Source: Fusobacteriaceae bacterium (GTDB lineage: Bacteria; Fusobacteriota; Fusobacteriia; Fusobacteriales; Fusobacteriaceae). Taken from it: a stretch of 64,000 bases of DNA. How positions within the stretch are numbered: position 1 is the stretch's first letter; every line of letters begins with the position of its first letter. The stretch is from NCBI GenBank assembly GCA_031289425.1, contig JAITPM010000040.1, positions 55,423-119,422 of the forward strand. Reading direction: 5' to 3'. Below are positions 1-64,000 of the stretch, piece by piece. The translations under genes were made by a program, and so were the position numbers. The notes under the pieces were generated by a model. It worked only from the letters and a program-made list of their open reading frames with translations. It did not search any database and was not told where the DNA came from.

Positions 1-2
1 TT

Positions 3-779
3 GCCTTAGAGGAATTTTCATTATCAATTAAGGACGGGGAGTTTGTATCAATTGTAGGACCGTCAGGTTGCGGTAAATCAACTTTTCTTGATATCGTAGC
101 GGGTCTTACTAAGCCAAAATCCGGTGATATTCGTATTGACGGACAACTGGTAAATGGTCCTGCCCTGGATAGAGGTTTTATAATGCAAGGATACGCCCTG
201 TTTCCATGGCGAACGGTAATGCGAAATGTAGCTTATGGTTTGGAGGTCAAACATGTTCCTAAAAAAGAACGCCTAGATATATGCAAGCAATATATTGAAC
301 TGGTAGGATTGAGCGGTTTTGAGGATCGATATCCAAATGAACTATCAGGTGGAATGCGTCAGCGGGTAGCAATCGCACGCTCACTGGCATATGAACCTAA
401 AGTACTTTTGATGGATGAACCTTTTGCAGCCGTTGACGCTCAAACTCGTGAGACGCTTCAAGATGAATTACTACGCATTTGGGAAAAAACTAAAAAGACA
501 ATTATTTTTATTACTCATAGCATTGAGGAAGCAGTACTTTTAGCCGATCGTGTCGTTGTAATGACACCGAGACCAGGTAGAATTAAGAAAATTGTCAATA
601 TTGATTTACCTCGTCCACGAACTGCGGCTGATGTGCGATTATCTTCTGATTACAGTTGGATAACACACAATATTTGGGAATTATTGCAGAGTGAGTTTGA
701 TAATTGTAATGTGAAAGTACCAGTGGCTAACGATGCAACTAATGTTGCAGATGAAATTGCGCCTGGAACACAAATCTAG
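3..779 (+). CDS. ABC transporter ATP-binding protein, nitrate/sulfonate/taurine (SsuB/TauB-like) type; 5' end cut by window edge
   Basis: Frame 3 is open from nt 3 and reads ...SIVGPSGCGKSTFLD (Walker A). It continues into ORF 183..779 with LSGGMRQRVAIARSL (ABC signature) and LLMDEPF (Walker B). Cognate binding protein and permease genes follow. Confidence 0.9.
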   Translation, partial: ALEEFSLSIKDGEFVSIVGPSGCGKSTFLDIVAGLTKPKSGDIRIDGQLVNGPALDRGFIMQGYALFPWRTVMRNVAYGLEVKHVPKKERLDICKQYIELVGLSGFEDRYPNELSGGMRQRVAIARSLAYEPKVLLMDEPFAAVDAQTRETLQDELLRIWEKTKKTIIFITHSIEEAVLLADRVVVMTPRPGRIKKIVNIDLPRPRTAADVRLSSDYSWITHNIWELLQSEFDNCNVKVPVANDATNVADEIAPGTQI

Positions 780-940
780 CGGTTTCTTTGGTAATCTACC
801 AAAAGCCTTGGGAAATATGATTAGCAATTAGGGGATGATAGCTTATGAAAATGTGTCGATAATCATAAATAATAGAATAAATACTATTTTAAGATGTGGA
901 TTAAACAACTAAAAAACTATATTATACAAGGAGGAACAAA

Positions 941-2008
941 ATGAAAAAAATATTTAAATTTAGGTCAATAGTAATTATTGGATTACTTCTAGTATTATCT
1001 TTTGCTATAAGTGCAGCTAGTTCAACTGAAAACAAAACATCAAAGGACGGGAAAAAATTATTTAATCTCCGTGTAGTTGATCCTCCAGTTGATTATCTTG
1101 AATTTGTAACAGCATGGGAACTTGGATTTTTTGAAGAAGAGGGAATTAATATTGAATTTATCGGTACACTTCCTACTGGTCTAAAAGATTTACAAGCTAT
1201 AGAACAAGGTATTATTGATGCGTCTTATTCAGGGCATCCATCTAATATTGCTCAAGCTCGTCTTGCAGGTATAAAAGTTAAAATCGTTCAACCAGGCATG
1301 GTAGATACTGCTGAAAGCCCTCATGTTACTTATCTTGTAAAGAAAGACAGTAAGATAAAGTCTTTGGATGATTTAAAGGGTGCAAAGGTAGGAGTATCAT
1401 CAATAGCCGTTTGTTCAAGTGGATATGTGCAATATTATTTGGAACGTGGAGGTTGGTCAAAGGATGATGTTGAATTCTTAACATTCGCAACTTCTGGTAC
1501 TCAAGAACAAGCAGTGATTCAAGGGGATATAGATGTTTCGACTTCTCATACACCATATGCTGAAATTACACTTAAAACTGGAGAAGTTCGTTCAATAGGA
1601 ACTACTTATGATATCTTTCATAGTGGCGCTGGCGGACTTGGTGCAAGGACATTGGCTGAACGTATAATAAATGAACATCCAGAAGTGGCTCAAGGGTTTG
1701 TAAATGCAATGTATCGTGCACGTGTTTGGACAAATGATCATTTTGTAGAGGCCGGTGATTTAGTTGCAGCTGTTTTGGGTCTTAATAAGGGAGACGTTCT
1801 TGCTATTTACCAAGATACTAATAAAAACATTGATCCTGATTATCTAAAGATTTGGTTTGACATAGGCATAAAAATAGGTTTTTGGAAAGAAGGAGATATC
1901 ACTCCCGATGAAATTTATACGAATCAATTTGTACCAAAAGATGCTCCAGCAGCCGACAAAGATTTGCATTGGGATGGCACTCCAAATCGTGTATTCCATA
2001 AATCATAG
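941..2008 (+). CDS. ABC substrate-binding protein, NMT1/SsuA/TauA-like (organosulfonate-type), with N-terminal signal peptide
   Basis: RBS AAGGAGG lies 7 nt upstream. Hydrophobic signal sequence. Located between the ATPase and permease of a sulfonate-type ABC system. Size ~355 aa. Confidence 0.8.
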   Translation: MKKIFKFRSIVIIGLLLVLSFAISAASSTENKTSKDGKKLFNLRVVDPPVDYLEFVTAWELGFFEEEGINIEFIGTLPTGLKDLQAIEQGIIDASYSGHPSNIAQARLAGIKVKIVQPGMVDTAESPHVTYLVKKDSKIKSLDDLKGAKVGVSSIAVCSSGYVQYYLERGGWSKDDVEFLTFATSGTQEQAVIQGDIDVSTSHTPYAEITLKTGEVRSIGTTYDIFHSGAGGLGARTLAERIINEHPEVAQGFVNAMYRARVWTNDHFVEAGDLVAAVLGLNKGDVLAIYQDTNKNIDPDYLKIWFDIGIKIGFWKEGDITPDEIYTNQFVPKDAPAADKDLHWDGTPNRVFHKS

Positions 2009-2059
2009 AAATAGTTTTACTGTTGGATAGATATACAAGTTAATAATTATAACTTATTA

Positions 2060-2088
2060 TTCCACGGCTGTTTAAAACCGCCGTGGAA
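2060..2088 (+). terminator. Intercistronic stem-loop after the binding-protein gene (partial terminator/attenuator candidate)
   Basis: TTCCACGGC (2060-2068) pairs with GCCGTGGAA (2080-2088) across an 11-nt loop. Only a weak T tract follows. Confidence 0.35.
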
Positions 2089-2123
2089 TTAATCACAAAT
2101 TTATTTTAAGGCAGGTTTTTACA

Positions 2124-2927
2124 ATGAAAAAAATACTTAAGTTAATATCAAAGAATATTCTTAAGACTATTTATGGATGGATGGCAATTTTTGTTTTTTT
2201 TGCCCTTTGGGAAATTGCATCAAGATTAAATTTGCTGGTTAATCCATTGTTTTTACCACCCTTCACTAAGATTGTCAAGGTACTATGGGGAACCATGGTT
2301 AGTGGGGCACTTTGGAAACATCTCTTTATTAGTCTTCAACGGTCACTGTTTGGTTTTTCGGCAGCTCTTGCTTTTGCAATTCCCTTAGGATTGGCAGTAG
2401 GTTGGTTCAAAGGATTTGAAAATTTTCTTAATCCTCTGTTGCAAGTATTCAGAAATACTCCCACTTTGGCATTGCTCCCAGTTTTTGTTATGCTTTTCGG
2501 AATAGGAGAAACATCAAAAATTGTAGTAATTTTTTGGGGTTCATTCTGGGGTGTACTTTTAAATTCAATAGCAGGTGTAAAGAATGTTGACCCACAACTC
2601 ATTCGTGCCTCACGTTCGATGGGAACCAGTTCAATACGGTTGTTTTTGACAGTGATTCTCCCAGCCTCATTACCTTCTATTTTTACCGGTATACGATTGG
2701 CGGCTACTTCATCTGTTCTTATTGTAACTGCGGCTGAGATGGTAGGTGCAAGTAAGGGATTGGGTTATCAACTTTATTTCTATCAATCAAACTATAAATT
2801 CACTGAGATGTATGCATATATTTTTGTGATGTCTATTATCGGTGTGACGCTAAATTTCGTCTTAGAAAAAATAGAAAAAAATTCATTTCGTTGGCGTGAT
2901 GAAGCTGGCACTTCAGCAAATAAATAA
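2124..2927 (+). CDS. ABC transporter permease, SsuC/TauC-like (BPD_transp_1)
   Basis: 267 aa polytopic membrane protein with an EAA-like loop (AAEMVGASKGLGY), adjacent to the matching ATPase and binding protein. Confidence 0.85.
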   Translation: MKKILKLISKNILKTIYGWMAIFVFFALWEIASRLNLLVNPLFLPPFTKIVKVLWGTMVSGALWKHLFISLQRSLFGFSAALAFAIPLGLAVGWFKGFENFLNPLLQVFRNTPTLALLPVFVMLFGIGETSKIVVIFWGSFWGVLLNSIAGVKNVDPQLIRASRSMGTSSIRLFLTVILPASLPSIFTGIRLAATSSVLIVTAAEMVGASKGLGYQLYFYQSNYKFTEMYAYIFVMSIIGVTLNFVLEKIEKNSFRWRDEAGTSANK

Positions 2928-2945
2928 TATAGGGGGTACATCAAA

Positions 2946-3908
2946 ATGGCAAAACTTGTAAATAATTTAACAGATCTTATAGGGGATACTCCATTATTAC
3001 GCCCCAAGGCTTTTATCAAAAGGGAAAAGATAATAAACGTAGATTTACTTCTGAAACTGGAATACTTCAATCCGCTCGGTAGTGTCAAAGATCGTATTGC
3101 TTATGCAATGATTAAAGATGCTGAAGAGCGTGGAGTATTGAATGCAGATAGCGTCATTATTGAGCCGTCTAGTGGGAATACTGGTATTGGACTTGCATTT
3201 GTTGCTGCTGCACGAGGGTACAGGATTATTGTCGTTATGCCGGATACTATGAGTCATGAAAGACGTGGCCTTGTAAAAGCTCTGGGAGCAAAGCTTGTAC
3301 TTACACGAGGAGTAGATGGGGTAAATGCTTCTATTCGTAAGGCTGAGGAGCTTAAGGCTCAACTACCTACCGGAATTATTCTGCAACAATTTAATAATCC
3401 TACAAATCCACGCATCCACTATGTTACAACAGGTCCTGAGATATGGAGAGCTACTAGTGGGAAGGTGGATATTCTGGTCTGTGGTGTAGGTACCGGTGGT
3501 ACTATTAGTGGAACTGGAGGATATCTCAAAGCACAGAAGTCTTCTATTCAGGTGGTGGCAGTGGAACCGGCTTTATCTCCCGTACTCTCTGGTGGAACTC
3601 ACTCCCCCCATAAAATCCAAGGAATTGGCGCTGGTTTTATACCGGCAGTTATGGATATGAAGATTGTCGATGAAGTTTTTACAGTTAAAGATGAAGACGC
3701 CTTTGATACAGTGAGGGTTCTTGCAAAAACAGAAGGTTTACTTGTTGGTGCATCCTCAGGTGCTGCGGCTTTTGCAGCTGTACGCATAGCTTTACGTCCT
3801 GAGAATGTAGGCAAAACAATTCTTGCCATTTTACCTGATACAGGGGAACGTTATCTTTCTACTGCATTATTCGATTACCCACAAGATGAGAAAAATTCTT
3901 CTGAATAA
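2946..3908 (+). CDS. cysK: Cysteine synthase A (O-acetylserine sulfhydrylase)
   Basis: [20 protein letters not shown] (PLP lysine motif), [29 protein letters not shown]. 320 aa. Confidence 0.9.
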   Translation: MAKLVNNLTDLIGDTPLLRPKAFIKREKIINVDLLLKLEYFNPLGSVKDRIAYAMIKDAEERGVLNADSVIIEPSSGNTGIGLAFVAAARGYRIIVVMPDTMSHERRGLVKALGAKLVLTRGVDGVNASIRKAEELKAQLPTGIILQQFNNPTNPRIHYVTTGPEIWRATSGKVDILVCGVGTGGTISGTGGYLKAQKSSIQVVAVEPALSPVLSGGTHSPHKIQGIGAGFIPAVMDMKIVDEVFTVKDEDAFDTVRVLAKTEGLLVGASSGAAAFAAVRIALRPENVGKTILAILPDTGERYLSTALFDYPQDEKNSSE

Positions 3909-3955
3909 TATTCAGAACTATATGGTGTGATAAATAAATTTTAAGGAGGCTAACT

Positions 3956-4402
3956 ATGAGCAAAAATCAAATTGGCGGAGGAATTACCGCAATTGTTACA
4001 GGTGCACTTATTGCATATGGACCGCAATCACTCTTTAAGATTTGTGATCAAGGTCATCATCATGCAGGTCATAGCGCTTGTTATTGGACAGCGCAGGCTA
4101 CTATTGGTACCGGTATTATTTTAGCAATATTTGGTATTGTTTATTTATTTGCGATAAGTACTCAATTGCGCATTGGACTTAGTGTAGGCTTTGCAGGTGT
4201 TATAGCTCTCACATTTTTGATTGCTAACGTTCTAATCGGAATGGATCTAGACCCAATGATGGCTTGCCGTATAAAAACTTTGCCCGCACTTAATGTGATT
4301 TCGATTATAACTTTCATATTGGTGATAGCAAATGTAATATGGTTATTGAGCCAAAACTCTCAAAGAGGAGTAGGAAATGAAAAACAAATTCTCACTGCTT
4401 AA
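3956..4402 (+). CDS. DUF4418-like small polytopic membrane protein
   Basis: 148 aa with four hydrophobic segments and a His/Cys-rich loop (CDQGHHHAGHSACYW). Sits directly upstream of an FtsX permease/ABC ATPase pair, the usual context for this family. Confidence 0.55.
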   Translation: MSKNQIGGGITAIVTGALIAYGPQSLFKICDQGHHHAGHSACYWTAQATIGTGIILAIFGIVYLFAISTQLRIGLSVGFAGVIALTFLIANVLIGMDLDPMMACRIKTLPALNVISIITFILVIANVIWLLSQNSQRGVGNEKQILTA

Positions 4403-5585
4403 TATTTCATTAAAAAATATAGGATATAGAAAATTTAGGACAGCATGTCTTGTAGGTATTATAGGATTTTTGTCCTTTGTATTAATTGGAGGTTCACTGC
4501 TATCTGTATGTATGAAAAACGGCATATCTAGTATATCTGCCCGCTTGGGCGCAGACGCAATGTTCGTCCCAATTGGTTACGAACAAAGTGCAGAAGGTGC
4601 ACTGTTACGTGGTGAGCCGAGTGCATTCTATTTTGATGGTGAAACAGCAAAAGAATTGCTATCTATACCTGATATCAAACAGGCAACACCACAATTATTT
4701 ATTGCGTCATTTGATTCACCTCATTGCTCAGCTCAGATTCAAATGATAGGTTATGATGCTGATACAGACTTCCTTATTGCACCATGGTTAAACGGTGAAG
4801 TTCCGGGAGGACCTGGTATGAACGAAGTCGTCGTCGGGAGCAAAATCAATGGGAAAGTTGGAGATGAACTCATGTTTTTTTCACGCAAATACATAGTTGT
4901 AGGGAAACTTGCCCCAACAGGTATGGGTTTTGATACTTCAGCATTTGTCAATATGGATATGTCGCATATTGCGTTGCAGGAATATGTAAAATTAGGTGGA
5001 AAAGGTGTCCCTGAGGGTGATGGTATTATTTCAAGTATCGCAGTGAATGTTAATTCTGGTGTTGATTTAGATAAATTTGCAAAAAATGTCAGATTAAATT
5101 ATCGTGATTTACGTGTTTCTGTGCTTCTGCCACAAGTTATGATTTCGGGAATGGTCTCAAATCTGAATGCTCTGTTAAAAGTCATTAGCATACTTGCAGT
5201 GTTTTTTTGGGTGCTTACCGCAGTGGTATTAGCATTGATATTTGTGCTGTCACTTAATGAACGCAAACGTGAGTTTGGGATTTTTCGAGCACTGGGCTCA
5301 TCGAAAGCGAAACTTGCAGCTATTATTCTCACAGAATCCACAGTTATCAGTACCATAGGTGCTATTATCGGGCTTGGTCTTGTAAGCTTAGTATATTTCT
5401 CGTTTGAGCCATTGATTAGCCAATCTATTGATTTGCCCTATCTACGACCAAGTAATAGTACTTTTGCGGTATTATTCATAGGCGGGTTTCTGTTGTCGCT
5501 TGTTACCGGCCCTATTGCATCGCTGTACTCAGCATTACGAATAAGTAAAATAGCCACTGCGACTATAATCAAGGAGGGTGTGTGA
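4377..5585 (+). CDS. ABC transporter permease, FtsX/MacB-like
   Basis: 402 aa. N-terminal TM segment, large extracytoplasmic domain, C-terminal 3-TM FtsX domain (ERKREFGIFRALGSSK). RBS GAGGAG upstream. Overlaps the previous gene by 26 nt. Confidence 0.8.
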   Translation: MKNKFSLLNISLKNIGYRKFRTACLVGIIGFLSFVLIGGSLLSVCMKNGISSISARLGADAMFVPIGYEQSAEGALLRGEPSAFYFDGETAKELLSIPDIKQATPQLFIASFDSPHCSAQIQMIGYDADTDFLIAPWLNGEVPGGPGMNEVVVGSKINGKVGDELMFFSRKYIVVGKLAPTGMGFDTSAFVNMDMSHIALQEYVKLGGKGVPEGDGIISSIAVNVNSGVDLDKFAKNVRLNYRDLRVSVLLPQVMISGMVSNLNALLKVISILAVFFWVLTAVVLALIFVLSLNERKREFGIFRALGSSKAKLAAIILTESTVISTIGAIIGLGLVSLVYFSFEPLISQSIDLPYLRPSNSTFAVLFIGGFLLSLVTGPIASLYSALRISKIATATIIKEGV

Positions 5586-6253
5586 TGTTACTTCAAGTAA
5601 AAGATGTAACAAAAATTTATAAACGAGCTGGATTGGAGTTTAAGGCTGTAGATAGTGCCGATTTTGTTGTCGATAGCAGTGAATTTGCAATAATAAACGG
5701 ACAATCAGGAAGTGGAAAAAGTACATTACTAGCTATTATTGCGGGGTTGTTATTTCCAGAATCTGGTAAAGTATTCTTTGAGGATGTGGATATAACCCAA
5801 TTGAATGATAGACAGCTTTCAAGACTGCGTAACGAGAAAATAGGATTTATACCACAGGGGCATTGTTTGCTTGATAATTTCACTGTGATTGACAATGTAT
5901 GTCTACCATATTATTTGAAAAAGTTGAATGGAGACCCCTATAAAGTTGCAATCCAATTGCTCGAACGTATAGGAATAGCCCATCTTGCAAATCAGTATCC
6001 AGTGCAGTTGTCCGGAGGTGAGCTTCGCCGTGCTGCAATAGCCCGTGGCTTGATTAATAGTCCGAAACTTATCATAGCTGATGAGCCTACAAGTGACCTT
6101 GACCCTATCAATTCGGCTAACATTATGACTCTTTTTGAGGAAATTGCTAGATCTGGTTCAGCTGTATTAGTCGTGACTCACGAATTCCAAAAACCTATAG
6201 GTTGCAATAAACACTTAACAATGGAAAATGGAAGAATAAGGAATAAAATTTGA
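5585..6253 (+). CDS. ABC transporter ATP-binding protein (LolD/MacB-type)
   Basis: GQSGSGKSTLL Walker A, LSGGELRRAAIARGL signature, IIADEPTSDLD Walker B. The ATG overlaps the upstream TGA (TGATG). RBS AAGGAGGG. Confidence 0.85.
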   Translation: MLLQVKDVTKIYKRAGLEFKAVDSADFVVDSSEFAIINGQSGSGKSTLLAIIAGLLFPESGKVFFEDVDITQLNDRQLSRLRNEKIGFIPQGHCLLDNFTVIDNVCLPYYLKKLNGDPYKVAIQLLERIGIAHLANQYPVQLSGGELRRAAIARGLINSPKLIIADEPTSDLDPINSANIMTLFEEIARSGSAVLVVTHEFQKPIGCNKHLTMENGRIRNKI

Positions 6254-6258
6254 AAATG

Positions 6259-6297
6259 GAGAATTATAGCGAATTTGGATAATTCTCTATTTTTTAT
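6259..6297 (+). terminator. Rho-independent terminator of the + strand operon
   Basis: GAGAATTAT (6259-6267) pairs with ATAATTCTC (6279-6287), followed by TATTTTTTATT. Confidence 0.6.
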
Positions 6298-6429
6298 TGG
6301 TAAGAGAATAATATATGGTTGGCAGCGGCAGAAATTGCAAAATAAGGCTAAAGTTAGTTATTGACAAATATAAATTTTTATGATAATTTTAGAGCAGGGT
6401 TTAGATTTTTATAAAAATAAGGTGCTGTT

Positions 6430-7612
6430 ATGAAATATATTCAAAGAAGCTTGTAAAGAAAATTTCTACATATGAGTGAATTCAGTCAAGCAATTCTAGT
6501 AACTGGTGCAAGACAAGTGGGTAAGACTACAATGCTTAGACACCTTGCACAGGGTACAAATCGGACTTATGTGTCACTGTACAATTCTATGGTTCGAATA
6601 CTTGCCAAAGAAGACCCGGTTTTATTCTTTCAAACATCTAAACCACCAATTATCATTGATGAAATTCAATATGCAACTGAACTTTTTACACAAATTAAGA
6701 TAATTTGCGATAATAGCAAAGAAATAGGACTCTTTTGGCTAATTGCTTCTCAAGGTTATAAAATGATGAAAGGTGTTAGTGAAACTTTGGCTGGCAGGAT
6801 TATTATACTGACTCTTTTTAGTTTGTCAACAGCAGAAAAAACAATACAAGATGGGATGATGAGCTTGGGGATAATCCTCTTGATTTTTCTCATGAAATCC
6901 TCTTGAATCGACAAAGCAAAGCCAATAAAACGGATGTTGAAAATGTGTTTCAAAATATATGGCATGGTGGTATGCCCCAAGCTATCTTAGCTGATAATGA
7001 ACAGAGACAAGAGTATTTTAATTCATATGTAAACACTTTTTTAATGCGTGATGTAGCTGATTTAGGCGGTATAACAGATACTATTCGGTTTGCTAAGTTT
7101 ATCACAGCTTGCGCTGCTCTTATTGCACAACAAGTTAATTATGCAACTCTTGCAGAAACTGCTAATATTTCTCAAGTGATGGCAAGGGAATGGCTTAGAT
7201 TATTAGAGGGTTTGGGGGTTATATACTTATTACAACCATATTTTAATAATACCTTGAAGCGGATTACTAAAACACCGAAACTGTATTTTTGCGATACAGG
7301 CTTGGCTGCATTTTTATCAATGTGGCTAACTCCACAAACTTTATTAAATGGAGCAGCAAGTGGATTTTTTTTGAAAATTATGTTGTACTGGAATTGTTAA
7401 AAAACTATTCTTATTCAAAATCAAAGGTAAATATGATATATTTTAGAGATAGTAACGCAAAAGAAATTGATATTTTTATTGAAGAAAATAATGTAATTCA
7501 TCCCATAGAAATTAAAAAATTAGCTAATCCCAATAAGAGTGAAGTTAAAAAATTTTCCGTGTTAGAAAAATCAAGTGTAGAGCGTGGCAACGGTGGAATA
7601 ATTCGTAAATAG
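6430..7612 (+). pseudogene. Decayed AAA ATPase gene (AAA_14 N-terminal domain plus DUF4143-like C-terminal domain)
   Basis: ATG at 6430 (MKYIQRSL) hits an in-frame TAA at 6454-6456. The same frame then continues as ILVTGARQVGKTT (Walker A). The reading frame is split again near 6900 and near 7290-7400 (ORFs 6472..6906, 6903..7400, 7289..7612). Confidence 0.75.
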
Positions 7613-7627
7613 TAAAGGAGCGAATCT

Positions 7628-8470
7628 ATGTTAAAAAACATCCCTTTAGATATCCATAAATGTGATAAAATCATATATAAAGGAATCCCAATTCTTTGCA
7701 TGGATTGTGGGTCAAGCTATGTGAAGACTTTATTTTTTGATAATAATGGCTTTGTAACAAGTAAATACAGTTATGAGAATTTTTCAATTAAGGAAATTTT
7801 AAAATCTGTAGATACAAAAAATACTGTAATTATACTGACAGGAGTGCGGGGAGATGAGATTCACAAAGAAATATCCCCATTATTTGTGATAAGGTATACA
7901 GAGATGGAATGCATCTCAGCTATTGCTACCAGTATCGGAATTGACCAAGCAATTATTGCTTCTATCGGTACCGGAACTTTTTTTATTGTCTTAGAAAATA
8001 ATACTGGCATTCACTTTGGAGGTACAGGTATAGGTGGAGGGACATTTATTGGTTTGGCAGCAAGACTTTTGAATATAACAGATCCTGTCGAAGTGGAAAA
8101 ATTAGCTGAAACCGGAAACCTTACAAAGATCAATCACACCATTGAAGAATTGACAAATTCCGGGATAAGTTATTTGACCAATGATTATACCGCATCTAAT
8201 TTTTCAAAACTGTCAGGCGGAAGTCCTAATGATATAGCTGCGGGTATACATAGTTTGGTGGCTGAAGTTATCGGAATGATGGGAGCGCAGATAGCTGTTT
8301 CGCATAAAATAAAGACGATTATTTTCACAGGGGCAGTTTGTAAAAATAGGCTTATTTGTGAGAGGTTAGTTATGTGTATGGAACTTTTTTCGCTAAAAGC
8401 AATATTTATAGATAAGCCTGAATTTGGAACATGTTTTGGTGGAATTATGAGATACAGCAGAGAGGTGTAG
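7628..8470 (+). CDS. coaW: Type II pantothenate kinase-like ASKHA-fold kinase
   Basis: MDCGSSYVKT phosphate-1 motif, SIGTGTFF and GGTGIGGGTFIGLA motifs typical of type II PanK. RBS AAAGGAG lies 8 nt upstream. 280 aa. Confidence 0.55.
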   Translation: MLKNIPLDIHKCDKIIYKGIPILCMDCGSSYVKTLFFDNNGFVTSKYSYENFSIKEILKSVDTKNTVIILTGVRGDEIHKEISPLFVIRYTEMECISAIATSIGIDQAIIASIGTGTFFIVLENNTGIHFGGTGIGGGTFIGLAARLLNITDPVEVEKLAETGNLTKINHTIEELTNSGISYLTNDYTASNFSKLSGGSPNDIAAGIHSLVAEVIGMMGAQIAVSHKIKTIIFTGAVCKNRLICERLVMCMELFSLKAIFIDKPEFGTCFGGIMRYSREV

Positions 8471-8493
8471 TGTCTTACATCAACAACACATAT

Positions 8494-8533
8494 AGCCCTC
8501 AATGACTTAAAATTAAGTCACGGAGGGCTTTTT
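8494..8533. terminator. Bidirectional terminator between convergent genes
   Basis: AGCCCTC (8494-8500) pairs with GAGGGCT (8523-8529), with an inner helix TGACTTAA/TTAAGTCA. TTTT follows on the + strand. Confidence 0.55.
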
Positions 8534-8578
8534 AATATGCGCCTAAAAATGAAAAGATGAAACAATTATATTAAAAAT

Positions 8579-8971
8579 TTAAAATTCAAATTCTTTTTTT
8601 GCTTCTTTAAAAGATTCAATGGTAGCCTTAGCATTTTTCAAATAATAAACGACTGTATTACCATCATTTTCATTATATCTTCCACGTAATGTAGGATATG
8701 CGTCTAACATAGATTTTCTAGCGGCTACTCTGTCGTCTTCCACTAGGGATCCCTCAATACGGATCCAGTAGTCTCCATCAAATGCGGAGATGGAAACCTT
8801 AGGGTTAGCATCTATTTGCTTAGATACGGGTTTTACCTTTCCAGTCTGGATATATAGCTTACCTTCAAATTCATTGATTGTGCCAAAAGGTCTAACTTTT
8901 GGTTGATCATCTTCAACAGTAGCTAAAAAATATACCTTTACTTTTTTCAAAAATTCGACAACTTCTTTCAT
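8579..8971 (-). CDS. Pyridoxamine 5'-phosphate oxidase-family (FMN-binding split barrel) protein
   Basis: 130 aa starting at MKEVVEFLKK, with RBS AGGAGG upstream of the ATG at 8971. YFLATVEDDQPKVRPFG motif. The longer ORF to 9019 has no RBS. Confidence 0.6.
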   Translation of the reverse strand: MKEVVEFLKKVKVYFLATVEDDQPKVRPFGTINEFEGKLYIQTGKVKPVSKQIDANPKVSISAFDGDYWIRIEGSLVEDDRVAARKSMLDAYPTLRGRYNENDGNTVVYYLKNAKATIESFKEAKKEFEF

Positions 8972-9137
8972 TTTTCCTCCTGATTTTAATATAATGATAA
9001 ATAAAAACCTATGGTTCATCTTAATTATACCACATATTTATATGTTGAGATAAAAAATTAAAAAATAATGATAATATTAGGAAACTCCATTATTAAGTTC
9101 ATTTTCATTGATAATATTCCATGTATATTTTAAATTT

Positions 9138-10316
9138 CTATTTCACAGTTTCTTTATAGTTATGCGTTAGTGCATAATCAGAAAATTCATTTCCTAATCC
9201 TGGTAATTCAGGAACTTCAAAATATCCATTTACTGGTTGATAATTATATTTACCAAGTTCTTGGTTATACGGATGTAAATTATTAACATGGTGTTCATGG
9301 ATTACAAAATTTGGTATAACTGATTCCAAGTGTAGTGCTGCTGCAGTTGATAATGGGCTTGCACATACATGAGCCTGTACATTGACATCATATACATAGG
9401 CCATATCGCAAATCTTTTTACCTTCAGTTATTCCCCCACAATTTCCTAAATCTGGTTGAATTACTTGTACCGATAAATTTTCAAAATATGGAGCATATTG
9501 CCATCTTGAATATACTCTCTCTCCATGAGCTATCGGCATAGCAAGTTTATCAGAGATATATTTAGCTAATTTAGGTGTAGGGGTGTTAGGTTCTTCAAAA
9601 TAAAAAATATTATATTTTTGTGCAACTCTTCCAAGTTGGACAGCTGATTGTGCATCGGTAAATGAATGATTTTCCATTATTATATCCACATTTGGACCGA
9701 TAGCATTTCTGACAGCCGAGATTCTTTCTTCTATTAGATTTACGTAATAAGGTTTTAATAAGCATGTAGTATCTAATTCGTTAAATCTACGGCCGTCAGT
9801 ATCAAATGTAAAGAAATCTATTTTAATAGCATCGTAACCTTCTTTTATAGCTTTCAAAGAATTATTGACATAATCTTCAGTTTTAGTAGCCGGTATATGC
9901 TTAGTACCCCATCCAAATTGTAATTGACTGGCATAACAACGTAATTTATCTCTTTTCTTTCCTCCGAGCAATTTATAAACAGGAACATTGAAAAATTTCC
10001 CTTTTATATCCCAAAGAGCAATATCTAAAGCACTTATACCGGCAAATATTACTGGCCCGCCGTTTTGTCCCCAGAAAGTACTTTTGTACAATTTATCCCA
10101 TATGACTTCATTATCTAGAGGATCCAATCCTATTATTAATTTTGCAAAGTCTTTTACTATTCCAAAAGCCGCAGGAGCTGCCTTTCCATATGCTAATGCT
10201 GCCTCTCCGTCTCCATAGATACCGGCATCTGTATATATTCTACAAACTATTGGTCTCCAGACATCCGCTCTGTCGCTTGGGTGCAGTTGCATTACATCAA
10301 TACTGGTTATTTTCAT
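9138..10316 (-). CDS. Enolase-superfamily enzyme (mandelate racemase/muconate lactonizing family, acid-sugar dehydratase-like)
   Basis: 392 aa. N-terminal capping domain (MKITSIDV...GDGEA). Barrel metal-ligand contexts KIDFF, IMENHS, YFEEP, HGER. Confidence 0.8.
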   Translation of the reverse strand: MKITSIDVMQLHPSDRADVWRPIVCRIYTDAGIYGDGEAALAYGKAAPAAFGIVKDFAKLIIGLDPLDNEVIWDKLYKSTFWGQNGGPVIFAGISALDIALWDIKGKFFNVPVYKLLGGKKRDKLRCYASQLQFGWGTKHIPATKTEDYVNNSLKAIKEGYDAIKIDFFTFDTDGRRFNELDTTCLLKPYYVNLIEERISAVRNAIGPNVDIIMENHSFTDAQSAVQLGRVAQKYNIFYFEEPNTPTPKLAKYISDKLAMPIAHGERVYSRWQYAPYFENLSVQVIQPDLGNCGGITEGKKICDMAYVYDVNVQAHVCASPLSTAAALHLESVIPNFVIHEHHVNNLHPYNQELGKYNYQPVNGYFEVPELPGLGNEFSDYALTHNYKETVK

Positions 10317-10349
10317 AATTCCTCCTCAAATAAATTTAAATTATTTTTT

Positions 10350-11414
10350 CTATCTATGGAATACACGATTTGGAGTGCCATCCCAGTGCAAATCTTTATC
10401 GGCTGCTGGAGCATCTTTTGGTACAAATTGATTTGTATAAATCTCTTCAGGAGTGATATCTTTTTCGTTCCAAAGACCGATCTTAAGCCCTATATCAAAC
10501 CAAATTTTTAGGTATTCAGGGTCAATATTTTTATTAGTATCTTCATAATGTGCAATAACATCTCCTTTTTGAAGCCCTAAAACAGCTGCATTTAAATCAC
10601 CTGCTTCATCAAAGTGATCATTTGTCCAAAGGCGAGCTCGGTACATTGCATTCACAAAACCTTGAGCCACTTCAGGATATTCATTGATAATACGTTCAGC
10701 CAAAGACCTCGCACCAAGTCCGCTGGCAGCACTTTTAAATATGTCATATGCAGTTCCAATTGAACGAACTTCTCCAGTCCTAAGAGTAATTTCTGCATAC
10801 GGCGTATGAGAAGTCGTGACATCAATATCCCCTTGAATCACTGCTTGTTCTTGAGTGCCAGGAGTGGCGAATGTTATAAATTCGACATCATCCTTTGAAA
10901 AACCTGCACTTTCCAGGTAATATTGTACAAATCCGCTTGTACAAACGCTGATTCCCGATACCCCTACTTTTGCACCCTTTAGATCATCCAAAGTCTTTAA
11001 TTTACTGTCTTTTTTAACAAGATAATTAACATGGGGACTTTTAGGTGTATCAATCATACCTGGTTGAATGAGTTTGACTTTTATACCTGCAAGACGAGCT
11101 TGTGCAATATTTGATGGATGTCCGGAATAGGACACATCTATAATGCCTTGCTCAATAGCTTGTAAATCTTTCATACCGGTAGGAAGTGAACCGATAAATT
11201 CGATATTAATACCCTCTTCTTCAAAAAACCCAAGTTCCCATGCCGTAACAAATTCGAGATAATCAACTGGCGGATTAACAGCACGAAGATTAAATAATTT
11301 TTTTTCATCTTTTGTCGGTTTGTTTTCATTTGCACCAATTGCACTTACAGCTAGAAATAATACAAAGATTAGTCCAATAATTATTTTTAATTTAAAATTT
11401 AATATTTTTTTCAT
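10350..11414 (-). CDS. ABC substrate-binding protein, close paralog of 941..2008 (orphan: no adjacent permease or ATPase)
   Basis: Aligns end to end with the 941..2008 product, roughly 80-90% identical by eye (e.g. both end in FVPKDAPAADKDLHWDGTPNRVFH). Start taken at MKKILNF, with RBS AAGGAGG. Confidence 0.8.
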   Translation of the reverse strand: MKKILNFKLKIIIGLIFVLFLAVSAIGANENKPTKDEKKLFNLRAVNPPVDYLEFVTAWELGFFEEEGINIEFIGSLPTGMKDLQAIEQGIIDVSYSGHPSNIAQARLAGIKVKLIQPGMIDTPKSPHVNYLVKKDSKLKTLDDLKGAKVGVSGISVCTSGFVQYYLESAGFSKDDVEFITFATPGTQEQAVIQGDIDVTTSHTPYAEITLRTGEVRSIGTAYDIFKSAASGLGARSLAERIINEYPEVAQGFVNAMYRARLWTNDHFDEAGDLNAAVLGLQKGDVIAHYEDTNKNIDPEYLKIWFDIGLKIGLWNEKDITPEEIYTNQFVPKDAPAADKDLHWDGTPNRVFHR

Positions 11415-11450
11415 TATATTTCCTCCTTTTTTCTCGCCACAAAATGGAAA

Positions 11451-11484
11451 AGGCACCAAACAGTATCAATTACTGTCAGTGCCT
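11451..11484 (-). terminator. Stem-loop between the DcyD-like gene and the binding-protein paralog (internal terminator/attenuator candidate)
   Basis: On the minus strand, AGGCAC...GTGCCT encloses ACAGTA/TACTGT and is followed by TTTTCCATTTT. Confidence 0.4.
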
Positions 11485-11537
11485 CCAGTTTTCTGGTCGG
11501 TAATTTAATTTTTAGTAAAATTTATTAATTTATATTT

Positions 11538-12527
11538 TTATTTTTCATAAAACGCTTCTGTGAAATTAAAGATAGCTGGATAGCCTCCTGTGTGCAGAAA
11601 CGCAATATCCCTCCCATCATCAAGTTCTCCTTTTTGTAAAAGGTCAAGTAATGCGCTAAATGCCTTGCCGGTGTACACTGGGTCAAGAAGGATTGCTTCA
11701 GTACGCCCGAGTAATTTAATGGCATCAATACCTAATACTGTCGGAATTCCATATTTTTCACCGAAATATTTGTCGTGGATTATTATATCTGATTTTTCAA
11801 AAATAAAATTTCTTCCGATAAATGTAGCCGTCTGAGTCGCAAGATCGGCAATCTTAGGTGCTTGTTCATCATATTTCCGACTAACAGAAACCCCATGGAT
11901 TTTTGCATTAGGTAGAAAAAGTCGTGCACCCACTTCTGCACCGGCCTGAGTACCGCCGGAGCCACTAGCTAGGAATAAGTGCCCAATATCTGCACCGACA
12001 ACCTTGGCTTGTTCAGAAATTTCCTGAATAGAATCTATATAACCTAAGGCGCCTAATGGTGAAGATGCTGCAAATTTTATAACATACGGTTTTTTGCCCT
12101 TTGCGATAAGTTCTGCTGTCAAATTTTCGCTTACGATTGGAAAATCATTCTCATCCTCAACAAAATGTAGATGTGCTCCAAAAATATCATAAATAAATAA
12201 ATTTCCTTGATGAGGAGTATCATCTTCACCGGTCAAAAACAAATGACATTCAAGTCCCAAGTGTACAGCATATGCCAGTGTTTGTCTGCAATGATTGGAC
12301 TGTTTTGCACCGAACGTAATGATAGTATCTGCTCCATTATCAACGGCTTCTTTCATCACATAGTCCAATTTACGGTTTTTGTTGCCACCCAGTCCTATTT
12401 CCGTCAAGTCATCACGTTTTATAAACAGTCGCTGCTTTGCATTAAGAACTTTTCTCAAATTTTTTAATTCTTCCAAACGAGTTGGGTAACTAATCAATTC
12501 TAATCTATCACGAAATCTTTGACTCAT
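11538..12527 (-). CDS. PLP-dependent D-cysteine desulfhydrase / ACC deaminase family enzyme
   Basis: 329 aa. RDDLTEIGLGGNKNRKLDY (PLP lysine context), GAKQSNH, SGSGGTQAG glycine loop. Confidence 0.75.
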   Translation of the reverse strand: MSQRFRDRLELISYPTRLEELKNLRKVLNAKQRLFIKRDDLTEIGLGGNKNRKLDYVMKEAVDNGADTIITFGAKQSNHCRQTLAYAVHLGLECHLFLTGEDDTPHQGNLFIYDIFGAHLHFVEDENDFPIVSENLTAELIAKGKKPYVIKFAASSPLGALGYIDSIQEISEQAKVVGADIGHLFLASGSGGTQAGAEVGARLFLPNAKIHGVSVSRKYDEQAPKIADLATQTATFIGRNFIFEKSDIIIHDKYFGEKYGIPTVLGIDAIKLLGRTEAILLDPVYTGKAFSALLDLLQKGELDDGRDIAFLHTGGYPAIFNFTEAFYEK

Positions 12528-12597
12528 AATTATTTACCTCCAAAACTGTTTTTAATATAAACAATAGTAGGACTGAATGTATTTCTAGTATATAATA

Positions 12598-13785
12598 TTA
12601 TTTATATATATTTTTCAAAGCCTTCCCCAATCTTTCCAATGATTCCACAACAACCTCAGTGGGAGCAGCTAGATTTATTCTTTCATATCCACTTCCTTCC
12701 GATCCAAATACATATCCTTCATCGGTAAAAAATTCTGCATCTATATGTAAAAATTTTTCCAATTCTGCATTTGATAATCCCAGTGCTCTAAAATCTAACC
12801 ATTGTAAGTATGTACCTTCAATTAAAGGAGATTTTATTTTTGGGAAATTTTTTTCAAAGTATTCTTTCGCTATCTTTTGGTTGGTATCAATAACTTCTAA
12901 TAATTCGCTCAACCATTTTTCTCCTTCATTATAAACTATTTCACATGCTTTAAATCCAAATGTATTGATAGACAATCCTCTTAGGGTAGTCATTTTGTCT
13001 ATGTATTTATCCCTCAATTTTTTATTCTTTATTATAATGTTGGATAATCCTAGCCCTGCCAGATTAAATGTCTTTGAAGGTGCAAAGCATATTATAAGTC
13101 TATCTTCTATTTCTTTACTTACTGTAGCAAAAACAGTATGCTTGTACCCCGGCAATATCAAATCGCAATGTATCTCATCTGATACAATTATTATATCATT
13201 TTTTATAGCTATTTTAGCCAATTTTTCTAGTTCTTCTCGTGTCCATACTCTTCCAACAGGGTTATGGGGACTTGAAAAAAGAAGTATTTTAACTTTTAAA
13301 TCTTTAGTCAATTGGTCAAATTTATCATAATCAATAGTATAATATCCATTTGTTTCTATAAGCGGACAATTTATTACTTTTCTATTATTTCTTTCTATGG
13401 CCATAGAAAACGGATAATAAACCGGTCTGAATATTACGATTCCATCTCCGGGTTCAGAAAAAGTATTTACAGCACCAAAAAATGCAGTCACAACTCCAGG
13501 TGTATTGACAATCCATTCCTTTTCTATTTTGTATCCATAGCGTCTATCGCACCACGATACTACCGTATCCAGAAAAACATCAGTCGCTTTAGTATACCCT
13601 AATACTGTCTCATCAAGATATTTTTTTAATCCATTTACTACTTCTGGGATAGTTTTAAATTCCATATCTGCGACTGAAAGAGGAACAACACCTTCTGATA
13701 CATTTGGGTTCCACTCATACATCAACTCCCATTTGGAAGAACCTTTATTTTTCCTTGATACCCTTGTTTTAAAATCATAACTCAT
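12598..13785 (-). CDS. patB: MalY/PatB-type cystathionine beta-lyase (class I/II aminotransferase fold)
   Basis: MSYDFKTRVSRKNKGSSKWE N-terminus typical of the family. SSPHNPVGRVW, SDEIH, APSKTFNLAGL (PLP lysine). RBS GGAGGTG before the ATG at 13785. Confidence 0.75.
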   Translation of the reverse strand: MSYDFKTRVSRKNKGSSKWELMYEWNPNVSEGVVPLSVADMEFKTIPEVVNGLKKYLDETVLGYTKATDVFLDTVVSWCDRRYGYKIEKEWIVNTPGVVTAFFGAVNTFSEPGDGIVIFRPVYYPFSMAIERNNRKVINCPLIETNGYYTIDYDKFDQLTKDLKVKILLFSSPHNPVGRVWTREELEKLAKIAIKNDIIIVSDEIHCDLILPGYKHTVFATVSKEIEDRLIICFAPSKTFNLAGLGLSNIIIKNKKLRDKYIDKMTTLRGLSINTFGFKACEIVYNEGEKWLSELLEVIDTNQKIAKEYFEKNFPKIKSPLIEGTYLQWLDFRALGLSNAELEKFLHIDAEFFTDEGYVFGSEGSGYERINLAAPTEVVVESLERLGKALKNIYK

Positions 13786-13868
13786 AAAAACACCTCCGAA
13801 ATATTTATCATAGGTCAAATAGATAAGTGAATCTTATCGTATTTATTTGACTTTATTGTTGATATCTA

Positions 13869-15398
13869 CTAACCATTCTCTTTTATATATTTAAATGGAT
13901 CGCCCTCTAAATATTCCTTACGGTATGGGAGAGGGCAATGCTCTGTAATTTTCTTGCAATATTGCCAATTTTTAAGAGCCTTATTAATTCGTCTTGCGAT
14001 TTCAAACACTCCTGAATATCCCATATAATTATTGGCAGGGCCATACAAAGGAAATGTTGCCACACCTTGTTTTACAGAGATATTTCCGGTTCCTGTATGT
14101 CCTATATAAAGGTCAGGATTAAGCTTCTTCACGATATTTATTTGCTCAAATGGTTGTTGTGTTGCAGCATTGTATGGAACGTCATCAATATTCTCTAGAT
14201 TATCAAACAATGGTTCAGAAAATTTATCATAATGATGTCCCTTGAAACCTACAACTTCCATTCCTAAATCCTGTACAACTTCTGCAGTTGCGAGTATTCT
14301 TACTTCCCCTCCGGCAATATAAACTCTTTTTCCTTTTAGTGTTGGTCGAAATTGATCCAATGCTTCATTAATTTCTCTTTCCTCGCTGTCTATAAATTTC
14401 TGTGCGTCTTTCTCAAATCCGAAATGTTCCGCAATTTTAAGTAACCAACGGGAAGTATTTTTTTTGCCCACCGGCATAACATCAATAATATATGGAATTC
14501 CAAAAAGATTGTACACATTCTCAATAAAAAAATCATCATGGGTTCCGCACACACTTACATTTAGTGCAGATTCTGTCATATAACGAAAGTCCTCAGCTGC
14601 AGAATAGCATGGAAGAAAGCGTACATACAGACCGATTGCATTTAACAATCGTTCAAGTTCCAATTCATCCGGACGAGACATTGAGCCGACATTTAGTATA
14701 TTTACAGTGTGTTCATCACGATATTTCTTTTTAAAAATGTAATTTTCATCAGGAATAATATTCGAATCAATTTTGCGTACAGGTGGTCGAACAAGTCCAC
14801 GTAAAATACCATGGTACACATCATCATAGGCCGATGCCATGATTTTTGTTTTAAATCCTGCACAGTGAATCGGAATTAGTATGGCTGCGGTTTCCGATTG
14901 TAGATTATCCAATATATTGTCAACATCATCACCAATAAGAGATGGAACGCAACTTATGGGAACAATTATAGTTTCAGGTCGGAATTCCTTGTCAGCATAG
15001 AGAATCGATTCACGCAATTTCTTCTCTCCTCCGGCAATAACATCAGATTCATCCAGATTTGTGTTGAGCCAAACCACTCCTTCGGCAAGCGGGTCACGCA
15101 GACGTCTGAATGTCTGTGAAGTACCTACAGATCCAATAGTACAAGCTCCGCACCCGATAGGACCGTGCATAATAACCACAGCATTACGAAGCGAATTCAA
15201 CATACCCAAGGATAATGTAAATTGGCAGCCGTGAGTTTGGCTGAATGAGCGATTAGCAGCATTTATACACCCACTTCTTTGAGCGCACCTTATATCATTA
15301 CAAGTTCCAGCAAATGCGATTCCTGTTTCGAGACGACGTTCTCTTACCTCTGGGGCTTTATCACGAAATTTTGGTGGATTTTGATTAAAATTAGCCAT
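13869..15398 (-). CDS. Nitrogenase component 1 alpha-like subunit (NifD/NifE-family oxidoreductase)
   Basis: 509 aa. HGCQFTLSLG, VIMHGPIGCGAC, VPISCVPSLIGDD and IPIHCAGFK cysteine contexts match the NifD/E pattern. RBS GGGAGG. Confidence 0.8.
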   Translation of the reverse strand: MANFNQNPPKFRDKAPEVRERRLETGIAFAGTCNDIRCAQRSGCINAANRSFSQTHGCQFTLSLGMLNSLRNAVVIMHGPIGCGACTIGSVGTSQTFRRLRDPLAEGVVWLNTNLDESDVIAGGEKKLRESILYADKEFRPETIIVPISCVPSLIGDDVDNILDNLQSETAAILIPIHCAGFKTKIMASAYDDVYHGILRGLVRPPVRKIDSNIIPDENYIFKKKYRDEHTVNILNVGSMSRPDELELERLLNAIGLYVRFLPCYSAAEDFRYMTESALNVSVCGTHDDFFIENVYNLFGIPYIIDVMPVGKKNTSRWLLKIAEHFGFEKDAQKFIDSEEREINEALDQFRPTLKGKRVYIAGGEVRILATAEVVQDLGMEVVGFKGHHYDKFSEPLFDNLENIDDVPYNAATQQPFEQINIVKKLNPDLYIGHTGTGNISVKQGVATFPLYGPANNYMGYSGVFEIARRINKALKNWQYCKKITEHCPLPYRKEYLEGDPFKYIKENG

Positions 15399-15404
15399 TT
15401 TTTA

Positions 15405-16739
15405 TTACCTCCCTGAAATTTGGAGCGTTACAAGATCGCTCACTAAATTGAGTCCGCCTGTATATCCGGCGTACCCTTGATTTAACACCACACGACTTGT
15501 AACAGGATAAGTTACTGCAAGAAGCGGGAATCCAAATTTTGTGGATAAATCCCGTTCCAATACACTGCCAATAATAACGGCTGGCCCCAAGGTATCATAA
15601 TATTTTTGATTATTAGATTGTCCCCATCTCTTTTGTATATGTTTTACCAGTGCGGATGCATCTGTATCAAAGACAACTGTCGGAACAGTTGTACTTTCCC
15701 AATTTTCAAATTTTGCAGTTATTATTTCTTTTTCATCATCTGTGATAAAATCTGTAATTTGTGCTACAAGCGGTATCCAGCCAAATTCATCAGATATAAA
15801 CCGTGAAATAGCCGGAACATAATTTGCATCGCCAATTAAAACGGCATACCTACTCAAATCTATATCAAAATAAATGTCAGCAATACGCTCCAAATAGTCA
15901 TAATATCTTATGTCTTCTGATAATATTGTTTTATCCACTATTTTCTTTGGGATTCCGAGTGTATCAGCTACTTTGCATAAAAATTCAGCAGTTTGTGTAG
16001 CACCTACAGGTAGACCTGTAGTTATATAAGGTGTGCTATGTACCTCTTCAAAGATTTTTGCTGACGATATACCGTATGTGTCTGAGAGAATTATATTCAA
16101 CTCAGCCTTGGATGAATTTTTTAAGCTATCAATTGTTTCATTTTCACCAAAGAAAGTATTGACAGTAAGTCCTATTTTTTCCAATAATCGTTTTATCTCA
16201 GCCAGGTTTCCCTTATAAAAGACATCTTGCCCGGGTACAAGTCCGAATACATTTACAACGCCTTTTTGTTTTTTTAGTCCTTTTGTTACAAAATATTTGA
16301 ACAATTCAGTCAATACCATATCGTATCCGACATAGGAATTGCCCTTAAACGAAGGGGTAGAGACTGCTATTACAGGGTATTCATTAAATTCACTTGTTAC
16401 AGATGAGGCATCATCCCCTATCATTTCCACCATACATCCTGTAACAACAACATAGAGATCCCCATCCATGATTTCAATAGTGGTGCGAATCTGTTCCCGT
16501 AACCTGTCCTCTCCTCCAAATACTATTTCTTTTTCCACGACATTTGTGGAACTCCATGATGATCCACCACAATAGCCTCCGCCGATGTATCCGGATCCGG
16601 AATTCGTAGCGTTATATATGTTATATCCACAACCTGTAGACGCATGGATTATAGGGATTGTGCGTGGAAGAGCACGAAGAGTCAATAATGCCCCTCCCAA
16701 TGCACAAGTATATCTTGGTCTATCAACAAATTTACTCAA
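15405..16739 (-). CDS. Nitrogenase component 1 beta-like subunit (NifK/NifN-family oxidoreductase)
   Basis: 444 aa, TTG start with RBS GAGAGGTG. RYTCALGGAL, IIHASTGCGYN and VVVTGCMVEMIGDD cysteine contexts match the NifK/N pattern. Confidence 0.8.
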   Translation of the reverse strand: MSKFVDRPRYTCALGGALLTLRALPRTIPIIHASTGCGYNIYNATNSGSGYIGGGYCGGSSWSSTNVVEKEIVFGGEDRLREQIRTTIEIMDGDLYVVVTGCMVEMIGDDASSVTSEFNEYPVIAVSTPSFKGNSYVGYDMVLTELFKYFVTKGLKKQKGVVNVFGLVPGQDVFYKGNLAEIKRLLEKIGLTVNTFFGENETIDSLKNSSKAELNIILSDTYGISSAKIFEEVHSTPYITTGLPVGATQTAEFLCKVADTLGIPKKIVDKTILSEDIRYYDYLERIADIYFDIDLSRYAVLIGDANYVPAISRFISDEFGWIPLVAQITDFITDDEKEIITAKFENWESTTVPTVVFDTDASALVKHIQKRWGQSNNQKYYDTLGPAVIIGSVLERDLSTKFGFPLLAVTYPVTSRVVLNQGYAGYTGGLNLVSDLVTLQISGR

Positions 16740-16744
16740 TTATA

Positions 16745-17713
16745 TCACCTCTCAATTTCATCAAACAACGGAGTAGATAAATACCTTTCTCCGGTGTCAG
16801 GTAACAATACAACCACATTTTTACCAGAAAATTCTGTTTTCCTTGCAAAATGTGTTGCAGCAAATACAGCAGCGCCGCTAGATATACCGACAAGCAATCC
16901 TTGCTTTTGTGCAAGAAGTTGAGAAGTCAGAAATGCTTCTTCGTTGCGAACTTTGAATATTTCATCCACAACATCAAAGTCAAATACCTTTGGAATAAAA
17001 CCGGCACCTATTCCCTGTATCTTATGTGCACCTGGAGGATTCCCAGATAATACTGCCGAATCATAGGGTTCGACAGCCACTATTTTTATGTTGGGGTTAA
17101 GTTCCTTCAATCTACTCCCAATACCGGTAATAGTTCCGCCTGTACCTACACCACCCACGAATACATCAACCTTGCCGGACGTATCTCGCCAAATTTCTTC
17201 AGCAGTAGTTTCGCGGTGTATTTTTGGATTCACAGGATTATCAAACTGTTGAGGAATAAAAGCATTTGGGATAATTGTTGCTAGTTCTTCTGCCTTACGC
17301 ACAGCACCTTTCATTCCCGAAGCCCCTGGGGTAAGCACAATTTCTGCACCTAATGCAGCGAGTAATTTTCGACGTTCTATACTCATAGTATCCGGCATGG
17401 TAAGGATTATACGATAACCTTTTGCGGCTGCTACGAAAGCAAGTCCAATACCGGTATTACCACTTGTTGGTTCAATTAAAACTGTATCTTTTGCTATTTT
17501 GCCTGTTTTTTCAGCATCTTCAACCATGGCAAGAGCAATTCTGTCTTTTACACTACCAAGGGGGTTGAAATATTCAAGTTTTGCAATTAATCTTGCTCTC
17601 ACAGAAAATTCCCTACCGTAGTCTGTGAGTTCAAGTAAAGGTGTATTTCCGATTAAATCTGTAAGCTTCGCAGCTATTTTTTCATGATTATTTTTAATAT
17701 TATTTTCTTTCAT
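16745..17713 (-). CDS. Cysteine synthase-family PLP enzyme (second CysK/CysM-like copy)
   Basis: [50 protein letters not shown]. 322 aa. Start overlaps the upstream stop (ATGA). Confidence 0.85.
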
Positions 17714-18258
17714 ATTATCTCTCCTAAATATTCCGCTTCTGACAATGCATTGTTCCCAATAATATCATCTTTTTCAAGTAACCCGTCAACTGCAATTACG
17801 CCTCTGTCCTTCCAACCCATAAAATTACCACAATTTTTATAAATATCAACAAGTGGTTTTGCTTTTTTAATATCAGAGTGTGCGGTAATTAAAAGCACAC
17901 TCTCAGAAACTGTATGTCGTTCACGATTTTTGCCACGAGTATATGCGTGTATTCTGTCCCAGGCTATTTTAAGTTGCCCTGATACTCCACCCCAATATAG
18001 CGGAGAAGCAAAGACAATTACATCAGCGGATTCAAGAATAGATGCAATTTCATCAAAATCATCATGGATTACACATTTTGTACCCTCACGGATACATACA
18101 TTGCATCCGATGCAAGGGTGTATGTTTTTAAAAGCAGTTTCGATTTTATGTACAGAGTGACCAGCAGCAATTGCCCCCTTAATAAAGCTGTCGGCAAGTT
18201 TATCGCTGTTTCCGCCTTTTCGTGGACTGCCAGTTAATACAAGTATAGATTTCGACAT
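17710..18258 (-). CDS. Flavodoxin-fold FMN reductase / iron-sulfur flavoprotein-like protein
   Basis: [17 protein letters not shown]-binding N-terminus, compact Cys cluster [23 protein letters not shown] motif. 182 aa. Confidence 0.7.
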
Positions 18259-18325
18259 ATTTGAACCTCCTAAATCCTGATATTCGTCGATTAAATTTTG
18301 TATTCATGCAAACAATCATGTTATA

Positions 18326-18700
18326 TTAATAATTATTATGTTTAGTTTTATTATGATATTTAATCAATTTTTTTATTGCAATGGATAAATCTGATGGTGC
18401 TTCAATTGCAGTAACACCAAAACGCTGGAGATACATGTACGGATGTTTTCCAATCTTTTTCACGAGTAAATATTGTGCACTATCAATTAACTCTGCCAAT
18501 TTTTGATATTGTACAGAATCATTAAAATTTCCACACCCACCATTGCCGCAACTTCCCACATATTCTGATATACTTACCTTTTTTCTGAGTTCATATGTCT
18601 CATCATCATTTACAGTATATACAGATAATTCCTTCGCTTGCCCAAAGTGTGTATCAATATCTACTCCGTTTGATGTTGCAACTGCAACAATAAAGGCCAT
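18326..18700 (-). CDS. NifX/NifB-C-terminal family protein (dinitrogenase FeMo-cofactor-binding domain, PF02579-like)
   Basis: 124 aa. IVAVATSNGVDIDTHFGQAKELSVYTV opening and LLVKKIGKHPYMYLQRFGVTAIE fit the family pattern. RBS GGAGGA. Confidence 0.65.
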   Translation of the reverse strand: MAFIVAVATSNGVDIDTHFGQAKELSVYTVNDDETYELRKKVSISEYVGSCGNGGCGNFNDSVQYQKLAELIDSAQYLLVKKIGKHPYMYLQRFGVTAIEAPSDLSIAIKKLIKYHNKTKHNNY

Positions 18701-18723
18701 AATCTTTCCTCCTCAACAAACTA

Positions 18724-19881
18724 TTATACTTTATCTGGTATTTCTAAAGCTTGTTCCAAATCATTTATCAAATCGTCTACATGTTCTATCCCTGTAGACA
18801 ACCGCAATGTTGTTTCTAAAATTCCATTCTTTTCTCGTTCTTCTAAAGGTACATCTGAATGTGTCTGTGTGGTAGGGTAAGTTATCAATGTTTCTACTCC
18901 ACCCAAACTTTCTGCAAAACGAATAAGTTTTACGCTTTTTAATACATGCAGGGCAGTTTTTGCACAATCTACTTGAAAAGTAATCATGCTTCCAGACCCA
19001 CGAGATTGATTCTTATTTATTTCATAACCGGGATGATCTTTTAATCCTACATAATATACTTTTGTTACCTTAGGATGATTTATCAACCAGTTGGCAATGG
19101 TGATAGCATTCTTCTGACAAGCTTCCATACGTACAGCAAGAGTTTTTACTCCGCGTAGAACCAACCAACTATCAAAGGGAGCAAGTCCTGAGCCAATAGT
19201 TTTTATCAAAAAACGGAGTTCTTCTGAAAGATCTTTTCTTTTTACTATCAAAAATCCTGCTAGGGTATCATTATGTCCACCCAAAAATTTTGTACCACTA
19301 TGGAGTACGATATCTGCTCCTAAATCTAAAGGATTTTGGAAATATGGAGATAAAAATGTGTTGTCCACAATTAAAAGTAAATTGTGTTTTTTTGCGATTT
19401 CTGCTGTTTTCTGAATATCTGTTATATTCATCATAGGATTTGTAGGAGTTTCAATAAAAATAGCTACCGTTTCCTTTTTAATAAAATCCTCCAGATTGGG
19501 GGTAGATGTATCTAGATAGGTGATGGTCAAGCCATTTTTTATACTGATTTTATCAAAATACCGGATCATTCCGCCATACAAGTCTCTGCTGCTTATAATA
19601 TGCGCTCCAGGCTTAAATAATTCCAGCATAACTGCAATGGCTGCCATACCACTGGAAAAAGCCAGAGCGTCAATCCCATTTTCTAGGGAAGCCACAACTC
19701 TTTCTAATTGTTCTCTTGTAGGATTTTGCTGACGACTATAATCGTAACCGGTGCTTTCTCCAACACCGGGGTGTGCAAAGGTAGCTGTCTGATAAATCGG
19801 AAAGCTGATTGATCCAGTATTATCACACTGTGATGCCAATTGATTATTACTTACACAATTTGTCTCAACACGATATTTCAC
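18724..19881 (-). CDS. Cys/Met-metabolism PLP enzyme (cystathionine beta-lyase / gamma-synthase / gamma-lyase family)
   Basis: PIYQTATF, GYDYSRQQNPTRE, FSSGMAAI, VDNTFLSP, HSGTKFLGGH (PLP lysine). Start set at GTG 19881, preceded by GGGAGG. The ATG at 19917 has no RBS. Confidence 0.85.
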   Translation of the reverse strand: MKYRVETNCVSNNQLASQCDNTGSISFPIYQTATFAHPGVGESTGYDYSRQQNPTREQLERVVASLENGIDALAFSSGMAAIAVMLELFKPGAHIISSRDLYGGMIRYFDKISIKNGLTITYLDTSTPNLEDFIKKETVAIFIETPTNPMMNITDIQKTAEIAKKHNLLLIVDNTFLSPYFQNPLDLGADIVLHSGTKFLGGHNDTLAGFLIVKRKDLSEELRFLIKTIGSGLAPFDSWLVLRGVKTLAVRMEACQKNAITIANWLINHPKVTKVYYVGLKDHPGYEINKNQSRGSGSMITFQVDCAKTALHVLKSVKLIRFAESLGGVETLITYPTTQTHSDVPLEEREKNGILETTLRLSTGIEHVDDLINDLEQALEIPDKV

Positions 19882-19963
19882 AACAACACCTCCCGCAACA
19901 GGATCTCCACCATGCATTTATATTTTTTGTTGCATGTTTCATATCTGACATATTTTTCATCAT
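19865..19963 (-). CDS. Candidate 32-aa Met/Cys-rich leader peptide (MMKNMSDMKHATKNINAWWRSCCGRCCCEISC)
   Basis: RBS GAGGAG lies 8 nt upstream of the ATG at 19963. 4 Met in the first 8 codons and 6 Cys in the last 11. Its TGA (19865-19867) lies 14 nt inside the downstream lyase gene, and the lyase SD (GGGAGG) sits between its Cys codons. Confidence 0.4.
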   Translation of the reverse strand: MMKNMSDMKHATKNINAWWRSCCGRCCCEISC

Positions 19964-20003
19964 AATTTTTTCTCCTCTATCATATTTTAAATATTATAAT
20001 ATA

Positions 20004-21206
20004 TCAATTATTAAAAATTCCTAAAAAATCAAGAACAACTCCTGAAAATGTTAAAATTCCAGTTGTTAATGCCTTTTGGTCTACGACAAATTTACTATTA
20101 TGGCTTGGGGTGAATTCTTCTCCTTCACTTCTGCAACCGATTCTGACAAAAACTCCAGGGTATTTATCTTTGATGTAAGAAAAATCTTCGGAACCCATTG
20201 CTGGAACCGTTAAATCTTTTACATGTTCTTTTCCCAGTATCTGACTCATAACGTTTTTTGTCCGCTCTACCCATATTTTATCATTGTAAAGAGGTGGGGG
20301 TCCTTCTTTGAAAAGCACATTGCAGCTGGCTCCAAAAGCTTTAGTCACTCCATTACATAGTTCTGTAATTCGTTTTTGTAGTTTTATTCTAATTTCTTTT
20401 TCTAAAGTTCGTATGGTACCTTTCAAATAAATCCTTTCAGGAATAATATTATAAGCATCACCGGCACTATGAATACTGCACACAGAAACCACTGCCGAAT
20501 CAACAGCACGGACTTCCCTGCTTACTAGATATTGCAATTGAGTAATAATAGAAGCTCCGATTACTATTGGGTCGATTGCTGTATATGAATGTGCTCCATG
20601 GCCGCCTCTACCAATGATTTCGATATCAAAACTATCTGTGCTGGCCAAATTAACGCCTGATTTAATCCCAATATCACCACCATAAAGTTCATTTATGACG
20701 TGTAAAGCCAGAACCCCGTCAATATTATCCAAGGGTACTTCGTCGCTGCTAAAGAGTAATTTAGCTCCTTCCAGGGTTTCTTCTCCCGGCTGAAAAAAGA
20801 AATATATAGTACCTGAGAATAATTTTTTATAATTATTTAATACTGAGATTACTCCCAATAAAATAGCAGTGTGCGCATCATGCCCACAGGCGTGCATGAT
20901 GCCACTATTTTTGCTACATGGAAAATGTTTTGAATCCTCAGTAATGGGAAGGGCATCCATATCCGCACGTAATAAAATACAACTATTTTCTTGCGGTGCT
21001 TCTAATTTTTCTCCCTTCATAACAGCCAAAAGTCCTGTTTTACCTATTTTAATAATTTGGTCGCAAAAGGAATCTTTCAAGAGTATATTTTCTACAAATA
21101 AACTCGTATTAAATTCTTTCATACTCAATTCCGGATTTTCATGGAAATATTTATAATAAGAATATACTTCATTTTCTATATTTTTTACGATTAATTTTAA
21201 GTCCAT
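20004..21206 (-). CDS. M20D-family amidohydrolase (N-acyl-amino-acid deacylase / hippurate hydrolase-like)
   Basis: 400 aa. RADMDALP, HACGHDAHT, PGEE, GRGGHGA motifs. Confidence 0.85.
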   Translation of the reverse strand: MDLKLIVKNIENEVYSYYKYFHENPELSMKEFNTSLFVENILLKDSFCDQIIKIGKTGLLAVMKGEKLEAPQENSCILLRADMDALPITEDSKHFPCSKNSGIMHACGHDAHTAILLGVISVLNNYKKLFSGTIYFFFQPGEETLEGAKLLFSSDEVPLDNIDGVLALHVINELYGGDIGIKSGVNLASTDSFDIEIIGRGGHGAHSYTAIDPIVIGASIITQLQYLVSREVRAVDSAVVSVCSIHSAGDAYNIIPERIYLKGTIRTLEKEIRIKLQKRITELCNGVTKAFGASCNVLFKEGPPPLYNDKIWVERTKNVMSQILGKEHVKDLTVPAMGSEDFSYIKDKYPGVFVRIGCRSEGEEFTPSHNSKFVVDQKALTTGILTFSGVVLDFLGIFNN

Positions 21207-21249
21207 AGGCCACCTTTGTTTTTTAATTTTTATTCTTTTTTAATTTTTT

Positions 21250-22089
21250 CTATTTTAAATAATCAGGTAAAATCCAAATCTTACTTTGAGTTTTAATATA
21301 ATCTTTAAATTCTTGTGATTGGTAAGCTGCAACGATATCTTTTACCCATTGTTCATCTTTATGTTTTGCGTTTACAGTTAAATGTATATAGTTATCAGGC
21401 AAAATATTTGTAGGAGTCTCTCCGATAAGAGCTGTATTAAAATCAACTCTAGAATTATATGCATCAGAGGCTCTTAAAATGATAAAAGCAAAATCAGTTC
21501 TGGTAGGAACAATATTTGCCCCCTTCAATTCGATAATCTCAAGATTATAAGTATTTTCAACAATATCAGACAATTGATATTGAGTTGAATCTACTTCGGG
21601 TTTTAATTTTATCCAGCCAAGTTGGCTCAACAATAGTAAAGAACGAGCTGTGTTGGAAGGATCATTAGGTAGGGCTAATTTATCTCCTTTAGCGATCTTT
21701 GATAGATCTGATTTTGCACCTGGATATATACCTGCAGGAGCAGTAGGAAGTGGAATAATAACAGCCAAGTCTGTCTTTTGAGCTTTATTAATATTAGCAA
21801 TATAAGCTTTATGTGCATCCACATGAAAATCAATCTCGTCTTCACTCAATGCTATTTCTCTTTGAATAGAATCTGTTATTTCCACGGCCGTTAATTTGTA
21901 TCCTTGTTTTTGCAAAATAGGAACAACGCCACCTTCGAGTAAATCACTAGTTGCTGTAGGCAGTCTGCGATATTTGAGCTCAGGTTTGGCAGCAGCACCG
22001 GCACTTACATTGTTACCAAAAGCTGTAAAAGTTACAATAAATAATACTAATAATAATACTACAAAAATACTTTTTTTCCTTAAATTCAT
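21250..22089 (-). CDS. metQ: Methionine ABC transporter substrate-binding protein (NlpA/MetQ family)
   Basis: 279 aa with signal peptide, NlpA-like sequence. Located immediately downstream of metI/metN. Confidence 0.8.
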   Translation of the reverse strand: MNLRKKSIFVVLLLVLFIVTFTAFGNNVSAGAAAKPELKYRRLPTATSDLLEGGVVPILQKQGYKLTAVEITDSIQREIALSEDEIDFHVDAHKAYIANINKAQKTDLAVIIPLPTAPAGIYPGAKSDLSKIAKGDKLALPNDPSNTARSLLLLSQLGWIKLKPEVDSTQYQLSDIVENTYNLEIIELKGANIVPTRTDFAFIILRASDAYNSRVDFNTALIGETPTNILPDNYIHLTVNAKHKDEQWVKDIVAAYQSQEFKDYIKTQSKIWILPDYLK

Positions 22090-22150
22090 TTTGAATCATC
22101 TCCTGTATAATTTTATTATAATAATTTTATGTTGTATTAATATGAATTTA

Positions 22151-22813
22151 CTAGTGTCTGAAACGTCTTGCAAGGGCATTTCCAAAAGATTGAAATATAT
22201 GAACGATAATAATCAATATTAAAACTGTTATCACCATAAGAGGTGTATTTACTCGTTCATGTCCATAGATAATAGCCAAATTCCCTATACCTCCAGCGCC
22301 TATGGCACCTGCCATGGCAGTAGAGCCCAAAAGGCTGATAGTTCCTGTAGTAAGAGCCAATATTAGAGAAGATTTGGCTTCAGGTATTAGAAAATACCAA
22401 ATAATCTGTTTTTTGCTTGCTCCCATAGATTGAGCAGCTTCGATAATACCTTCATCTACTCCCAACATAGAGTTCTCGAATAATCGAGATAAATATGGAG
22501 CCACATTTACAATCAAAGGGATTAAAGCTGCGGTAGTGCCAATCCTTGTTCCTACTATGAATTTTGTAAAAGGCATAATAGCCACTAGCAGGATAATAAA
22601 AGGTGTGCTTCGTACCATATTAACAATTGTATTTAGGAACAAATACAGATATTTTTTTTCCATGAGACCTTTTGGTCTCGTCAAGATTAAGATTATGGAC
22701 AAGAGCATTCCCAGAAGAGCTCCGCCTATTAAAGAAAGAGCTACCATGTAAAGAGTTTGCCTCGCACAAAGAATAAGTGTCGCTCGTGTTACTTTCAGAT
22801 ATTGTTCAATCAT
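22151..22813 (-). CDS. metI: Methionine ABC transporter permease
   Basis: 220 aa, 5-TM permease with an EAA loop (IIEAAQSMGASKKQI). Overlaps the metN stop. Confidence 0.85.
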   Translation of the reverse strand: MIEQYLKVTRATLILCARQTLYMVALSLIGGALLGMLLSIILILTRPKGLMEKKYLYLFLNTIVNMVRSTPFIILLVAIMPFTKFIVGTRIGTTAALIPLIVNVAPYLSRLFENSMLGVDEGIIEAAQSMGASKKQIIWYFLIPEAKSSLILALTTGTISLLGSTAMAGAIGAGGIGNLAIIYGHERVNTPLMVITVLILIIIVHIFQSFGNALARRFRH

Positions 22814-23826
22814 AGAAGCACCTCTTCATATTCATATAGGTTACTTAAATAATCTGTAACCTCTTTTATTTTTCTATCGGAGCCTGTAATCTGTAGAGAA
22901 AAAACAGTCAAAATCGCATTTTGCACCTCATTCACAGAAACGGATAAGGTATTGATTTCTGTATCAAATTTATTTCTCAATTCCGGAACAAAGGTATCGC
23001 ATACATTTCCCCCCATACATCGTACTGTGAGTATTTTTCCGTTTTTTTTCTCACGCAGTCCTATCAAAACAGGGTCAGGAATCTTATTGTCTATAACACT
23101 GTTGACAAAGGTTTTAGTGATGGCTTCCCGGGGTTTGGCAAAAATTTTTTTAACATCACCTATTTCCACAATGCGTCCTTCTTCCATGACGGCCATTTTA
23201 TTACAAAGATTTTGTACAATATTCATTTGATGAGTAATGATTAAGATTGTTACATCTAATTCTTGGTTTATTTTTTTAAGTAATCCTAATATGGATTCTG
23301 TAGTCCTGGGATCCAAGGCACTTGTAGGTTCATCACACAAGAGAATTGTTGGATTGGTCGCTAATGCTCTGGCAATTCCTACCCGTTGTTTTTGTCCTCC
23401 TGATAAATTGGATGGATACACATTGACTTTCTCGGATAGTTCTACAAACTCCAAAATTTCATTTACTTTTTTTTTGATATCTTTCTTGGGTGTTTTATTC
23501 AGAATCAAAGGCATTGCAACATTTTCATAGACGGTTCGGCTGTTCAAAAGATTAAAATTTTGAAAAATCATTGAAATATTCTTTCGTGCCTTGATTAAAT
23601 CATCATTTTTAAGATTATTTATGATTTCATTATTGACAATGACATTGCCGCTGCTAGGTCGTTCCAATGCATTCACCATTCGGATCAAAGTAGATTTTCC
23701 AGCACCACTATAGCCTATTACTCCAAAGATATCTCCCTTTTCTATAGAAAAACTAATATTTGTACATGCATGGACTTTTAGATTATTCGCATCATAAATT
23801 TTCCCAACATTTTCGAAACGTATCAT
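22810..23826 (-). CDS. metN: Methionine ABC transporter ATP-binding protein with C-terminal NIL/ACT-like domain
   Basis: GYSGAGKSTL, LSGGQKQRVGIARAL, LLCDEPTSALD, plus a C-terminal regulatory domain. Start set at MIRFENV, with RBS AGGAG. Confidence 0.85.
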   Translation of the reverse strand: MIRFENVGKIYDANNLKVHACTNISFSIEKGDIFGVIGYSGAGKSTLIRMVNALERPSSGNVIVNNEIINNLKNDDLIKARKNISMIFQNFNLLNSRTVYENVAMPLILNKTPKKDIKKKVNEILEFVELSEKVNVYPSNLSGGQKQRVGIARALATNPTILLCDEPTSALDPRTTESILGLLKKINQELDVTILIITHQMNIVQNLCNKMAVMEEGRIVEIGDVKKIFAKPREAITKTFVNSVIDNKIPDPVLIGLREKKNGKILTVRCMGGNVCDTFVPELRNKFDTEINTLSVSVNEVQNAILTVFSLQITGSDRKIKEVTDYLSNLYEYEEVLL

Positions 23827-23924
23827 TATTTGGCACACTCCTGTTAGAGATAAATAGAGACTTATTTCATTCTGCATTTATCAATAACCTGGGTATTGTT
23901 TTCCCTCCAGGTTAGGGATTCTAG

Positions 23925-24839
23925 TTATTTCACGCTGTATTTATCAATAACTCCCAATTCTCCCAGCAATTTTTCCAGTTTTTTCAAGTATTTACCACGG
24001 TAATCCTCATAAGGGCGGCGCAAATGTCCACCCGGTAAACCAAGTATATTCAGAGCGGCCTTGATAACAATGGGATTAGAAAATGTATATAATTCTTCCA
24101 ACAATGGGAACCATTTGAAATATTCTTTTCGTGATTCTTCCACTATCTCTATACTTGTCCAAGGTCGAGAGTAGAATGCTGATTCTTCCGGAATAATATT
24201 TCCACCGATATTAGCGGTACCTGTACCACCAACAGCCAACGTAGGCAATACGATAGCATAACCAGGGGCATCACAACACATGATTTTTATTTTTCCTTCA
24301 GTCAAACGTTGCACTTGTACCAGTTGTTCTACACTACCTACAGCTTCTTTGTCTACAACAAAATTTTCATGACGGTCAGATAGGAGCTTGATTGTTTGGG
24401 GTGTTACATGAACACCCAATCGTGAAGGGTTATTATAAATCCCACATGGAATGCTAATAGAATTCATACAGGCATCAAAATGCGCAAAAGCTGCAGATTG
24501 TGGTACCAATACATATGGGGGAACAGTGAATATAACACCGTCTGCACCTTGGTATTCATGATATTGTGCTAGGTCAATACTGGCTTCTGTTGTTAGTGCT
24601 GCCGCTGAAAAGAAAACCGGTATTCGCTTGTTAACAATTTTAAGAACTTGGCGTACAATTTCTTTTTTTTCTTCCACCGAAAGTAGCGTGGTTTCTCCGG
24701 CCGAGCCGAGAATAAATAATTGCGAAGTACCGTATTTAATTTGCCTCTCAATCAAAACAGCAAAAGCATCGAAATCAATTTTGTCCTCCTTTGTAAATGG
24801 TGTTGGCATGGCGACCCATGAGCCGGTTAAATTTGTCAT
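23925..24839 (-). CDS. DapA/NanA-family class I (Schiff-base) aldolase
   Basis: 304 aa. MPTPF, GSAGETTLLSVEEKKE, YNNP, VVDKEA (catalytic Lys context). RBS AAGGAGG. Confidence 0.8.
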   Translation of the reverse strand: MTNLTGSWVAMPTPFTKEDKIDFDAFAVLIERQIKYGTSQLFILGSAGETTLLSVEEKKEIVRQVLKIVNKRIPVFFSAAALTTEASIDLAQYHEYQGADGVIFTVPPYVLVPQSAAFAHFDACMNSISIPCGIYNNPSRLGVHVTPQTIKLLSDRHENFVVDKEAVGSVEQLVQVQRLTEGKIKIMCCDAPGYAIVLPTLAVGGTGTANIGGNIIPEESAFYSRPWTSIEIVEESRKEYFKWFPLLEELYTFSNPIVIKAALNILGLPGGHLRRPYEDYRGKYLKKLEKLLGELGVIDKYSVK

Positions 24840-24890
24840 CGTTGTCCTCCTTAGAATTGCAAATATTTTATGTATTTATTTTCATTTATA

Positions 24891-24926
24891 AAAAAAAATA
24901 CTTCAGAAATTTTTGAAGTATTTTTT
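24891..24926 (-). terminator. Strong stem-loop terminator/attenuator in the leader of the sulfur operon
   Basis: An 11-bp perfect stem, AAAATACTTCA (24895-24905) with TGAAGTATTTT (24914-24924), has an 8-nt loop and is flanked by A and T runs. It lies between the 50-aa sORF stop (24990) and the DapA-like start (24839). Confidence 0.6.
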
Positions 24927-24989
24927 GACCGTTATAATTTATTTGCTAATCTGTACTCAATCATTGTTTGCTAGGCGGCAAAACAAATT

Positions 24990-25142
24990 TTACATTGGTG
25001 CAGTCCGGTAAAAACCTTTTTCTAATTTCTTTTTTGGGTTCTGTCTATACAAAAAAATGTGAAACATGTTCATACATGTACACATCATACAGCTATGCAT
25101 CATACAGCAACAGATACCAATCCCCAAAAATAATAGAATCAT
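24990..25142 (-). CDS. Candidate 50-aa Cys/Met-rich small protein or leader peptide (MILLFLGIGICCCMMHSCMMCTCMNMFHIFLYRQNPKKKLEKGFYRTAPM)
   Basis: RBS AAAGGAAG lies 8 nt upstream of the ATG at 25142. 6 Cys and 8 Met in 50 residues. The longer track ORF begins at a TTG that coincides with the predicted -35 box. Confidence 0.4.
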   Translation of the reverse strand: MILLFLGIGICCCMMHSCMMCTCMNMFHIFLYRQNPKKKLEKGFYRTAPM

Positions 25143-25176
25143 TTTCTTACTTCCTTTGTCAGAAATTATTGTATCA

Positions 25177-25205
25177 ATCTTATCGTAAATTTTGTTTTTA
25201 GTCAA
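25177..25205 (-). promoter_or_regulatory. Sigma-70-type promoter candidate for the sulfur operon leader
   Basis: On the minus strand: TTGACT (25205-25200), 17 nt, TAAGAT (25182-25177). About 35 nt upstream of the sORF ATG. Confidence 0.4.
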
Positions 25206-25281
25206 ATATAAAAAATATATGATAAATATATAAAAAATATATAAAAAATATATTTTTAAAAACTTTGTTATAAATATAAAA

Positions 25282-25313
25282 GGCTCTTATAGACGTATCC
25301 GACAAAAAGAGCC
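25282..25313 (-). terminator. Terminator candidate ending the upstream sigma-54 operon
   Basis: GGCTCTT (25282-25288) pairs with AAGAGCC (25307-25313) across an 18-nt loop. On the minus strand it is followed by TTTTAT. Confidence 0.4.
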
Positions 25314-25376
25314 ATTTTATTACTCTATAATATTATAATAAACTTATCTAAAAAATATCTAAAATTTCTATGCATG

Positions 25377-25979
25377 TTATATATGATTGTACTCATCCTT
25401 ACCCAACAATCTGATAAACCATGATATTTTTGCACTTTCTTCCAATTCTTCTAGTCCAAAAAATGCTTCCATTATTGATTCTCCGCCTACTATTGATCCA
25501 TGATTTTGAAGAAGGAATCCATCTCCGGAATTTATTCTTTTTTTCATTTCTGCAAATAATTCTTTACTTCCTGGTGGGAAATATTTTATCAAAGAAATTT
25601 TTCCAACTTTCATTTGTAAATATGGGGTAATATTTGCAATTATATCATCTTCATTTTTATGCTTTAAAATTGACCAAAGTGTTGAATAAAGGCTGTGAGT
25701 ATGTATGACTGCTTGGATTTTATCTGATTTATTATATAGAGCCAAATGAAGAGAAAGTTCTTTGCTTGGTTTTATATCAGAAATAGTTGTCCCATCAAGA
25801 GTTGTTATCGCAAAATCTTTTTTCTCTAAAATACCAAAACATGTTCCACTTCCGGATATATATATTTTATCATTATCTCTGAAACTGATATTTGCTGATG
25901 AACCTGATGTTTTATTTCTCTCAAATAAGCTTTTTGATACCCATATTGTTTCTTGAAATTTTTTTCCCAAATCTTTCAT
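25377..25979 (-). CDS. Class II aldolase/adducin-family protein (OtnC-like decarboxylase/aldolase)
   Basis: 200 aa. SSANISFR, SGSG and VIHTHS metal-ligand contexts. Immediately downstream of the DUF1537 kinase. Confidence 0.75.
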   Translation of the reverse strand: MKDLGKKFQETIWVSKSLFERNKTSGSSANISFRDNDKIYISGSGTCFGILEKKDFAITTLDGTTISDIKPSKELSLHLALYNKSDKIQAVIHTHSLYSTLWSILKHKNEDDIIANITPYLQMKVGKISLIKYFPPGSKELFAEMKKRINSGDGFLLQNHGSIVGGESIMEAFFGLEELEESAKISWFIRLLGKDEYNHI

Positions 25980-25980
25980 T

Positions 25981-27255
25981 TTAGTTTTGCCCTCCAGTCA
26001 TTTCAAGTGCTCTGGTGAAGAAATCCTCTTGTCCAAAATTACCGGATTTCAAAACAAGACGAATCTTATTGTTTTTTAATGGTGTCATTATAGGAACTCC
26101 CGGTGCGATACTTTTACCTATTAGATAAGATTTAAATCCTAATTTTTGTGTTATTGTACCTGATGTTTCTCCACCGGCTACGATAATTCTATATTTCCCA
26201 CATTCGATGGCTGCGGCTGCAATTGTTGCCATAGCTTGTTCCAGCATTTGTGCAATTTTTTCTTTTCCATTAGCTTGTACCTTTTTTACTTCATCTGAAG
26301 GAGCAGAACTATATATTAATAAATTATCCGAAGATTGCATCAAACTAATTATATCTTCAAGTTTTTGTTCTCCATACATTAGTTTTAAAGGATATATTTG
26401 ATAAGATTTCCCACCTTTTTTTTGATAATCTGCTATTTGAGAAAGAGTAGCAACTGAGCAGCTACCGGCGAGAATTACTGCACCACTTTGTATTTTATCT
26501 TCAACTGGATTATTTTGAGTTTTTTCACAAATATTAAAAAATTTCTTAGCTATGTGAGACATCAATCCGGATCCGCCTGTTAATAATGGAAGATCACCGA
26601 ATAAATCAATTATTTTTTCTCCGTGTTCTGTCTCATGGTAATCAGGGATGAGATAAAAATGTTTGTTTTCTCTGGAAAGATCCTTTAGTTTTGAAAATAA
26701 TTTTTCTTTTTCTCCAAAAAGTTCATCCATCTCAAGATTAAATGCCCTATATTTACTCTGTGCTTCTATTAATATTTTTATTTCAGAGGCCCACATAGGC
26801 GTCAAAGGGTGATTGCTCATAGGACTTTCATGAAGCAGTACTCCATCAACGTATAATTTTCCATCTTTTACTATTCTCTTATTTACAGGAAGAGCTGGGC
26901 AAAGAATAGTATAAGGTACATTATATTCTTCTAGAATAGCATCAACAATTGGTCCAATATTTCCGTCTTTTGTAGAATCAAAAGTAGAACAATATTTCAC
27001 ATATAATTTTTTTGCACCATGATTTTTAAGCCATTTTGCAGCTTTTAATGATTGGGATACGGCCATATTTTTCTCTTCTGTTCTTGTCTTCAGCGCAATG
27101 ACGACAGACTGACAATTGGGTTCTATAATACCATTTTTATCCGGTATCCCATTATAAAGTATAACCCTTGTTCCATTTTCTGTCAAAAATGATGCAGCAT
27201 CACTGGCACCGGTAAAATCATCTGCTAAACATCCAAATAATATTTTATTTTCCAT
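25981..27255 (-). CDS. Four-carbon acid-sugar kinase family protein (DUF1537, OtnK-like)
   Basis: 424 aa. GCLADDFTGASDAASF N-terminal signature and a C-terminal nucleotide-binding domain (AGGETSG, LKSGNFG). Confidence 0.8.
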   Translation of the reverse strand: MENKILFGCLADDFTGASDAASFLTENGTRVILYNGIPDKNGIIEPNCQSVVIALKTRTEEKNMAVSQSLKAAKWLKNHGAKKLYVKYCSTFDSTKDGNIGPIVDAILEEYNVPYTILCPALPVNKRIVKDGKLYVDGVLLHESPMSNHPLTPMWASEIKILIEAQSKYRAFNLEMDELFGEKEKLFSKLKDLSRENKHFYLIPDYHETEHGEKIIDLFGDLPLLTGGSGLMSHIAKKFFNICEKTQNNPVEDKIQSGAVILAGSCSVATLSQIADYQKKGGKSYQIYPLKLMYGEQKLEDIISLMQSSDNLLIYSSAPSDEVKKVQANGKEKIAQMLEQAMATIAAAAIECGKYRIIVAGGETSGTITQKLGFKSYLIGKSIAPGVPIMTPLKNNKIRLVLKSGNFGQEDFFTRALEMTGGQN

Positions 27256-27313
27256 ACACCAGTCTCCTGATTAATAAGATTAACTTATATCAATTATTAG
27301 TTTATATAGTAAT

Positions 27314-28471
27314 TTATAATATTTTTTTGCCACCTTGAATAACGGTCTTCACTCTTTTCAATGCTTTTATATCTTCCAGTGGGTTCCCATCTAGAATTAC
27401 TAAATCAGCTTCTAAACCTTCTGTTATTGATCCGGTAATATTTTGAATACCGCAAAGTTTAGCAGCATTGGTTGTTATACCGGCTAATACATCTTTATTT
27501 TTAGCACCCAGAGATGAAATGTATATTGCTTCTTGAGCAAGACCTGTATGCAATCCATCTGTTCCGATACCAAATTTTAGTTCATTTTTTATCGCATCTG
27601 ATAAACAATCGCATATTATTTCTTTCTCCCTTAAGCTACCATCTTTATCATGGGGAGAAAATTTAAATAAAAGCTCATCATTTAGTGCATAACTTGGAGT
27701 ATAGACTACCCATCTATCTTTTTCCTTTACTTGTTCTATTTGCTTTTTAGTTATATAATACACATGTTCTAAGCAGTCAATACCGGCTGTCAAACAGGCA
27801 TCCAGGCCTTGACCACCAGAGCAATGACATGATGTACTAATACCTACACTTTTTGCTTCTGTTACAACTACATTCAACTCTTCCATTGTAAGAAAGTGAT
27901 AAATAAATGGAGTCGCGTTAATTACTTTAGTCATAAAAACTTTTAAAAAATTAACCCCTTTTTCGATATTTTCTCTGGAGGTTTTTCTGAATTCTTCCGG
28001 GCCACAATGAGGCATTCCAACATACCCATGTCCGTGGAGGCTTCTCATTCCTATACCACTCACAATCAATCTTGGACCGATGATTCTGCCTTCTTTCTGG
28101 GCTTGCCTACATGCCACATCTATATAAAATCGATCTCCGCAGCATCTTGCAGTTGTTACACCTGAGTATAAATCATCTTTCATTGTTTTTAGTGCCCTTA
28201 TAGTTTGTTCGGCCTCGCAATCATTCATTTTTACTAGATGGTTTTGAAGTCTTGCATCTAATGCTAAATGATTATGGCAATCTATCATGCCGGGAATAAT
28301 TGTATCACCTTCTGCATCTATAATTTTAAAATTATCTGAAATTTTTATTTTAGATATATCTTCATATATTTTGGATATTTTACCATTTTCTATAAGAATA
28401 CCTGCATTCTTAATTACTTTTAATTCTTTTCCTGCGATTATATTTTTTGCTTTTATTAAAAGATTATCCAT
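27314..28471 (-). CDS. Metal-dependent amidohydrolase-superfamily protein
   Basis: 385 aa. PGMIDCHNHL (HxH), HCSG, EHV and GTDG metal-ligand contexts. Confidence 0.75.
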   Translation of the reverse strand: MDNLLIKAKNIIAGKELKVIKNAGILIENGKISKIYEDISKIKISDNFKIIDAEGDTIIPGMIDCHNHLALDARLQNHLVKMNDCEAEQTIRALKTMKDDLYSGVTTARCCGDRFYIDVACRQAQKEGRIIGPRLIVSGIGMRSLHGHGYVGMPHCGPEEFRKTSRENIEKGVNFLKVFMTKVINATPFIYHFLTMEELNVVVTEAKSVGISTSCHCSGGQGLDACLTAGIDCLEHVYYITKKQIEQVKEKDRWVVYTPSYALNDELLFKFSPHDKDGSLREKEIICDCLSDAIKNELKFGIGTDGLHTGLAQEAIYISSLGAKNKDVLAGITTNAAKLCGIQNITGSITEGLEADLVILDGNPLEDIKALKRVKTVIQGGKKIL

Positions 28472-28490
28472 AAGCAGACCTCCTAATTTT

Positions 28491-29465
28491 TTAAGATTTA
28501 TTATTCTCTTTAGATTCGCTATTTTGTTCCAATTTTTTTTGAGCTTTCTTATAGAAATATCCAGTCAAAATCGGAGCTAAGATAGCTGACACAACAACAG
28601 ATGCCGCCACTTGGGCTGTTGCTACTTCTACTATAGGATTTAGTGTAGGGTCAGCCATAGCAACGGATGCCGGTACTGCAACGGCGTTACCTCCGGTAGT
28701 TCCAATAGCCATCCCCATAGGATCTGGTTTTTTTCTGATAAAACTATACAAGAAATAAGTAAAAACTCCTGTAAAAACTACTGTTAACATACCTAATACA
28801 AGTCCACCTACACCTGCTTTAAAAATAGTAAATAAACTCATGTTGGCACCGAGTACAAAACCATTAAATGGGAGGAGCATAGATAATCCGTCTGTGAGTA
28901 ATTTTTTAAAATCTTCATCCAAATTACCTAAAAGCATACCTATGATTAAAGGAACAATAGCAGCAATTAATGCGATTAATGGGATATCTGCCAATCCTGT
29001 GGTTCCTAATGCGATCATTGTTAAAAAAGGACCATCATTTAGCGAAAGAATTGCAATTGCGCCTACGTCAGTAGAATCACCGAATTCTTTTGCAAGGGCT
29101 GTATAAATGGCACCATTTGAATTTGTAACAGCAGTAATAACTGCTAAAGGAGTCAATCCTAAAATTGCGTAAGAACCGAATATTTTATTTAATCCCCAGC
29201 CGAGAGCAACGCCTATTACGTATTTTAATACTGTCAATACTGTTCCTTTGTAAATCGGGAGGCCTGCCTGTTTAAAATTTATAGATGCTCCACTGCATAA
29301 AATAAATAATCCTACCAATGTTGCTGTTCCGCTTTTAAATAATCCTGTAGTGAAACCACCAATTCCTAATATACTTGGTATAAAAGTATTTACAAGACAT
29401 CCCAATAATAAAGGAATAACCATCATTCCACCTGGAAATTTTTTCATAGTAGCACAAATTTTCAT
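28491..29465 (-). CDS. kdgT: 2-keto-3-deoxygluconate permease-family transporter
   Basis: The MKICATMKKFPGGMMVIPLLLG opening matches the KdgT family. 324 aa polytopic protein. Confidence 0.75.
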   Translation of the reverse strand: MKICATMKKFPGGMMVIPLLLGCLVNTFIPSILGIGGFTTGLFKSGTATLVGLFILCSGASINFKQAGLPIYKGTVLTVLKYVIGVALGWGLNKIFGSYAILGLTPLAVITAVTNSNGAIYTALAKEFGDSTDVGAIAILSLNDGPFLTMIALGTTGLADIPLIALIAAIVPLIIGMLLGNLDEDFKKLLTDGLSMLLPFNGFVLGANMSLFTIFKAGVGGLVLGMLTVVFTGVFTYFLYSFIRKKPDPMGMAIGTTGGNAVAVPASVAMADPTLNPIVEVATAQVAASVVVSAILAPILTGYFYKKAQKKLEQNSESKENNKS

Positions 29466-29492
29466 AAATAAATACCTCCTTTGTAGTTAATA

Positions 29493-30908
29493 TTATTTTT
29501 TAAATGTTTTTTCTTGTTCCAATCTTAATTCCCATAACATTGAGTTTTTTGGTTCTTCCACCATAGAATAAGTGATTATTTCTCCGGCCTTTATTTCTTT
29601 TTTTACTGTATTCCCATCCAACATATGAGCTGGTACAGCGGAATCTGCCCCACGTGATGTAGCCGGGTATATTAATGATGTCATCCTAGAATCATGATCA
29701 TTTCCAAAAATTTCTCCGATTTTGATATCGCAAAGAGCTTTTCTTACGAGATCAAATCTAGGTTTGTAATTAGCGGATCCTGTATCAAGTCCTAACATTA
29801 CTGCTGCCTTTAATGTAGTGGAAACTTCGACCCCGCAAAGGTGATAGGGGCGATAAATGACAGCTGTAGAACAATCATAATTCGGTATTTGCCCTTTTGT
29901 TGTTAGAATATAATTTGAGTATGCATTATCACACCTAACCACTAAGAATACTCCCCCGCCCATTCCTGATTCATCTTTTCTTCTAAAACATGTTTGAATG
30001 TCAATTATTCCTTCTTCATCTTTGTAGATTCCACCATTGTTAGTAGAACAGTATGCTATTGGTAGTTCAGTAATTCTTAAAATTCCTTGAGTTAATTCCG
30101 GTCTGTAAGGTTTTAGTCCAGTTGCATTGGCCATGATAGTTAGTTCACACAGATCAAATCCTCCGGCTCCTGGTAAATTTTTCAATATTTCAGCTCTTTT
30201 TTCAATATAATCTTGGGCTTTTCCTTCTGGTATCATCTCAAAATATTTTATATAATCATCTGGAATATGTGCAGTCACAGTTTTATGAACCGTAATACCA
30301 TCAGCGGCTATTGTAACAGTTTTATTTTTTTCATCATATACAAATTCACCATCTCTAGATTTTCCAGCGGATATAACTGTAAGACCTATTTCTTTTGCCC
30401 ATTCAAAAAGTTGTATAAGTAATCCATGCTGATCTCCGTCTACTGGTGTATATATAAGATTTTTTTCATCAGCTTTCTTTTTTAATATTGTACCAATTAC
30501 AGAGTCCAATTCTTTGGAAACTATAGCAACATTTTTTCCATTTTCCAACGCTGTCATACAATATCTTGCTCCGGCTTCTGGAATCCCTGTTCCTTCGCAG
30601 ATTATATCTATTTCCGGTATTTCCATTAATATGGAAACTTTATCCGTATAGATAAATTCTCCTCGCAAGAGTGCTGCACTAGCAGTTTTGGCGGTATTAC
30701 AGTATACTATTTTATTTTCGGGTATACCTGCTTTTAAAAATGAAATTTTTGCATTTTCCAAATTAGTGTCTGCAACAATAGGAATCGATAGATCTTTTAC
30801 ATATTTTTGTTGCGTGACTACTGCTGTTCCGAAATGTCCTGCCCCTATATACGCAGCTATTACTGAGTCTTTTTTCTTAAATTTTTCAAATAATTGAGTA
30901 TAAATCAC
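29493..30908 (-). CDS. NAD(P)-binding oxidoreductase with C-terminal SAF domain (COG4091-type, homoserine dehydrogenase-like)
   Basis: AAYIGAGHFG Rossmann motif and a C-terminal SAF-like segment. Start preferred at GTG 30908 (RBS GGAGGGAGG upstream). ATG 30926 is the alternative. Confidence 0.6.
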   Translation of the reverse strand: MIYTQLFEKFKKKDSVIAAYIGAGHFGTAVVTQQKYVKDLSIPIVADTNLENAKISFLKAGIPENKIVYCNTAKTASAALLRGEFIYTDKVSILMEIPEIDIICEGTGIPEAGARYCMTALENGKNVAIVSKELDSVIGTILKKKADEKNLIYTPVDGDQHGLLIQLFEWAKEIGLTVISAGKSRDGEFVYDEKNKTVTIAADGITVHKTVTAHIPDDYIKYFEMIPEGKAQDYIEKRAEILKNLPGAGGFDLCELTIMANATGLKPYRPELTQGILRITELPIAYCSTNNGGIYKDEEGIIDIQTCFRRKDESGMGGGVFLVVRCDNAYSNYILTTKGQIPNYDCSTAVIYRPYHLCGVEVSTTLKAAVMLGLDTGSANYKPRFDLVRKALCDIKIGEIFGNDHDSRMTSLIYPATSRGADSAVPAHMLDGNTVKKEIKAGEIITYSMVEEPKNSMLWELRLEQEKTFKK

Positions 30909-30986
30909 TCTAATACCTCCCTCCATGATGCTATTTTTTTATAATAATAAATAATTAATAATTTTATTATGTCGAATATTTATGAA

Positions 30987-31001
30987 GCAAAATTTATGCC
31001 A
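30987..31001 (-). promoter_or_regulatory. Sigma-54 (-24/-12) promoter
   Basis: The minus strand reads TGGCATAAATTTTGC, i.e. TGGCAT-N5-TTGC with exact consensus spacing. It lies ~60-80 nt upstream of the first operon gene and opposite a sigma-54 activator gene. Confidence 0.65.
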
Positions 31002-31133
31002 ATTTATTTTGAATTATTTAAATACGTAAAATATTGTTTTTGAACAGAATAGATTGATTTTATATTATAAATGTTGTAAAATATGTTGTAATATACGTTG
31101 CAGCATATGCAACATGTTTCAGGAGGATGCAAC

Positions 31134-33065
31134 ATGATAAATATATTTTTTATTGTTCCTTATCCGGAATTGAAACCTATAATAAACGAAATTTATAACA
31201 ATCATCCATTTAAAAAATCTCTAAATGTAAATTTTCTTGTAATGACAGTAGATATGGTTAGAAAATATAAGATGGAAAAAGTATATGATGTTTATGTAGG
31301 TCGTAATTTTACATTTAAAGAATTGAAAAAAATGTACCCCAATAAAGCAATTTTGGAAATTCCGATTACAGGATATGATATCGTACAGGCAATTTGTGAA
31401 GCACATGAAAAATATCATCCTAAAAAAATAGGTATAATTGGAAGATTTTTAAAATTTTTTAATGTACTTGATTTTAATAACTTGGAAGAAATAGGGAATT
31501 GTCAATTGATAAGTTATCCGATTGATGAAGTACATGATATGGAAACGAGCATAAGAAAGGCAAAAAAAGACAAATGCGATTGTATCGTAGGGGGATATTC
31601 CACTACATTATATGTTAAAGACAAGGGAATAGATGCAGTCACTATAAAGGTAAGCAAAGAGACCATATATAAAGTATTCGAAGAGGCCATACATATAGCA
31701 CAGGCAATACATGAAGAACGTGAAAAATCCGAAATATTACGGATTATAACAAAGACTTCAAATACAGGGATTTTTTATATAAATTCAGAAAAAAATATAG
31801 AAGAAATAAATGATGAAGCTAAAAAATACTTTTTAAATACAGATATAGATACATATAATCGGTCTATCTTCCAAATAGCACCATTTATGAAGGATGCTAT
31901 AAATACATGCTTTGAAACAGGAAACATTGTTTCAAATAAATTATACACTTTTAAAAATATAACAATATCCGTTGATTATACTCCTGTAAAAGTCGATAAT
32001 ATTATTTCAGGAATCATTATATGTTTCTTTACAGTTACTAAAGTACAACAATTAGAATCACAAATAAGGAAAAAAATGAGTGAAAAAGGATTGGTTGCCA
32101 AATACAAATTTAGTGATATTATCTATAAAAGCAGTGTTTTTAAAAATTTAATTCAAAATGCTAAAAAATACGCTGCTGTTTCTTCCAATATTTTGATAGT
32201 AGGTGAGACAGGAACAGGAAAGGAACTATTTGTACAAAGTATACATAATGAAAGTAGCAGGAAGGATGAAAGCTTTGTTGGGGTGAATTGTGCAGCTCTT
32301 TCTACAAACTTACTGGAAAGTGAACTATTCGGGTATGAAGAAGGAGCGTTTACAGGTTCAAAAAAAGGCGGACAAATAGGTTTGTTTGAATTGGCACATA
32401 AAGGAACTTTATTTCTTGATGAGATTTCTGAAATCCCTATTTCGTTTCAAAGTAAGTTATTACGTGTATTACAAGAACATGAAGTAAGGAGGGTGGGAGG
32501 AACTACGTTTATTCCAATTGATGTACGTATTATCACAGCCACAAACAAAAATATGAAAAAATTACTTGCAGAAGGAAAATTCAGAGAAGATCTCTTGTAT
32601 AGGTTGGATGTTTTAAAATTACTTATTCCACCATTAAGAGAAAGAAAAGAAGATATAATAGAATTATTTAAGTATTATTTGAATTATCATTGCCAAAAGC
32701 TGGGATTTATTATGCCTTCATTTTCAAAAGAAGCGGAATTTATAATTTCTAATTATAAATTCCCAGGAAATATAAGAGAACTTATCAACATTACAGAACG
32801 CTTAAGCGTTCTGAAAAATAATGATGTCGTATCTAAAGAAGATATGCTCACTATGTTATATCAAGATGATATTGATGACAATAAAGCCTATGATTTAACA
32901 TTGCCAAATGATTTATTTATAAATTGTGAAAAAGAAGATGAAAAAGAAAAAGCTAACATAAAAAATATTTTAATGAGTGTGAATCATAATAAAATTAAAG
33001 CAGCCGAGAAACTCGGCATAGATAGAACTACATTGTGGAGAAAAATGAAGAAATACGGGATATAG
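31134..33065 (+). CDS. Sigma-54-dependent transcriptional activator, PrpR-type N-terminal sensor plus PAS, AAA+ and Fis-HTH domains
   Basis: GETGTGKE Walker A, GAFTGS (GAFTGA loop variant), ELFGYEEG, RVIATN-like ITATN, C-terminal KAAEKLGIDRTTLWRKMKKYGI. RBS AGGAGG before the ATG at 31134. Confidence 0.85.
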   Translation: MINIFFIVPYPELKPIINEIYNNHPFKKSLNVNFLVMTVDMVRKYKMEKVYDVYVGRNFTFKELKKMYPNKAILEIPITGYDIVQAICEAHEKYHPKKIGIIGRFLKFFNVLDFNNLEEIGNCQLISYPIDEVHDMETSIRKAKKDKCDCIVGGYSTTLYVKDKGIDAVTIKVSKETIYKVFEEAIHIAQAIHEEREKSEILRIITKTSNTGIFYINSEKNIEEINDEAKKYFLNTDIDTYNRSIFQIAPFMKDAINTCFETGNIVSNKLYTFKNITISVDYTPVKVDNIISGIIICFFTVTKVQQLESQIRKKMSEKGLVAKYKFSDIIYKSSVFKNLIQNAKKYAAVSSNILIVGETGTGKELFVQSIHNESSRKDESFVGVNCAALSTNLLESELFGYEEGAFTGSKKGGQIGLFELAHKGTLFLDEISEIPISFQSKLLRVLQEHEVRRVGGTTFIPIDVRIITATNKNMKKLLAEGKFREDLLYRLDVLKLLIPPLRERKEDIIELFKYYLNYHCQKLGFIMPSFSKEAEFIISNYKFPGNIRELINITERLSVLKNNDVVSKEDMLTMLYQDDIDDNKAYDLTLPNDLFINCEKEDEKEKANIKNILMSVNHNKIKAAEKLGIDRTTLWRKMKKYGI

Positions 33066-33088
33066 ATAGTTTTGTATAGTCTCTCAAA

Positions 33089-33517
33089 TTAAAATACAAT
33101 TAATCCGGTTTCATCAAATTTCCATCCCGGATTATATGCAACTTCCCAATAATATCCATTTGGGTCAACAAAATATCCGCTATATCCTCCCCAAAATACT
33201 TTTTTAGGCTCTTTTGCTATTGTTGCACCGTTTTTTCTGGCCAATTCTATTACCTCATCAACTTCTTTTTCACTGGCTACATTATGAGCTAAAGTAATGC
33301 CTGAAAATCCTGTTGTTATTTTGGGTGGATTTGTTTCATCTATATCCTTAGCCAGCAAATCTAACGGATATAATTCAAGTTTTGTTCCTACTGTATCAAA
33401 AAAAACTACTGGTTGGTTATTCCATTCTTCCTTTGTAGAAAAACCTAGTTTTTTATAAAAATTAAAAGATTCTTCCATGTTTTTTACACCGATACATATA
33501 ACTGATGCTTTATTCAT
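33089..33517 (-). CDS. VOC-family (glyoxalase/bleomycin-resistance fold) protein
   Basis: 142 aa with paired beta-alpha-beta-beta-beta modules. FVDPNGYYWEV C-terminal motif. Confidence 0.7.
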   Translation of the reverse strand: MNKASVICIGVKNMEESFNFYKKLGFSTKEEWNNQPVVFFDTVGTKLELYPLDLLAKDIDETNPPKITTGFSGITLAHNVASEKEVDEVIELARKNGATIAKEPKKVFWGGYSGYFVDPNGYYWEVAYNPGWKFDETGLIVF

Positions 33518-33603
33518 TTAATCTACCTCCATCAAATAATATTTTTTAGATTTTTGTAAAACTGCGAGAGTTTGTGTTTCTATAGAAAATTTTTTAAAAG
33601 CAC

Positions 33604-34062
33604 TTATTTGATAGCAATATACAAATAACAATGAACTTTTCCGTCTTTAGCATATTTGGCAGGAATAAATGTTTCATAATCTTCAGAAAATGCTCTATTT
33701 ATATTTCCGGATTTTTGCTCATCCCCAACCTTTCTCCATGCCTTTTTTGAACATATTCCAAAATCATCATTATCAGATGACTCATCATATTTTAAATATT
33801 TTCCACTAACCACAGATTCTTCTATATCCTGAAAAAATTCAAATGCTACCCTCATTATGCTAAAGTCAAAATCACAATTTTCATCGCTAGCATAATTGCT
33901 GTATGTTGATATTATAGGAAATTCTTCTATCAATTTATGGTCAGTATCGTAAAGAATAGGCAATTTACCACTTTCAATATCTTGCCAGATTTCAATTATT
34001 TTTTTTATACCTTCACTTGTGTTATTTGTTCTTAGTGTTACTTCTCTTAATTGGTATGCCAT
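33604..34062 (-). CDS. GyrI-like / integron Cass2-type small-molecule-binding domain protein (tentative)
   Basis: 152 aa stand-alone protein. Weak pattern match only (IEIWQDI..., final HCYLYIAIK). Confidence 0.4.
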   Translation of the reverse strand: MAYQLREVTLRTNNTSEGIKKIIEIWQDIESGKLPILYDTDHKLIEEFPIISTYSNYASDENCDFDFSIMRVAFEFFQDIEESVVSGKYLKYDESSDNDDFGICSKKAWRKVGDEQKSGNINRAFSEDYETFIPAKYAKDGKVHCYLYIAIK

Positions 34063-34551
34063 TTTTTCTCCTTTTGATTTTTTCTCTATTTTTTTATTTA
34101 TATTTTATACAAAAACGATTGGTTTCGTATTTTTTAAATATAGTATCGTAAAAGTATAGCATGCGAATTTTAATTTGTCAATAAAGCTGTTTTTAAGATA
34201 AAACACTACCTTAATATATTTTTATTATTCCAGTCTTTAATAAGGCTCATAAGCCCTCTTTGAGATTTTCATTTTTAGCAAGCACGAACCCCCATTCGTT
34301 AATCCAATGGTCTGGGTCTGGGTCATTTAGGTTTGACAAGGGCAAAATTTTTCTGCTATGCAGTATTGTTTTCAAAAAAATTTAATATAAAACAATCTTT
34401 AAACCATCAAATAAAGTCACTACCATTGAAATTTCCCCCCCTCCGAATGCTTCATAGGATAAATTAACCAATAAATAAGTAAAACCCCTAAAACAAAAAA
34501 ATAAAGCCCTTAAAACGATCCCGTTAAAAAGAGCTAATTTATAATTTTATT

Positions 34552-34596
34552 TGGCTGGGATGGTTGGATTCGAACCAACGCGTGACGGAGTCAAAG
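34552..34596 (-). other. 3' half of a tRNA-Gln(UUG) gene, taken as the attL junction of the integrated element (not an intact tRNA)
   Basis: The minus strand reads CTTTGAC-TCCGT-CACGC-GTTGGTTCGAATCCAAC-CATCCCA-G-CCA: anticodon loop, 3' anticodon stem, variable loop, T arm, 3' acceptor strand and CCA. The sequence 5' of the loop (..GGTATCACC) cannot pair with TCCGT, and no D arm or 5' acceptor strand is present. Confidence 0.7.
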
Positions 34597-34668
34597 GGTG
34601 ATACCAACTAAACTGTCAATAAATTATAAGTTTTTCTGATTTAGAAGTTAAATATTTTATTTTATGAC

Positions 34669-35067
34669 CTATTTTTTAATTTCCTTGCTAATCGCCCCCG
34701 TCAAAACATTAAATTTTTCGACTATTTCACCATATTCTTTAAAAAATTCAGATACTTCAGATACTTTTGCAAAGTTTTCTAACAAAGAACTATTGGTTCT
34801 TTTTAGTATTTCTAACAATTTTAGAGCATTAAATCTTTCAGAATCAATTTTATCTAAAAACAACTCATATACATCAATATCAAGCACTTTTGCTACCTCT
34901 TCGACCTTTCTTAAAGACATGCCAGACTTACCTTGTTCAATTCTAGTCAAAGTTGCTGGTTCTGCATAATTAAGTAATTTAGATAATTTTATCTGAGATA
35001 TTTTTTTGTTAATTCTAATCCTTTTTATGTTTGATCCTAATACTTTCAGAATACTCAATATTCTCAC
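34669..35067 (-). CDS. XRE-family helix-turn-helix regulator
   Basis: IKRIRINKKISQIKLSKLLNYAEPATLTRIEQGKSGMSLRKVEEVAKVLDIDVYELF is a canonical HTH_3 pattern. Sits next to the integrase. Confidence 0.75.
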   Translation of the reverse strand: MRILSILKVLGSNIKRIRINKKISQIKLSKLLNYAEPATLTRIEQGKSGMSLRKVEEVAKVLDIDVYELFLDKIDSERFNALKLLEILKRTNSSLLENFAKVSEVSEFFKEYGEIVEKFNVLTGAISKEIKK

Positions 35068-35154
35068 CCTATTATAGGGTACAGTATTATTTTTAAAAAG
35101 TCAATATATTTTTTTACATAGTTTTTAAAGACAATTTAATTGCGGTATTTTTAC

Positions 35155-36138
35155 TCATTTTTTGAATAATAAGTCAATTTTTTCTCCTATCAATTTTTTA
35201 TTCTCAAAATTTAAATGGGTATAGATATTCATTGTCGTAGAAATACTACTATGACCAAGCCAATTTTGGATATCTTTCATTGGAATTCCCATTTGGTATA
35301 GAAAAGTTGCGCAGGTATGCCTTAAATCATGAAATCGTACTTCTTTGACATTATACTTTGATAGAATTTGTTTAAACTTTCTTGAAAGATAACCTGGTTT
35401 GACTAATTCACCAAATCCATCCCTATAAATATATTCTAAATACTTTTTCTTATAACATTTTTTCTTTAAATCTTCGTCTTGCTTTGCCTTTATTCTAATG
35501 AGAAGATTCTTAAATTCAGGAATTATTGGGAAATTTCTATAGCTAGAATCTGTTTTACCGTAATTTCTCTCTATGATTTGTAATTTTCCATTAATTTTGA
35601 TTCTTAAAACTGTATCTTTAACTAAAAAAATATTTTTAACCAGATCTATTGAAGACCACTTTAAACCAATAATTTCGCTTCTTCTTAAACCATAAATTCC
35701 ACCTAAAAATATTCCCATTTCTATTTGGTTATTTTTTTCTTTTTCTAATAAAAATTTTAAAGTTTCTGGTTCCAAAATTTCATGCATAAATTTTTTTGAC
35801 TTAGGGAATTTAATATAAATTGCTGGATTATCAATTCTAAGTTTTAACACATATATAGCATAATCCAATACAGGTTTAATTATGATATGTCTCTTTTTTA
35901 AAGTTGAAACATTTATACCTCTGTCTAATTCTGAAAAATAAAATTTTTGTAAATCGCTAGTTGTTATATCCTCTATGTAAATTTTCTTTTTCTCGAAATA
36001 TGGAATAATAATGTTTTTGACAATACTTTCATATCCAAGATACGTAGATTTCTCTATATTATATTTCATTGTTGTTAACCACTCTTTTACAACTTCTGAA
36101 AAAAGTGTTTTTCTTATTTTTTTATTCAAATTTATCAC
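35155..36138 (-). CDS. Tyrosine-type site-specific integrase
   Basis: GLRRSEI (Arg I), HDLRHTCATFL (box II H-x-x-R), LGHSSISTTMNIYTH (catalytic Tyr context). 327 aa. Confidence 0.9.
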   Translation of the reverse strand: MINLNKKIRKTLFSEVVKEWLTTMKYNIEKSTYLGYESIVKNIIIPYFEKKKIYIEDITTSDLQKFYFSELDRGINVSTLKKRHIIIKPVLDYAIYVLKLRIDNPAIYIKFPKSKKFMHEILEPETLKFLLEKEKNNQIEMGIFLGGIYGLRRSEIIGLKWSSIDLVKNIFLVKDTVLRIKINGKLQIIERNYGKTDSSYRNFPIIPEFKNLLIRIKAKQDEDLKKKCYKKKYLEYIYRDGFGELVKPGYLSRKFKQILSKYNVKEVRFHDLRHTCATFLYQMGIPMKDIQNWLGHSSISTTMNIYTHLNFENKKLIGEKIDLLFKK

Positions 36139-36201
36139 CTTATAATATAATTTTTTTAATGTTATTCTATCACAAAATTTCAGATTATTTTAAAAAATAA
36201 A

Positions 36202-36230
36202 TTGACATGTGTAAAATTATATTATACAAT
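36202..36230 (+). promoter_or_regulatory. Near-consensus sigma-70 promoter with no downstream protein gene
   Basis: TTGACA (36202-36207), 17 nt, TACAAT (36225-36230). Followed by the palindrome AATTCAAC-AG-GTTGAATT (36233-36250). Confidence 0.45.
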
Positions 36231-36306
36231 CGAATTCAACAGGTTGAATTATATAATATAATTTAATACTAGATGTAAAAAATGAAAAACGCAACCAACA
36301 TCGGAA

Positions 36307-36338
36307 ATAGAGTCAGCCCATGGCTCTATTTCTTTTAG
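36307..36338 (+). terminator. Stem-loop plus T tract closing the short + strand transcription unit
   Basis: ATAGAG(tca)GCC-cat-GGCTCTAT (36307-36329), followed by TTCTTTT. Confidence 0.4.
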
Positions 36339-36341
36339 ATT

Positions 36342-37115
36342 TTAAAAAGTAACTCTTAACCCCAAACCGCCATAAAGTTGGGTATTAATTTTTACAATCG
36401 GAGATTTTTTTATTTTATCATCAACGATTTCAATTCCAGAAAAAATTGTTGCAGCAAAATTATCATTTATTGCACACTCTAATGATATGTTAGATGCGCC
36501 ACTAAATGATGTTCGCCCTTTGTATGACTCTTTAATTTTAGCGTTTTTAATAACTTCTTGTTCTGTTATTCCAATAAAATGATTTGTAAATTTTTTATCC
36601 ATAATTTTTCCAGAAATTGATGGAATTATAGTAAATCTATCAAAAATTCTAAAAATTGTTCCAAATGTAATTTCGGCTTTCGACCCATTTTTACCAATTT
36701 GATAAGTTAAATTTGTAAAAATTTCATCAGTTAAAAAAGCATCTAAAGAAACCCCGCCAACAGGAAATGCTTTTCGATTATCAATATTACGATACCCATC
36801 TTTCATTTTTTTTGATTTTATAGTCCATCCATCGAAATATCCGTAAAGAGGATTAACTATTAGAGAAAATTTAAACATTGGTTCTTCATAGAAAATATAT
36901 CCTAGTTCTAGTGATCCCCTAAGAAAAAAACGATTAAGTCGTAAATTTAATAGAGGTAATGACCTTATTTCTCCTTCCGCATTATAAATTGATCGAATAT
37001 AATTTAAAGCTATTCCAGCTGTTTGAATAGGGTTTTCTATATAGTCATCATCTTTAGAAAATAAAAAATTTGATAATAAAAGTATATACATTATACATTT
37101 GCTAAGTTTTTTCAT
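36342..37115 (-). CDS. MipA/OmpV-family outer-membrane beta-barrel protein
   Basis: Signal peptide MKKLSKCIMYILLLSNFLF, alternating-hydrophobic beta strands and a terminal aromatic residue (..GLGLRVTF). RBS GAGGGGGTGA. Start overlaps the virB4 stop by 14 nt. Confidence 0.6.
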   Translation of the reverse strand: MKKLSKCIMYILLLSNFLFSKDDDYIENPIQTAGIALNYIRSIYNAEGEIRSLPLLNLRLNRFFLRGSLELGYIFYEEPMFKFSLIVNPLYGYFDGWTIKSKKMKDGYRNIDNRKAFPVGGVSLDAFLTDEIFTNLTYQIGKNGSKAEITFGTIFRIFDRFTIIPSISGKIMDKKFTNHFIGITEQEVIKNAKIKESYKGRTSFSGASNISLECAINDNFAATIFSGIEIVDDKIKKSPIVKINTQLYGGLGLRVTF

Positions 37116-39609
37116 TGTTTTCACCCCCTCTTTCATTGGTTTTTTCATTCGTTAAATTTTTTACTGTTTCTATAATATTGTCTCCGTTGAATCCTTTGAA
37201 ATTTAGCCATTGTGCATTAAATTTTTCTTTAGAACCTATAGTGTTTTTTATATCTTTCGCTTTTATTTGATCTTCTTTAGTAGATGTGGCCACATATGCT
37301 AATTCTATATTAGATAGAGCCAATTCAAATAGTCTAGAACCCTCTGGGTTCTTGAAATAATATTGTCGTTTCGGTATAGCATATGCAATTCTGTTAATTT
37401 CCGTAGGATTTAAACCAAAAAGTTTATAAATATCTTTTTGGTCTTCTCCAGCAGCATTTGCATTTGGAAGATAAAATCGAGTATAGCAATTATCCAATAA
37501 ACCATGTAAAATTTTACTGTCTCTAGCATCACTCATTGATTGTGTTGCAAAAATTACAGAAGCATTTTTTTTTCTAAAAGTTTTTAACCATTTTTTTATT
37601 CTATCTTCAAATTTTGGGTTATTAAGGAACACCCAAGCTTCATCTAAACAAATTAAAACTGGATTACCATCTAATTTATTTTCTAACATGTGAAATAAAT
37701 AATCTAGTGCTGGAGAAATCGCCGCTTTATTATCGACTATCTTCTCCATTTCAAAGACGGTAAAACTAGATTCTTCAAAATTTTCATTGTCACTATCAAA
37801 GTAACGTGCAAGTTGACCTTTACCTGTAAATATATTTAATGTTTCTCCGAGTTTTTTATTCTGTCCAAACAACAGATCCCTAAATAACGACATTGTTCTT
37901 TTGCCTGTATCATAAGCCGCTAAGCTGCCTAAAGTATTCCAGATTAATTGTTTTAACTCAGGATTTAATATTATATTTTGTTCTTCTATGATCGTTGCAA
38001 TAAATTCAGCAGCCCATTCTTTTTCCAGTTCATTATGAATGTTTTTTAGTGGCTGAAAAGAAAGTGTTTTATTTTCTCCTAGATCATAAAATTTTCCATT
38101 ACAAGCATAATTCAGGACACGTGAGGAACCACCCATGTCAAACGTATAAACTTTAGCATTTTTATATCCCAAAAATTGTGCTGTTAAAAAATTTAAAAGC
38201 ACAGATTTTCCGCTACCAGTTGGACCAAATACTAGAGAGTGACCAACATCCCCATAATGGAGATTTATTCTAAAAGGAGTGCTCCCAGTGGTTTGTGTAT
38301 ATACCAATGCTGGCTCATTCAGATGATAATTTTTTTCTCTACCACTCCATACTGCTGATGTTGGTATCAAATGTGCCGTAGAAAGTGAACTGATTGGCGG
38401 TCTTCTATCGTTACATAGTACATTTCCTGGAATTGTTCCTAGGAATGCTTCCATATTATGAAAAGTTTCTATTTTAGAAACAAACCCAATTGAATTTAGT
38501 ATATTTTTTATTAATGAGCAATTATCTTCTAATATTTTTTTATCTTGATCAAATATGACTGCGGTTAAAGTATAAAAACCAATAGATATTTGATCACCTT
38601 CCACTTTGTATTGTTCTTGTTGGACTTCTTCGGCATTAGCTAGTGCGTTACGATTAAAACTTTTAGTTTCCTTTTGAGTTACAGCTTCGGCTATTGAATC
38701 TTTAAATGATTTGCGTTTTCCATACCATTTTTTGTAGTATTTGTTTAATTCAGTTAAAGCTGAAAACTTTTCAAGCGGAATGAATCGTGTAACTAACCTG
38801 AATTCTATATTTGTATTATTTAGTTTATCTAAAATTCCTTCAAACGAATCATTGGGAAAATTTAAAATAGATATAGTTTTAAAGAAATTTTTACCTAACA
38901 TCGGCTCCATCCCAGCAATTAAATCACAATCAGCCAGATAATTATCCAAAAGAGAAAAACAATATTGAGGAACTTCTATCTCAAAGTCTGAATCTGAAAT
39001 ACAACTATGGTAATAACTTAGTTGTTCTTTAGTATTTAACATAGTGATTTCTTTAAAACATTCACTTAATAGATAATAGATATTTGTTATTTCATCTTTG
39101 TATGATTTCAAATTTTCTTGGAATGTAGATAAAATTTCCTGTTCTGTAGATTTTGTGAAAAATAAAGAACCTAATTTTTTATATTTGTCTTCTGGAGTAC
39201 GGTATGTGATTGTTATGTAATATTTACTTTCATAATGGCTTCCAGATTTGAAAAAATCTTCTCTTTCTCTTTCAATAATTTGAACTGGAATTTCTTTCAT
39301 ATATGATTTTTTCATATATGACTTTGATTTGAATCTTCTCATTTCAATATGAAAAGTCCACCTTTCGTCTACTCTCTTGAGTGTATTGTTTAACCTAGAA
39401 GAAAGATTATTTAATTCGTCCATCGTGCATGATGCAAGATCGGATCCTCTGTATGAAAAAGTTGTCTGGAATGCACCAGTTTTATTTATTATTATCCCAT
39501 CTTCTAAAATATATGCCCATGGTAAAAGATGAACCAACTTATGAGATTTATTATTAAAAAATTTTAAAAGATCTTTATTATAATTTTTCATGCCCTCATT
39601 TAAAAACAT
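37102..39609 (-). CDS. virB4: Type IV secretion ATPase VirB4/TrbE
   Basis: 835 aa. GPTGSGKSVLLNFL Walker A, ICLDEAW Walker B, FATQS motif. Confidence 0.9.
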   Translation of the reverse strand: MFLNEGMKNYNKDLLKFFNNKSHKLVHLLPWAYILEDGIIINKTGAFQTTFSYRGSDLASCTMDELNNLSSRLNNTLKRVDERWTFHIEMRRFKSKSYMKKSYMKEIPVQIIEREREDFFKSGSHYESKYYITITYRTPEDKYKKLGSLFFTKSTEQEILSTFQENLKSYKDEITNIYYLLSECFKEITMLNTKEQLSYYHSCISDSDFEIEVPQYCFSLLDNYLADCDLIAGMEPMLGKNFFKTISILNFPNDSFEGILDKLNNTNIEFRLVTRFIPLEKFSALTELNKYYKKWYGKRKSFKDSIAEAVTQKETKSFNRNALANAEEVQQEQYKVEGDQISIGFYTLTAVIFDQDKKILEDNCSLIKNILNSIGFVSKIETFHNMEAFLGTIPGNVLCNDRRPPISSLSTAHLIPTSAVWSGREKNYHLNEPALVYTQTTGSTPFRINLHYGDVGHSLVFGPTGSGKSVLLNFLTAQFLGYKNAKVYTFDMGGSSRVLNYACNGKFYDLGENKTLSFQPLKNIHNELEKEWAAEFIATIIEEQNIILNPELKQLIWNTLGSLAAYDTGKRTMSLFRDLLFGQNKKLGETLNIFTGKGQLARYFDSDNENFEESSFTVFEMEKIVDNKAAISPALDYLFHMLENKLDGNPVLICLDEAWVFLNNPKFEDRIKKWLKTFRKKNASVIFATQSMSDARDSKILHGLLDNCYTRFYLPNANAAGEDQKDIYKLFGLNPTEINRIAYAIPKRQYYFKNPEGSRLFELALSNIELAYVATSTKEDQIKAKDIKNTIGSKEKFNAQWLNFKGFNGDNIIETVKNLTNEKTNERGGENNEKT

Positions 39610-39618
39610 AGTTACTCC

Positions 39619-39852
39619 TTATGATTCATAGCGATTGTTATATTTTAAAGATTCTATAAAGTGTTCAAAAAATTTCCCATCTTTTTTTGTAAAATCTACT
39701 ATTAATATATGAGTTAAAATAAAGATGAATATTAGATACCACCTTATATACAGCATACAAAAAGCAGAACCAGCATTTAATATAACTGGTATTCTTGCTC
39801 CACCAGCAATAGTTATATCAACTATTAGTGCTTTGCAAATTTTTTCTTTCAT
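39619..39852 (-). CDS. VirB3/TrbD-like small inner-membrane T4SS protein
   Basis: 77 aa starting at MKEKICKAL, with two hydrophobic segments, located directly upstream of virB4. The longer ORF to 39909 would overlap the virB11 3' end. Confidence 0.5.
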   Translation of the reverse strand: MKEKICKALIVDITIAGGARIPVILNAGSAFCMLYIRWYLIFIFILTHILIVDFTKKDGKFFEHFIESLKYNNRYES

Positions 39853-39856
39853 AGCA

Positions 39857-40792
39857 TTACTCCACTTTTTTATATATATAATTTCTATTATCGTAACCGA
39901 TGACTTCAACTATTTCTTTTACTTCTCTTCCAAGTTTATGTTTTTCAATATAAACTACGACATTTACAACATCTGCAATTACCTCTGATTGAGAATTTGC
40001 AGAGACTTCCATTATATATTGTTCAAGTTTTCTCAAACCACCACTTACAGAGTTTGCATGGATTGTGCATATCCCTCCGGGATGTCCAGAATTCCATGCC
40101 TTTAATAATTCAAGAGCTGCTCCATCACGTAGTTCGCCGACAAAAATTCTGTCTGGTCGCATTCTCATAGAATTAAATATTAAATCCCTTATTTTTTTTG
40201 TTTCAGAAGTGCGATAATAGATTTTGTTGTCACCAGAGTATTGCAATTCTCTAGTATCTTCAATTATAATTATTCTTTCATTGAATTTGGCTATTTCTTG
40301 TATTATTGCATTACAAAGGGTAGTTTTCCCTGAACCGGTACCACCTACAACAAGAATATTTTTATGATTTTTGACTGCTTCGCAGATAACATTTTTATGG
40401 TTTTCAGTCATAATATTTTTTTCAACATAATCATCTAATGAAAATATTAATACCGCTTTTTTCCGAATTGAAAAAGTAGGATTTATAACTATTGGCGGAA
40501 TATCTCCATGGAACCTTTCACCGCTTATAGGAAGTTCTGCATCTATGCATGGATTTATTTCATTTATTTCATGATAAATTGAACTTGCTATTAAATAAAT
40601 TGCATTTTTAGCAACATCAGAATTTATAATTATTCCCGTATCTATCATACCTTTGGTTAAACTATCTGTCCATAAATGCTGATCATCATTTAACATAATT
40701 TCAATTATGTCATCGTCATTTAAAAATTTCATTACATCTTTCCCAAAAGTATATTCCAGGATTTCTTTAGTATTATTATTCTCATTGTTCAT
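39857..40792 (-). CDS. virB11: Type IV secretion ATPase VirB11/TrbB
   Basis: VVGGTGSGKTT Walker A, IIIEDTREL Asp box, RMRPDRIFVGELRD, His box GHPGGICTIHA. Confidence 0.9.
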   Translation of the reverse strand: MNNENNNTKEILEYTFGKDVMKFLNDDDIIEIMLNDDQHLWTDSLTKGMIDTGIIINSDVAKNAIYLIASSIYHEINEINPCIDAELPISGERFHGDIPPIVINPTFSIRKKAVLIFSLDDYVEKNIMTENHKNVICEAVKNHKNILVVGGTGSGKTTLCNAIIQEIAKFNERIIIIEDTRELQYSGDNKIYYRTSETKKIRDLIFNSMRMRPDRIFVGELRDGAALELLKAWNSGHPGGICTIHANSVSGGLRKLEQYIMEVSANSQSEVIADVVNVVVYIEKHKLGREVKEIVEVIGYDNRNYIYKKVE

Positions 40793-41080
40793 TTATACCT
40801 CTTGTTCAAATAGAGGTTCATTATTTTCACTAATTTCAATTTGAGTAATCGAAAATTTTTCAATTTTATTAGTTATAATTTTTTGTAATTCTTCGATTTT
40901 AATTTTATCATTTAAAATTAAGTTTATATTATCAACAGTTAAATCTTTTGGCATAATTTTTTCTGCTATCTTTAGCAGAGTAACTTTACGAAGCTTATCG
41001 TATTCTTCTCTTTTTCTTTTTAGATTTTCTTGCATGTTTTTTATTTGTTCTTCAAATATAGATAGTTTAGTTTTACTCAT
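40793..41080 (-). CDS. Hypothetical coiled-coil protein
   Basis: 95 aa charged heptad-like sequence, tightly packed between virD4 and virB11. Confidence 0.45.
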   Translation of the reverse strand: MSKTKLSIFEEQIKNMQENLKRKREEYDKLRKVTLLKIAEKIMPKDLTVDNINLILNDKIKIEELQKIITNKIEKFSITQIEISENNEPLFEQEV

Positions 41081-41095
41081 TTTATCACCTCATAA

Positions 41096-42913
41096 TTATA
41101 GTTTTATAGCTTGTCTTTTTTTAAATTTTTCTTCTAAATACCATCGAATTTTTTGACCCATAATAGGTTTTTTACCTGTAACAAAAATAAGAGTTTTATC
41201 TTCATCCATTTGAGAGATTTCATCAGGTGTCATTAATGATCTGCTGATATAGGATTCATTATAGTGTTTTTTTGCCATTATTTTAAATGCACCATCATAT
41301 GATTCTGTGGTTTGTTTTACTGTTTTTTTGCCTAATTTTTTTTCAATTAACATAGGTGTTTTCTCATCATTAGGAGTATAAAAAACAGAAATTCGGCAAT
41401 TAGATATAATAGAATTATTTTCTCCGTATATTTTATTAATCTGTGCAATATCTTGAATTATTATTGTTGGTTTAATTCCATATCCTGCAACATAGGCCAA
41501 TGAATCATGTAATAAATTCATTCGCCCTAGAGTCGGAAATTCATCAATCAAAAGTAATAACTTATTTTTATAATCGGTTCTTCCATCCACAATTTTCATT
41601 TTTTTAGTTAAGATATAAATAATTTGAGTAAGTAATATTTTCATTAATACTGCTACAATTCTCAAGTCAGATGGAGGAGTAACAAAGTATAAGGATATTG
41701 GTACTTCAAAATTCATTAAATCATCAATTCTGAAATCAGAATTTTGAATATTTTTTGCTATTGTAGGAGTTGTAAGTACTTTTATATTAGTAAGAGAAGA
41801 AGATATAATTCCCGATCGTTCATTTGGTGCAGAATTTAGCAAATGGGAACCAATCTCTGAAATACTTGGGTGTACTCTTGGTTGTAAATCACCATCAATT
41901 TCAATCACTTTTCCATAAATATTTTCAAATAAATTTTCTTCATATTTTTGATTATGGGGGGTTGTTTTCATCAATTCTAGTTTTTCCTCTAATGAATTTG
42001 ATGGATTAGTCATAAAATCATTTACATCAACTAATGTGGCTACTCTATCTTCTATTACATATAGAACATGCAATATAACTGCAGTAAGTAAATTTACTGC
42101 ATTTTTCGAAAAAAAATCATCTTTATCTGGATCAGGACTAATTATTATATCAGCTATGTTTCTAGCATCTTGATATTCAAATAAAGAGGCTTTTCTTATT
42201 TCCACTAATGGATTAAAATGACAACTATCTAAATCGGTAGGTGCAAATTTTAAACATTTTTGGCCTATAGAAGTTCTATATACAGAAGTTAATGCCCAGT
42301 TTTCTCCTTTAATATCATTTATTATCACACTACCTTTCCAAGTCAAAAGAGTAGGGATAACTAAAGAAACCCCCTTTCCAGATCTTGTTGGTGCTACTAT
42401 TGTTACTGGATGCGTTTGTATATCCATTAAATCTCTTCCAAATTGATCACGGCCAATAACAACACCATCAGTTTCAAATTCTTCTTTTGTTTTTATTTTT
42501 TCTTTATATAAGCTATAAAATCCAGCCTTTTCATATGCCTTTATTATCTCTTCTTTTTTTGGAAATAGATCCATTGAATCTATATCATTTTTTTCAGCAA
42601 AACTTGCGCTACCGTGAGAAATATTTTTTATATTTTTTCTTGTAATCATAAAAATTATAAAAAAGGCAGTAAAATTAATTATAAAAAATATTTTTGTGGA
42701 TATTGCATTAGCCAAAGGTGCGCTTTTTTTAAATTTACTAATAAATTCAAAAAATTGAAGTGGGTGATACACATGAATATCACCAATTGTAAAACCACCC
42801 AACGAAGTATGGTAATTGGTATATTTTGCAAACATTTGTGTTGCCACAACGAGTGAGATAAAAAAACTAATCATCATAATAATAAAGATAGTTTTCTTTT
42901 TTATTTTAATCAC
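41096..42913 (-). CDS. virD4: Type IV coupling protein VirD4/TraG
   Basis: 605 aa. Two N-terminal TM segments, APTRSGKGVSLVIP Walker A, LLLIDEFPTLG Walker B. Confidence 0.9.
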   Translation of the reverse strand: MIKIKKKTIFIIMMISFFISLVVATQMFAKYTNYHTSLGGFTIGDIHVYHPLQFFEFISKFKKSAPLANAISTKIFFIINFTAFFIIFMITRKNIKNISHGSASFAEKNDIDSMDLFPKKEEIIKAYEKAGFYSLYKEKIKTKEEFETDGVVIGRDQFGRDLMDIQTHPVTIVAPTRSGKGVSLVIPTLLTWKGSVIINDIKGENWALTSVYRTSIGQKCLKFAPTDLDSCHFNPLVEIRKASLFEYQDARNIADIIISPDPDKDDFFSKNAVNLLTAVILHVLYVIEDRVATLVDVNDFMTNPSNSLEEKLELMKTTPHNQKYEENLFENIYGKVIEIDGDLQPRVHPSISEIGSHLLNSAPNERSGIISSSLTNIKVLTTPTIAKNIQNSDFRIDDLMNFEVPISLYFVTPPSDLRIVAVLMKILLTQIIYILTKKMKIVDGRTDYKNKLLLLIDEFPTLGRMNLLHDSLAYVAGYGIKPTIIIQDIAQINKIYGENNSIISNCRISVFYTPNDEKTPMLIEKKLGKKTVKQTTESYDGAFKIMAKKHYNESYISRSLMTPDEISQMDEDKTLIFVTGKKPIMGQKIRWYLEEKFKKRQAIKL

Positions 42914-44055
42914 CTTCTTGAAGAAATAGAATATGGAGATAAAATCATATCTGAATGCACCATAATATTAAACCTAGTTCCTTCTTTGATATCAATTGTT
43001 GGTTGACGACTTAAGGCTCTCTCAGCAAATTTATCCCCAATTGTAATAATTTGTTCCCCAGCACCATTGGCAGCGGCACTTTGCCAGGTATCATTTTCAT
43101 CTGTTATCACAGCAGCGGCAGCCCCCATTATAGAAGCCAAAACTACACCTTTTAGTAAAGTTGCGAAATGATTATTTACCTTGCCTGTAATTCCTGCTTT
43201 TCCAGTTAAATCAACACCTTGCATATTTTCTAAATTAATAGATGATCCGTTTGGAAAGATCATTCTTTGCCAAACAACAAGCAAACGATTTTGCCCAAAG
43301 GTTACATTACTGTCATAAGTTCCAACGATTCTAGTTCCCTGTGGAATTAGCAAATAATTTCCTGTTACAGTGTCATATACGTTCGCTCTTACGAGAGCAA
43401 CAATAATTTTAGCAGGTAGATCCGAATTTATGCCAGATAGCATAATAGCAGGAATAAAATCACCAGTTTTTACTTCATATTCTGAAATTTTAGGAATTAT
43501 CGTACCACTCAAATAAAATTTATTGGTTTTTGCAGTTTGTAAAAATTTTGCTTTTGAAGCTTGCCTGTTTAGGTCAACATCTTGGTCAGGAATTTCTTCC
43601 GTATTATTTAAATTTATATTGGCATTATTATTAGACATCATACCAAAACTAACTGGAGAAAGCCTAGCTGTATCGGTTGATTCTCTTAGTTTGCGAAGTT
43701 GTTCTTTTTTATATTCTGCCATTGAATCAATTTCTCTATTAGATTGTTGTTGATTGTTTTGTTCATTTGTAATTTTATCACTAGGATTTCTGTCCAATAT
43801 ATCTTCTTGTCGATTGTCTTTGTAAGATCCAGAAAAAGGATTTTCAGGAGCCGTTGTTGTTTCTTCTTCTTGTTTAAAAACAGTATCTTGCTTTGGTGGT
43901 CTTTTCATCATAAAGTAAGCAAGAATAAAAAGTACTATTATAAAAAGTATTATTATTAAATTTTTTCTGGGAAACTTACCAAGGTAGTTTTCGTTACGTA
44001 TAGGACTTTGTGTAACATTGGTTTGTTGCTCAATATTGTTCAAATTATTATCCAT
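42910..44055 (-). CDS. virB10: VirB10/TrbI
   Basis: N-terminal TM segment, low-complexity Q/N/E linker, conserved C-terminal barrel domain (IPQGTRIVG...NRLLVVWQRMIFPNG...DLTGKAGITGKVNNHF). Confidence 0.85.
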   Translation of the reverse strand: MDNNLNNIEQQTNVTQSPIRNENYLGKFPRKNLIIILFIIVLFILAYFMMKRPPKQDTVFKQEEETTTAPENPFSGSYKDNRQEDILDRNPSDKITNEQNNQQQSNREIDSMAEYKKEQLRKLRESTDTARLSPVSFGMMSNNNANINLNNTEEIPDQDVDLNRQASKAKFLQTAKTNKFYLSGTIIPKISEYEVKTGDFIPAIMLSGINSDLPAKIIVALVRANVYDTVTGNYLLIPQGTRIVGTYDSNVTFGQNRLLVVWQRMIFPNGSSINLENMQGVDLTGKAGITGKVNNHFATLLKGVVLASIMGAAAAVITDENDTWQSAAANGAGEQIITIGDKFAERALSRQPTIDIKEGTRFNIMVHSDMILSPYSISSRR

Positions 44056-44068
44056 AAATAGTTTCCAC

Positions 44069-45007
44069 CTATCTTCTTATTCTGTATATGTCTGATTCAT
44101 TTCTTACCATACTACCTTTTCTTTTTATTGTTATTTCTTTTTTCCCCATTTTTAAAGTTGCTTGTTCAAACAATCTATCAATAACAGCAACATTATCTTG
44201 CATTCGATACCTTACTAATGCTAGTTTTCCAGTCTGTTCATCTTTTATATAAAGCACGGGGATCTCTCTGTTTTTTATAGCTTCATTAAGAATGACGAAG
44301 GTTTTAGATCCATCATTAAATACTTCACGAGGAGACCAATAATATTTTTTTTTATTCCATTTGTAATCATAATTCAAACTTTCTAGAGATACATTTGTGG
44401 AAGCTATAGTATTTTTTTTAATATTTTCTAAAGCTTTTTGTGCTTCCTTTGGATATAAGAACTCTACTGCTGGATTATACCAATCATTTGCTGCCTGCAG
44501 AAAAAAATTATAACTTCTTTTTGAAGTATTTATTAATAAATTACTTTTTATTCCAGTAAAAAAAGGTTTTATTACTACTACTTGGCGAACCCCTTTTTCG
44601 CTTCCTGATGTTCCTTGATCAATCACCCATCTTGCAGTGTCTCCTCCAGCTGTATAAATAATTTCCTCATCAGGGTTTAAATATATTGTAGTAATAAATC
44701 CTGCTCTACAATAAATTCTATACATATCATTTTCAACATAAACAAAATTTGTAGCAATATTTCGTTTGGCATCTTTTAAACCAGATTTTATTTCTGGTTC
44801 CTTCATGGAATAATCAACATACGTAGATTTTATTTCTTCTACGGCTTGAGTTTCTTCATAAATATTTATTCCATATTTTCTTATTGAGTCATCAACCATT
44901 TCTTGTGTTATTTGTGTAGGATTATTAGTATTTGTACTTTCATTTTTAGTTGCCAATAAGATTGAAGATAATGAGAATAAAAAAAGTATAAATTTTAATT
45001 TTTTCAT
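44069..45007 (-). CDS. virB9: VirB9/TrbG
   Basis: 312 aa secreted protein, located between virB8 and virB10. YNPAVEFLYP-type motif region. Confidence 0.75.
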   Translation of the reverse strand: MKKLKFILFLFSLSSILLATKNESTNTNNPTQITQEMVDDSIRKYGINIYEETQAVEEIKSTYVDYSMKEPEIKSGLKDAKRNIATNFVYVENDMYRIYCRAGFITTIYLNPDEEIIYTAGGDTARWVIDQGTSGSEKGVRQVVVIKPFFTGIKSNLLINTSKRSYNFFLQAANDWYNPAVEFLYPKEAQKALENIKKNTIASTNVSLESLNYDYKWNKKKYYWSPREVFNDGSKTFVILNEAIKNREIPVLYIKDEQTGKLALVRYRMQDNVAVIDRLFEQATLKMGKKEITIKRKGSMVRNESDIYRIRR

Positions 45008-45019
45008 ATTTTCTCCTAA

Positions 45020-45706
45020 TTATAATTCTTTTTGGTAAGAAAAATCTTTTATGATAATTCCTAAAGGATTAATCCTAATAGCTTTTTCATCCTTGGATTC
45101 TTTTATTTCAATAGTAAAAATTCCTTGGAATTTTTCTTTCTTTTTAATTGTACCATTTTCTGAATAAGTTGTTTCTTCCCAACGTGCTTGGTAAGAAGTA
45201 TTATTCATTTTCAATATTGTAGTTATTGCTATATCTCGACTTTCCTTTTTCTTAAACATTTCTTTTATATTGTCGGCTTCTATATAAGAAAGTAATTTTT
45301 GTAAAGATATATTATTTAAAAATAAATATTGTTTTTCTATATTTTTACCATACATTACATAATCAAGCGGAATGGATCGAGTATCTGTTATATGGGTTAA
45401 AATTGTAGAAAATATGACTTTATCGTTAGGCACATATTTAATATGAGATAATTCACCGATATTTCTGATTATTCCCTCTTTTTCATTTATGAAAACGATA
45501 TATGGTTCAATATAAACTCTATTAGATAAATTTACATATGATACCAATAGAATTAAACACAATATAAAAAAACATATGCATGTAATCTGCCAATTCCTTT
45601 TTGAGCGATTCAATCTGAAATAATGCTCATGAAATGGATCAATTGGATTTATTTCTCTTCCATCTAAAGTAAATGAATCCATTGGTCGATAATCTTTTGA
45701 TTCCAT
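45020..45706 (-). CDS. virB8: VirB8/TrbF-like
   Basis: 228 aa bitopic protein (one TM, NTF2-like C-terminal domain) with C-terminal INPLGIIIKDFSY, matching the VirB8 NPxG motif. Confidence 0.75.
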   Translation of the reverse strand: MESKDYRPMDSFTLDGREINPIDPFHEHYFRLNRSKRNWQITCICFFILCLILLVSYVNLSNRVYIEPYIVFINEKEGIIRNIGELSHIKYVPNDKVIFSTILTHITDTRSIPLDYVMYGKNIEKQYLFLNNISLQKLLSYIEADNIKEMFKKKESRDIAITTILKMNNTSYQARWEETTYSENGTIKKKEKFQGIFTIEIKESKDEKAIRINPLGIIIKDFSYQKEL

Positions 45707-45839
45707 ATACCTTCTCCTTGTATAATATGTTTAGAGTTAAGATATTTAACTTTTAAACATATCTTTTTATTTGTTTCAAAATAATTTATTTAAATATAAA
45801 TTATTACACAACTATTGATAAAAGAGTATCCTATATAAA

Positions 45840-46214
45840 TTATATTAATAATATTGATCCAGAGAAACCGAAAAATGTCGGTACCCATGCGACTGCTGCA
45901 AAAATTATGGCAATAGCAATAGCGATTTGAATTAATTTTTGTACTATTCCTCCATGAGCACCAAAAATTAACCCAATCATGCATACGACAACTGCAAGTA
46001 TCGCTACTGTTCTTGCTACAGGTCCGGTAATGTTATCTAGTAATTTTTGCAATGGTCCATCCCATGGCATACTGCTTGAAGAAGCTTCAGAAATTTTACT
46101 AACTACAAAAATTGATATAGTTAAAAATAAGAAATTAGATAATTTTAAAATTTTTGAATTCAGTTTCGAATTTGAGATTCTTGAGTTAGATTTTGAAATA
46201 GATATTTTTTTCAT
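45840..46214 (-). CDS. virB2: TrbC/VirB2-family pilin precursor
   Basis: Long leader, then PWDGPLQKLLDNITGPVARTVAILAVVV followed by a second hydrophobic helix. A TraF-type pilin peptidase is encoded at 56203..56715. Confidence 0.7.
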   Translation of the reverse strand: MKKISISKSNSRISNSKLNSKILKLSNFLFLTISIFVVSKISEASSSSMPWDGPLQKLLDNITGPVARTVAILAVVVCMIGLIFGAHGGIVQKLIQIAIAIAIIFAAVAWVPTFFGFSGSILLI

Positions 46215-46282
46215 TATTTTGTCTCCTTTTACTTTTAAATTTCAGTTGACATATTAGATATAATATGTTAATATCTAATATC

Positions 46283-46304
46283 AAAAAAACCGCTAAAATA
46301 GCGG
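46283..46304 (-). terminator. Rho-independent terminator upstream of the pilin gene
   Basis: The minus strand reads CCGCTA-TTTT-TAGCGG followed by TTTTTTTGA. Confidence 0.55.
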
Positions 46305-46373
46305 GTTTTAAAAAGTTGTTTTTATGAATTTATAAAAATATAAAAAATAATATAAAAATTTCCAGAATTAATG

Positions 46374-46782
46374 TTAAATAAAATTAATTCTGGAAATTTG
46401 TGTAGACAAGATTTTATAATTTAAACCCAAATTCATAGCTATTATCTTTTTCTGGTTTTTTTCCTTTTTTATTTCTTGAGTTTTTTTCATTTCTTCATTT
46501 TTTAAATTTTTATCAAATAATTTATCAGAATTTGCTAATCTTTCGAACTCCTTTGTATTAAGTTTTGTAATTTCTTTAGCAGGTTCTATTAATACTAATA
46601 TTTCCTTTCCATTTTTCAATTTCAAGTATTTTATAAAGCGATTCATTCGAATTGTTGTTATTTTTTATGTCAAATACACCTTTATTAGAATATATTTCTA
46701 ATACTTCTTCTAGAGTTATTATTGTATTTTCATTTATATAATTTTTTAAATTTGTATATTCTGTTTTAAATATTTTCCTCAT
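46374..46782 (-). pseudogene. Hypothetical gene, apparently split by a frameshift in an AAT-rich run (ORFs 46576..46782 and 46374..46646)
   Basis: Two ORFs overlap by 71 nt in different frames. The downstream ORF has no RBS. The junction lies at ..NNNNSNE.. (aataacaacaattcgaatgaa). Confidence 0.3.
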
Positions 46783-46796
46783 TTTTATACCTCCGG

Positions 46797-47336
46797 TTAT
46801 CCTTCATAACCTTTATTTTTTTCTTTTTTTATTTCATTTACTAACACTTCCTCAATTTCATTAAATTTAGTTAATATTTCATTTTTTACTCCTTTTTTAT
46901 AATATTCAAAAACTTTTTTTGCATTATCAAAAATTTTTCCTGAAAGTTTTTTATTTAAATAATAGTCATTACCACCTTTAGAGCGAAAACTATGATGTAT
47001 GTATTTGTTGCTAATTGGGAACATATTTTGAATAAGGTAAGCATTTTCAACACCATTAAAATTATCAAATATTATTGTATTACATTTTCCATATTTTTTA
47101 ATTTTCAAACATTCACGGTTTTTATAGTGGTTATTTTTATCAGAAGTTAATGGTATGCATATTGATAAATTTTCATTAGTTGGGTGAGGAAAAACAATTA
47201 TAGTTGGCCTTCCTGTTTTGTTCCATAGCAATCCATTATCAGGGACTTTTATATTCATATTTTCAAAATATTCTTCTTTTAAAATGACGGCTCTTAATTT
47301 TTTAATTTTTCTCATTTTTTTCATTTTGCTCCCCAT
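46797..47336 (-). CDS. Hypothetical protein (faint PemK/MazF-like G-R-P...PLTS pattern)
   Basis: 179 aa. TGRPTIIVFPHPTNENLSICIPLTSDK resembles the RP...PxTS core of MazF-fold toxins. Otherwise unrecognised. Confidence 0.45.
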   Translation of the reverse strand: MGSKMKKMRKIKKLRAVILKEEYFENMNIKVPDNGLLWNKTGRPTIIVFPHPTNENLSICIPLTSDKNNHYKNRECLKIKKYGKCNTIIFDNFNGVENAYLIQNMFPISNKYIHHSFRSKGGNDYYLNKKLSGKIFDNAKKVFEYYKKGVKNEILTKFNEIEEVLVNEIKKEKNKGYEG

Positions 47337-47634
47337 ATAAAATAAAAAGAAATTCTTTTTATATAAGAATCTCTTTTTTGATTATTCTTGCAATCCATTT
47401 TTTCCTGATATGAGAACAGAATATCTAGTTTTTTTTACTATGGACTAGCAACCAAGAAAAATTTGACATCACACCGATTTCTACTTGCCGGGTACAAGAA
47501 CATATGATTACAAGAATTTATGTTAATAAAATTATATCTCAAAGTTGGATAAAAGTCAATAAAAAATTCTTAGATTCTATTAGATTTTTTTCTATTTAAA
47601 ACTATTCTTTTTGTCTCCTTTCTATATTGTATTT

Positions 47635-50034
47635 TTATTTTTCTATTCCTTGTTCTTTTGATTTTTCTTTTTTCTTTTCATTTATTTTTGTTTGTTTAAA
47701 TTCATAAGTTTTAGTTTCTTCGTTTAATTTATATACCTGTAAATAATCTTTATTAATTTCTATATTTTTCCCAATATCCTTCACATTATCAGATGTTAAA
47801 TATTCTTTTCTTATTTCTGATAAAACTCTGTTAGTACATTGAAATTTATCTGATGGCACAGCGATAAATATTGTGCCACTTTTCTTTAGCATTTCTGATT
47901 CTATATCGGTTTTTATATCATATTTTTTTTCTTTTACAGTTTGATCAAATATTTTTATATTCCCCTCTAATTCATTATTTTTATAAATAGAATTTAATTT
48001 TAGATTACCATCTTCGTAATATTGTGTTGATATTCCTTCAAGTTTTCCATTTTTATAATTCATTTCTTGCATAAATTTTTCATTTTCATAGTATGTATTT
48101 TCAGCACCTTCTATTTTACCTTCTTTACATATGTATTCTTTATATAATTGACCATTTGGATAGTACAACTTTTGCTCTCCATTTAATTTTCCATTAATAT
48201 AAATAAATTCTATTTTACGTTGACCATTCGGATAAAAAGATTCATATTTTCCATGTAATTTATCATCTTTGTAATTACATTTTATATTTAATTGTCCGTT
48301 TTCATAATATTCTTTGGATAATCCATTTCTTTCAAAATTTTGCCAGTTACTTTCATGTTTTATTTTTCCGTTTTCATAGTATCTTTTTGAAATTCCTTCT
48401 CTATAACTATTTAACCATTGACTTTCATTTTTCAGATGACCGTTCTCGTAATAATCTTGAGTTATGCCAGTAATTTTATTTTCTTTCCAACTGTTTATAG
48501 ATTGTATGTTACCGCTCTTATAGTATATTTTTTCTGTGCCATTTAATTTGCCATCTTTATACATAGCTTCTCTTTGTAATGCACCATTTTCATAATATTC
48601 TTTTTGTTCCCCATTTAATAATATTTCTTTTGAAACCTCAAACTGTTCATTTATCCTTTTTTGTAAAAGTTCAATTCTTTTTTCAAATGGAATTTTTTCA
48701 GAACTTTCCATATTTGTTCCATTTAAATTAGCCTCTATGAAATTAGCTTTAGATGTTATAGCTGCATAAAAGTTGGCATTCTCAAGATTTGCATGAACGA
48801 AACTAACATCATCCAATCTTGCTAGTGTGAAATTAGCATTTTTTGCAGAAGTACTAGAAAAATTACTTTTATAACAAGTGGAATTTGTAAAATCGGCTTC
48901 TTCTATGTTGGCACCTTCAAAATTTACATAATATAACTCTTTATCAGCGAAAGATGTATTTTTGCATATTGATTTGCTCATATTATAATTGGTAAGATTT
49001 ATTTTTATACTATCAAAATCTTTTCCCAATTTTCTATTAGATAAATCTGCTTGCTTTCCTTGACTACCATTAGTTGATAACCATAAATTATGATTTTTTA
49101 ATATTATTTTAAATTCATCTACACCAATTTCTGTTATTATATATTTTTTTGTTTCTATTTTTATTTCTTTTTCATAACTTAAAACCATTTCACAAGCTTT
49201 TTCAGCTTCTTTGACCGCCTCAAAAAATATATTTTTATCTTTTTTTAATACCTCTGACCAACTTTGGAGATACGCTATGTTATTTTGAGAATTATATTTA
49301 ATACCTTTCTCCATTTGTATAAAAACAGAAGATAGTTCGGCTATTAATTCTTCTTTAGCATATTTTGCTGTTTTAAAACCACCTGATAGATCTCTATTTA
49401 ATCTATTAGAATGCCCAGTGGAATGTGAAACTTCATGCAATGCTGTTCCATAAAAATCTTCTTCACTGATAAAATTTTTTTTTAGTGGTAATGTAATATC
49501 ATCATCAAGTGGAGCGTAGAAAGCTTTATTTCCACCATAGTTTATTTTACATCCACAATTATTTAATATTGTATCTATTTTATTATAATCTATTGTTATT
49601 TCTTTTTTGCCTAATGTTGGAATTCCTTCAATTTGCTCAGCATTAAAAATTGAATATGTTCTGGTCACTAATTGTATATGTTTTTCTATATATTCTTTTT
49701 TTTCAGAATCGGGTAATTTATTAATTTCTACCCAATCGGCATCTTTTTTGGTTTTTTTATCGTATTGTTTCCAAATTTCAATTCTAGTTGCTTTTTCTCC
49801 TTTTTTCACTTGCCAACCATTGTCCATTGCTTGCTTATATGTAGCCCATCTATGGTCAGAATATTTTGAAAAACATAACCTAATTGAATTAAGTCCATTG
49901 TAGTTTCTGTTAGTAACAGCATTTAAAGGCATTTTAATATTCCAAGGCTTTTGCCATGGAATTTTGCCTTTATCAAGTTCTTCAATTACTTTATCAACGA
50001 ATTCATCTCTTAATTCTTTTATTTTTGGATTCAT
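47635..50034 (-). CDS. ardC: ArdC-like antirestriction protein (ssDNA-binding N-domain plus HExxH metalloprotease) fused to pentapeptide repeats and MORN-variant (YwqK-like) repeats
   Basis: IPWQKPW...NGLNSIRL...WATYKQAMDNGWQVKKGEKA (ArdC-N). ALHEVSHSTGH (zinc protease). ANFEGANIEEADFTNS...ANLENANF (pentapeptide). About 9-10 repeats of YYENG-x-LK-x-E-x-NYK-x-GKL-x-G. Confidence 0.8.
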   Translation of the reverse strand: MNPKIKELRDEFVDKVIEELDKGKIPWQKPWNIKMPLNAVTNRNYNGLNSIRLCFSKYSDHRWATYKQAMDNGWQVKKGEKATRIEIWKQYDKKTKKDADWVEINKLPDSEKKEYIEKHIQLVTRTYSIFNAEQIEGIPTLGKKEITIDYNKIDTILNNCGCKINYGGNKAFYAPLDDDITLPLKKNFISEEDFYGTALHEVSHSTGHSNRLNRDLSGGFKTAKYAKEELIAELSSVFIQMEKGIKYNSQNNIAYLQSWSEVLKKDKNIFFEAVKEAEKACEMVLSYEKEIKIETKKYIITEIGVDEFKIILKNHNLWLSTNGSQGKQADLSNRKLGKDFDSIKINLTNYNMSKSICKNTSFADKELYYVNFEGANIEEADFTNSTCYKSNFSSTSAKNANFTLARLDDVSFVHANLENANFYAAITSKANFIEANLNGTNMESSEKIPFEKRIELLQKRINEQFEVSKEILLNGEQKEYYENGALQREAMYKDGKLNGTEKIYYKSGNIQSINSWKENKITGITQDYYENGHLKNESQWLNSYREGISKRYYENGKIKHESNWQNFERNGLSKEYYENGQLNIKCNYKDDKLHGKYESFYPNGQRKIEFIYINGKLNGEQKLYYPNGQLYKEYICKEGKIEGAENTYYENEKFMQEMNYKNGKLEGISTQYYEDGNLKLNSIYKNNELEGNIKIFDQTVKEKKYDIKTDIESEMLKKSGTIFIAVPSDKFQCTNRVLSEIRKEYLTSDNVKDIGKNIEINKDYLQVYKLNEETKTYEFKQTKINEKKKEKSKEQGIEK

Positions 50035-50046
50035 AATTTTTTCCTC

Positions 50047-50241
50047 CTATAATAATGACGATGCATTCTTATCATCAATTATATCTTCATAGTCTGGGGT
50101 TTCATCTTCATGATTTTCTGTTTCATAATCAATATTTATAGGCAATATTTTTGATAGTTCAAGTGCATTTTTTCCTTTTACCATTTCTTCTTTGATTTTT
50201 AATTTGATTTCATTTTTTTCATTACTTTTTTCTTTTTCCAT
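50047..50241 (-). CDS. Small highly acidic protein
   Basis: 64 aa with C-terminal DYETENHEDETPDYEDIIDD. Packed between ardC and upstream genes. Confidence 0.45.
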   Translation of the reverse strand: MEKEKSNEKNEIKLKIKEEMVKGKNALELSKILPINIDYETENHEDETPDYEDIIDDKNASSLL

Positions 50242-50257
50242 AGATTCATCTCCTAAT

Positions 50258-50668
50258 TTATTCTTTTAAATTATTTTCTATTTCGTTTGATTTTTCTTCT
50301 AATTCTTCAATCAACTCAAGCAGTTCATCATTATCTATATAACATAATTGATCTAATATTTCTTTTATACTTTTTGCTTCTGCATTAATTAATTTTCCAT
50401 AATTTATTAAAAAATTAGAATTTATTTTTTTTAGTTCTTTTTCTAATTCCACTTTAAATTTTACTGGAGATAAATTTATTATTTCTTTTTTAGTGCATAT
50501 AATGCTACATTCATAAAAATTTAAACCTATATTTTTATAAATTCTAATTAATTCTTCTATGTATGAATCATTATTTTCCATGTTATTAATTATTTTATTC
50601 TTTAATACAATAATATTTTTCTTATTGTTTTTTATAACTTCTTTAGTTATCAATTTACACCTCTTCAA
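50258..50668 (-). CDS. Hypothetical protein
   Basis: 136 aa ORF in operon context. Start overlaps the upstream stop. Confidence 0.5.
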   Translation of the reverse strand: MKRCKLITKEVIKNNKKNIIVLKNKIINNMENNDSYIEELIRIYKNIGLNFYECSIICTKKEIINLSPVKFKVELEKELKKINSNFLINYGKLINAEAKSIKEILDQLCYIDNDELLELIEELEEKSNEIENNLKE

Positions 50669-51201
50669 TAAAATAATAATATTTTTTTATCTTGATTTTT
50701 TTCTTGTTTTAACTTTAAAAAATATGTTTTTCCTACTATATCACACTGATTTATATAAATTTCATTTTCTTTAAAAATTTGTTTTAAATATCCGCCTAAT
50801 TCTGCTAAATTTTTATCTTTTAATTTTGCAATTTCGAACAAAGAACCATATGTTATTAAATCATGGTTTCTTGATTTTTTATTTTTTGTGTCGAGATTGA
50901 TTACTTTTTTAGTATCATTATTTTGGAGTTCTTTTATTAAATTTTCTCCTAGTTCTTTATATTCTATTAATGGTTTATATTGCAATAAATGCCCTAGTAA
51001 TATTTCTTGTCCAATATGAATTGTATCAGTTATTTCACATAGCAACCCTAACCGTATTAATTCTTTACTTCGTGCTTGTTTTTTTTGTATCATCTGTTCT
51101 TTCTTTGCCTTTATTATTATTTTCTTTTTTATTACTTCTGTCATCTTTATCTTTTTCTCCAGATTTTTTATTTGTTTCTCCAGTTTCATCGTTTTTTTCA
51201 T
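50665..51201 (-). CDS. Hypothetical protein, possible TraD/MobC-like relaxosome accessory factor
   Basis: KKQARSKELIRLGLL resembles the R-x-K-x-LI-x-LGGL core of Ti-plasmid TraD-type proteins. Located just downstream of the relaxase. The true start is uncertain (internal Met codons). Confidence 0.4.
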   Translation of the reverse strand: MKKTMKLEKQIKNLEKKIKMTEVIKKKIIIKAKKEQMIQKKQARSKELIRLGLLCEITDTIHIGQEILLGHLLQYKPLIEYKELGENLIKELQNNDTKKVINLDTKNKKSRNHDLITYGSLFEIAKLKDKNLAELGGYLKQIFKENEIYINQCDIVGKTYFLKLKQEKNQDKKILLFY

Positions 51202-51343
51202 TATCTTTTTCCTCTACTATATTTTTTTCTATTCTAATATTTTTTTGGTTTTCAAAATGTACACTTTCTCCAGTTACAACCACTTCATGTGCAAATAAAA
51301 TTACAGAAAAAATATAAAATATAATACTTATCTTTTTTACCAT
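51065..51343 (-). CDS. Hypothetical small secreted K/E/D-rich protein (uncertain; overlaps neighbours)
   Basis: 92 aa with an N-terminal signal-like segment. Overlaps 50665..51201 by 137 nt in another frame, so one of the two starts must be wrong. Confidence 0.3.
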   Translation of the reverse strand: MVKKISIIFYIFSVILFAHEVVVTGESVHFENQKNIRIEKNIVEEKDNEKNDETGETNKKSGEKDKDDRSNKKENNNKGKERTDDTKKTSTK

Positions 51344-53763
51344 TCCCTGTCCCTCTCTTTATTTAAATTAATTTCCCAGTTGCTGTATCCACTTATATCG
51401 TTATTAGTTATTTCGCATAATACTTCTTTTAATTTGTCTCTACCACCTTTGCTTTTGTTAATTTTTGATATAATGTTATTTATTTTACTTTGTTGTTGTT
51501 TGTAATTTTTAATATTTTTTGATATTTCTATTTCAATATCGCATTCCATTTCTTTTCTTTTTTCTAGTCTAACATTTGCAAATATTTTATTTCTTGCTTT
51601 TTCAAAATTATCCTTTACTTCTTTAAAAATTTTTGCATAATTTTCTGTTTTTTTATGAAATTCTGTTAATTCATTAGTAATACTATTATGTTTATTATAT
51701 TCTTCTGTTAATTTTTTTATTTCTTTATTTATATTATTTCTTTTCAATAAATCAAATTTATTAAGACTTGAATATTCTATATTTAACTTATTTATTTTTT
51801 CATTTATTCTATTTTTTTCTTTGAAGTTTATCATAAATTTTCCAGTACTTAATTTATTTATTGTTAATTTTTCAATTACTTGATCATTTAACAGTATGTT
51901 CATATTATTTGATGCTAGTTCAAGTTTATTTATGTTTCCCTTAATCTTTAATATTGTCTCTTCTTTCTCTTTTATGTTATTATTTAATTCTTTTATAAAC
52001 TTATCTTTAGGAATGTTCTTCATATAAATTTGTAATTCTTTTCTTTCCTTTGTAAATATTTCAATTCTATTTTGTAATTTGTATAAGTTTTTGCTATATT
52101 TTTCTTTTGTATTATTTTTACTAAAATATTTATATAGGTTAACAGCTCTCATATATTCTTTTTCAACATATATATTGTTCTTTATTTGCATACTTAAGAT
52201 ATTTAGATTTTTATTTTGTTCATGAGTTTTTTCTGTAATTAAATTTTCAATAATTTCTTTTTCTTTTTTACTTTCATAATTTAAGTCTTTTTCTTTTGCA
52301 TCAATTCTATCTTTATTTTTTAAAGCAAATTTGTTTAGAATATCCCATTGTTTTTCAATAAATTCCTGTTTACTTTTTAATTCCTTAATTTCATTTATTA
52401 AATTTTCATTTTTATATGATTTATAAAATTTTTCTTTGTCTTTTAATTGTTCAGAAATCGAAATATAATTACTCTTTAAACTTTCTTCTCGGTAGTTAGT
52501 AATAATATTTTTAGCCAACAAATGGTTGTCTTCATAAGATATTTCTTTTAATCGGTATTTAAGTTTTTCTAACGTTAATTTATTTAATCTATCATATAAT
52601 TTGTTTGTTCTAAAAGGATTATATTTTAGATTATCTTCTAAAGAAAGATAATCTACTTTATAATTATTTTTTAGAATATTTGAGAACATTTGTTTTTCTT
52701 GTTTTATATCTTCATTTATAAAGTAGATCAACTGTTTGTATTTTTTTGTATCTTTTAATTGTTCAATTTTTTTTATTTCTATATTTGAATCTTCTTTTAT
52801 TATTTCGAAAGCATTTATATCATTGAAATTTATTTTTAATGTATCAATTTTTTTTTGTAATTTACTAAAATTACCATTACTCATAATATTTAATGCAATG
52901 ACATTAGGTTCTTTTTTATTTAAATATTCTAATCTATTTATGCAATCTTTTTTTTCTGGAGTTATTATTCCTTTTTTTATAAGTAAAATGCTTTCTTTAT
53001 TATATTTTATTTTTTTTGTTTCTTGATATTTATCATATTCTATTTTTTCTTTTTCTGTTAGTGCTTCAAGACCTTTATGTTTTGTTTTATTAATTATTTT
53101 CTTATTACAGTTAACAGGATTACGATCCAATATTTCAATCATTACTATATCATTATTTTCTATAGCTTCTTTTTTTCTGTTTCGTAAACTTCTACTATCT
53201 ACTTTAGCATCTATATCGTATTTCTTAAAAAAATTATTTTGTTCTATTTCCCATTTTTTTCTAAATTCTATTAAGGCCATTTTTTGTTTATAGTAAGGAT
53301 TTTTCTTTGCTCCACCTTTTTCAGGGTTTTTTTCATTTGCCCTCTTAAAATATTGTGATAGTGGTCTTTCTATTCCATCGTTTTCTCTTTCACTAAACAT
53401 TAAATGGCAATGCAAATTTTTAATACCATTATTATTAGATTCATGTATAGCGTATGTATATGGTGTTTTTTTTAATTCTTTATCTATAAAACCATTCATT
53501 AGTTCTACTGCTTGTGTGTGATTTAATTCGTTAGGTATATTTAATTCAAATTCTCTATATGCATTAGAATTTACTCTTTCGAATTGGTCTGCTGCTGCCC
53601 AAAAATCAAGAGCAAGATTACCATTAAAAACTTCAATATTTCCACTTTCTTTGTGAATAAGATCTTCTTTGGAATTATATTTACCTTCTCTTAGAATATA
53701 TTTTGCATGATTTTCAGCATAGCCTGGTTTCCCCTTTTTATAGCACATTCTATATTCAGCCAT
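51337..53763 (-). CDS. MOBQ-type conjugative relaxase (MobA/MobL family) with ~550-aa K/N/E-rich coiled-coil C-terminal extension
   Basis: N-terminal HAKYILREGKY, YREFELNIP and IHESNNNGIKNLHCHLMFSER (HxH metal motif). Start at MAEYRM, with RBS GAGGAA. Confidence 0.85.
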   Translation of the reverse strand: MAEYRMCYKKGKPGYAENHAKYILREGKYNSKEDLIHKESGNIEVFNGNLALDFWAAADQFERVNSNAYREFELNIPNELNHTQAVELMNGFIDKELKKTPYTYAIHESNNNGIKNLHCHLMFSERENDGIERPLSQYFKRANEKNPEKGGAKKNPYYKQKMALIEFRKKWEIEQNNFFKKYDIDAKVDSRSLRNRKKEAIENNDIVMIEILDRNPVNCNKKIINKTKHKGLEALTEKEKIEYDKYQETKKIKYNKESILLIKKGIITPEKKDCINRLEYLNKKEPNVIALNIMSNGNFSKLQKKIDTLKINFNDINAFEIIKEDSNIEIKKIEQLKDTKKYKQLIYFINEDIKQEKQMFSNILKNNYKVDYLSLEDNLKYNPFRTNKLYDRLNKLTLEKLKYRLKEISYEDNHLLAKNIITNYREESLKSNYISISEQLKDKEKFYKSYKNENLINEIKELKSKQEFIEKQWDILNKFALKNKDRIDAKEKDLNYESKKEKEIIENLITEKTHEQNKNLNILSMQIKNNIYVEKEYMRAVNLYKYFSKNNTKEKYSKNLYKLQNRIEIFTKERKELQIYMKNIPKDKFIKELNNNIKEKEETILKIKGNINKLELASNNMNILLNDQVIEKLTINKLSTGKFMINFKEKNRINEKINKLNIEYSSLNKFDLLKRNNINKEIKKLTEEYNKHNSITNELTEFHKKTENYAKIFKEVKDNFEKARNKIFANVRLEKRKEMECDIEIEISKNIKNYKQQQSKINNIISKINKSKGGRDKLKEVLCEITNNDISGYSNWEINLNKERDREW

Positions 53764-53833
53764 TTTATTCCTCAACATGAATTAAATTTTGAAAAAATTT
53801 ACCATACAATTTTAATGATGTCAATCATTTAAA

Positions 53834-53882
53834 CACGCCCTTTCTCAACGATAGATGAGAAAGGTGTAAGCGTGCCTTTATA
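53834..53882 (+). other. oriT candidate (inverted repeat plus nick-region-like core)
   Basis: CACGC-CCTTTCTCA (53834-53847) pairs with TGAGAAAGG-tgtaa-GCGTG (53856-53874). The right arm is followed after 2 nt by TAAGCGTGCCTT. Location is 70 nt upstream of the relaxase start. Confidence 0.55.
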
Positions 53883-54094
53883 AATAAATTTATAAAGGAC
53901 TTTTTGTCCTTTTGATATTTTTATGTCTTTTTTGAAAAAATTCTTTACAAATATGAATTAATAGTGTATATTAGATATTAACATAAAATATAGATGATAC
54001 AGTGCTGTATTTGCGCTAATTGTATCACTTTTTTTATTTTTTTTGACTTATTTTTTTTATGTGAATTTGCTATAATTATTGTATAGGTGGTAAA

Positions 54095-54688
54095 ATGAAT
54101 ACAAGAGGTCAAGAAGTTTATTATATAAAAACAAATGATATAATAAGTATAAGAACATACTTAGAATTTAAAAAAAATATAGTGTTTTTAGCTTTCTTTA
54201 ATATCGGAGTAAATACGGGACTTAGATTTTCGGATTTATCTCAAATTAAATTTGAAAATATTACTAAAATAAATACAATTTTTCTTAATGAAAAAAAGAC
54301 AAATAAAAAACGAACTATTGTTTTAAATTATCCATGTATGCAAAGTATAAAATTACTAGAAGAACATTATAAAAATTTAGGTTATCAAAAAGATGGTTAT
54401 CTTTTTAAAAGAATGAATAAAGAAAGTATAAAAAAACATGTTGATCTTCCATTCTCATTAGATGCTGCATCAAAACAATTTGCCAAAATAAAAAATGCTT
54501 GTGATATACAGTATGCTATTGGAACACACAGTCTGAGAAAAACTTGGGGATATTTTGTATATAAAAAACTAAAAGATATCACCTTATTAATGAAAGCTTT
54601 TAATCATAGTTCAGAGGATATAACTATTAAATACATTGGGCTTGATAAAGACAGAATAGAAGAAATTTATGCAAAAGTAGAAATATGA
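54095..54688 (+). CDS. Small tyrosine recombinase (phage-integrase catalytic domain only)
   Basis: 197 aa. GLRFSDL (Arg I), HSLRKTWGY (H-x-x-R), NHSSEDITIKYIG (catalytic Tyr context). RBS GGTGG. Confidence 0.8.
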   Translation: MNTRGQEVYYIKTNDIISIRTYLEFKKNIVFLAFFNIGVNTGLRFSDLSQIKFENITKINTIFLNEKKTNKKRTIVLNYPCMQSIKLLEEHYKNLGYQKDGYLFKRMNKESIKKHVDLPFSLDAASKQFAKIKNACDIQYAIGTHSLRKTWGYFVYKKLKDITLLMKAFNHSSEDITIKYIGLDKDRIEEIYAKVEI

Positions 54689-54891
54689 TATAACAAAAAA
54701 TATATCTTATATTTTTAAAACTACAGAATCATTGTAAATATAATGATTTTCACAATATGTAAAGTAAAAACTCTAAAATTTGACAATTTTTGTTATGTAT
54801 TGTAACTTCATTACAAAGGGGATATAATAATTCTTCTATAATTATTATTTCGCATTTATATAGAAAAACAATCAAAAAAATGAGGTAAATT

Positions 54892-55282
54892 ATGTTCAAA
54901 TACAGTTATGATGAAATTACAGAAAATTAAAAAAAAGAATAGAGGAATTTAGTAGTGGAAATTATGAAAATGCTAGAGAATCTTTTGATGTGGGAATATT
55001 GTTGGAAGAGCAATTATCTGAGGAAGAAAATTTTATTATTACTAAACCAATTAAAGACATGTTCTTAGTTGGTAATGCTTTAACAATAAGAATACTCGAT
55101 ACTAATGCAATTACAATTCTGGTAAGAGATGAAAAAAACTTACAATTGATAAAAATTATTTATATATTTGTCCACTAGAAGTAATTTTAGAATTTATCAC
55201 AAGAGATTTTTCAGGAGAAGATAAGTATTTAGATTATATTTTAGTCGATAACATATTTATTATAAATACTAGTTTAATATAA
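54892..55282 (+). pseudogene. Degenerate ORF remnant (unknown function)
   Basis: A good RBS (GAGGT) and ATG at 54892, but a stop after 12 codons. Coding-like sequence continues in two other frames (ORF 54990..55178 and a third segment to ~55282). Confidence 0.3.
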
Positions 55283-55897
55283 AACTATAGTAAATACTAT
55301 ATCAGAGTTTTTAATTGGTAACGAGTTGTAAGTAATTTAAAATTTAAATTATTTAAAGTCCTCAAATAGCCTTTTTATATTAACTAAAATAGAAGAAATT
55401 TACTTATTATCATTTTGATAAATCATATCAATTATGTATGAATATACGGACTTAAGGAAACTAACGTTCCGGAAAATGGAAACCGTTTAATCTTATAAAT
55501 GCCCAATTGATTGAATCGTTCTATTGAAATTCAAAAGAAGGAGCAGGTGATATTTCATATAATATTTTGCATATAAAAATATTTAAAAAATTGTTTAGAT
55601 TTTAATTAAACAGCTATATTTTTTATAAAAAAATTATTTATTAAGTCTAGTTTTTGTTCTATATTTATCTATATAATCAATCTTTAATTTAATCTCAATT
55701 TTTTAATTTTATAAATCCTAAAAAGAAGGATTAATACTAGCGAAAAATTTAAATTTGTTTATTTCTTATAAGTTAAGTACCCATTTAGCCGCTAAAGCGG
55801 CGGATGACCCATATAGGCCTTCCTCTCCTGTCAGGTCTTTCATAAAATGATTGTGAGTAAAAATAAATATCGCCAAAATACTAAGATTTTTTGAAAA

Positions 55898-56107
55898 TTA
55901 TATATGACTAAAGAATATTTTTGCAGATTGTTCCGGAGATAATTCTAAAGCTAAAATTAATTTATCTATAGTTATAGATGTGGGTTGTCTCTTTCCGTTC
56001 AAAATATCACTTAAAATAGATACATGTACTTTAGAAAACGATGACAATTCATTTAGAGTGGATAGATTTTTTTCTATGAATATTTTTTTCAATTCTTTGA
56101 TATCCAT
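55898..56107 (-). CDS. XRE-family helix-turn-helix protein
   Basis: LSTLNELSSFSKVHVSILSDILNGKRQPTSITIDKLILAL is an HTH_3-like pattern. ~69 aa. Confidence 0.6.
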   Translation of the reverse strand: MDIKELKKIFIEKNLSTLNELSSFSKVHVSILSDILNGKRQPTSITIDKLILALELSPEQSAKIFFSHI

Positions 56108-56202
56108 TTTATATCCCATAATTCCCCCTAGATTTTTATATATTATAAATTAACTAAAAAGAAAGCATGCCCCGATACCGTACTCTTTAGCAGACAATTA
56201 TT

Positions 56203-56715
56203 TTAGAAACTGAAAACTAATCTACACTTAAATTTTATATCAGATATCTTTAATGAACCAAAATATCTTCCATCATAAGATCCATAAGCATCTGCAAGTG
56301 GTAAAAATTCATCATCTTGCAATTTAAAATCTTCTATAGATAATCTTGGTAATGGATTTCCTCGTGGATCTTCGTCAAATATAAATCCCCAATTTTTATC
56401 ATTAACAAAGAAAAAGTTATCTTTTATAAAAACTTTATCTCCTGGTAATGCTGCAACTCTTTTTAACATATAAGTTACAATAGGTGCGGTGTATTTTCTT
56501 TCTTTTAATAATTTTTCAATTTTTGGTGGTATGTAAAACTGAACAATATCTCCTTTTTGTATATTTTTAGGTTCTTCCAATCTGTAGAGACCTCTAGGTA
56601 AACTTTCAGAAATATTAATAGTATAATATTTCTTTAAATTATGACCAAGAAAAAGTATTATAAAAAAGGGAATAACGATTATTAAACATTTAAAATTTGG
56701 CTTATTTATCTTCAT
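56203..56715 (-). CDS. traF: TraF-type S26 signal peptidase (conjugative pilin maturation peptidase)
   Basis: NISESLPRGLYRL (catalytic Ser context), LKRVAALPGDKV (Lys context), SYDGRYFG. Confidence 0.8.
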   Translation of the reverse strand: MKINKPNFKCLIIVIPFFIILFLGHNLKKYYTINISESLPRGLYRLEEPKNIQKGDIVQFYIPPKIEKLLKERKYTAPIVTYMLKRVAALPGDKVFIKDNFFFVNDKNWGFIFDEDPRGNPLPRLSIEDFKLQDDEFLPLADAYGSYDGRYFGSLKISDIKFKCRLVFSF

Positions 56716-58288
56716 TTTTTATTTCTTCACCATTTAAAAGCGTTTTACGGGTTGCTGTATCACCATCAATAGATGAGTTGGTTTTGCTTATTTCGTTTTC
56801 ACTATATGATCCACCAGTAGCATTATAATTTCCTGATTCATTTGAACCGTCATATGATTCAGAAGAATTAGCATCATCAGATTGTACGTCAGAATGTGAA
56901 TTTGTTTCATTGCTAGTTTCACCAATTGATTTTTCTGAATTTCCATTATATAAATTATTAAATTTTTTATCATCTTCTGAAGTCCTTCTGGCATTGTCAC
57001 TGTTGTTTCCTGTAACTGGGCTAAAAATACCGCTGCTATTATTTGAATCAGAACCTGTTGAATTGTTTAAAGCATTTACACTCATACTTCCATTATTTTT
57101 AGAATTTGATTCGGTATTTGCAGATGTCTCATTAGATTTATTTTCTTCATTTTTTGAATTTTCACTAGTAGAAATAGTTTTTGTTTCAGAATTTTTATTT
57201 TGATTATTTGAATTGATTTCGTTATTTGATTTTTTTGAACCCGCTTCTCCAAACGTAGTACCAACTTGTTGTCCGTACTCATTACCCCGGCCTGAAGCAC
57301 CTACCAGGGATTTGTCTCCTCCACCAAATAATTGATGACCAGCTTCTTTCGCCATTCCACCAAAACCACCCTTCAGTCCAGCCACAGTACTACCTAAACC
57401 ACTTGCTCCGGATTCTGAAGCGGAGGAAGCACCAGCCACACCAGCCGATATTCCAGCAATAGCTGCAGCAGACGCACCAGCAGCCGCAACGGCGGCTAAT
57501 TTAGGTAAATCTGTTGAATTCATTTGAGGAGAGCCACTTATCATGCTAGAAGCCATAGTAGGAATCTTAAAACATAAATAACCTATTAAGAATGCAACTG
57601 ATAATAACATCATTATTGATGTGTCGTCAGGTTTTGTTTTTAAAGCCATTCCAACTAAAATGGATTCAGAAAGACCCAGAATTGCGGTTATTACCATGAC
57701 TTTCAAGGAACAGGCGACGATTGTTTTAAAAGCATTTTGAAAATATTGTTGTCCTACACCTATTGATCCAAACGGAATAAAAATTATACAGAATCCTGTT
57801 ATAAAATAAAATTCGATCCAAATTAAAATAACTTGGAAAGCTATAAAAATAAACACAGCATAAATAGTAATCAATATTCCACTGTAATATATATATAGTC
57901 CAATTTCTCTAATTCCCGTGCAGGATTCTCTTAATTTTTGTATAGGTATATTTATTTGGGCTGCTCTATCTATCAATGCACTAGGATCATTTATAAATTT
58001 ACCAGATATGGATCCAACACCTGCGTTAGCAACTTTAACAAATCCATCACTTATTTGGTTTATAAGTACTGCATAATCTTTAATTATCCACATTAAAAGA
58101 CCTGTTATAATTATTTTTTTTATAAAATATTTAATTATGTCCATTTCCCCCATATTCAGCATAATTGTATATACTATATCAATTGTAGTCAAACATGCAA
58201 GTAAAGCCAACGCTGATCCCTGTAACGATCCTGGTATTCCTCTCAATACAGCCAAAAAAATATTTAATATTCCAGTTAAAGTAGGCAT
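56702..58288 (-). CDS. virB6: VirB6/TrbL with S/N/G-rich low-complexity C-terminal tail
   Basis: 528 aa. The N-terminal ~260 aa are polytopic. It then runs AAVAAAGASAAAIAGISAGVAGASSASESGASG, followed by an S/N-rich region. Confidence 0.75.
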   Translation of the reverse strand: MPTLTGILNIFLAVLRGIPGSLQGSALALLACLTTIDIVYTIMLNMGEMDIIKYFIKKIIITGLLMWIIKDYAVLINQISDGFVKVANAGVGSISGKFINDPSALIDRAAQINIPIQKLRESCTGIREIGLYIYYSGILITIYAVFIFIAFQVILIWIEFYFITGFCIIFIPFGSIGVGQQYFQNAFKTIVACSLKVMVITAILGLSESILVGMALKTKPDDTSIMMLLSVAFLIGYLCFKIPTMASSMISGSPQMNSTDLPKLAAVAAAGASAAAIAGISAGVAGASSASESGASGLGSTVAGLKGGFGGMAKEAGHQLFGGGDKSLVGASGRGNEYGQQVGTTFGEAGSKKSNNEINSNNQNKNSETKTISTSENSKNEENKSNETSANTESNSKNNGSMSVNALNNSTGSDSNNSSGIFSPVTGNNSDNARRTSEDDKKFNNLYNGNSEKSIGETSNETNSHSDVQSDDANSSESYDGSNESGNYNATGGSYSENEISKTNSSIDGDTATRKTLLNGEEIKNEDK

Positions 58289-58302
58289 ATCTTCTCCTTT
58301 TC

Positions 58303-58632
58303 TTATTCTTTAAATCCGGACGTTACATCCGTTCCTTGTCCTGTACTAAATATTGTTATTTTTCCAGCTGCTTTTATTTTTTCTGTAACACTAGCATCTT
58401 CTTTGACTTCATTCCAGTTAGTTAATTCTACAATAGCTATTTGATCATTATTTTCAGCAGCCTTAATTAGAATTTTAATTATATTTTCGTATTCCTTTTT
58501 TGCTTCTGTATCTTCGTTTAATACTTTTTCCATTAAAGTAAGTTTTTCCTCTTCTGTATATATTTTAAATTTTTCTGATCCACACGATATTAAAAATGTT
58601 ACTAATAGCAAAATAAAAAATAAATTTTTCAT
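58303..58632 (-). CDS. Small lipoprotein in the TrbK (entry-exclusion) position
   Basis: Lipobox LISC. 109 aa. Located between the TrbJ-like and TrbL-like genes, as in P-type trb operons. Confidence 0.55.
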   Translation of the reverse strand: MKNLFFILLLVTFLISCGSEKFKIYTEEEKLTLMEKVLNEDTEAKKEYENIIKILIKAAENNDQIAIVELTNWNEVKEDASVTEKIKAAGKITIFSTGQGTDVTSGFKE

Positions 58633-58659
58633 ATATATTCTCCTTTAAGTTATTTATTT

Positions 58660-59391
58660 CTATTCTTTAAATCCAGATGTTACATCAGCACCTTTTCCAG
58701 TACTAAATTTAGTTATTTCCCCAGCTTCTTTTATTCTCTGTGCAACAGCACCCTCATCTTGAACATCTTTCATCATAAATGCATTTTGTGAATTAAGTGA
58801 TTGTGCCATTAATGTTCTTAGTTCCATTAACATTTGAGTTTGTGCTCCTGCCATATTTACTGTCGCTTGAAGAACTTCTTTTTGACCTTCGGCGGTAGCG
58901 GCTGTTTTCAATATATTTTGAATTAGCTGTGTGTCGTTAGAAATTCTCTCAGGATTATTGATACCGACAGTTTTCATCCCATCGTTTAATATTTTTTTTG
59001 TATTATTTAGGATTTCATCGGCTTTTTGAATGTATTGATCGGGAGTCATATTCTTAAAATCAACAAAATCACTATAAATACCTTGAAATTCTTTTTGAAA
59101 ATTACTATAATCGCTAATCGCACTAGTCATTTCATTTTGTACTTTGAGCATATATTGTAACCCATTTGATATTTGTTGCATGTTTCCTGTAGATAAAGAA
59201 CTATTTATTGATTGAATATTAAGTAAATCTTTTTTCAATTGCTCTAATTGATCCAATTTCATTGTCATTTGAACAGTTTCCATTCTTTTCAAAATGGAAA
59301 CCATTGCAGCAGAACTTCCACCACCAAAAGCTAATGCACTGCTACATGTTAAAAATAATAAAATCATAACAACACCTAATTTTTTTTTCAT
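58660..59391 (-). CDS. TrbJ/VirB5-like secreted coiled-coil T4SS protein
   Basis: Signal peptide, ~240 aa alpha-helical Q/N/M-rich sequence, located upstream of trbK/trbL-like genes. Start at MKKKLGVV, with RBS AGGAG. Confidence 0.55.
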   Translation of the reverse strand: MKKKLGVVMILLFLTCSSALAFGGGSSAAMVSILKRMETVQMTMKLDQLEQLKKDLLNIQSINSSLSTGNMQQISNGLQYMLKVQNEMTSAISDYSNFQKEFQGIYSDFVDFKNMTPDQYIQKADEILNNTKKILNDGMKTVGINNPERISNDTQLIQNILKTAATAEGQKEVLQATVNMAGAQTQMLMELRTLMAQSLNSQNAFMMKDVQDEGAVAQRIKEAGEITKFSTGKGADVTSGFKE

Positions 59392-59416
59392 AAAACTCAT
59401 CTCCTGTTTATTTTTA

Positions 59417-59776
59417 TTAATCAAGTTCTTTTATATTGTTGTCCTTTTTCAATTTATTATATCTTTCAATTGTCCAGTCATACTTTGCTCCAGCTGCTTT
59501 ATCATTGAAATAATCTTTAATTATACCCCATTCTTCTATTTCTTTAGATTTTATTTTATAATCTGTAACCATGCTTTCATTTCCTATTCTATATAAATCT
59601 CCAAGTCTATCAATAGCTTTTTTATTTTTTTCAATATATGCTTTTTTACATAATTCAATTTTTTCTTTTACAGTATATACTGGCAATTTAATATTGATAT
59701 AAATACCAATTTGTTTTTTTGCATAAGCAAAATTCATTATTAATGTTAGTATAATAATACATAGTTTTTTTTTCAT
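59417..59776 (-). CDS. Hypothetical secreted protein
   Basis: 119 aa with an N-terminal signal sequence (MKKKLCIIILTLIMNFAYA). Confidence 0.5.
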   Translation of the reverse strand: MKKKLCIIILTLIMNFAYAKKQIGIYINIKLPVYTVKEKIELCKKAYIEKNKKAIDRLGDLYRIGNESMVTDYKIKSKEIEEWGIIKDYFNDKAAGAKYDWTIERYNKLKKDNNIKELD

Positions 59777-59814
59777 ATATAGTACATCCTCATTAAAATC
59801 ATATTTGTCTCCAC

Positions 59815-61902
59815 TTATTTTTTTGACGGAAATCCATTTATTTTAAACTGTACAAATTTATCTTTGATTCCATTAATTATTATGTATGCATCATAATCAA
59901 TATTTTTTAATTTGCTATGTAATTTAAATAAAGTATTTTTGCTTTGAATTAAACTTTTTGCTTTTGATTTCGTTATCTTAACTTCAGTACCAAAAATTTT
60001 TGTTTTCTCCCATAAAATAAAATGACATTTATCCTTATTATTACAGTAATAAATAGTTCCTTTGTCTGAATTTTTTATATATATGTCAGAGCTACATATT
60101 GGGCATTTTCCTAATATTTCTTTTGATTCTTCTATCTTATCAATTTTATTGTTTTTATTGGATATGATAGATTTAAGTTCTATGCTCGCAGTTTCTACTA
60201 TATCGTCAATGTACGCTTCACCTTTATATATTTTTTTTAATTGTTTGGAAAAATCTACGGTCCTTTCTTTATACAGGTTGATATTTAATTGATCTAAAAT
60301 TTCTATTAGTTTTTCTCCCAATGGCTCAATTGAGTAAGTATTTTTCTTTTGAGATATATATTTTGCTTCTTTTGCATTCTCAATTATTCCAGTTCTTGTT
60401 GCTTCTGTTCCTATTTCAACGCCTTCATGCATTGCTTTGTATTCTTCATCTTCTGTAGTTTTTTCTGTCCGAAATGGATTTTTAAGAAAATTGGCTAATT
60501 CTTCCTCTGTAACTTTTTTGGATGCTGATGTTTTTTTCTTGATTGGCATAAAATTTACAGCAAATTCTTCATCCTTTATAAAATTAGGAAGATTATTTTC
60601 TATTTTTTGAGATTCATATTTTAAAAATCCTTCTTGTTTTATAGTTTCACCTTTTAATTCAAAATTTTCTTCTCCAACTTTGATATTAACCATTATTTGT
60701 GCTATTATTGTATCTTCTCTCAGAAAATTGCTTATAAATCGATTGAAAATGGTTTTATAAATTATTTTATAATTTTCTTCTACTAAATCTTTTTCTATAT
60801 CTGGTATTTTAGTCGTTATTGTTATCGCACTATGGCTTTCTATTTTAGTATCATCAAATATTTTTTTGTTATTTTTAAATTCAAGATCATATTCTGATAA
60901 TTTTTCTAAAAGATTTCTTATTTTATCTTTTTCATTTTCTGCCAAATATTCTGTAGATGTTCGTGGATAAGTAATATATCCTTTTAAATATAAGTCTTGT
61001 ATAATTTTTTCTGAATTAGTAAAATTTATTTTATGATGTTTTGATAAAAAACTTTGTAATTTAGAAAGTGAGAATAATTTACTAGGATATTTTTTTATAT
61101 CTTTATTTTCTATTGATGAGATTATGGCCTTATTTTTGTTTAACTCTTCAGAAAATATTATAGCTTCATTTTCTTCTGATTCTTTGAATTTTTTATCTTT
61201 TACAGATAATAATATTTCTACACCATCTTTGATTATTTTGCTTTCTATCTGATAATAATTTTCTACTTTAAAATTTCTTATATTAATATCTCTATCGTAT
61301 ATAAATTTAACTATGGGAATTAAAACTCTTCCAACTCTTAATAATTTTCCAGACTGAACAGTCAAAAATGTCGTTAAGTTAATTCCTAACAACCAATCTA
61401 AATATGTTCTTCCCAATCCTTCATTTTTAAGATTTTTATAATTATTATTATCTTCTAAATGTTGCATTTGATTTTTTATAGTTTCTTCTGTTTGCTCTGG
61501 AAGCCATAATCTTTTAATTGGTTTTTTAACATTTAAATTATCTAAGATTAAATCAATTATTAATTGGCCTTCTCTATCTGCATCGCCACAATTAATTATT
61601 TCTGTTATATCATCTCTATTAATCAATTGTTTTAAAATAGCAAATTGTTTTTTTATCCCATCATCAGCTTTTAATATAAATTCAAATTTATTTGGAATAT
61701 AAGGAAGTGAAATATCTTTCCACTTTATGTTCTGAACATTCAAATAATCCTTGATTTTTTTTAACTCAAACAGGTGGCCATATGCCCATGTAATAATATA
61801 GTTTTCACTTTCTGAAAAACCATTTTTTTTTGAGTAGATTTTTAAAGCCGCTGAGATGTTTTTGGCCAAACTTGGTTTTTCAGCAATTATTAATTTTTTC
61901 AT
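59815..61902 (-). CDS. topB: DNA topoisomerase III
   Basis: KKLIIAEKPS Toprim start, DADREGQ, GYITYPRTST (catalytic Tyr context), C-terminal zinc ribbon CPICSS...CNNKDKCHF. Confidence 0.9.
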   Translation of the reverse strand: MKKLIIAEKPSLAKNISAALKIYSKKNGFSESENYIITWAYGHLFELKKIKDYLNVQNIKWKDISLPYIPNKFEFILKADDGIKKQFAILKQLINRDDITEIINCGDADREGQLIIDLILDNLNVKKPIKRLWLPEQTEETIKNQMQHLEDNNNYKNLKNEGLGRTYLDWLLGINLTTFLTVQSGKLLRVGRVLIPIVKFIYDRDINIRNFKVENYYQIESKIIKDGVEILLSVKDKKFKESEENEAIIFSEELNKNKAIISSIENKDIKKYPSKLFSLSKLQSFLSKHHKINFTNSEKIIQDLYLKGYITYPRTSTEYLAENEKDKIRNLLEKLSEYDLEFKNNKKIFDDTKIESHSAITITTKIPDIEKDLVEENYKIIYKTIFNRFISNFLREDTIIAQIMVNIKVGEENFELKGETIKQEGFLKYESQKIENNLPNFIKDEEFAVNFMPIKKKTSASKKVTEEELANFLKNPFRTEKTTEDEEYKAMHEGVEIGTEATRTGIIENAKEAKYISQKKNTYSIEPLGEKLIEILDQLNINLYKERTVDFSKQLKKIYKGEAYIDDIVETASIELKSIISNKNNKIDKIEESKEILGKCPICSSDIYIKNSDKGTIYYCNNKDKCHFILWEKTKIFGTEVKITKSKAKSLIQSKNTLFKLHSKLKNIDYDAYIIINGIKDKFVQFKINGFPSKK

Positions 61903-61919
61903 AATTTTTACGTCCTTTT

Positions 61920-62627
61920 TTATTGAATTAAATTTATTAAATTAAACAAATTAATTTGTATACTTTGTGCTTCGACACTGTTATATTCCCATATGGATTT
62001 TCTTCTGTCGAGCATTCTATCTATAAAGGCTAAATTGTTTATTGGTTCTAGCATAGGGATTTTTCCGGCCAAAGCGGTTTCTAGCACTTCTTTATATTTC
62101 ATTTTTATTGCTGTCTTTGAAAACTGATTAATTATAATTGCAGCTACTTTACTGTCATTATTTAGTTCTTTTAAAAACTGAATTGTTGATGTAACATTAA
62201 CTGCATTTGCCTGAAGTGGTATAATTACCTTATCGGCCAACTCAAGAAAACATTGATCTATTTTTAGCGTAGGTACTGAATCAATTAAAATATAGTCATA
62301 TTCTTTTTTAATATCATCTAAATATAAAGGAAGTTTTTCTATGAAAACAGAAGAAAATCTATTGCTTTCTAAGGGAATGAAATATAGATTATCTCTTAGT
62401 TTGAATTTTTCTCCATCGCCTTTTTTGTTTACTTCGGCTTTTAGCCCCTTGTCAAATTCATGACTATCAAATCCTTGATATAAATAGTCCAATATATTGT
62501 TTTGTGAATCGGAAGTTAAAATAAGAGTCCTTTTATCTTGTGCAGCTAACCCTGTCCCTAATTGTGCCGTCAGAAAAGTTTTCCCCACTCCACCCTTGTT
62601 ATTTTTTATTATTATTATTTTGCCCAT
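61920..62627 (-). CDS. parA: ParA/Soj-family partition ATPase
   Basis: Deviant Walker A KNNKGGVGKT, then DSQNN and IDSVP motifs. 235 aa. Confidence 0.85.
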   Translation of the reverse strand: MGKIIIIKNNKGGVGKTFLTAQLGTGLAAQDKRTLILTSDSQNNILDYLYQGFDSHEFDKGLKAEVNKKGDGEKFKLRDNLYFIPLESNRFSSVFIEKLPLYLDDIKKEYDYILIDSVPTLKIDQCFLELADKVIIPLQANAVNVTSTIQFLKELNNDSKVAAIIINQFSKTAIKMKYKEVLETALAGKIPMLEPINNLAFIDRMLDRRKSIWEYNSVEAQSIQINLFNLINLIQ

Positions 62628-62719
62628 TATTATTCATCTCCTTTTATTTTTATGGTATAGATTATAATATTTTGATGCTAAAGATACTATTAAAACTTTC
62701 GGTCACAGTGCCGATAGTT

Positions 62720-63505
62720 TTATTCTTTTTCTAAAATTCTACTTATCTCTGATAAATGCCTTGATACAGCAGTTTTTTCTTCTTCTGATAACTTTTCTTT
62801 CTTCTTTTCATATTCTTCTACAATAGAAAGAATATCGTTAGTTTCATATATTTTTACATTTTTAGGAATTATTTCAAATGTTACCTCTTTTTCTATTACT
62901 TGCACATCATTTGTTTCTTCTGTATTATTTATTTTAGTTTGGTCTGTTATTATAGCAATATTAGCATTTATAAATTCTTTTAATTTTTCTTTTGTTATTG
63001 ATGGATCATTTAATTGTTTTAACAATTCATCTTCACCTATTTTTTTTATGCAGTCAAGTTGTCTTGTTGGCAATTGTTTTATACATTTTTTACCTGCTTC
63101 GTTGTTTGTACTTGTATAAAGTTTATATCTTAATCTATGTCTCCATGCACTTTTAGGTGAAATGCCTTTTATTTCCAACCATTTAGTATATACACCGTCA
63201 ATACTTCCTTGTTGTGATATTGCGGTAAATACATCCTCTAATATTTTTCCAGAATCTAGCATCATGTCACAACAAATATTATCAAATTCTATAGATTTTT
63301 GTATAAGTGTGTTTAATAATTCTTCACCAACTTCTTCTCTTAATGACTGTAGATCCTGAGTGTCGACGATATCCGAGATATCAACATATCCAGTTGTTGC
63401 CCCTTTTACAACCAATTGATTTCCATTAAAGTTTCTCTCACTAAGCAATTTTTGTAAATTTTCCATATTTTTTTTAGCATCAAATCCTTTTCCCATATTA
63501 TTCAT
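62720..63505 (-). CDS. Hypothetical protein upstream of parA
   Basis: 261 aa ORF with RBS AAGGAG. No motif recognised. Confidence 0.5.
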   Translation of the reverse strand: MNNMGKGFDAKKNMENLQKLLSERNFNGNQLVVKGATTGYVDISDIVDTQDLQSLREEVGEELLNTLIQKSIEFDNICCDMMLDSGKILEDVFTAISQQGSIDGVYTKWLEIKGISPKSAWRHRLRYKLYTSTNNEAGKKCIKQLPTRQLDCIKKIGEDELLKQLNDPSITKEKLKEFINANIAIITDQTKINNTEETNDVQVIEKEVTFEIIPKNVKIYETNDILSIVEEYEKKKEKLSEEEKTAVSRHLSEISRILEKE

Positions 63506-63894
63506 CTCCTTTTATTTTTTACCTTTCGGACATGCCGTATCTGAAAGTGTATAATATTTTTAAATTTTTCTATGTTTTGCATATTATTTACAATTTCATA
63601 TAAATTCAATTTTTACTATTTTTATTATACTTGTAAAAATATTTTTTTATCTTCTTTAACCATTTCAAAATTTATTTTTAATTTTTCTTTTTCTTTCTCA
63701 TACAAAAATAATATTTTATTATGGATAATACCTTGCATTTTTACAGTATTATTAAGTAAGAAAGGCGATGGTTGCCATTCTTCAGTAATTATATTATTCA
63801 ATTTGCCTATATAAAATTTTATTCCTTTATATTTAATATTTAAATAGTTTCAAAATCCCTTTTTATTCTCTTCTAATATTCCATATTTCCTTCT

Positions 63895-64000
63895 CTATAG
63901 TGTTATACCGTCCGTTTTTATTAATTCTATTACGATTGGAAATAGTAAAACTTCTGCAAATATAGAATCAAATCCGAATGTATATACAGTTTTAGTTCTT
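63895..64000 (-). CDS. 3' end of an ORF entering from beyond the window (unknown function)
   Basis: The minus-strand frame is open from nt 63999 to the TAG at 63895-63897 (..KTVYTFGFDSIFAEVLLFPIVIELIKTDGITL*). Confidence 0.25.
   Translation of the reverse strand, partial: RTKTVYTFGFDSIFAEVLLFPIVIELIKTDGITL

Follow-up and report, generated by a model that had tools for sequence, protein, structure and literature searches.

A CysK-coupled nitrogenase-like K/D pair in a sulfur gene island of a termite-gut bacterium, with NifH and NifB most likely encoded elsewhere

Results

Overview of the locus

The DNA analysed here, a 64-kb stretch referred to below as the window, comes from a termite-gut bacterium and is part of a metagenome-assembled genome (MAG). 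Inside an island of cysteine, methionine and organosulfur genes it carries a nitrogenase-like pair on the minus strand (13869-16739), which we read, at a probability of about 0.6, as the catalytic subunits, NflK and NflD, of an uncharacterised Group IV sulfur-salvage reductase whose partners NifH and NifB are encoded outside the window. Most likely the pair is an ordinary two-part enzyme, as the gene content of its relatives indicates, with the partner genes elsewhere in the genome, and the NifH-less appearance of the locus most likely reflects only where the genes lie.

The features of the island are given in Table 1. Transcription runs from the NifK-like gene (444 aa) to the NifD-like gene (509 aa), the reverse of the D-then-K order given in a first-pass annotation made from the DNA alone. 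The same annotation had placed CysK, an Fe-S flavoprotein and a NifX-like protein of 124 aa upstream of the pair, which the profile scores bear out, and had described the flanks as sulfur genes; Pfam and NCBIfam searches returned the Cys/Met PLP enzyme, M20, PatB, the D-cysteine-desulfhydrase/CuyA-family enzyme and the SsuA-like protein, and MetNIQ was assigned from ORF translations, BLAST labels and the first-pass description.

Table 1. Features of the sulfur gene island in the window
Feature	Position	Strand	Basis
Second sulfur module: partial ABC ATPase, SsuA-like binding protein, permease, second CysK	3..3908	+	Pfam; tblastn
SsuA/NMT1-type substrate-binding protein	10350..11459	-	PF09084; TIGR01728 89 bits, under cutoff
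D-cysteine desulfhydrase/CuyA-family PLP enzyme	11538..12527	-	PF00291; top NCBIfam matches CuyA 327 bits and D-cysteine desulfhydrase 280 bits, each under cutoff
PatB-family C-S beta-lyase	12598..13818	-	TIGR04350 402 bits (cutoff 340)
NflD, NifD/MarD-like catalytic subunit, 509 aa	13869..15398	-	PF00148 229 bits
NflK, NifK/MarK-like subunit, 444 aa	15405..16739	-	PF00148 237 bits
CysK (O-acetylserine sulfhydrylase)	16745..17713	-	TIGR01139 448 bits (cutoff 351)
Fe-S flavoprotein (Flv; Isf-like by motif)	17710..18258	-	PF03358 72 bits, FMN_red fold; C49-X2-C52-X2-C55-X5-C61
AT-rich spacer between X and Flv, 67 nt, AGGAGG ribosome-binding site at its end	18259..18325	-	sequence read
Putative NifX/NifB-C-terminal-type cofactor-binding protein (X), 124 aa	18326..18700	-	PF02579 37.9 bits (cutoff 26.3)
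Cys/Met-metabolism PLP enzyme (cystathionine gamma-lyase/synthase family)	18724..19917	-	PF01053 472 bits
M20 amidohydrolase, then MetQ, MetI, MetN methionine-type ABC transporter genes	20004..23877	-	M20: PF01546/PF07687; MetQ/I/N: ORF translations, BLAST labels, first-pass description

CysK, the flavoprotein and the NifX-like protein

The operon CysK falls within cysteine synthase A (TIGR01139) and is 61% identical to the second CysK of the window by tblastn. Its gene overlaps that of the flavoprotein by 4 nt and lies 5 nt upstream of K. The flavoprotein carries a cysteine motif which was retained in 108 of 108 homologues. A closely spaced CX2CX2CX4-7C motif that binds a [4Fe-4S] cluster marks Isf proteins, and Isf of Methanosarcina thermophila and the window protein share both this motif and an FMN_red/flavodoxin-like fold, although the window protein, unlike Isf, sits in an operon with nitrogenase-like and CysK genes. 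The top matches in a PDB sequence search were B. subtilis 1RLI and 'Cd1' 7D38, and there was no Isf structure among the matches. For the NifX-like protein the nifX equivalog TIGR02663 gave 27.8 bits against a cutoff of 112 and the top NCBIfam match was the NifB C-terminal region; a gene of this type recurs in the loci of the family.

Family, ligands and integrity of NflD and NflK

Both subunits were matched over their full length by the nitrogenase component-1 profile PF00148 (gathering cutoff 28.6 bits), in agreement with the nitrogenase-like D/K neighbours first annotated. The top solved match of NflD was Rhodospirillum rubrum MarD (9D9U/9FMG) with 196 bits, versus 80-90 bits for NifD, and that of NflK was MarK with 246 bits. 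Residues were mapped by alignment using the published MarD/MarK ligand list (PMC13474568). The six P-cluster cysteines named in the first-pass annotation all align to Mar ligands, C58, C83 and C150 of D to MarD C66, C91 and C158, and C12, C37 and C102 of K to MarK C32, C56 and C121. The cysteine of IPIHCAGF, earlier proposed as the cofactor ligand, is D C179 and corresponds to the non-ligand MarD C187; the true position is C284 (NVSVCGTHD), aligned with MarD C270 and NifD C275, and the cofactor histidine is H434 (IGHTG), aligned with MarD H429. The five D ligands were invariant in 14 homologues, and so were the three K cysteines. NflDK were thus shown by alignment to keep all predicted ligands for a P-cluster and an L-type [Fe8S9C]-like cluster, the cofactor set of Mar-type Group IV enzymes.

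Deviations from highly conserved columns were few (6 of 118 in D, 4 of 89 in K) and mostly conservative, with zero ligands lost, and both genes look functional as judged from their reading frames and conserved positions. Other assignments were considered and rejected. For a true nitrogenase (Nif/Vnf/Anf) or NifEN the scores were 164 bits for nifE (cutoff 505), 126 for nifD (654) and 98 for nifK (427); among the equivalents of NifD Q191, H195 and H442 that serve to recognise a true nitrogenase, the loop position of H442 (MarD H450) is N456 in NflD. For D as a CfbD, DPOR or COR subunit they were 51 bits for methan_mark_13 (cutoff 268), 75 for BchB (490), 55 for BchN (420) and 35 for BchY (425).

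NifH and NifB within the window

No NifH was found in the 64-kb window by a motif scan or by tblastn with two NifH queries, which confirms the earlier statement to that effect; the sole match of these searches was a ParA/AAA_31 protein at 61920-62627. Neither of the components expected to be encoded with D/K in a two-component nitrogenase-like system, a PF00142 NifH and a NifB-type radical-SAM protein, is present in the window. The absence of a NifB-type gene was a point not raised in the first-pass annotation. The stretch free of both genes extends for 13.8 kb on one side of the pair and 45 kb on the other, a NifH-free distance exceeding that in every related locus examined, where the largest distance to NifH was 7.4 kb. 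No Fusobacteriaceae appeared among the best 120 matches of a NifH homologue search.

Related loci

We place the pair, by its sequence and gene order, in a Group IV nitrogenase-like clade with K-then-D order and coupling to CysK that is widespread and uncharacterised. A search of GTDB species genomes returned 259 relatives. Gut and rumen anaerobes are among its members (Faecalicatena, Selenomonas, Clostridium kluyveri, termite Treponema). The usual gene set of the clade comprises a NifB-core radical-SAM protein, a NifH-type ATPase, a NifX-like carrier and an SsuABC-like importer. In the 36 related loci whose flanks reach 6 kb or more in both directions, CysK was the one invariant neighbour (36/36), which upholds the dedicated CysK proposed at first; across 84 family loci, CysK adjoined the K-D pair, or was separated from it only by NifB, in 65. 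NifH was found in 29 of the 36 well-flanked loci and a NifB-core gene, encoding a CxxxCxxC protein of about 297 aa, in 26. Since relatives nearly always carry NifH and NifB, the partners of the window pair are probably encoded elsewhere in its genome.

The gene orders point the same way. In the nearest relatives, L002 and L004, whose D is 69% identical, the order is NifB-NifH-CysK-K-D. The closest flavoprotein orthologue lies in L096, whose order X-NifH-Flv-CysK-K is that of the window plus NifH between X and Flv; identity to the window in this locus is 62% for Flv, 79% for CysK and 83% for the K N-terminus, and just 34% for X. L089 and L095 have D-K-X-NifH-Flv convergent with CysK-K-D, so that NifH occupies the X-Flv interval in all three. 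Flavoprotein orthologues 54-62% identical to that of the window occur within nitrogenase-like clusters, and in four cases (L089, L090, L095, L096) they share an operon with NifH. The first-pass annotation had taken the locus for a NifH-less system wired to the Fe-S flavoprotein and had proposed a survey of relatives; as carried out, this survey speaks against independence from NifH, because the flavoprotein, by its shared operons and the X-NifH-Flv order of L096, accompanies NifH and is not its replacement.

Proposed function and alternative explanations

We propose that a NifH-type Fe protein and NifB, both encoded beyond the window, would provide electrons and cofactor, with the NifX-like protein carrying the cofactor between partners and the Fe-S flavoprotein either donating electrons of low potential to the Fe protein or shielding an oxygen-labile system. 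NflDK may then catalyse reductive C-S bond cleavage in an imported small organosulfur compound, although both substrate and product are purely inferred; CysK would trap the freed sulfide or thiol on O-acetylserine, and the adjacent C-S lyases and MetNIQ would connect the resulting product with the pools of cysteine and methionine. A nif operon of the generic kind might be insufficient, since nitrogenase NifH was unable to substitute for MarH in R. rubrum (PMC13474568).

The strongest of the alternatives, though we consider it unlikely, is that the island is an orphaned or partly decayed acquisition, transferred or rearranged without nifH and nifB, in which NflKD is inactive or only transiently kept, with CysK and the lyases remaining functional. 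It would explain why nifH is gone exactly at the position that it holds between X and Flv in relatives, and the low identity of X to L096 (34%) beside the 62-83% of Flv, CysK and K suggests a recombination joint near the X|Flv boundary. Genes of the sulfur island (1-25 kb) average 36.7% GC and 25.8% GC3, compared with 26.9% and 17.1% for those at 34-64 kb, which hints at a foreign origin, but the contrast may come from gene type and not from transfer. Ranked by deviations in conserved columns, the window D was 4th of 80 and K 6th of 69; most of these deviations are however conservative substitutions (Y to F, L to I/V/F, W to Y), none of the eight metal ligands or of the family-invariant residues is lost, both reading frames are intact and the operon is tightly spaced. 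No NifH remnant was detected by tblastn in the X-Flv spacer.

Less probable again is the NifH-independent variant proposed at first, in which the P-cluster would receive its electrons directly from the Fe-S flavoprotein or from a low-potential ferredoxin, without ATP. The lack of NifH in 64 kb would fit, as would X-Flv modules lacking an intervening NifH beside D/K pairs in Treponema L078 and L081, and in E. coli L-cluster-bound NifEN and NifB have been found to reduce N2 without NifH when a ferredoxin supplies the electrons (PMC13245594). L078 and L081 are however short contigs, in an NJ tree the window sequence falls within a group of relatives that carry H, and the flavoprotein orthologues stand in NifH operons. 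Homologues of the flavoprotein (about 50% identical) also occur in unrelated redox contexts such as Pelosinus, and some 54%-identical orthologues follow Opp/M20 genes with no nitrogenase-like genes close by. The retained L-cluster ligands would moreover still need NifB, which is also missing from the window, and therefore something would be supplied in trans regardless. The more specific proposal that the pair here, and perhaps also those of L078 and L081, works without an ATP-dependent Fe protein, through direct reduction by Flv and with the NifX-like protein delivering the cofactor, is quite improbable; if true, the nitrogenase superfamily would have its first natural member that acts in sulfur metabolism as a single component and independently of ATP.

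A chimeric or collapsed contig hiding a real cluster with nifH (and nifB) is very improbable, for although the source is a MAG and the only independent contigs recovered (L001, L100; run SRR14710897) stop short of the X|Flv junction, that junction reads cleanly as 67 nt of spacer that include the ribosome-binding site of Flv, CysK-K-D was seen again in an independent Logan assembly, and an assembler would hardly lose exactly one gene in step with operon structure.

Comparison with known systems

What had made the locus look exceptional was the absence of NifH, and split nitrogenase-like loci are already published. The earlier premise that only H-linked systems are known is outdated, as D/K pairs without an adjacent NifH have been described (PMC13067680, PMC9147875, bioRxiv 10.64898/2026.08.20.746119). 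In Pillotina corrugata, a termite-gut spirochete, nifB and nifH lie far from a nifK-nifD-cysteine synthase operon, and a role of this Group IV operon in sulfur metabolism was suggested in one sentence of the genome paper (PMC13067680). We liken it to the window, also termite-gut K/D with cysteine synthase, by gene content; its neighbours are leucine-rich-repeat proteins, whereas those in the window are X, Flv and lyases.

In Heliophilum fasciatum five NflDK pairs (NflDK1-5) accompany one nifH-like gene (PMC9147875), and in Rhodopseudomonas palustris marKD2 lies 4.5 kb from marHB2 while nflDK3 is without its own H (bioRxiv 10.64898/2026.08.20.746119). In both organisms D/K pairs stand apart from, or share, a single H and B, all of these systems are induced by sulfur limitation, and marKD2 has the K-then-D order of the window. 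The proteobacterial pairs are however far closer to Mar (52-65% identical to Mar1) than is the window pair, and their H and B are encoded within 4.5-9 kb, compared with none in the 64 kb of the window.

Mar (MarBHDK, Group IV-C, R. rubrum, PDB 9FMG/9D9U) is the closest solved relative for both subunits, which supports the original assignment to Group IV nitrogenase-like enzymes linked to sulfur salvage. The two share the six P-cluster cysteines, the Cys/His pair for an L-like cluster, a setting amid sulfur-salvage genes with SsuA-type transport genes near, and a thiol- or sulfide-capturing PLP enzyme alongside, MetY for Mar and CysK in the window. The window differs in its K-then-D order, its coupling to CysK and the lack of B or H. 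Published MarD pocket residues are H194, W195, S196, F199, F374 and H375, with W195 essential for activity (PMC13474568). In NflD, H194, W195, S196 and F199 are replaced by I, M, A and Y, F374 by H and R428 by G. Orthology with MarDK was rejected on an identity of about 29-34% and on this pocket, in which only H375 is kept. The residues replacing W195 and its neighbours are family-invariant, from which we infer that the NflDK substrate probably differs from that of Mar. The same related loci also harbour second systems that are truly Mar-like, with D before K and 36-70% identity to MarD.

The CysK-coupled clade is large, and its reaction would represent a further anaerobic route of organosulfur assimilation beside Mar and Isr. 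The window and its relatives also nominate the Fe-S flavoprotein as a dedicated partner of a nitrogenase-like Fe protein and candidate electron donor; for Mar the physiological donor is not yet known (PMC13474568). The isethionate reductase IsrBHDK (Group IV-F) is alike in performing nitrogenase-like anaerobic sulfur assimilation with an SsuABC-type importer. IsrDK is without conserved P-cluster and L-cluster ligands and uses the unrelated radical-SAM protein IsrB (PMC13474568), in contrast to the window proteins, which keep every ligand and whose family uses a NifB-core enzyme.

Gene content and order of the operon

The genes around the nflK-nflD pair all lie on the minus strand; neighbours overlap by 4 nt at the tightest and stand 118 nt apart at the widest. 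The gene list and profile searches of the window bore out the inventory of the first-pass annotation, with one correction: the NifD-like gene had been placed ahead of the NifK-like gene, and it is NflK that is transcribed first. From its sequence, the locus encodes the catalytic half of a CysK-coupled Group IV nitrogenase-like (NFL) reductase within a Cys/Met and organosulfur salvage island. No riboswitch (S-box, T-box or other) was found in or upstream of the operon with Rfam at gathering and E-value thresholds, and a promoter and terminator scan gave counts no better than in shuffled sequence.

Features of the window discussed in the text
Feature	Position	Strand	Remarks
DapA-family protein	24839-23925	-	First in listed transcription order
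MetN, MetI, MetQ	23877-21250	-	After DapA-family gene
M20 amidohydrolase	21206-20004	-	
Cys/Met PLP enzyme	19917-18724	-	
X, NifX/NifB-C-type protein	18700-18326	-	124 aa; PF02579
Flv, FMN_red flavoprotein	18258-17710	-	182 aa
CysK	17713-16745	-	TIGR01139, 448 bits, exceeds cutoff
NflK, NifK-like	16739-15405	-	444 aa
NflD, NifD-like	15398-13869	-	509 aa
PatB C-S lyase, D-cysteine-desulfhydrase/CuyA-family enzyme, SsuA-like binding protein		-	After NflD
Enolase-superfamily protein		-	Further downstream
PNPOx-like FMN-binding protein	8579-9019	-	Further downstream; end of operon
Second SsuA-like/permease/CysK module	941-3908	+	
DUF4418 membrane protein, MacB/FtsX-type permease, ABC ATPase	3956-6253	+	Right after second CysK
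AAA_14/DUF4143 ATPase	6472-7400	+	Split into ORFs of 144 and 165 aa that overlap
695-aa ORF	59815-61902	-	Adjoins ParA/AAA_31 gene
ParA/AAA_31 protein	61920-62627	-	235 aa

A homologue of the PNPOx-like protein was mapped, on an ORF basis, directly upstream of K-D in two Oscillospiraceae loci (L064, L065), and this protein may represent another recurring flavin partner. The DUF4418, MacB/FtsX-type and ABC ATPase genes form an export-type ABC system within the sulfur island.

Cluster ligands and placement of NflD and NflK

The best solved relatives of the two subunits were MarD (196 bits) and MarK (246 bits) of the R. rubrum methylthio-alkane reductase, Mar (PDB 9D9U/9FMG); matches to NifD and NifK were well under these scores at 80-90 bits. 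Ligands were mapped by explicit pairwise alignment to Mar using the list in a 2026 Chem Rev review (PMC13474568). All six P-cluster cysteines are kept (NflD C58, C83 and C150; NflK C12, C37 and C102), and the catalytic-cluster ligands align with C284 of NflD in NVSVCGTHD (MarD C270, NifD C275) and H434 in IGHTG (MarD H429). Every mapped ligand residue was invariant across 14 diverse homologues. The cofactor cysteine predicted in the first-pass annotation does exist, as C284, but not at the IPIHCAGF site proposed for it, where C179 aligns to the non-ligand MarD C187.

NflD is annotated as LBT51_03425 in a termite-gut-type MAG, 'Fusobacteriaceae bacterium'. Its more than 500 homologues include proteins of Clostridium kluyveri, Sporobacter termitidis, Oxobacter pfennigii, Anaerosinus/Massilibacillus and many Treponema and Synergistaceae MAGs. 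Scanning GTDB at one genome per species turned up 259 relatives; 80 loci (numbered with the prefix L) were retrieved. The identity of NflD to MarD is only about 29-33%, and many loci that hold the CysK-K-D pair have a further pair with D ahead of K, 36-70% identical to MarD. Such Mar-like pairs, 31-70% identical to MarD in this wider set, adjoin CysK-K-D in L002, L004, L009, L024, L032, L049, L055, L060, L066, L069, L074, L076, L078, L089 and L095. The low identity and these separate Mar-like pairs place the window pair in a distinct, more divergent Group IV clade, whose marks are the K-then-D order and a CysK alongside. Neighbour joining, without support values, put it in a long-branched group of its own. 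Where both kinds of pair occur there is often just one NifH between them, which suggests a shared Fe protein. One locus, L024 of Ca. Clostridium eludens, has four successive D/K pairs and no NifH within 10 kb.

In place of H194, W195, S196 and F199 of the MarD pocket, NflD has I, M, A and Y, the last three of which do not vary among the 14 aligned homologues. W195 is essential to Mar activity (PMC13474568). The substrate of the window pair presumably differs from that of Mar. Membership in Mar was rejected on identity and pocket residues, and membership in NifDK (nitrogenase), NifEN, CfbD, DPOR and COR on NCBIfam scores.

NifH and NifB in the window and in the clade

The reported lack of a NifH anywhere in the 64 kb was confirmed by a six-frame motif scan and by tblastn with two NifH queries, one from L096 and one from A. 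vinelandii. The sole NifH-like P-loop in the window belongs to the ParA/AAA_31 protein, which scored under the NifH Pfam cutoff and is not a NifH; both its gene and the adjoining 695-aa ORF fall where the window is AT-rich. A NifB-core homologue was likewise absent from the 64 kb by tblastn with a NifB-core protein of the family. The window extends 13.8 kb on one side of the D/K pair and 45 kb on the other. An assembly artefact is very improbable as the source of this arrangement. A NifH protein search returned none from Fusobacteriaceae among the best 120 matches listed (at least 81% identical).

The clade itself is not NifH-less. When a tblastn map of the DNA was tallied for the 36 loci that extend 6 kb or more to both sides of K-D, a NifH homologue was present in 29, a NifB-core radical-SAM protein (~297 aa, CNIQCxFC) in 26 and CysK in all 36. 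NifH, where a family locus bears it, lies within 3.7 kb of K-D in 54 of 55 cases and at 7.4 kb in the farthest. The usual layouts are CysK-NifB-K-D-(X)-NifH and (NifB)-X-NifH-CysK-K-D, often followed by an SsuABC-like transporter. In the closest relatives of the window locus, L002 and L004 (Synergistaceae, with D 69% identical), the order is NifB-NifH-CysK-K-D. The seven well-flanked loci without NifH (the window, L017, L024, L044, L046, L072 and L076) are scattered over the tree and form no clade.

Two NifH types serve the clade, and L003 and L009 carry both. Ha (64-71% identical to A. vinelandii NifH; L031-L034, L063-L066) is usually upstream as X-NifH-CysK, and proteins of this type also occur in non-diazotrophs, e.g. 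Selenomonas. Hb (44-52% identical; L010-L062) usually comes right after D, and its identity is similar to the 47% reported for MarH.

Context of the flavoprotein

The CX2CX2CX5C motif was kept in 108 of 108 Flv homologues. Locus L096 has X-NifH-Flv-CysK-K, the window's order plus nifH inserted between X and Flv, and is 62% (Flv), 79% (CysK) and 83% (K N-terminus) identical to the window. L089 and L095 have SBP-ATPase-permease-D-K-X-NifH-Flv convergent with CysK-K-D, and L090 has NifH-Flv; in L078, L081 and L097 Flv adjoins D/K and no NifH is visible. In L097 a 58-aa ORF (259-435) lies between CysK and Flv, and this CysK-58aa-Flv group is convergent with D-K. Flv orthologues 54% identical (L093, L094, L098) come after Opp/M20 genes and have no NFL genes close by, and a homologue ~50% identical in Pelosinus has an unrelated gene context. 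A metagenome scan with Flv gave seven distant loci only, 34-62% identical (the 62% match covering just 52 residues), none with NFL genes near.

Because NifH stands beside the closest Flv orthologues (L096, L089, L095, L090), Flv reads as an accessory of an H-dependent system and not as the NifH substitute first envisaged. The simplest reading is that it either donates electrons to the Fe protein or has a protective role, and that nifH was lost from, or never joined, the window's copy of the operon. The 67-nt X-Flv spacer is AT-rich, ends in an AGGAGG site and contains no nifH remnant.

Proposed function and alternatives

A 2026 review describes all NFL systems, characterised or genomic, as two-component, and most Group IV clades as unassigned except for a 'tantalizing association' with sulfur genes (PMC13474568). 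Nevertheless, D/K pairs without their own H are on record. Heliophilum fasciatum carries a single nifH-like gene alongside five NflDK pairs (PMC9147875); in R. palustris marKD2 lies 4.5 kb from marHB2, and nflDK3 has no H of its own (bioRxiv 10.64898/2026.08.20.746119). The termite-gut spirochete Pillotina corrugata has a nifK and nifD operon with a cysteine synthase, nifB and nifH being distant (PMC13067680), which is essentially the window's situation.

From gene content, ligand conservation and family synteny we infer the following chemistry, to which we give a probability of about 60%. NifH and NifB, encoded elsewhere, would be supplied in trans; X would carry the cofactor and Flv would act as low-potential electron donor; NflDK would split a C-S bond of an imported compound, and CysK would trap the released sulfide or thiol.

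It is unlikely that nflKD is instead an orphaned, inactive copy. Among alignment columns with family-wide conservation of 97% or more, the window deviates at 6 of 118 in D and 4 of 89 in K, which ranks high (4th of 80 and 6th of 69); most of these substitutions are conservative (Y to F, L to I/V/F, W to Y), and they leave the ligands untouched. True NifH independence of the window system is more doubtful still: work in an artificial setting, in which L-cluster-bound NifEN and NifB carried out reduction without NifH (PMC13245594), makes it conceivable, but such a system would still require NifB, which the window also lacks.

Base composition of the window

Mean GC and GC3 are 36.7% and 25.8% for genes at 1-25 kb, the sulfur island, and 26.9% and 17.1% for those at 34-64 kb, with just 21-27% GC at 46-55 kb. 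This compositional step (1-30000 vs 34000-64000) is compatible with, and not proof of, horizontal acquisition of the sulfur island; alternatively, it may be the AT-rich part that is foreign. The AAA_14/DUF4143 ATPase is probably a frameshifted gene, and its split is also present in an independent contig (L100).

Follow-up and report, generated by a model that had tools for sequence, protein, structure and literature searches.

A short ORF with cysteine codons on the initiation region of a trans-sulfuration enzyme gene: a candidate ribosome-read sensor in Fusobacteriaceae

The closest described systems are those of mycobacteria, where polycysteine, leaderless short ORFs (sORFs) act as attenuators that sense cysteine and constitute a "Cys ribulon" (Canestrari et al., bioRxiv 10.1101/834739). 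Cys leader peptides had been predicted earlier in Mycobacterium, Propionibacterium acnes and Bifidobacterium longum (Seliverstov et al. 2005, PMC1262725). The classical leader peptides of proteobacteria (trpL, hisL, thrL, ilvL and pheL) are short ORFs with their own ribosome-binding site (RBS), enriched in codons for the amino acid of the pathway, and it is these codons rather than the peptide that are kept. In the erm and cat systems, a ribosome stalled upstream frees the Shine-Dalgarno (SD) sequence by RNA refolding, the signal being a drug. In the literature, Cys and especially Met were not found as regulatory codons of classical leader-peptide attenuators, with the exception of Cys in the Actinobacteria. 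Gram-positive neighbours control their sulfur amino-acid genes by SAM riboswitches, T-boxes and CymR-type repressors. To our knowledge, sulfur amino-acid regulation in the Fusobacteriota is essentially uncharted.

The sORF under study (type A) occupies positions 19865..19963 on the minus strand of the window, a stretch of 64,000 nt from a Fusobacteriaceae bacterium, and is unannotated. It comprises 32 codons beginning with ATG ATG, encodes the peptide MMKNMSDMKHATKNINAWWRSCCGRCCCEISC followed by a stop, and is preceded by the SD sequence GAGGAG (19972..19977, minus strand), 8 nt 5′ of the ATG. The four Met codons (codons 1, 2, 5 and 8) are located 5′ of all six Cys codons, which are codons 22 and 23 (19900-19895), 26 to 28 (19888-19880) and 32 (19870-19868), giving both a CC and a CCC run. 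The core element (19879..19900, minus strand) is composed of Cys22-Cys23, the lyase SD GGGAGG (19894-19889), which is thus flanked by Cys codons, Cys26-28, and the lyase GTG (19881-19879), which is overlapped by the Cys run. The stop codon TGA (19867-19865) lies inside the lyase gene, 14 nt past the G of the GTG, and the lyase is read in the +1 frame with respect to the sORF, a frame that is open 5′ of the GTG. The first-pass annotation had described the 32-codon minus-strand ORF with its GAGGAG and its four Met and then six Cys codons, and every detail was confirmed on the sequence; the position it gave for the lyase SD between the Cys codons, for the GTG within the Cys run and for the stop 14 nt into the lyase gene was exact. 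A promoter-like site (TTGATA-17-TATGAT, 19979..20007, minus strand) is situated just upstream of the sORF and has a counterpart in the relative L173 (TTTGCA-17-TATAAT). It is a weak candidate and was rejected, as the number of such sites did not exceed that in shuffled sequence and the predicted transcription start would cut into the SD of the sORF.

The gene whose initiation region is covered by the sORF (18724..19881, minus strand) encodes a trans-sulfuration-family PLP enzyme of the cystathionine gamma-synthase or gamma-lyase type, referred to here as the lyase. The assignment of GTG 19881 as its start is supported by the sequence comparisons: it is the start of the NCBI protein (P0001, 385 amino acids, 100% identical), and the alternative ATG at 19917, with which the IMG version (P0241) begins, is missing in the close relative L173.

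Four related termite-gut Fusobacteriaceae contigs were found to carry the same architecture. Together with the window they form two independent lineages, all of them uncultured MAGs or metagenome contigs: lineage 1 consists of the window and L173, and lineage 2 of L001, L162 and L172. In all four, the frame, the CCC run on the spacer between the lyase SD and GTG, and three to four Met codons are kept, while the peptide drifts freely. Each of the five sORFs is headed by a strong or canonical SD 4 to 8 nt 5′ of the ATG (AAGGAGAG in L173, AAAGGAGG in L001 and L162). A core of 15 to 16 nt, GG(A/G)GGTG(T/C)TGTTGTG, is common to the window, L001, L162 and L173. The L173 sORF differs from that of the window at 19 of 99 nt and still has 32 codons; its CCC is kept with a change of TGT to TGC, and two Met codons have been lost and two gained. 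Lineage 2 has a different peptide (MKMKEKM...CCC...) whose CCC codons occupy the lyase spacer in the same register, and 12 nt differ between L001 and L162 with frame and CCC intact. The stop is positioned 14 nt past the lyase GTG in the window and L173 and 32 nt past it in L001 and L162. A radical-SAM/NifB-like gene is located near the lyase locus in lineage 2. The comparison proposed in the first-pass annotation, namely whether the Cys and Met codons rather than the peptide are retained in orthologous loci, was therefore positive in two lineages. This retention of codons and not of peptide suggests that sensing of cysteine supply by the ribosome is the most likely function of the sORF. As a whole, it is proposed to be translated and to gate translation of the lyase as a ribosome-mediated sensor of charged tRNA-Cys and, probably, also of charged tRNA-Met, a reading of the sequence to which we assign a probability of about 0.5.

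Beyond these contigs, the sORF was missing from approximately 165 further loci with an orthologous lyase. When genomes and metagenomes were scanned with the lyase as query, 160 loci were returned, nearly all from Lachnospiraceae or other Clostridia (63-70% identity) and lacking the sORF, so that only L001 was informative. The lyase homologues L161 and L164-L169 (70-73% identity) were likewise without it, some having an Rrf2 regulator instead. There was no polyCys leader at the NifD-like homologues L170 and L171, which are from Synergistaceae and other termite-gut MAGs, and no Cys/Met sORF at the DapA-like relatives L174-L176 (83% identity).

That the ORF is nonfunctional and open by chance, with the kept nucleotides representing only the lyase initiation region and a promoter, was weighed against its composition and its persistence. 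The known cases come from just two independent lineages, evolution of the peptide is neutral, the ORF has been annotated by no pipeline, and the probability that it stays open at the observed divergence is not small (0.22 for lineage 1 and 0.57 for lineage 2). When 19 random substitutions were simulated for lineage 1, however, the joint probability of an open frame, the CCC run and at least five Cys codons was 0.024 for this lineage alone; that of an open frame with at least four Met codons was 0.04. A strong SD and an ATG head the ORF in 5 of 5 sequences, 30 to 32 codons are open at a local GC content of 31-34%, where stops are frequent, and the second lineage has the same register with an unrelated peptide. 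The sORF has also remained with the lyase through an operon rearrangement, being placed directly after a terminator in lineage 2 and 5 kb downstream of the type B leader (below) in the window. Only 3 of the 223 intergenic sORFs of the window have six Cys codons; two of them are led by an SD and an ATG, and both are in this sulfur operon. The third (31054-31137) was dismissed as an artefact of operator-like TGTTGTAA/GTTGCA-TGCAAC repeats upstream of a sigma-54 activator. At least six Cys codons within 11 codons are expected 0.01 times per shuffled window, and the spacer tgttgtt (a UGU run) is unique among the 56 initiation regions of the window. We conclude that the sORF is more than chance, and an accidental ORF is considered rather improbable.

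A further alternative is that the product itself is functional, as a Cys-rich micropeptide that binds metal or serves as a RiPP precursor for the nearby radical-SAM/nitrogenase-like enzymes. The Cys-rich C terminus and the NifB-like gene of lineage 2 would be in keeping with this. The peptide, however, is unconserved both within and between lineages: 11 non-synonymous and 3 synonymous codon changes separate the sORFs of the window and L173, compared with 35 and 92, respectively, in the adjacent lyase. The C-terminal tails (EISC versus VGPSRDEVRQ) are dictated by the overlapping lyase codons, and the radical-SAM protein of lineage 2 is a NifB-type fusion as expected for cofactor assembly. None of ten such leader peptides was present in a collection of 15 billion proteins. 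A Cys-rich RiPP precursor, for instance of the SCIFF type, was rejected on the grounds of the missing peptide conservation, the C terminus set by lyase codons and the absence from this collection. As a variant, a starvation-induced +1 frameshift could fuse the sORF to the lyase, whose frame has the appropriate offset and is open upstream; it was discarded on direct reading of the sequence, which has no slippery site permitting P-site re-pairing at the UGU codons. A functional peptide in either form is highly improbable.

The sORF is one of a set, which the first-pass annotation overlooked: a second Cys/Met leader with a terminator is found 5 kb upstream in the same operon. Altogether, two further Cys/Met leader ORFs (types B and C) were identified in the sulfur loci, each followed by an intrinsic terminator, and one of them is in the window. 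The type B leader ORF (MILLFLGIGICCCMMHSCMMCTCMNMFHIFLYRQNPKKKLEKGFYRTAPM; 24990..25142, minus strand) has six Cys and eight Met codons and stands at the head of the operon. Its terminator (24890..24926, minus strand), a hairpin with a 13-bp stem (AAAAAAUACUUCA/UGAAGUAUUUUUU) and a U run in the minimum free energy fold, sits between this ORF and a dapA-like gene. A promoter-like site (TTGACT-17-TAAGAT, 25177..25205, minus strand) is positioned before the leader, and L162 and L001 share its −35 block, TATATTTGACTAA, unchanged. Homologues of the type B leader, likewise with a terminator, are present in L173, L162 and L001; the one in L162 was flagged as homologous to that of the window, and compensatory changes of the stem are visible in the alignment. 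The operon-level leader ORF contains Met but no Cys codons in lineage 2 and both in the window. The type C leader is Cys-rich, lies 5′ of a nifH-like/cysK operon, shows an in-frame 12-nt indel between relatives and has a fold z score of −2.8. In lineage 2, the lyase is found behind the Met-only leader ORF, apart from the cysK operon controlled by the Cys leader.

The proposed sensor would operate as follows. When Cys-tRNA is scarce, the ribosome would wait at Cys22/23 or Cys26-28, where its footprint of about 30 nt would cover both the SD and the start codon of the lyase and so act as a veto; with the Cys codons placed on the initiation region of the lyase, a stalled ribosome should block initiation there. 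When cysteine is plentiful, the ribosome would read the sORF to its end and terminate shortly after entering the lyase gene, leaving the initiation region unfolded for re-initiation or for fresh 30S binding. Under Met scarcity, ribosomes would be held at the 5′ Met codons before reaching the lyase initiation region, which would stay free, and the operon-level leader ORF probably switches transcription on under starvation. The combined logic would be to make a Cys-consuming, Met-forming enzyme if Met is short and not to make it if Cys is short. Such logic suits a cystathionine gamma-synthase that acts together with the PatB C-S lyase, whose gene lies downstream. The weakest step of the model concerns the Met codons, as the adjacent ATGs could simply secure initiation, and one point against a sensor is that part of the CCC run is constrained in any case by the lyase GTG and initiation region.

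Another alternative is that the sORF is translated without sensing amino acids and acts constitutively, as a coupling or "standby" upstream ORF by which the region of the GTG start is unfolded, its Cys codons being by-products of a U/G-rich spacer. With stops 14 to 32 nt past the lyase start, the sORFs are within re-initiation range, the GTG used by the lyase is a weaker start, and only two frames can overlap it, one of them being that in which CCC is read. In L001, a helix of 13 bp could sequester the lyase GUG and would need melting; this helix is not conserved, and where it occurs it would imply coupling rather than free initiation. Coupling alone, however, leaves unexplained the additional Cys codons that lie beyond the spacer (in the window, C22, C23 and C32; in L173, C22 and C32), the turnover of Met codons at constant count, and the fact that the sole spacer change in either lineage, TGT to TGC, arose independently in both and is synonymous for Cys. 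It also does not account for the Cys/Met packing of the two other leaders in the sulfur loci, and a frame with the classic GTGA start/stop overlap is available in the window and is not the one used. We consider coupling without sensing unlikely.

The nature of the enzyme bears on the sign of the proposed sensing. The best family matches of the lyase were an MccB-type cystathionine gamma-lyase (the best NCBIfam match) and a gamma-synthase, none of them reaching its curated cut-off, and the direction of its reaction is ambiguous by sequence. The operon further encodes CysK (above its curated cut-off), the PatB C-S lyase and MetNIQ. If the lyase were Cys-forming, a veto under Cys starvation would be maladaptive. 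The opposite sign, in which ribosomes stalled on the Cys codons during Cys starvation would increase expression of the lyase and of downstream genes, is how the validated mycobacterial precedent works (10.1101/834739), and the MccB-type match and the Cys-forming functions of the operon, CysK included, speak for it. It could be brought about if stalling melted an inhibitory structure, shielded the mRNA against Rho or RNases, or supplied ribosomes for re-initiation. Small anti-SD pairings are possible in the window (UCCUG/CGGGA) and in L173 (CAUCCU/GGGGUG), to which the helix of L001 may be added. No strong RNA structure was found at the junction of sORF and lyase, though, with z scores of +0.2 for the window and −0.3 for L173 (a third z score was −0.4). 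Conserved structure around the sORF was rejected, given z scores near those of shuffled sequence and pairing partners that differ by lineage. This lack of strong structure favors direct occupancy over a hairpin switch. Moreover, the stall sites are on the lyase SD and GTG, so that a stalled ribosome would occlude the very site to be freed; in mycobacteria, about 100 nt separate the Cys tract from the SD with which it pairs. The separation of the lineage 2 lyase from the Cys-leader-controlled cysK operon also argues against the opposite sign, which is regarded as unlikely to the same degree as coupling alone.

No known RNA regulator was detected that could take the place of the proposed sensor. 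Rfam searches at the gathering threshold found no riboswitch, T-box or known leader in the whole window; a more sensitive search (E ≤ 1) of 19700-25400 gave nothing relevant, and 11 orthologous lyase loci from Lachnospiraceae and others, whose regulators might have hinted at the role of the enzyme, gave nothing. This agrees with the earlier statement that neither a T-box nor a SAM-I core was seen. The accompanying remark was that low-GC bacteria usually control Cys and Met genes by T-box, S-box or CymR-type systems rather than by Cys-codon leaders; the host is a Fusobacteriaceae MAG and not a low-GC Firmicute. Cys-codon leaders have a precedent, being known in Actinobacteria (PMC1262725; bioRxiv 10.1101/834739).

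Extended to the whole set of leaders, a broader and more tentative picture is possible, although doubtful: the sulfur amino-acid genes of termite-gut Fusobacteriaceae may run on ribosome-read leader ORFs, a Cys/Met "ribulon", rather than on riboswitches, T-boxes or repressors. Cys starvation would veto the Cys-consuming trans-sulfuration enzyme, and Met starvation would license it, both by detaining ribosomes at its 5′ Met codons and by letting transcription pass the Met-codon attenuator further upstream. The Met-rich companions would be, as far as is known, the first methionine leader-peptide attenuators. If the sensor reading is true, ribosome-read Cys-codon sORFs arose independently of the actinobacterial ones, and the placement of sensing codons on the target RBS would invert the usual sign, starvation leading to repression, which would provide a simple stop for a Cys-consuming step. 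The sORF would also illustrate how functional ORFs of 30 to 50 codons evade every annotation pipeline.

Compared with classical attenuation, the sORF resembles trpL and its relatives in having its own initiation signals, an enrichment in Cys and Met codons, and codons and frame that are kept without the peptide in two lineages. The type B and type C leaders have the terminator hairpins typical of trp/his-type attenuators; the type A sORF differs in that no terminator/antiterminator pair lies between it and the lyase, because the two overlap, and in being placed inside the operon on the initiation region of the next gene. As in translational coupling or occlusion by overlapping ORFs and in erm/cat regulation, no more than a few tens of nucleotides separate the upstream stop from the downstream start, and the position of the leader ribosome would decide access to the SD. 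Unlike in erm/cat, the ribosome would stall on the SD-start region itself and would respond to tRNA charging. The likeness to the mycobacterial polycysteine sORFs is the closest: both are short ORFs that escaped annotation, contain two or more Cys codons in succession and occur upstream of sulfur and cysteine genes, several per genome, and the features proposed here are also the same, namely pausing on Cys codons, control at the downstream RBS rather than solely at a terminator, and irrelevance of the peptide. The present sORF differs in belonging to the Fusobacteriota instead of the Actinobacteria, in being led by an SD rather than leaderless, and in having Met codons too. Its Cys tract lies on the SD and start of the gene that it overlaps and would regulate, instead of pairing with a distant SD, and the stable duplex that stalling relieves in mycobacteria has no stable or conserved equivalent (z about 0). 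From these two differences the predicted sign is opposite to that of mycobacteria, that is, repression at low Cys. Cys-codon leader ORFs are known in Actinobacteria; what is new here is the phylum and the geometry.

The small open reading frame (sORF) described in the first-pass annotation, with its Shine-Dalgarno (SD) sequences, Cys codons, GTG at 19881 and stop codon, was found in the sequence in every particular. On the minus strand, the SD GAGGAG (19977-19972) precedes ATG ATG at 19963, from which 32 codons are open (MMKNMSDMKHATKNINAWWRSCCGRCCCEISC), and the TGA stop was read at 19867-19865. The SD of the following trans-sulfuration PLP enzyme gene (the lyase; 18724-19881, minus strand) is GGG AGG (19894-19889), which forms codons 24 and 25 of the sORF. 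In the lyase GTG (19881-19879), GT comes from the end of Cys codon 28 and the final G from the start of codon 29; the sORF stop starts 14 nt past the first G of this GTG. Public annotations conflict on the lyase start, with ATG 19917 in IMG (P0241, 397 aa) and GTG 19881 in NCBI (P0001, 385 aa, 100% identical, 'MAG: Fusobacteriaceae bacterium'). The alignment of homologues starts at residue 1 of the GTG-started protein. ATG 19917 is not kept in the closest relative, the metagenome contig L173, which has no ATG at that place and a stop just upstream. This comparison backs the GTG, and GTG 19881 is the correct start.

Six Cys codons were present in only 3 of the 223 intergenic short ORFs of the window. 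Two of these, the target sORF and a 50-codon ORF at 25142-24990, each start with an ATG behind an SD and belong to one sulfur-metabolism operon. The third, at 31054-31137, has a TTG start without an SD and was rejected, as it sits on TGTTGTAA / GTTGCA-N5-TGCAAC repeats before a sigma-54 activator gene, and these repeats give rise to spurious Cys-rich frames on both strands. The repeats themselves (31060-31135, plus strand) comprise TGTTGTAA direct repeats and the inverted repeat GTTGCA-N5-TGCAAC, and are probably operator or enhancer sites of the downstream PrpR_N/sigma-54 activator gene, the real start of which is probably not TTG 31098 but ATG 31135, preceded by AGGAGG. At least six Cys codons in 11 are expected 0.01 times per shuffled window. 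Three consecutive TGY triplets occur at 13 places (any frame, both strands), and outside long ORFs only in the target and 25142-24990 sORFs. The SD-start spacer tgttgtt is found for the lyase alone among 56 genes of the window, the others being A/T-rich. The sORF peptides had no match in a collection of 15 billion proteins, and the sORFs of this set are unannotated everywhere.

Relatives were obtained as 160 loci from genome and metagenome scans using the lyase, with a dozen more from further look-ups. Every Fusobacteriaceae relative found carries the sORF, and it is missing from all Lachnospiraceae and other Clostridia orthologues (63-73% identity). The comparison covers two independent lineages only, all uncultured: lineage 1 (the window and L173) and lineage 2 (contigs L001, L162, L163 and L172). 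The gene order of L173 is that of the window, its DapA-like protein and lyase being 96% and 91% identical, respectively. Its sORF, MMKKVLETKFATKNMNMWWTSCRGGCCCEISC, also has 32 codons but differs at 19 of 99 nt, giving 11 nonsynonymous and 3 synonymous codon changes, unlike the adjacent lyase with 35 and 92; the sORF peptide is therefore free to drift. Nevertheless, the frame is intact and the run of three Cys codons (codons 26-28) is retained, with one TGT replaced by the synonymous TGC. Of the two upstream Cys codons, one is gone. Met codons 5 and 8 are gone too, and new ones at 15 and 17 leave the Met total at four. When 19 random substitutions were simulated, the probability of an open frame with the Cys run and at least five Cys codons was 0.024, and that of an open frame with at least four Met codons was 0.04.

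In lineage 2, where the lyase is 74-75% identical to that of the window, the sORF peptides (MKMKEKMVRKENKEVRRCCCVGPSRDEVRQ in L001, MKMKEKMVKKSKNERGGCCCVGPSRDEVRQ in L162) are unrelated to the window's. The sORF there has a strong SD (AAAGGAGG), Met codons at positions 1, 3 and 7, and a stop 32 nt inside the lyase, and its three Cys codons make up the lyase SD-GTG spacer, the same architecture as in the window. The L001 and L162 sORFs show 12 differences, all in nt 25-53, with lyases 95% identical; the frame and the Cys run are retained, here too with TGT to TGC. The core GG(A/G)GGTG(T/C)TGTTGTG is common to both lineages. Retention of codons rather than peptide, the outcome that the first-pass annotation had named as a check of its idea, was thus the pattern in two lineages. 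That the frame is open merely by chance is unlikely given the SD and the retention of frame and codons in both. A functional peptide would be expected to show sequence conservation, which was not observed, and a frameshift fusion to the lyase would call for a slippery site, which is absent. The sORF is quite probably a functional translated element of some kind.

Several features of these loci were noted separately. The L001/L162 differences (12 of 29 nt; L001 2300-2328, L162 3967-3995) fall in codons 9-18 with an almost identical flanking leader, and represent an unexplained local hypervariable block or replacement tract. An AGG-TGT to GGG-TGC pair, combining an SD change with the synonymous change in the first Cys codon of the run, separates both members within each lineage (window 19886-19894; L173 ~6948-6956; L001 2322-2330; L162 3989-3997). 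As a result, one 15-mer is common to the window and L001 and another to L173 and L162, an unexplained case of parallel change or co-adaptation. The M20 amidohydrolase gene and the sORF are 286 nt apart in L173 (6593-6878) and about 40 nt apart in the window; the added L173 sequence is AT-rich and repetitive. A promoter-like TTTGCA-17-TATAAT lies just upstream of the L173 sORF, so a separate transcript of the sORF and lyase may exist as well.

The minus-strand operon of the window begins with a 537-nt leader and genes for a DapA-like protein, MetN, MetI, MetQ and the M20 amidohydrolase. The sORF follows, and after it the trans-sulfuration-family enzyme, a NifX/NifB-C-like protein, an FMN reductase-like protein, CysK (above cut-off), two nitrogenase-like NifK/NifD proteins, a PatB C-S lyase, a D-Cys-desulfhydrase-family protein, an NMT1-type binding protein and an enolase-superfamily protein. 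The best matches of the trans-sulfuration enzyme were MccB-type gamma-lyase and gamma-synthase, all under curated cut-offs. Rfam detected no riboswitch, T-box or known leader across the 64 kb, nor at relaxed thresholds in 19700-25400, in agreement with the first-pass reading that no T-box or SAM-I core was visible.

The nitrogenase-like NifD/NifK genes of the window (13869-16739, minus strand; 183-6253, plus strand) occur without NifH or radical-SAM NifB and adjoin cysK, an NMT1-type ABC transporter and a DUF4418/FtsX/ABC module. Their closest relatives are in termite-gut Synergistaceae, Peptococcaceae and Treponema MAGs, and a termite-gut Synergistaceae contig (L170) carries the same module set. 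This suggests a sulfur-acquisition island passed between phyla, and the island is probably mobile among them. A high-GC termite-gut contig (L171) has, between nifH-like and NifX-like genes, a 33-codon ATG ORF (1831-1932, plus strand) with six scattered Cys codons (MNLEMNLFKRGMCICERERQMKICHCCSADLCK) and no Cys-codon run; it has no obvious relation to the sORFs and may be a chance product.

The 25142-24990 ORF, MILLFLGIGICCCMMHSCMMCTCMNMFHIFLYRQNPKKKLEKGFYRTAPM, is a Cys/Met leader ORF at the operon head (type B; minus strand) with 6 Cys and 8 Met codons. With a promoter-like TTGACT-17-TAAGAT and, close before the DapA-like gene, a 13-bp hairpin and U9 run (24926-24890), the 24890-25205 leader looks like a classical leader-peptide transcription attenuator that reads Cys and Met codons. 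L173 has this leader too, with a slightly different peptide. In lineage 2, the type B ORF, MTILFSLMFTMTMMAMRMATMRPYLIANHRRK (L162 3724-3822, L001 2057-2155; plus strand), has 32 codons, nine of them Met and none Cys. It sits immediately before the Cys sORF and lyase, with an intrinsic terminator (L162 3886-3913) after it, and is a candidate methionine-codon leader-peptide attenuator. Both lineages have the same -35 block TATATTTGACTAA and the same terminator core, compensatory changes distinguish the upper part of the terminator stem, and the window has extra CCCMMHS codons as an in-frame insertion relative to lineage 2. The L162 leader folds better than shuffled sequence (z = -3.0), and its terminator was detected by scan. 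A further Cys-rich leader ORF (type C; L162 3279-3424, L001 1671-~1802; minus strand), MIRNFSGKAPFTMAMCCRMCCCKNNTFCHRADGVPKNMTMRPRRIPSG in L162 and ...GKAVCCCCMCCCENNTFCHR... in L001, has 6-8 Cys and 5-6 Met codons and precedes the divergent nifH-like/NifB-like/cysK/nifDK-like operon of lineage 2. It has a near-consensus promoter (TTGACA-17-TACAAT), the SD GGAGG and an in-frame 12-nt indel between L001 and L162 with the Cys run retained. Of the two terminator-like hairpins after the ORF (leader fold z = -2.8), one has the Cys codons as its 5' arm (GUGUUGUUGCAAAAACAACAC plus a U run) and the second lies before nifH. Judged from these sequences, sulfur loci in these bacteria repeatedly carry Cys/Met-codon leader ORFs, which raises the prior for the target sORF being one of them. 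The sORF has also been kept with the lyase through operon rearrangement, directly after the terminator in lineage 2 and 5 kb downstream of it in the window.

The sORF is proposed to be a Cys-sensing gate acting through occupancy of the lyase initiation region, with a probability of about one half. A ribosome awaiting Cys-tRNA with codon 22 or 26 in the A site would protect ~15 nt either side of the P site, a span covering the lyase SD, and stalls at codons 26-28 and 32 would cover the GTG too, leaving no 30S start on the lyase. With plentiful Cys, the sORF would be read through and termination 14-32 nt into the lyase would leave the region open to re-initiation or to new 30S binding. Less lyase under Cys shortage is predicted by direct occlusion and by failed coupling alike. 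The opposite sign, in which Cys starvation induces the lyase as in mycobacteria, fits the geometry poorly, since ribosomes would stall on the ribosome-binding site itself. A constitutive coupling ORF would leave the extra Cys codons, the Met turnover and the sister leaders unexplained. The weakest step of the gate concerns the 5' Met codons, where a ribosome stalled ~40-60 nt upstream would not reach the lyase initiation region. No RNA switch was evident: sORF/lyase fold energies equal those of shuffled sequence, and the pairing partners of the UGU run differ, being GCAACA within the sORF in lineage 1 and ACGACAACACC within the lyase in L001.

The predicted sign is sensible if the enzyme is a Cys-consuming, Met-forming cystathionine gamma-synthase with PatB as beta-lyase; its sequence is compatible with gamma-synthase or gamma-lyase, and orthologous loci gave no regulatory hint to its role. 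In lineage 2, the lyase stands alone behind the Met-only attenuator, and the Cys-forming cysK/nif-like operon has its own putative Cys-codon attenuator. Transcription would accordingly respond to Met shortage, with the Cys-consuming step left untranslated on Cys shortage. The first-pass interpretation, a leader peptide sensing charged tRNA-Cys by ribosome stalling, is partly supported, in that the comparative prediction held and the mechanism is plausible.

In a full-text literature search, neither Cys or Met leader ORFs from Fusobacteria or Firmicutes nor Met-codon leader peptides from any organism were found to be described. The target sORF is a small, MAG-based case, yet clean and testable, and it leads to a broader group of Cys/Met leader ORFs in Fusobacteriota. 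A 2005 study predicted Cys-codon leader ORFs in Mycobacterium, P. acnes and B. longum (PMC1262725), and those of M. smegmatis were shown to be Cys-responsive translational attenuators (10.1101/834739). In M. smegmatis, the leaderless sORF has a Cys tract that pairs with an SD ~100 nt further downstream, and expression is induced when ribosomes stall (10.1101/834739). The target sORF has the principle in common with this family but lacks two of its defining features, the leaderless start and the distant duplex, and differs in phylum and in predicted sign. Compared with classical attenuators, it has no terminator/antiterminator pair, whereas its sister leaders do have terminators.

Follow-up and report, generated by a model that had tools for sequence, protein, structure and literature searches.

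We find that the minus-strand stretch between a promoter-like site at 25205-25177 and the start of a DapA-family gene at 24839 in the window (the whole 64-kb stretch of DNA that was analysed) is a real, selected conditional-terminator leader, or attenuator, of an operon for the uptake and interconversion of cysteine and methionine. In this conserved leader a small frame rich in Cys and Met codons precedes a strong terminator, and the leader therefore probably acts as a switch that responds to the supply of sulfur amino acids. To the more specific reading, that it senses Cys and Met through translation as a variant of leader-peptide attenuation, we give a probability of about 45%.

Layout of the leader and of the cluster behind it

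From promoter to terminator the leader is ~280 nt long, and it carries in order a promoter, an open reading frame with its own Shine-Dalgarno (SD) sequence and ATG, hairpins, a terminator and the ribosome binding site (RBS) of the first operon gene, all on the minus strand. The sigma-70-like promoter is made up of TTGACT (25205-25200) and TAAGAT (25182-25177) with 17 nt between them, which would put the transcription start near 25170 and give the small open reading frame (sORF1) a 5' untranslated region (UTR) of ~28 nt. The promoter had been proposed in an earlier, sequence-only reading of this DNA; it is present and is partly kept in the relative described below, but its match to 9 of the 12 consensus positions is not significant alone (44 matches versus 41 in shuffles). 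The SD, AAGGAAG (25156-25150), lies 7 nt ahead of the ATG at 25142, and sORF1 (25142-24990) continues for 50 codons to a TAA at 24992-24990; its product, MILLFLGIGICCCMMHSCMMCTCMNMFHIFLYRQNPKKKLEKGFYRTAPM, with 6 Cys and 8 Met, is identical to the peptide quoted in that reading. The bulged hairpin and the near-repeat of its 3' arm that had been described past the stop codon were both located. The hairpin (HP1, 24986-24964) is formed by TTGTTTTGC and GCAAACAA with a bulged T and starts 5 nt past the stop codon, and the near-repeat comprises TAGCAAACAA (24973-24964) and TAGCAAATAA (24948-24939). A second hairpin (HP2, 24963-24935; TGATT / AATTA) has a 19-nt loop that contains both the heptamer TTGAGTA (24960-24954) and TAGCAAATAA.

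The intrinsic terminator occupies 24926-24890, with the stem arms AAAAAATACTTCA and TGAAGTATTTTTT and their 8-nt loop at 24926-24893. Its perfect stem is 13 bp long rather than the 11 bp first reported, while the T run and the position 50 nt ahead of the DapA-like ATG at 24839 stand as described; the predicted stability is -11.2 kcal/mol, and nine consecutive Ts (24898-24890) include six that lie within the 3' arm of the stem. The same region can also be read as a hairpin followed by six Ts on the plus strand. The stem contains only 2 G-C pairs and was therefore missed by the program's terminator scan, which demands at least 3; in a separate scan it was the longest perfect stem with a T run in the window. 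It is followed by a spacer (24889-24853) and by the AAGGAGG RBS (24852-24846) of the DapA-family gene (23925-24852 with its RBS).

Codons 11-26 of sORF1 (25112-25065, CCCMMHSCMMCTCMNM) form a tandem repeat of ~3 copies to which TRF assigns a period of 15 nt, or 5 codons. The concentration of Cys and Met in a 17-residue block holds up well: 12 of the 17 residues are one or the other, the maximum of all six-frame segments in the window (the next best has 7) and to be compared with a background of 4.8% Cys plus Met. Cys alone (6/17) is unexceptional, as 6-7 are found in five other segments, most of them out of frame. The block includes three consecutive Cys codons in the middle of the frame and lies 24 codons upstream of the stop and ~140 nt upstream of the terminator, with its second half folded into a hairpin of 6+6 bp. 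Another predicted hairpin can sequester the SD. In both genomes compared here the peptide begins with a hydrophobic, transmembrane-like stretch of ~31 residues and ends in a Lys-rich tail. It was not called by the gene caller, and the exact peptide is absent from the records as a called gene. A phmmer search of 1.84 billion representative proteins gave no homologue (one low-complexity match had E = 6e-4), and Pfam and NCBIfam gave no family match, so the homologous small proteins at unrelated loci that would have pointed to a stand-alone protein were not found in these collections.

The cluster behind the leader has 16 genes, from the DapA-family gene to 8579, and its earlier description as a sulfur operon is sound: it encodes MetNIQ, CysK and a PatB-family C-S lyase (the last two above their curated cut-offs), together with one enzyme each of the cystathionine gamma-lyase/synthase and D-cysteine desulfhydrase families. 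Alongside MetNIQ, CysK and the C-S lyases it also encodes nitrogenase-like paralogues of NifD/K. A second frame, sORF2 (19963-19865, minus strand, 32 codons, MMKNMSDMKHATKNINAWWRSCCGRCCCEISC), lies where the next transcription unit of this cluster probably begins. Its run of Cys codons overlaps two signals of the cystathionine gamma-lyase/synthase family gene, the GGGAGG RBS and the probable GTG start (19881). That one sulfur cluster contains two independent Cys/Met-rich sORFs is borne out by the conservation of sORF2 in the relative, where it is kept as 32 codons (L028, 6879-6977) with 5 of its 6 Cys. Its four Met are present in both genomes at different positions, having been lost and regained, in one case through a triple change of GCA to ATG. 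A Cys-run frame is absent from the upstream regions of 74 cystathionine-lyase homologues that are more distant, and Pfam and NCBIfam gave sORF2 only a sub-threshold match to a CXXX-repeat family (E = 0.0076).

Conservation of the leader in one relative

The comparison with related genomes that the sequence-only reading had recommended turned up a single homologous leader (L024/L028), in front of a DapA homologue (P0002) that is 96% identical, and this leader carries the mark of selection. All of the divergence and conservation figures that follow rest on two sequences, the window and L024, with the four-fold degenerate sites (divergence 0.374) as the neutral reference. Homology begins just upstream of the promoter, at 25242. 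For the stretch from promoter to terminator the divergence is only 0.113 and for sORF1 0.105 (P about 5e-14); all 37 positions of the terminator are identical. By these values, purifying selection acts strongly on the whole leader, from promoter through terminator. The promoter's -35 hexamer is invariant, and T1, A2 and T6 of the -10 are kept. The SD is likewise invariant and the ATG retained, with a spacing one nt longer. Compensatory changes, a G:C to A:U pair in HP1 and a G.U to C:G pair in HP2, indicate that both hairpins are real RNA structures, and RNAalifold predicts HP1 independently.

Past the terminator this conservation ends. In the spacer 14 of 38 columns differ (0.37), a divergence equal to that of the four-fold sites, and a promoter-like match there (TTTATA-16-TAAAAT) has lost its -10 in L024. 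The spacer thus drifts at the neutral rate and so holds no conserved promoter or structure, from which we conclude that the operon lacks a conserved promoter of its own; read-through of the strong terminator must therefore be conditional.

In L024 sORF1 is open as 59 codons, because its TAA is changed to CAA and 9 added codons run through HP1. A 77-codon antisense frame is broken in L024 while the sense frame remains open; the probability that the sense frame is kept by chance is 0.23. The substitutions in sORF1 fall almost evenly on the three codon positions (5:6:5) and make 10 non-synonymous codon changes against 1 synonymous, including the non-conservative I2N, Y32D and G43F. Relative to the flanking genes, third positions are more conserved (P = 0.0014, ~3 times slower) and second positions less so (P = 0.006, 3.7 times faster). 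By this pattern the constraint on sORF1 is not protein-like; it fits a leader and not a protein. Of the Cys/Met codons 12/14 are kept in this one relative (not significant, with P = 0.18 from the two sequences), the exceptions being C11S and M19L, and in the middle repeat, where TGTATGATG has become TGCTTAATG, the Cys is retained through a synonymous change.

The leader is absent from the orthologous operons with DapA proteins 79-83% identical (L025/26, L027, L109 and L110), which have instead a promoter and a short 5' UTR with a conserved palindrome, CATAK-N7-MTATG; this palindrome is absent from the sORF1 leader. No Cys/Met sORF recurs upstream of the DapA-like homologues at 22 GTDB loci, and an nhmmer search of 110 loci and the window with a profile of the two leaders returned the known copies only. 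A DNA pattern of the codon block had 0 matches in metagenome and viral collections, of which the former evidently lacks even the known contigs.

Control of the terminator and competing explanations

If the leader senses Cys and Met through translation, transcription would start from the promoter at 25205-25177, and ribosomes would translate the SD-led 50-codon frame, whose codons 11-26 are nearly all Cys or Met. With Cys-tRNA and Met-tRNA both charged, ribosomes would reach the stop codon and RNA polymerase would be released at the terminator with its 13-bp stem and nine Us. Were either tRNA scarce, ribosomes would stall in the Cys/Met block, and this presumed signal would alter the fate of the leader RNA downstream and so probably raise read-through into the operon genes, from the DapA-like and MetNIQ genes to CysK.

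Folding of alternative structures, which had also been recommended, revealed in silico no antiterminator that depends on ribosome position. The terminator stayed in the minimum free energy structure wherever the masked ribosome was placed, over codons 11-26 or over the stop, with a ddG of about -10 to -11 kcal/mol in every state of the window and of L024 alike, and the hairpin competition of a classical attenuator was rejected as no switch appeared. Complementarity to the 5' arm of the terminator, at its best upstream sites, does not exceed that of dinucleotide shuffles, a fraction of 0.18-0.21 of which did as well or better, and two weak antiterminator candidates, at codons 4-13 and 37-47, form duplexes of ~-10 to -11 kcal/mol that are indistinguishable from those in shuffles. 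The pairing suggested earlier between TTGAGTA and the same arm is negligible, at -3.6 kcal/mol in the window and a still weaker -2.8 in L024 against -11.2 for the terminator. Antitermination of the ANTAR two-hairpin type was considered by eye and set aside: with CGCCUA in the HP1 loop of the window, UCAAC in that of L024 and 19 nt in the HP2 loop, the hexaloop pattern is not present. Because the masking test is purely in silico, a kinetic or factor-assisted switch of the terminator may still operate.

A serious rival, although we consider it unlikely, is that the untranslated RNA does the sensing itself, as a riboswitch of a new kind or by binding an antiterminator protein or a tRNA, and that the frame is a by-product of UGUAUGAUG repeats and of the self-complementary block. 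The nucleotide-level constraint, spread evenly over codon positions, and the compensated HP1 and HP2 suit this explanation, as does a conserved GC-rich block, UACCGGACUGCACCAAUG, that closes a multi-branch domain; the stop codon is not conserved in position, and the change that destroys it converts a G.U to a G:C pair in a predicted small hairpin. The failure to find a ribosome-dependent antiterminator points the same way. Moreover, the Cys/Met block forms a hairpin and half of it is self-complementary (ACAUGU...ACAUGU, GUG...CAC), so RNA-level selection on UGU/ACA and AUG/CAU could itself yield Cys, Thr, Met and His codons. An RNA sensor would nevertheless require the coincidence that an SD-led frame of 50-59 codons in DNA of ~30% GC encodes just the operon's two amino acids, and would require it again at sORF2, and the conservation of the SD and ATG also speaks against it. 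Rfam 15, with 4227 families, gave no match at gathering score in the window and no relevant one at E up to 10 in 19000-26000; the relatives' leaders had none either.

The alternative put forward in the sequence-only reading, a small membrane or metal-binding protein, would make sORF1 a stand-alone gene for a single-pass, thiol-rich membrane peptide with its own promoter and terminator, the operon being expressed by constitutive leakage through the latter. Like small single-pass membrane proteins and type I toxins, the product would have 50-59 residues (long for a leader peptide), a hydrophobic, transmembrane-like N-terminus and a Lys-rich, basic tail in both genomes, and its gene an SD of its own, a hairpin predicted to sequester that SD and a terminator behind the frame. 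We nonetheless disfavour this explanation as distinctly improbable, for the sORF1 frame shows no protein-like selection (substitutions at 5:6:5, 10 codon changes to 1, fast second and slow third positions), its stop codon is not conserved, it has no homologue and was not called as a gene, no antisense promoter or RNA is evident, and it stands in the leader of a metabolic operon. A SCIFF/RiPP precursor reading was also rejected, with no family match and no maturase nearby. Least probable, and in our view very much so, is a DNA-level element in which the TGTATGATG repeats and palindromes (TGTACA, ACATGT, ATGCAT) are an operator for a roadblocking transcription factor and the frame has arisen by chance in DNA of low complexity. 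Ahead of the sigma-54 activator gene, a TG-rich, operator-like repeat (31060-31135) does read as Cys-rich (6/17) in one frame although it is no ORF, and the orthologous operons elsewhere do have their palindrome in the short 5' UTR, but that palindrome is missing here, the middle repeat changed as DNA while its Cys was kept, a 15-bp period amounts to 1.5 helical turns and fits same-face binding poorly, and the conserved SD and ATG, the compensated hairpins and the terminator would be left unexplained.

Thus the leader-peptide attenuator of the sequence-only reading survives in outline, in the selection on the leader, the lack of a second promoter, the open frame and the match of its Cys and Met codons to the operon, but its core, the antiterminator, was not found, and its stop position is not conserved. 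We also entertain, more tentatively, the possibility that two ribosome-read sensors control the 16-gene cluster, sORF1 gating the terminator in a non-classical manner and sORF2 overlapping the RBS of an internal gene.

Related systems and significance

Classical ribosome-mediated, leader-peptide attenuators include those of Proteobacteria (such as trpL, hisL, leuL, thrL, ilvL and pheL) and, in bacilli, the His leader that precedes hisS/hisZ (PMC2965389); classical leaders have 14-33 codons. The sORF1 leader resembles these attenuators in its short SD-led frame, in its enrichment in cognate codons, in a terminator that precedes the first gene with no promoter after it, and in conservation at the nucleotide rather than the protein level. 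It differs in that no ribosome-position-dependent antiterminator is detectable, in that the frame has 50-59 codons and is enriched in two amino acids together, and in that its regulatory codons are in mid-frame, far from the stop and the terminator.

Cys leader peptides have been predicted in Actinobacteria (PMC1262725), and Cys-run sORFs are Cys-responsive attenuators in mycobacteria (Canestrari et al., bioRxiv 10.1101/834739). Like sORF1 these are unannotated frames with runs of Cys codons at the head of Cys-metabolism operons; as in the cluster described here, several occur in one sulfur regulon (the 'ribulon' idea), and, as here, they are lineage-specific and evolve fast outside their Cys codons. 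The mycobacterial sORFs, however, are leaderless, carry their Cys runs close to the stop codon, lack a terminator hairpin and act on translation by unmasking a downstream SD. By contrast, sORF1 has an SD, combines Cys with Met codons, and has a strong intrinsic terminator and then a neutral spacer behind it; the next gene's SD is ~140 nt off, beyond both. Because its Cys run overlaps the RBS of the next gene, sORF2 is closer to the mycobacterial type. The S-box (SAM-I) riboswitches and the Met and Cys T-box leaders of Firmicutes have the same position and logic as the sORF1 leader, being ~200-300 nt long with an intrinsic terminator at the end and preceding metNIQ, cysK and the genes of C-S lyases, but the sORF1 leader has no T-box sequence or SAM-binding core.

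In most genomes of Gram-positive type, Met and Cys genes are under the control of S-boxes, T-boxes or protein regulators, and most known leader peptides that sense amino acids come from Proteobacteria and Actinobacteria. We know of no Met leader peptide and of none from Fusobacteriota, and neither was found described in the literature searched. If the two-sensor reading is true, the cluster would therefore contain the first Met-codon leader peptide and the first case of leader-peptide attenuation in Fusobacteriota, in a 'ribulon'-like arrangement outside Actinobacteria. An unannotated regulatory element is also flagged ahead of an unusual sulfur cluster. With a translated Cys/Met sensor in Fusobacteriota, ribosome-mediated attenuation would extend over a wider range of lineages and of amino acids, the sensor's link between stalling and termination would differ from the textbook alternative hairpin, and, with the orthologous operons of near relatives under a different, operator-like control, it would mean that such sensors arise de novo.

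Layout of the leader and gene content of the operon

The gap between the stop codon of the class II aldolase gene (25377) and the ATG of the DapA-family gene (24839) is 537 nt long, and its minus strand contains, in order, a terminator-like hairpin belonging to the aldolase gene, an AT-rich repeat, a promoter-like TTGACT-17-TAAGAT (25205-25177), an SD AAGGAAG (25156-25150), the 50-codon Cys/Met-rich frame sORF1 (ATG 25142, TAA 24992-24990), the hairpins HP1 (bulged, 24986-24964) and HP2 (24963-24935), a terminator with a perfect stem, an 8-nt loop and a nine-T run (24926-24890), a 37-nt spacer after the T run, and the RBS AAGGAGG followed by the DapA-like start. The sequence-only reading had this layout right except for the stem, which is 13 bp rather than 11. 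The terminator hairpin (folding energy -11.2 kcal/mol) is the longest perfect stem with a T run in the 64-kb window by our own scan; a tool-based terminator scan missed it because the stem has only two G-C pairs. The hairpin (24893-24926) has an A run on one side and a T run on the other, so the plus strand also reads it as a hairpin plus T6, which could stop antisense transcription from the operon side.

The operon genes, assigned with Pfam and NCBIfam, encode a DapA-family lyase, MetN, MetI, MetQ and an M20 amidohydrolase (genes 1-5), then a cystathionine gamma-lyase/synthase-family enzyme, NifX/NifB-C-like and FMN reductase-like proteins, CysK, two nitrogenase NifD/K/E-like proteins, a PatB-family C-S lyase, a D-cysteine desulfhydrase-family enzyme and lastly an NMT1-type binding protein, an enolase-superfamily enzyme and a PNPOx-like protein. 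The CysK and PatB-family matches score above cut-off. Together the assignments justify the earlier label "sulfur operon" in the sense of a sulfur amino-acid cluster. The two NifD/K/E-like, the NifX/NifB-C-like and the FMN reductase-like genes are embedded among CysK and C-S lyase genes (13869-18700, minus strand) and, judged by gene content, make up a nitrogenase-like system within a sulfur amino-acid setting; the window ORFs that were scanned include no NifH-like gene. A second sulfur-type cluster on the opposite strand (183-3908, plus), whose leader lies outside the window, encodes an ABC ATPase, an NMT1-type binding protein, a permease and another PALP (CysK-like) enzyme. The low-GC block (22-30%) at 34669-45700 (minus), which adjoins a metabolic region of 33-39% GC, carries an HTH regulator, a tyrosine integrase, MipA, and VirB4/TraG-like and VirB11-like ATPases, and is probably an integrated conjugative element.

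Selection on the leader

All comparative inference below rests on n = 2 sequences, the window and the one relative that shares the leader (contig L024/L028), whose DapA-like protein is 96% identical to the window's and is its only close homologue in the protein collection. The alignment starts at 25242, just upstream of the -35, and the leader plus first five genes have 86.9% nucleotide identity. The five shared genes supplied the neutral reference, a divergence of 0.374 at their 4-fold degenerate sites. The terminator-to-RBS spacer is neutral (0.368); measured against this, the differences are 0/37 in the terminator, 2/28 in the 5' UTR, 16/153 in sORF1 (0.105, P about 5e-14) and 13/64 in the post-ORF segment, so by this comparison the entire leader, from promoter through terminator, is functional. 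A promoter-like TTTATA-16-TAAAAT after the terminator has lost its -10 in the relative. The two genomes thus share no conserved promoter in the neutral spacer between terminator and operon, so the operon must be reached by read-through of a strong terminator. On this sequence comparison the leader is therefore real, selected and equipped with a conditional terminator; broadly speaking it is an attenuator, whichever sensor it uses.

Upstream of its leader the relative has the glyoxalase gene found at 33089-33517 in the window, and since the two adjoin there, the window has a 7.8-kb insertion at this point. These ~7.8 kb (25243-33089), missing from the relative, contain a sigma-54 activator and a divergent sugar-acid operon (DRL-type oxidoreductase, KdgT permease, amidohydrolase, four-carbon acid-sugar kinase-like protein and class II aldolase) and by their gene content are a sugar-acid catabolic cassette, inserted or deleted.

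The sequence-only reading had proposed comparing the leader in related genomes; one relative shares it, but homologues at 79-83% identity (L025/26, L027, L109, L110) keep the DapA-MetNIQ-M20 order with no more than a consensus promoter and a 5' UTR of ~60 nt. Between -10 and RBS these 5' UTRs have a conserved palindrome CATAK-N7-MTATG (L109 1560-1580, L110 115-135, L027 3955-3975, L025 3610-3630), probably the operator of a repressor, so that sister lineages appear to place the same operon under different control devices. No further copy of leader or peptide was found at 22 more distant genome loci or by DNA pattern scans, nor of the leader by nhmmer over all collected loci; the sORF1 peptide had no homologue when phmmer was run in full against 1.84 billion proteins, and no match in Pfam or NCBIfam.

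Composition and possible translation of the two small frames

The sORF1 block, with 12 Cys + Met in 17 residues, is the top 17-residue stretch when the window is scanned in all six frames (runner-up 7, background 4.8%), and consists of three copies of a 5-codon unit, CMMHS/CMMCT/CMNMF (TRF period 15). Cys alone is less telling: five other segments of the window, mostly out-of-frame, reach 6-7/17. One of these, at 31060-31135 (plus), is no ORF but a TG-rich set of direct and inverted repeats (ATGTTGTAA twice, GTTGCA-N5-TGCAAC, TGCAACATG twice) immediately 5' of the gene (31098-33065) for a sigma-54 activator with a PrpR_N domain; the repeats look like an operator or UAS, and their Cys-rich appearance, confined to one frame, is false.

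Is sORF1 a protein or a leader? Its 16 changes are distributed 5:6:5 over the codon positions, as against divergences of 0.077/0.032/0.282 in the neighboring genes; its third positions are more conserved than in real genes (P = 0.0014; P = 0.005 outside the Cys/Met block) and its second positions less so (P = 0.006). Ten codons altered the amino acid, often radically (I2N, Y32D, G43F), against one synonymous change, and the stop is CAA in the relative, adding nine codons. This pattern is unlike that of a functional small protein, which disfavors the earlier suggestion of a small membrane or thiol-rich metal-binding protein, and as a substitution pattern it fits a leader in which the RNA sequence and a few codons matter. 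Neither SD nor ATG varies between the two genomes, sORF1 has no indels (four occur in ~270 aligned columns outside), and its frame is open in the relative, where the window's 77-codon antisense frame is broken. With 16 random changes the simulated chance of the frame staying open is 0.23, and that of keeping at least 12/14 Cys/Met codons is 0.18, so that sequence evidence for translation is modest; the functional match weighs more, the enriched Cys and Met being the operon's own amino acids, twice over.

The second instance is a 32-codon frame MMKNMSDMKHATKNINAWWRSCCGRCCCEISC (19963..19865, minus) with its own GAGGAG SD. It bears out the earlier report of a second Cys/Met-rich sORF in the cluster, being conserved in the relative (L028 6879-6977, also 32 codons, MMKKVLETKFATKNMNMWWTSCRGGCCCEISC), where it stands at the head of a separate intergenic region of 290 nt. 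The relative retains five of the six Cys; Met numbers four in each version, with two at differing positions, one of these two arising by a triple change of GCA to ATG, and this constancy of number despite relocation suggests that Met content itself is maintained. The frame is absent upstream of 74 more distant cystathionine-lyase-family homologues. In the window, its Cys run lies over the GGGAGG RBS of the cystathionine-lyase-family gene and over that gene's probable GTG start (19881); the start at 19917 in the ORF listing is probably too far upstream. The second sORF resembles mycobacterial polycysteine sORFs, in which ribosome stalling at the Cys tract changes SD access of the next gene (bioRxiv 10.1101/834739; PMC1262725). 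A ribosome stalled in the second sORF would cover the downstream start, so the frame may couple translation of that gene positively to Cys supply.

Predicted RNA structure and the likely sensor

RNAalifold on the two leaders independently recovered HP1 and HP2, with one pair changed on both sides in each (G:C to A:U in HP1, G.U to C:G in HP2); the covariation shuffle control gave 136/500, uninformative with n = 2 sequences, and slid registers gave none. The fold also predicts a hairpin inside the Cys/Met block (GAUGUG-U-ACAUGU-AUGA-ACAUGU-UU-CACAUU), a long-range helix UUUUUGGG/CCCAAAAA around the block, and a small hairpin UGCA-CCAA-UGYA with one pair improved from G.U to G:C by the T-to-C change that destroys the stop.

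Ribosomes were modeled on both sequences by masking 30 nt at codons 11, 13, 15, 18, 20, 23 and 26 and at the stop. The earlier proposal to fold alternative structures yielded no switch: the terminator is in the MFE in every state of both sequences, and forbidding it costs 9.7-11.2 kcal/mol throughout. When the transcript ends before the 3' arm, the core of the 5' arm is paired 0.32-0.61 of the time, whatever the ribosome position. The TTGAGTA segment earlier proposed to pair with the 5' arm gives only -3.6 kcal/mol (window) and -2.8 kcal/mol (relative). Upstream, that arm finds its best partners in codons 4-13 and 37-47, of which only the latter has the right logic (free on a ribosome stall, covered when the ribosome reaches the stop); both form duplexes of -10 to -11 kcal/mol, which is what dinucleotide shuffles also give (a fraction of 0.18-0.21 being at least as good). 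Since the terminator wins in all states and the partners match shuffles, the ribosome-dependent switch that defines a classical attenuator was not found in silico in either sequence.

We put at somewhat under one half (about 0.45) the probability that the sensor is translation of the Cys/Met-rich sORF, working like leader-peptide attenuation. Translation is the most likely sensor, and the earlier attenuator reading is supported in outline but not in its ribosome-dependent switch; the leader, though similar in working to classical leader-peptide attenuators, is not classifiable as one of them. The main rival, an untranslated RNA sensor, is distinctly less likely; it draws on the fact that ACA/UGU and AUG/CAU are reverse complements, so that self-complementary RNA built of them would read as C, T, M and H and offers another genuine origin for some of the Cys/Met composition. 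A stand-alone membrane peptide is improbable, given the even spread of changes over codon positions, the radical substitutions and the lost stop codon, and a DNA operator is very unlikely, even though TG-rich elements such as the ORF-less repeat at 31060-31135 can mimic Cys-rich frames.

We know of no described Met-codon leader peptide, and of no leader-peptide attenuator in Fusobacteriota, our literature search included. If the translation reading is true, both would be new.
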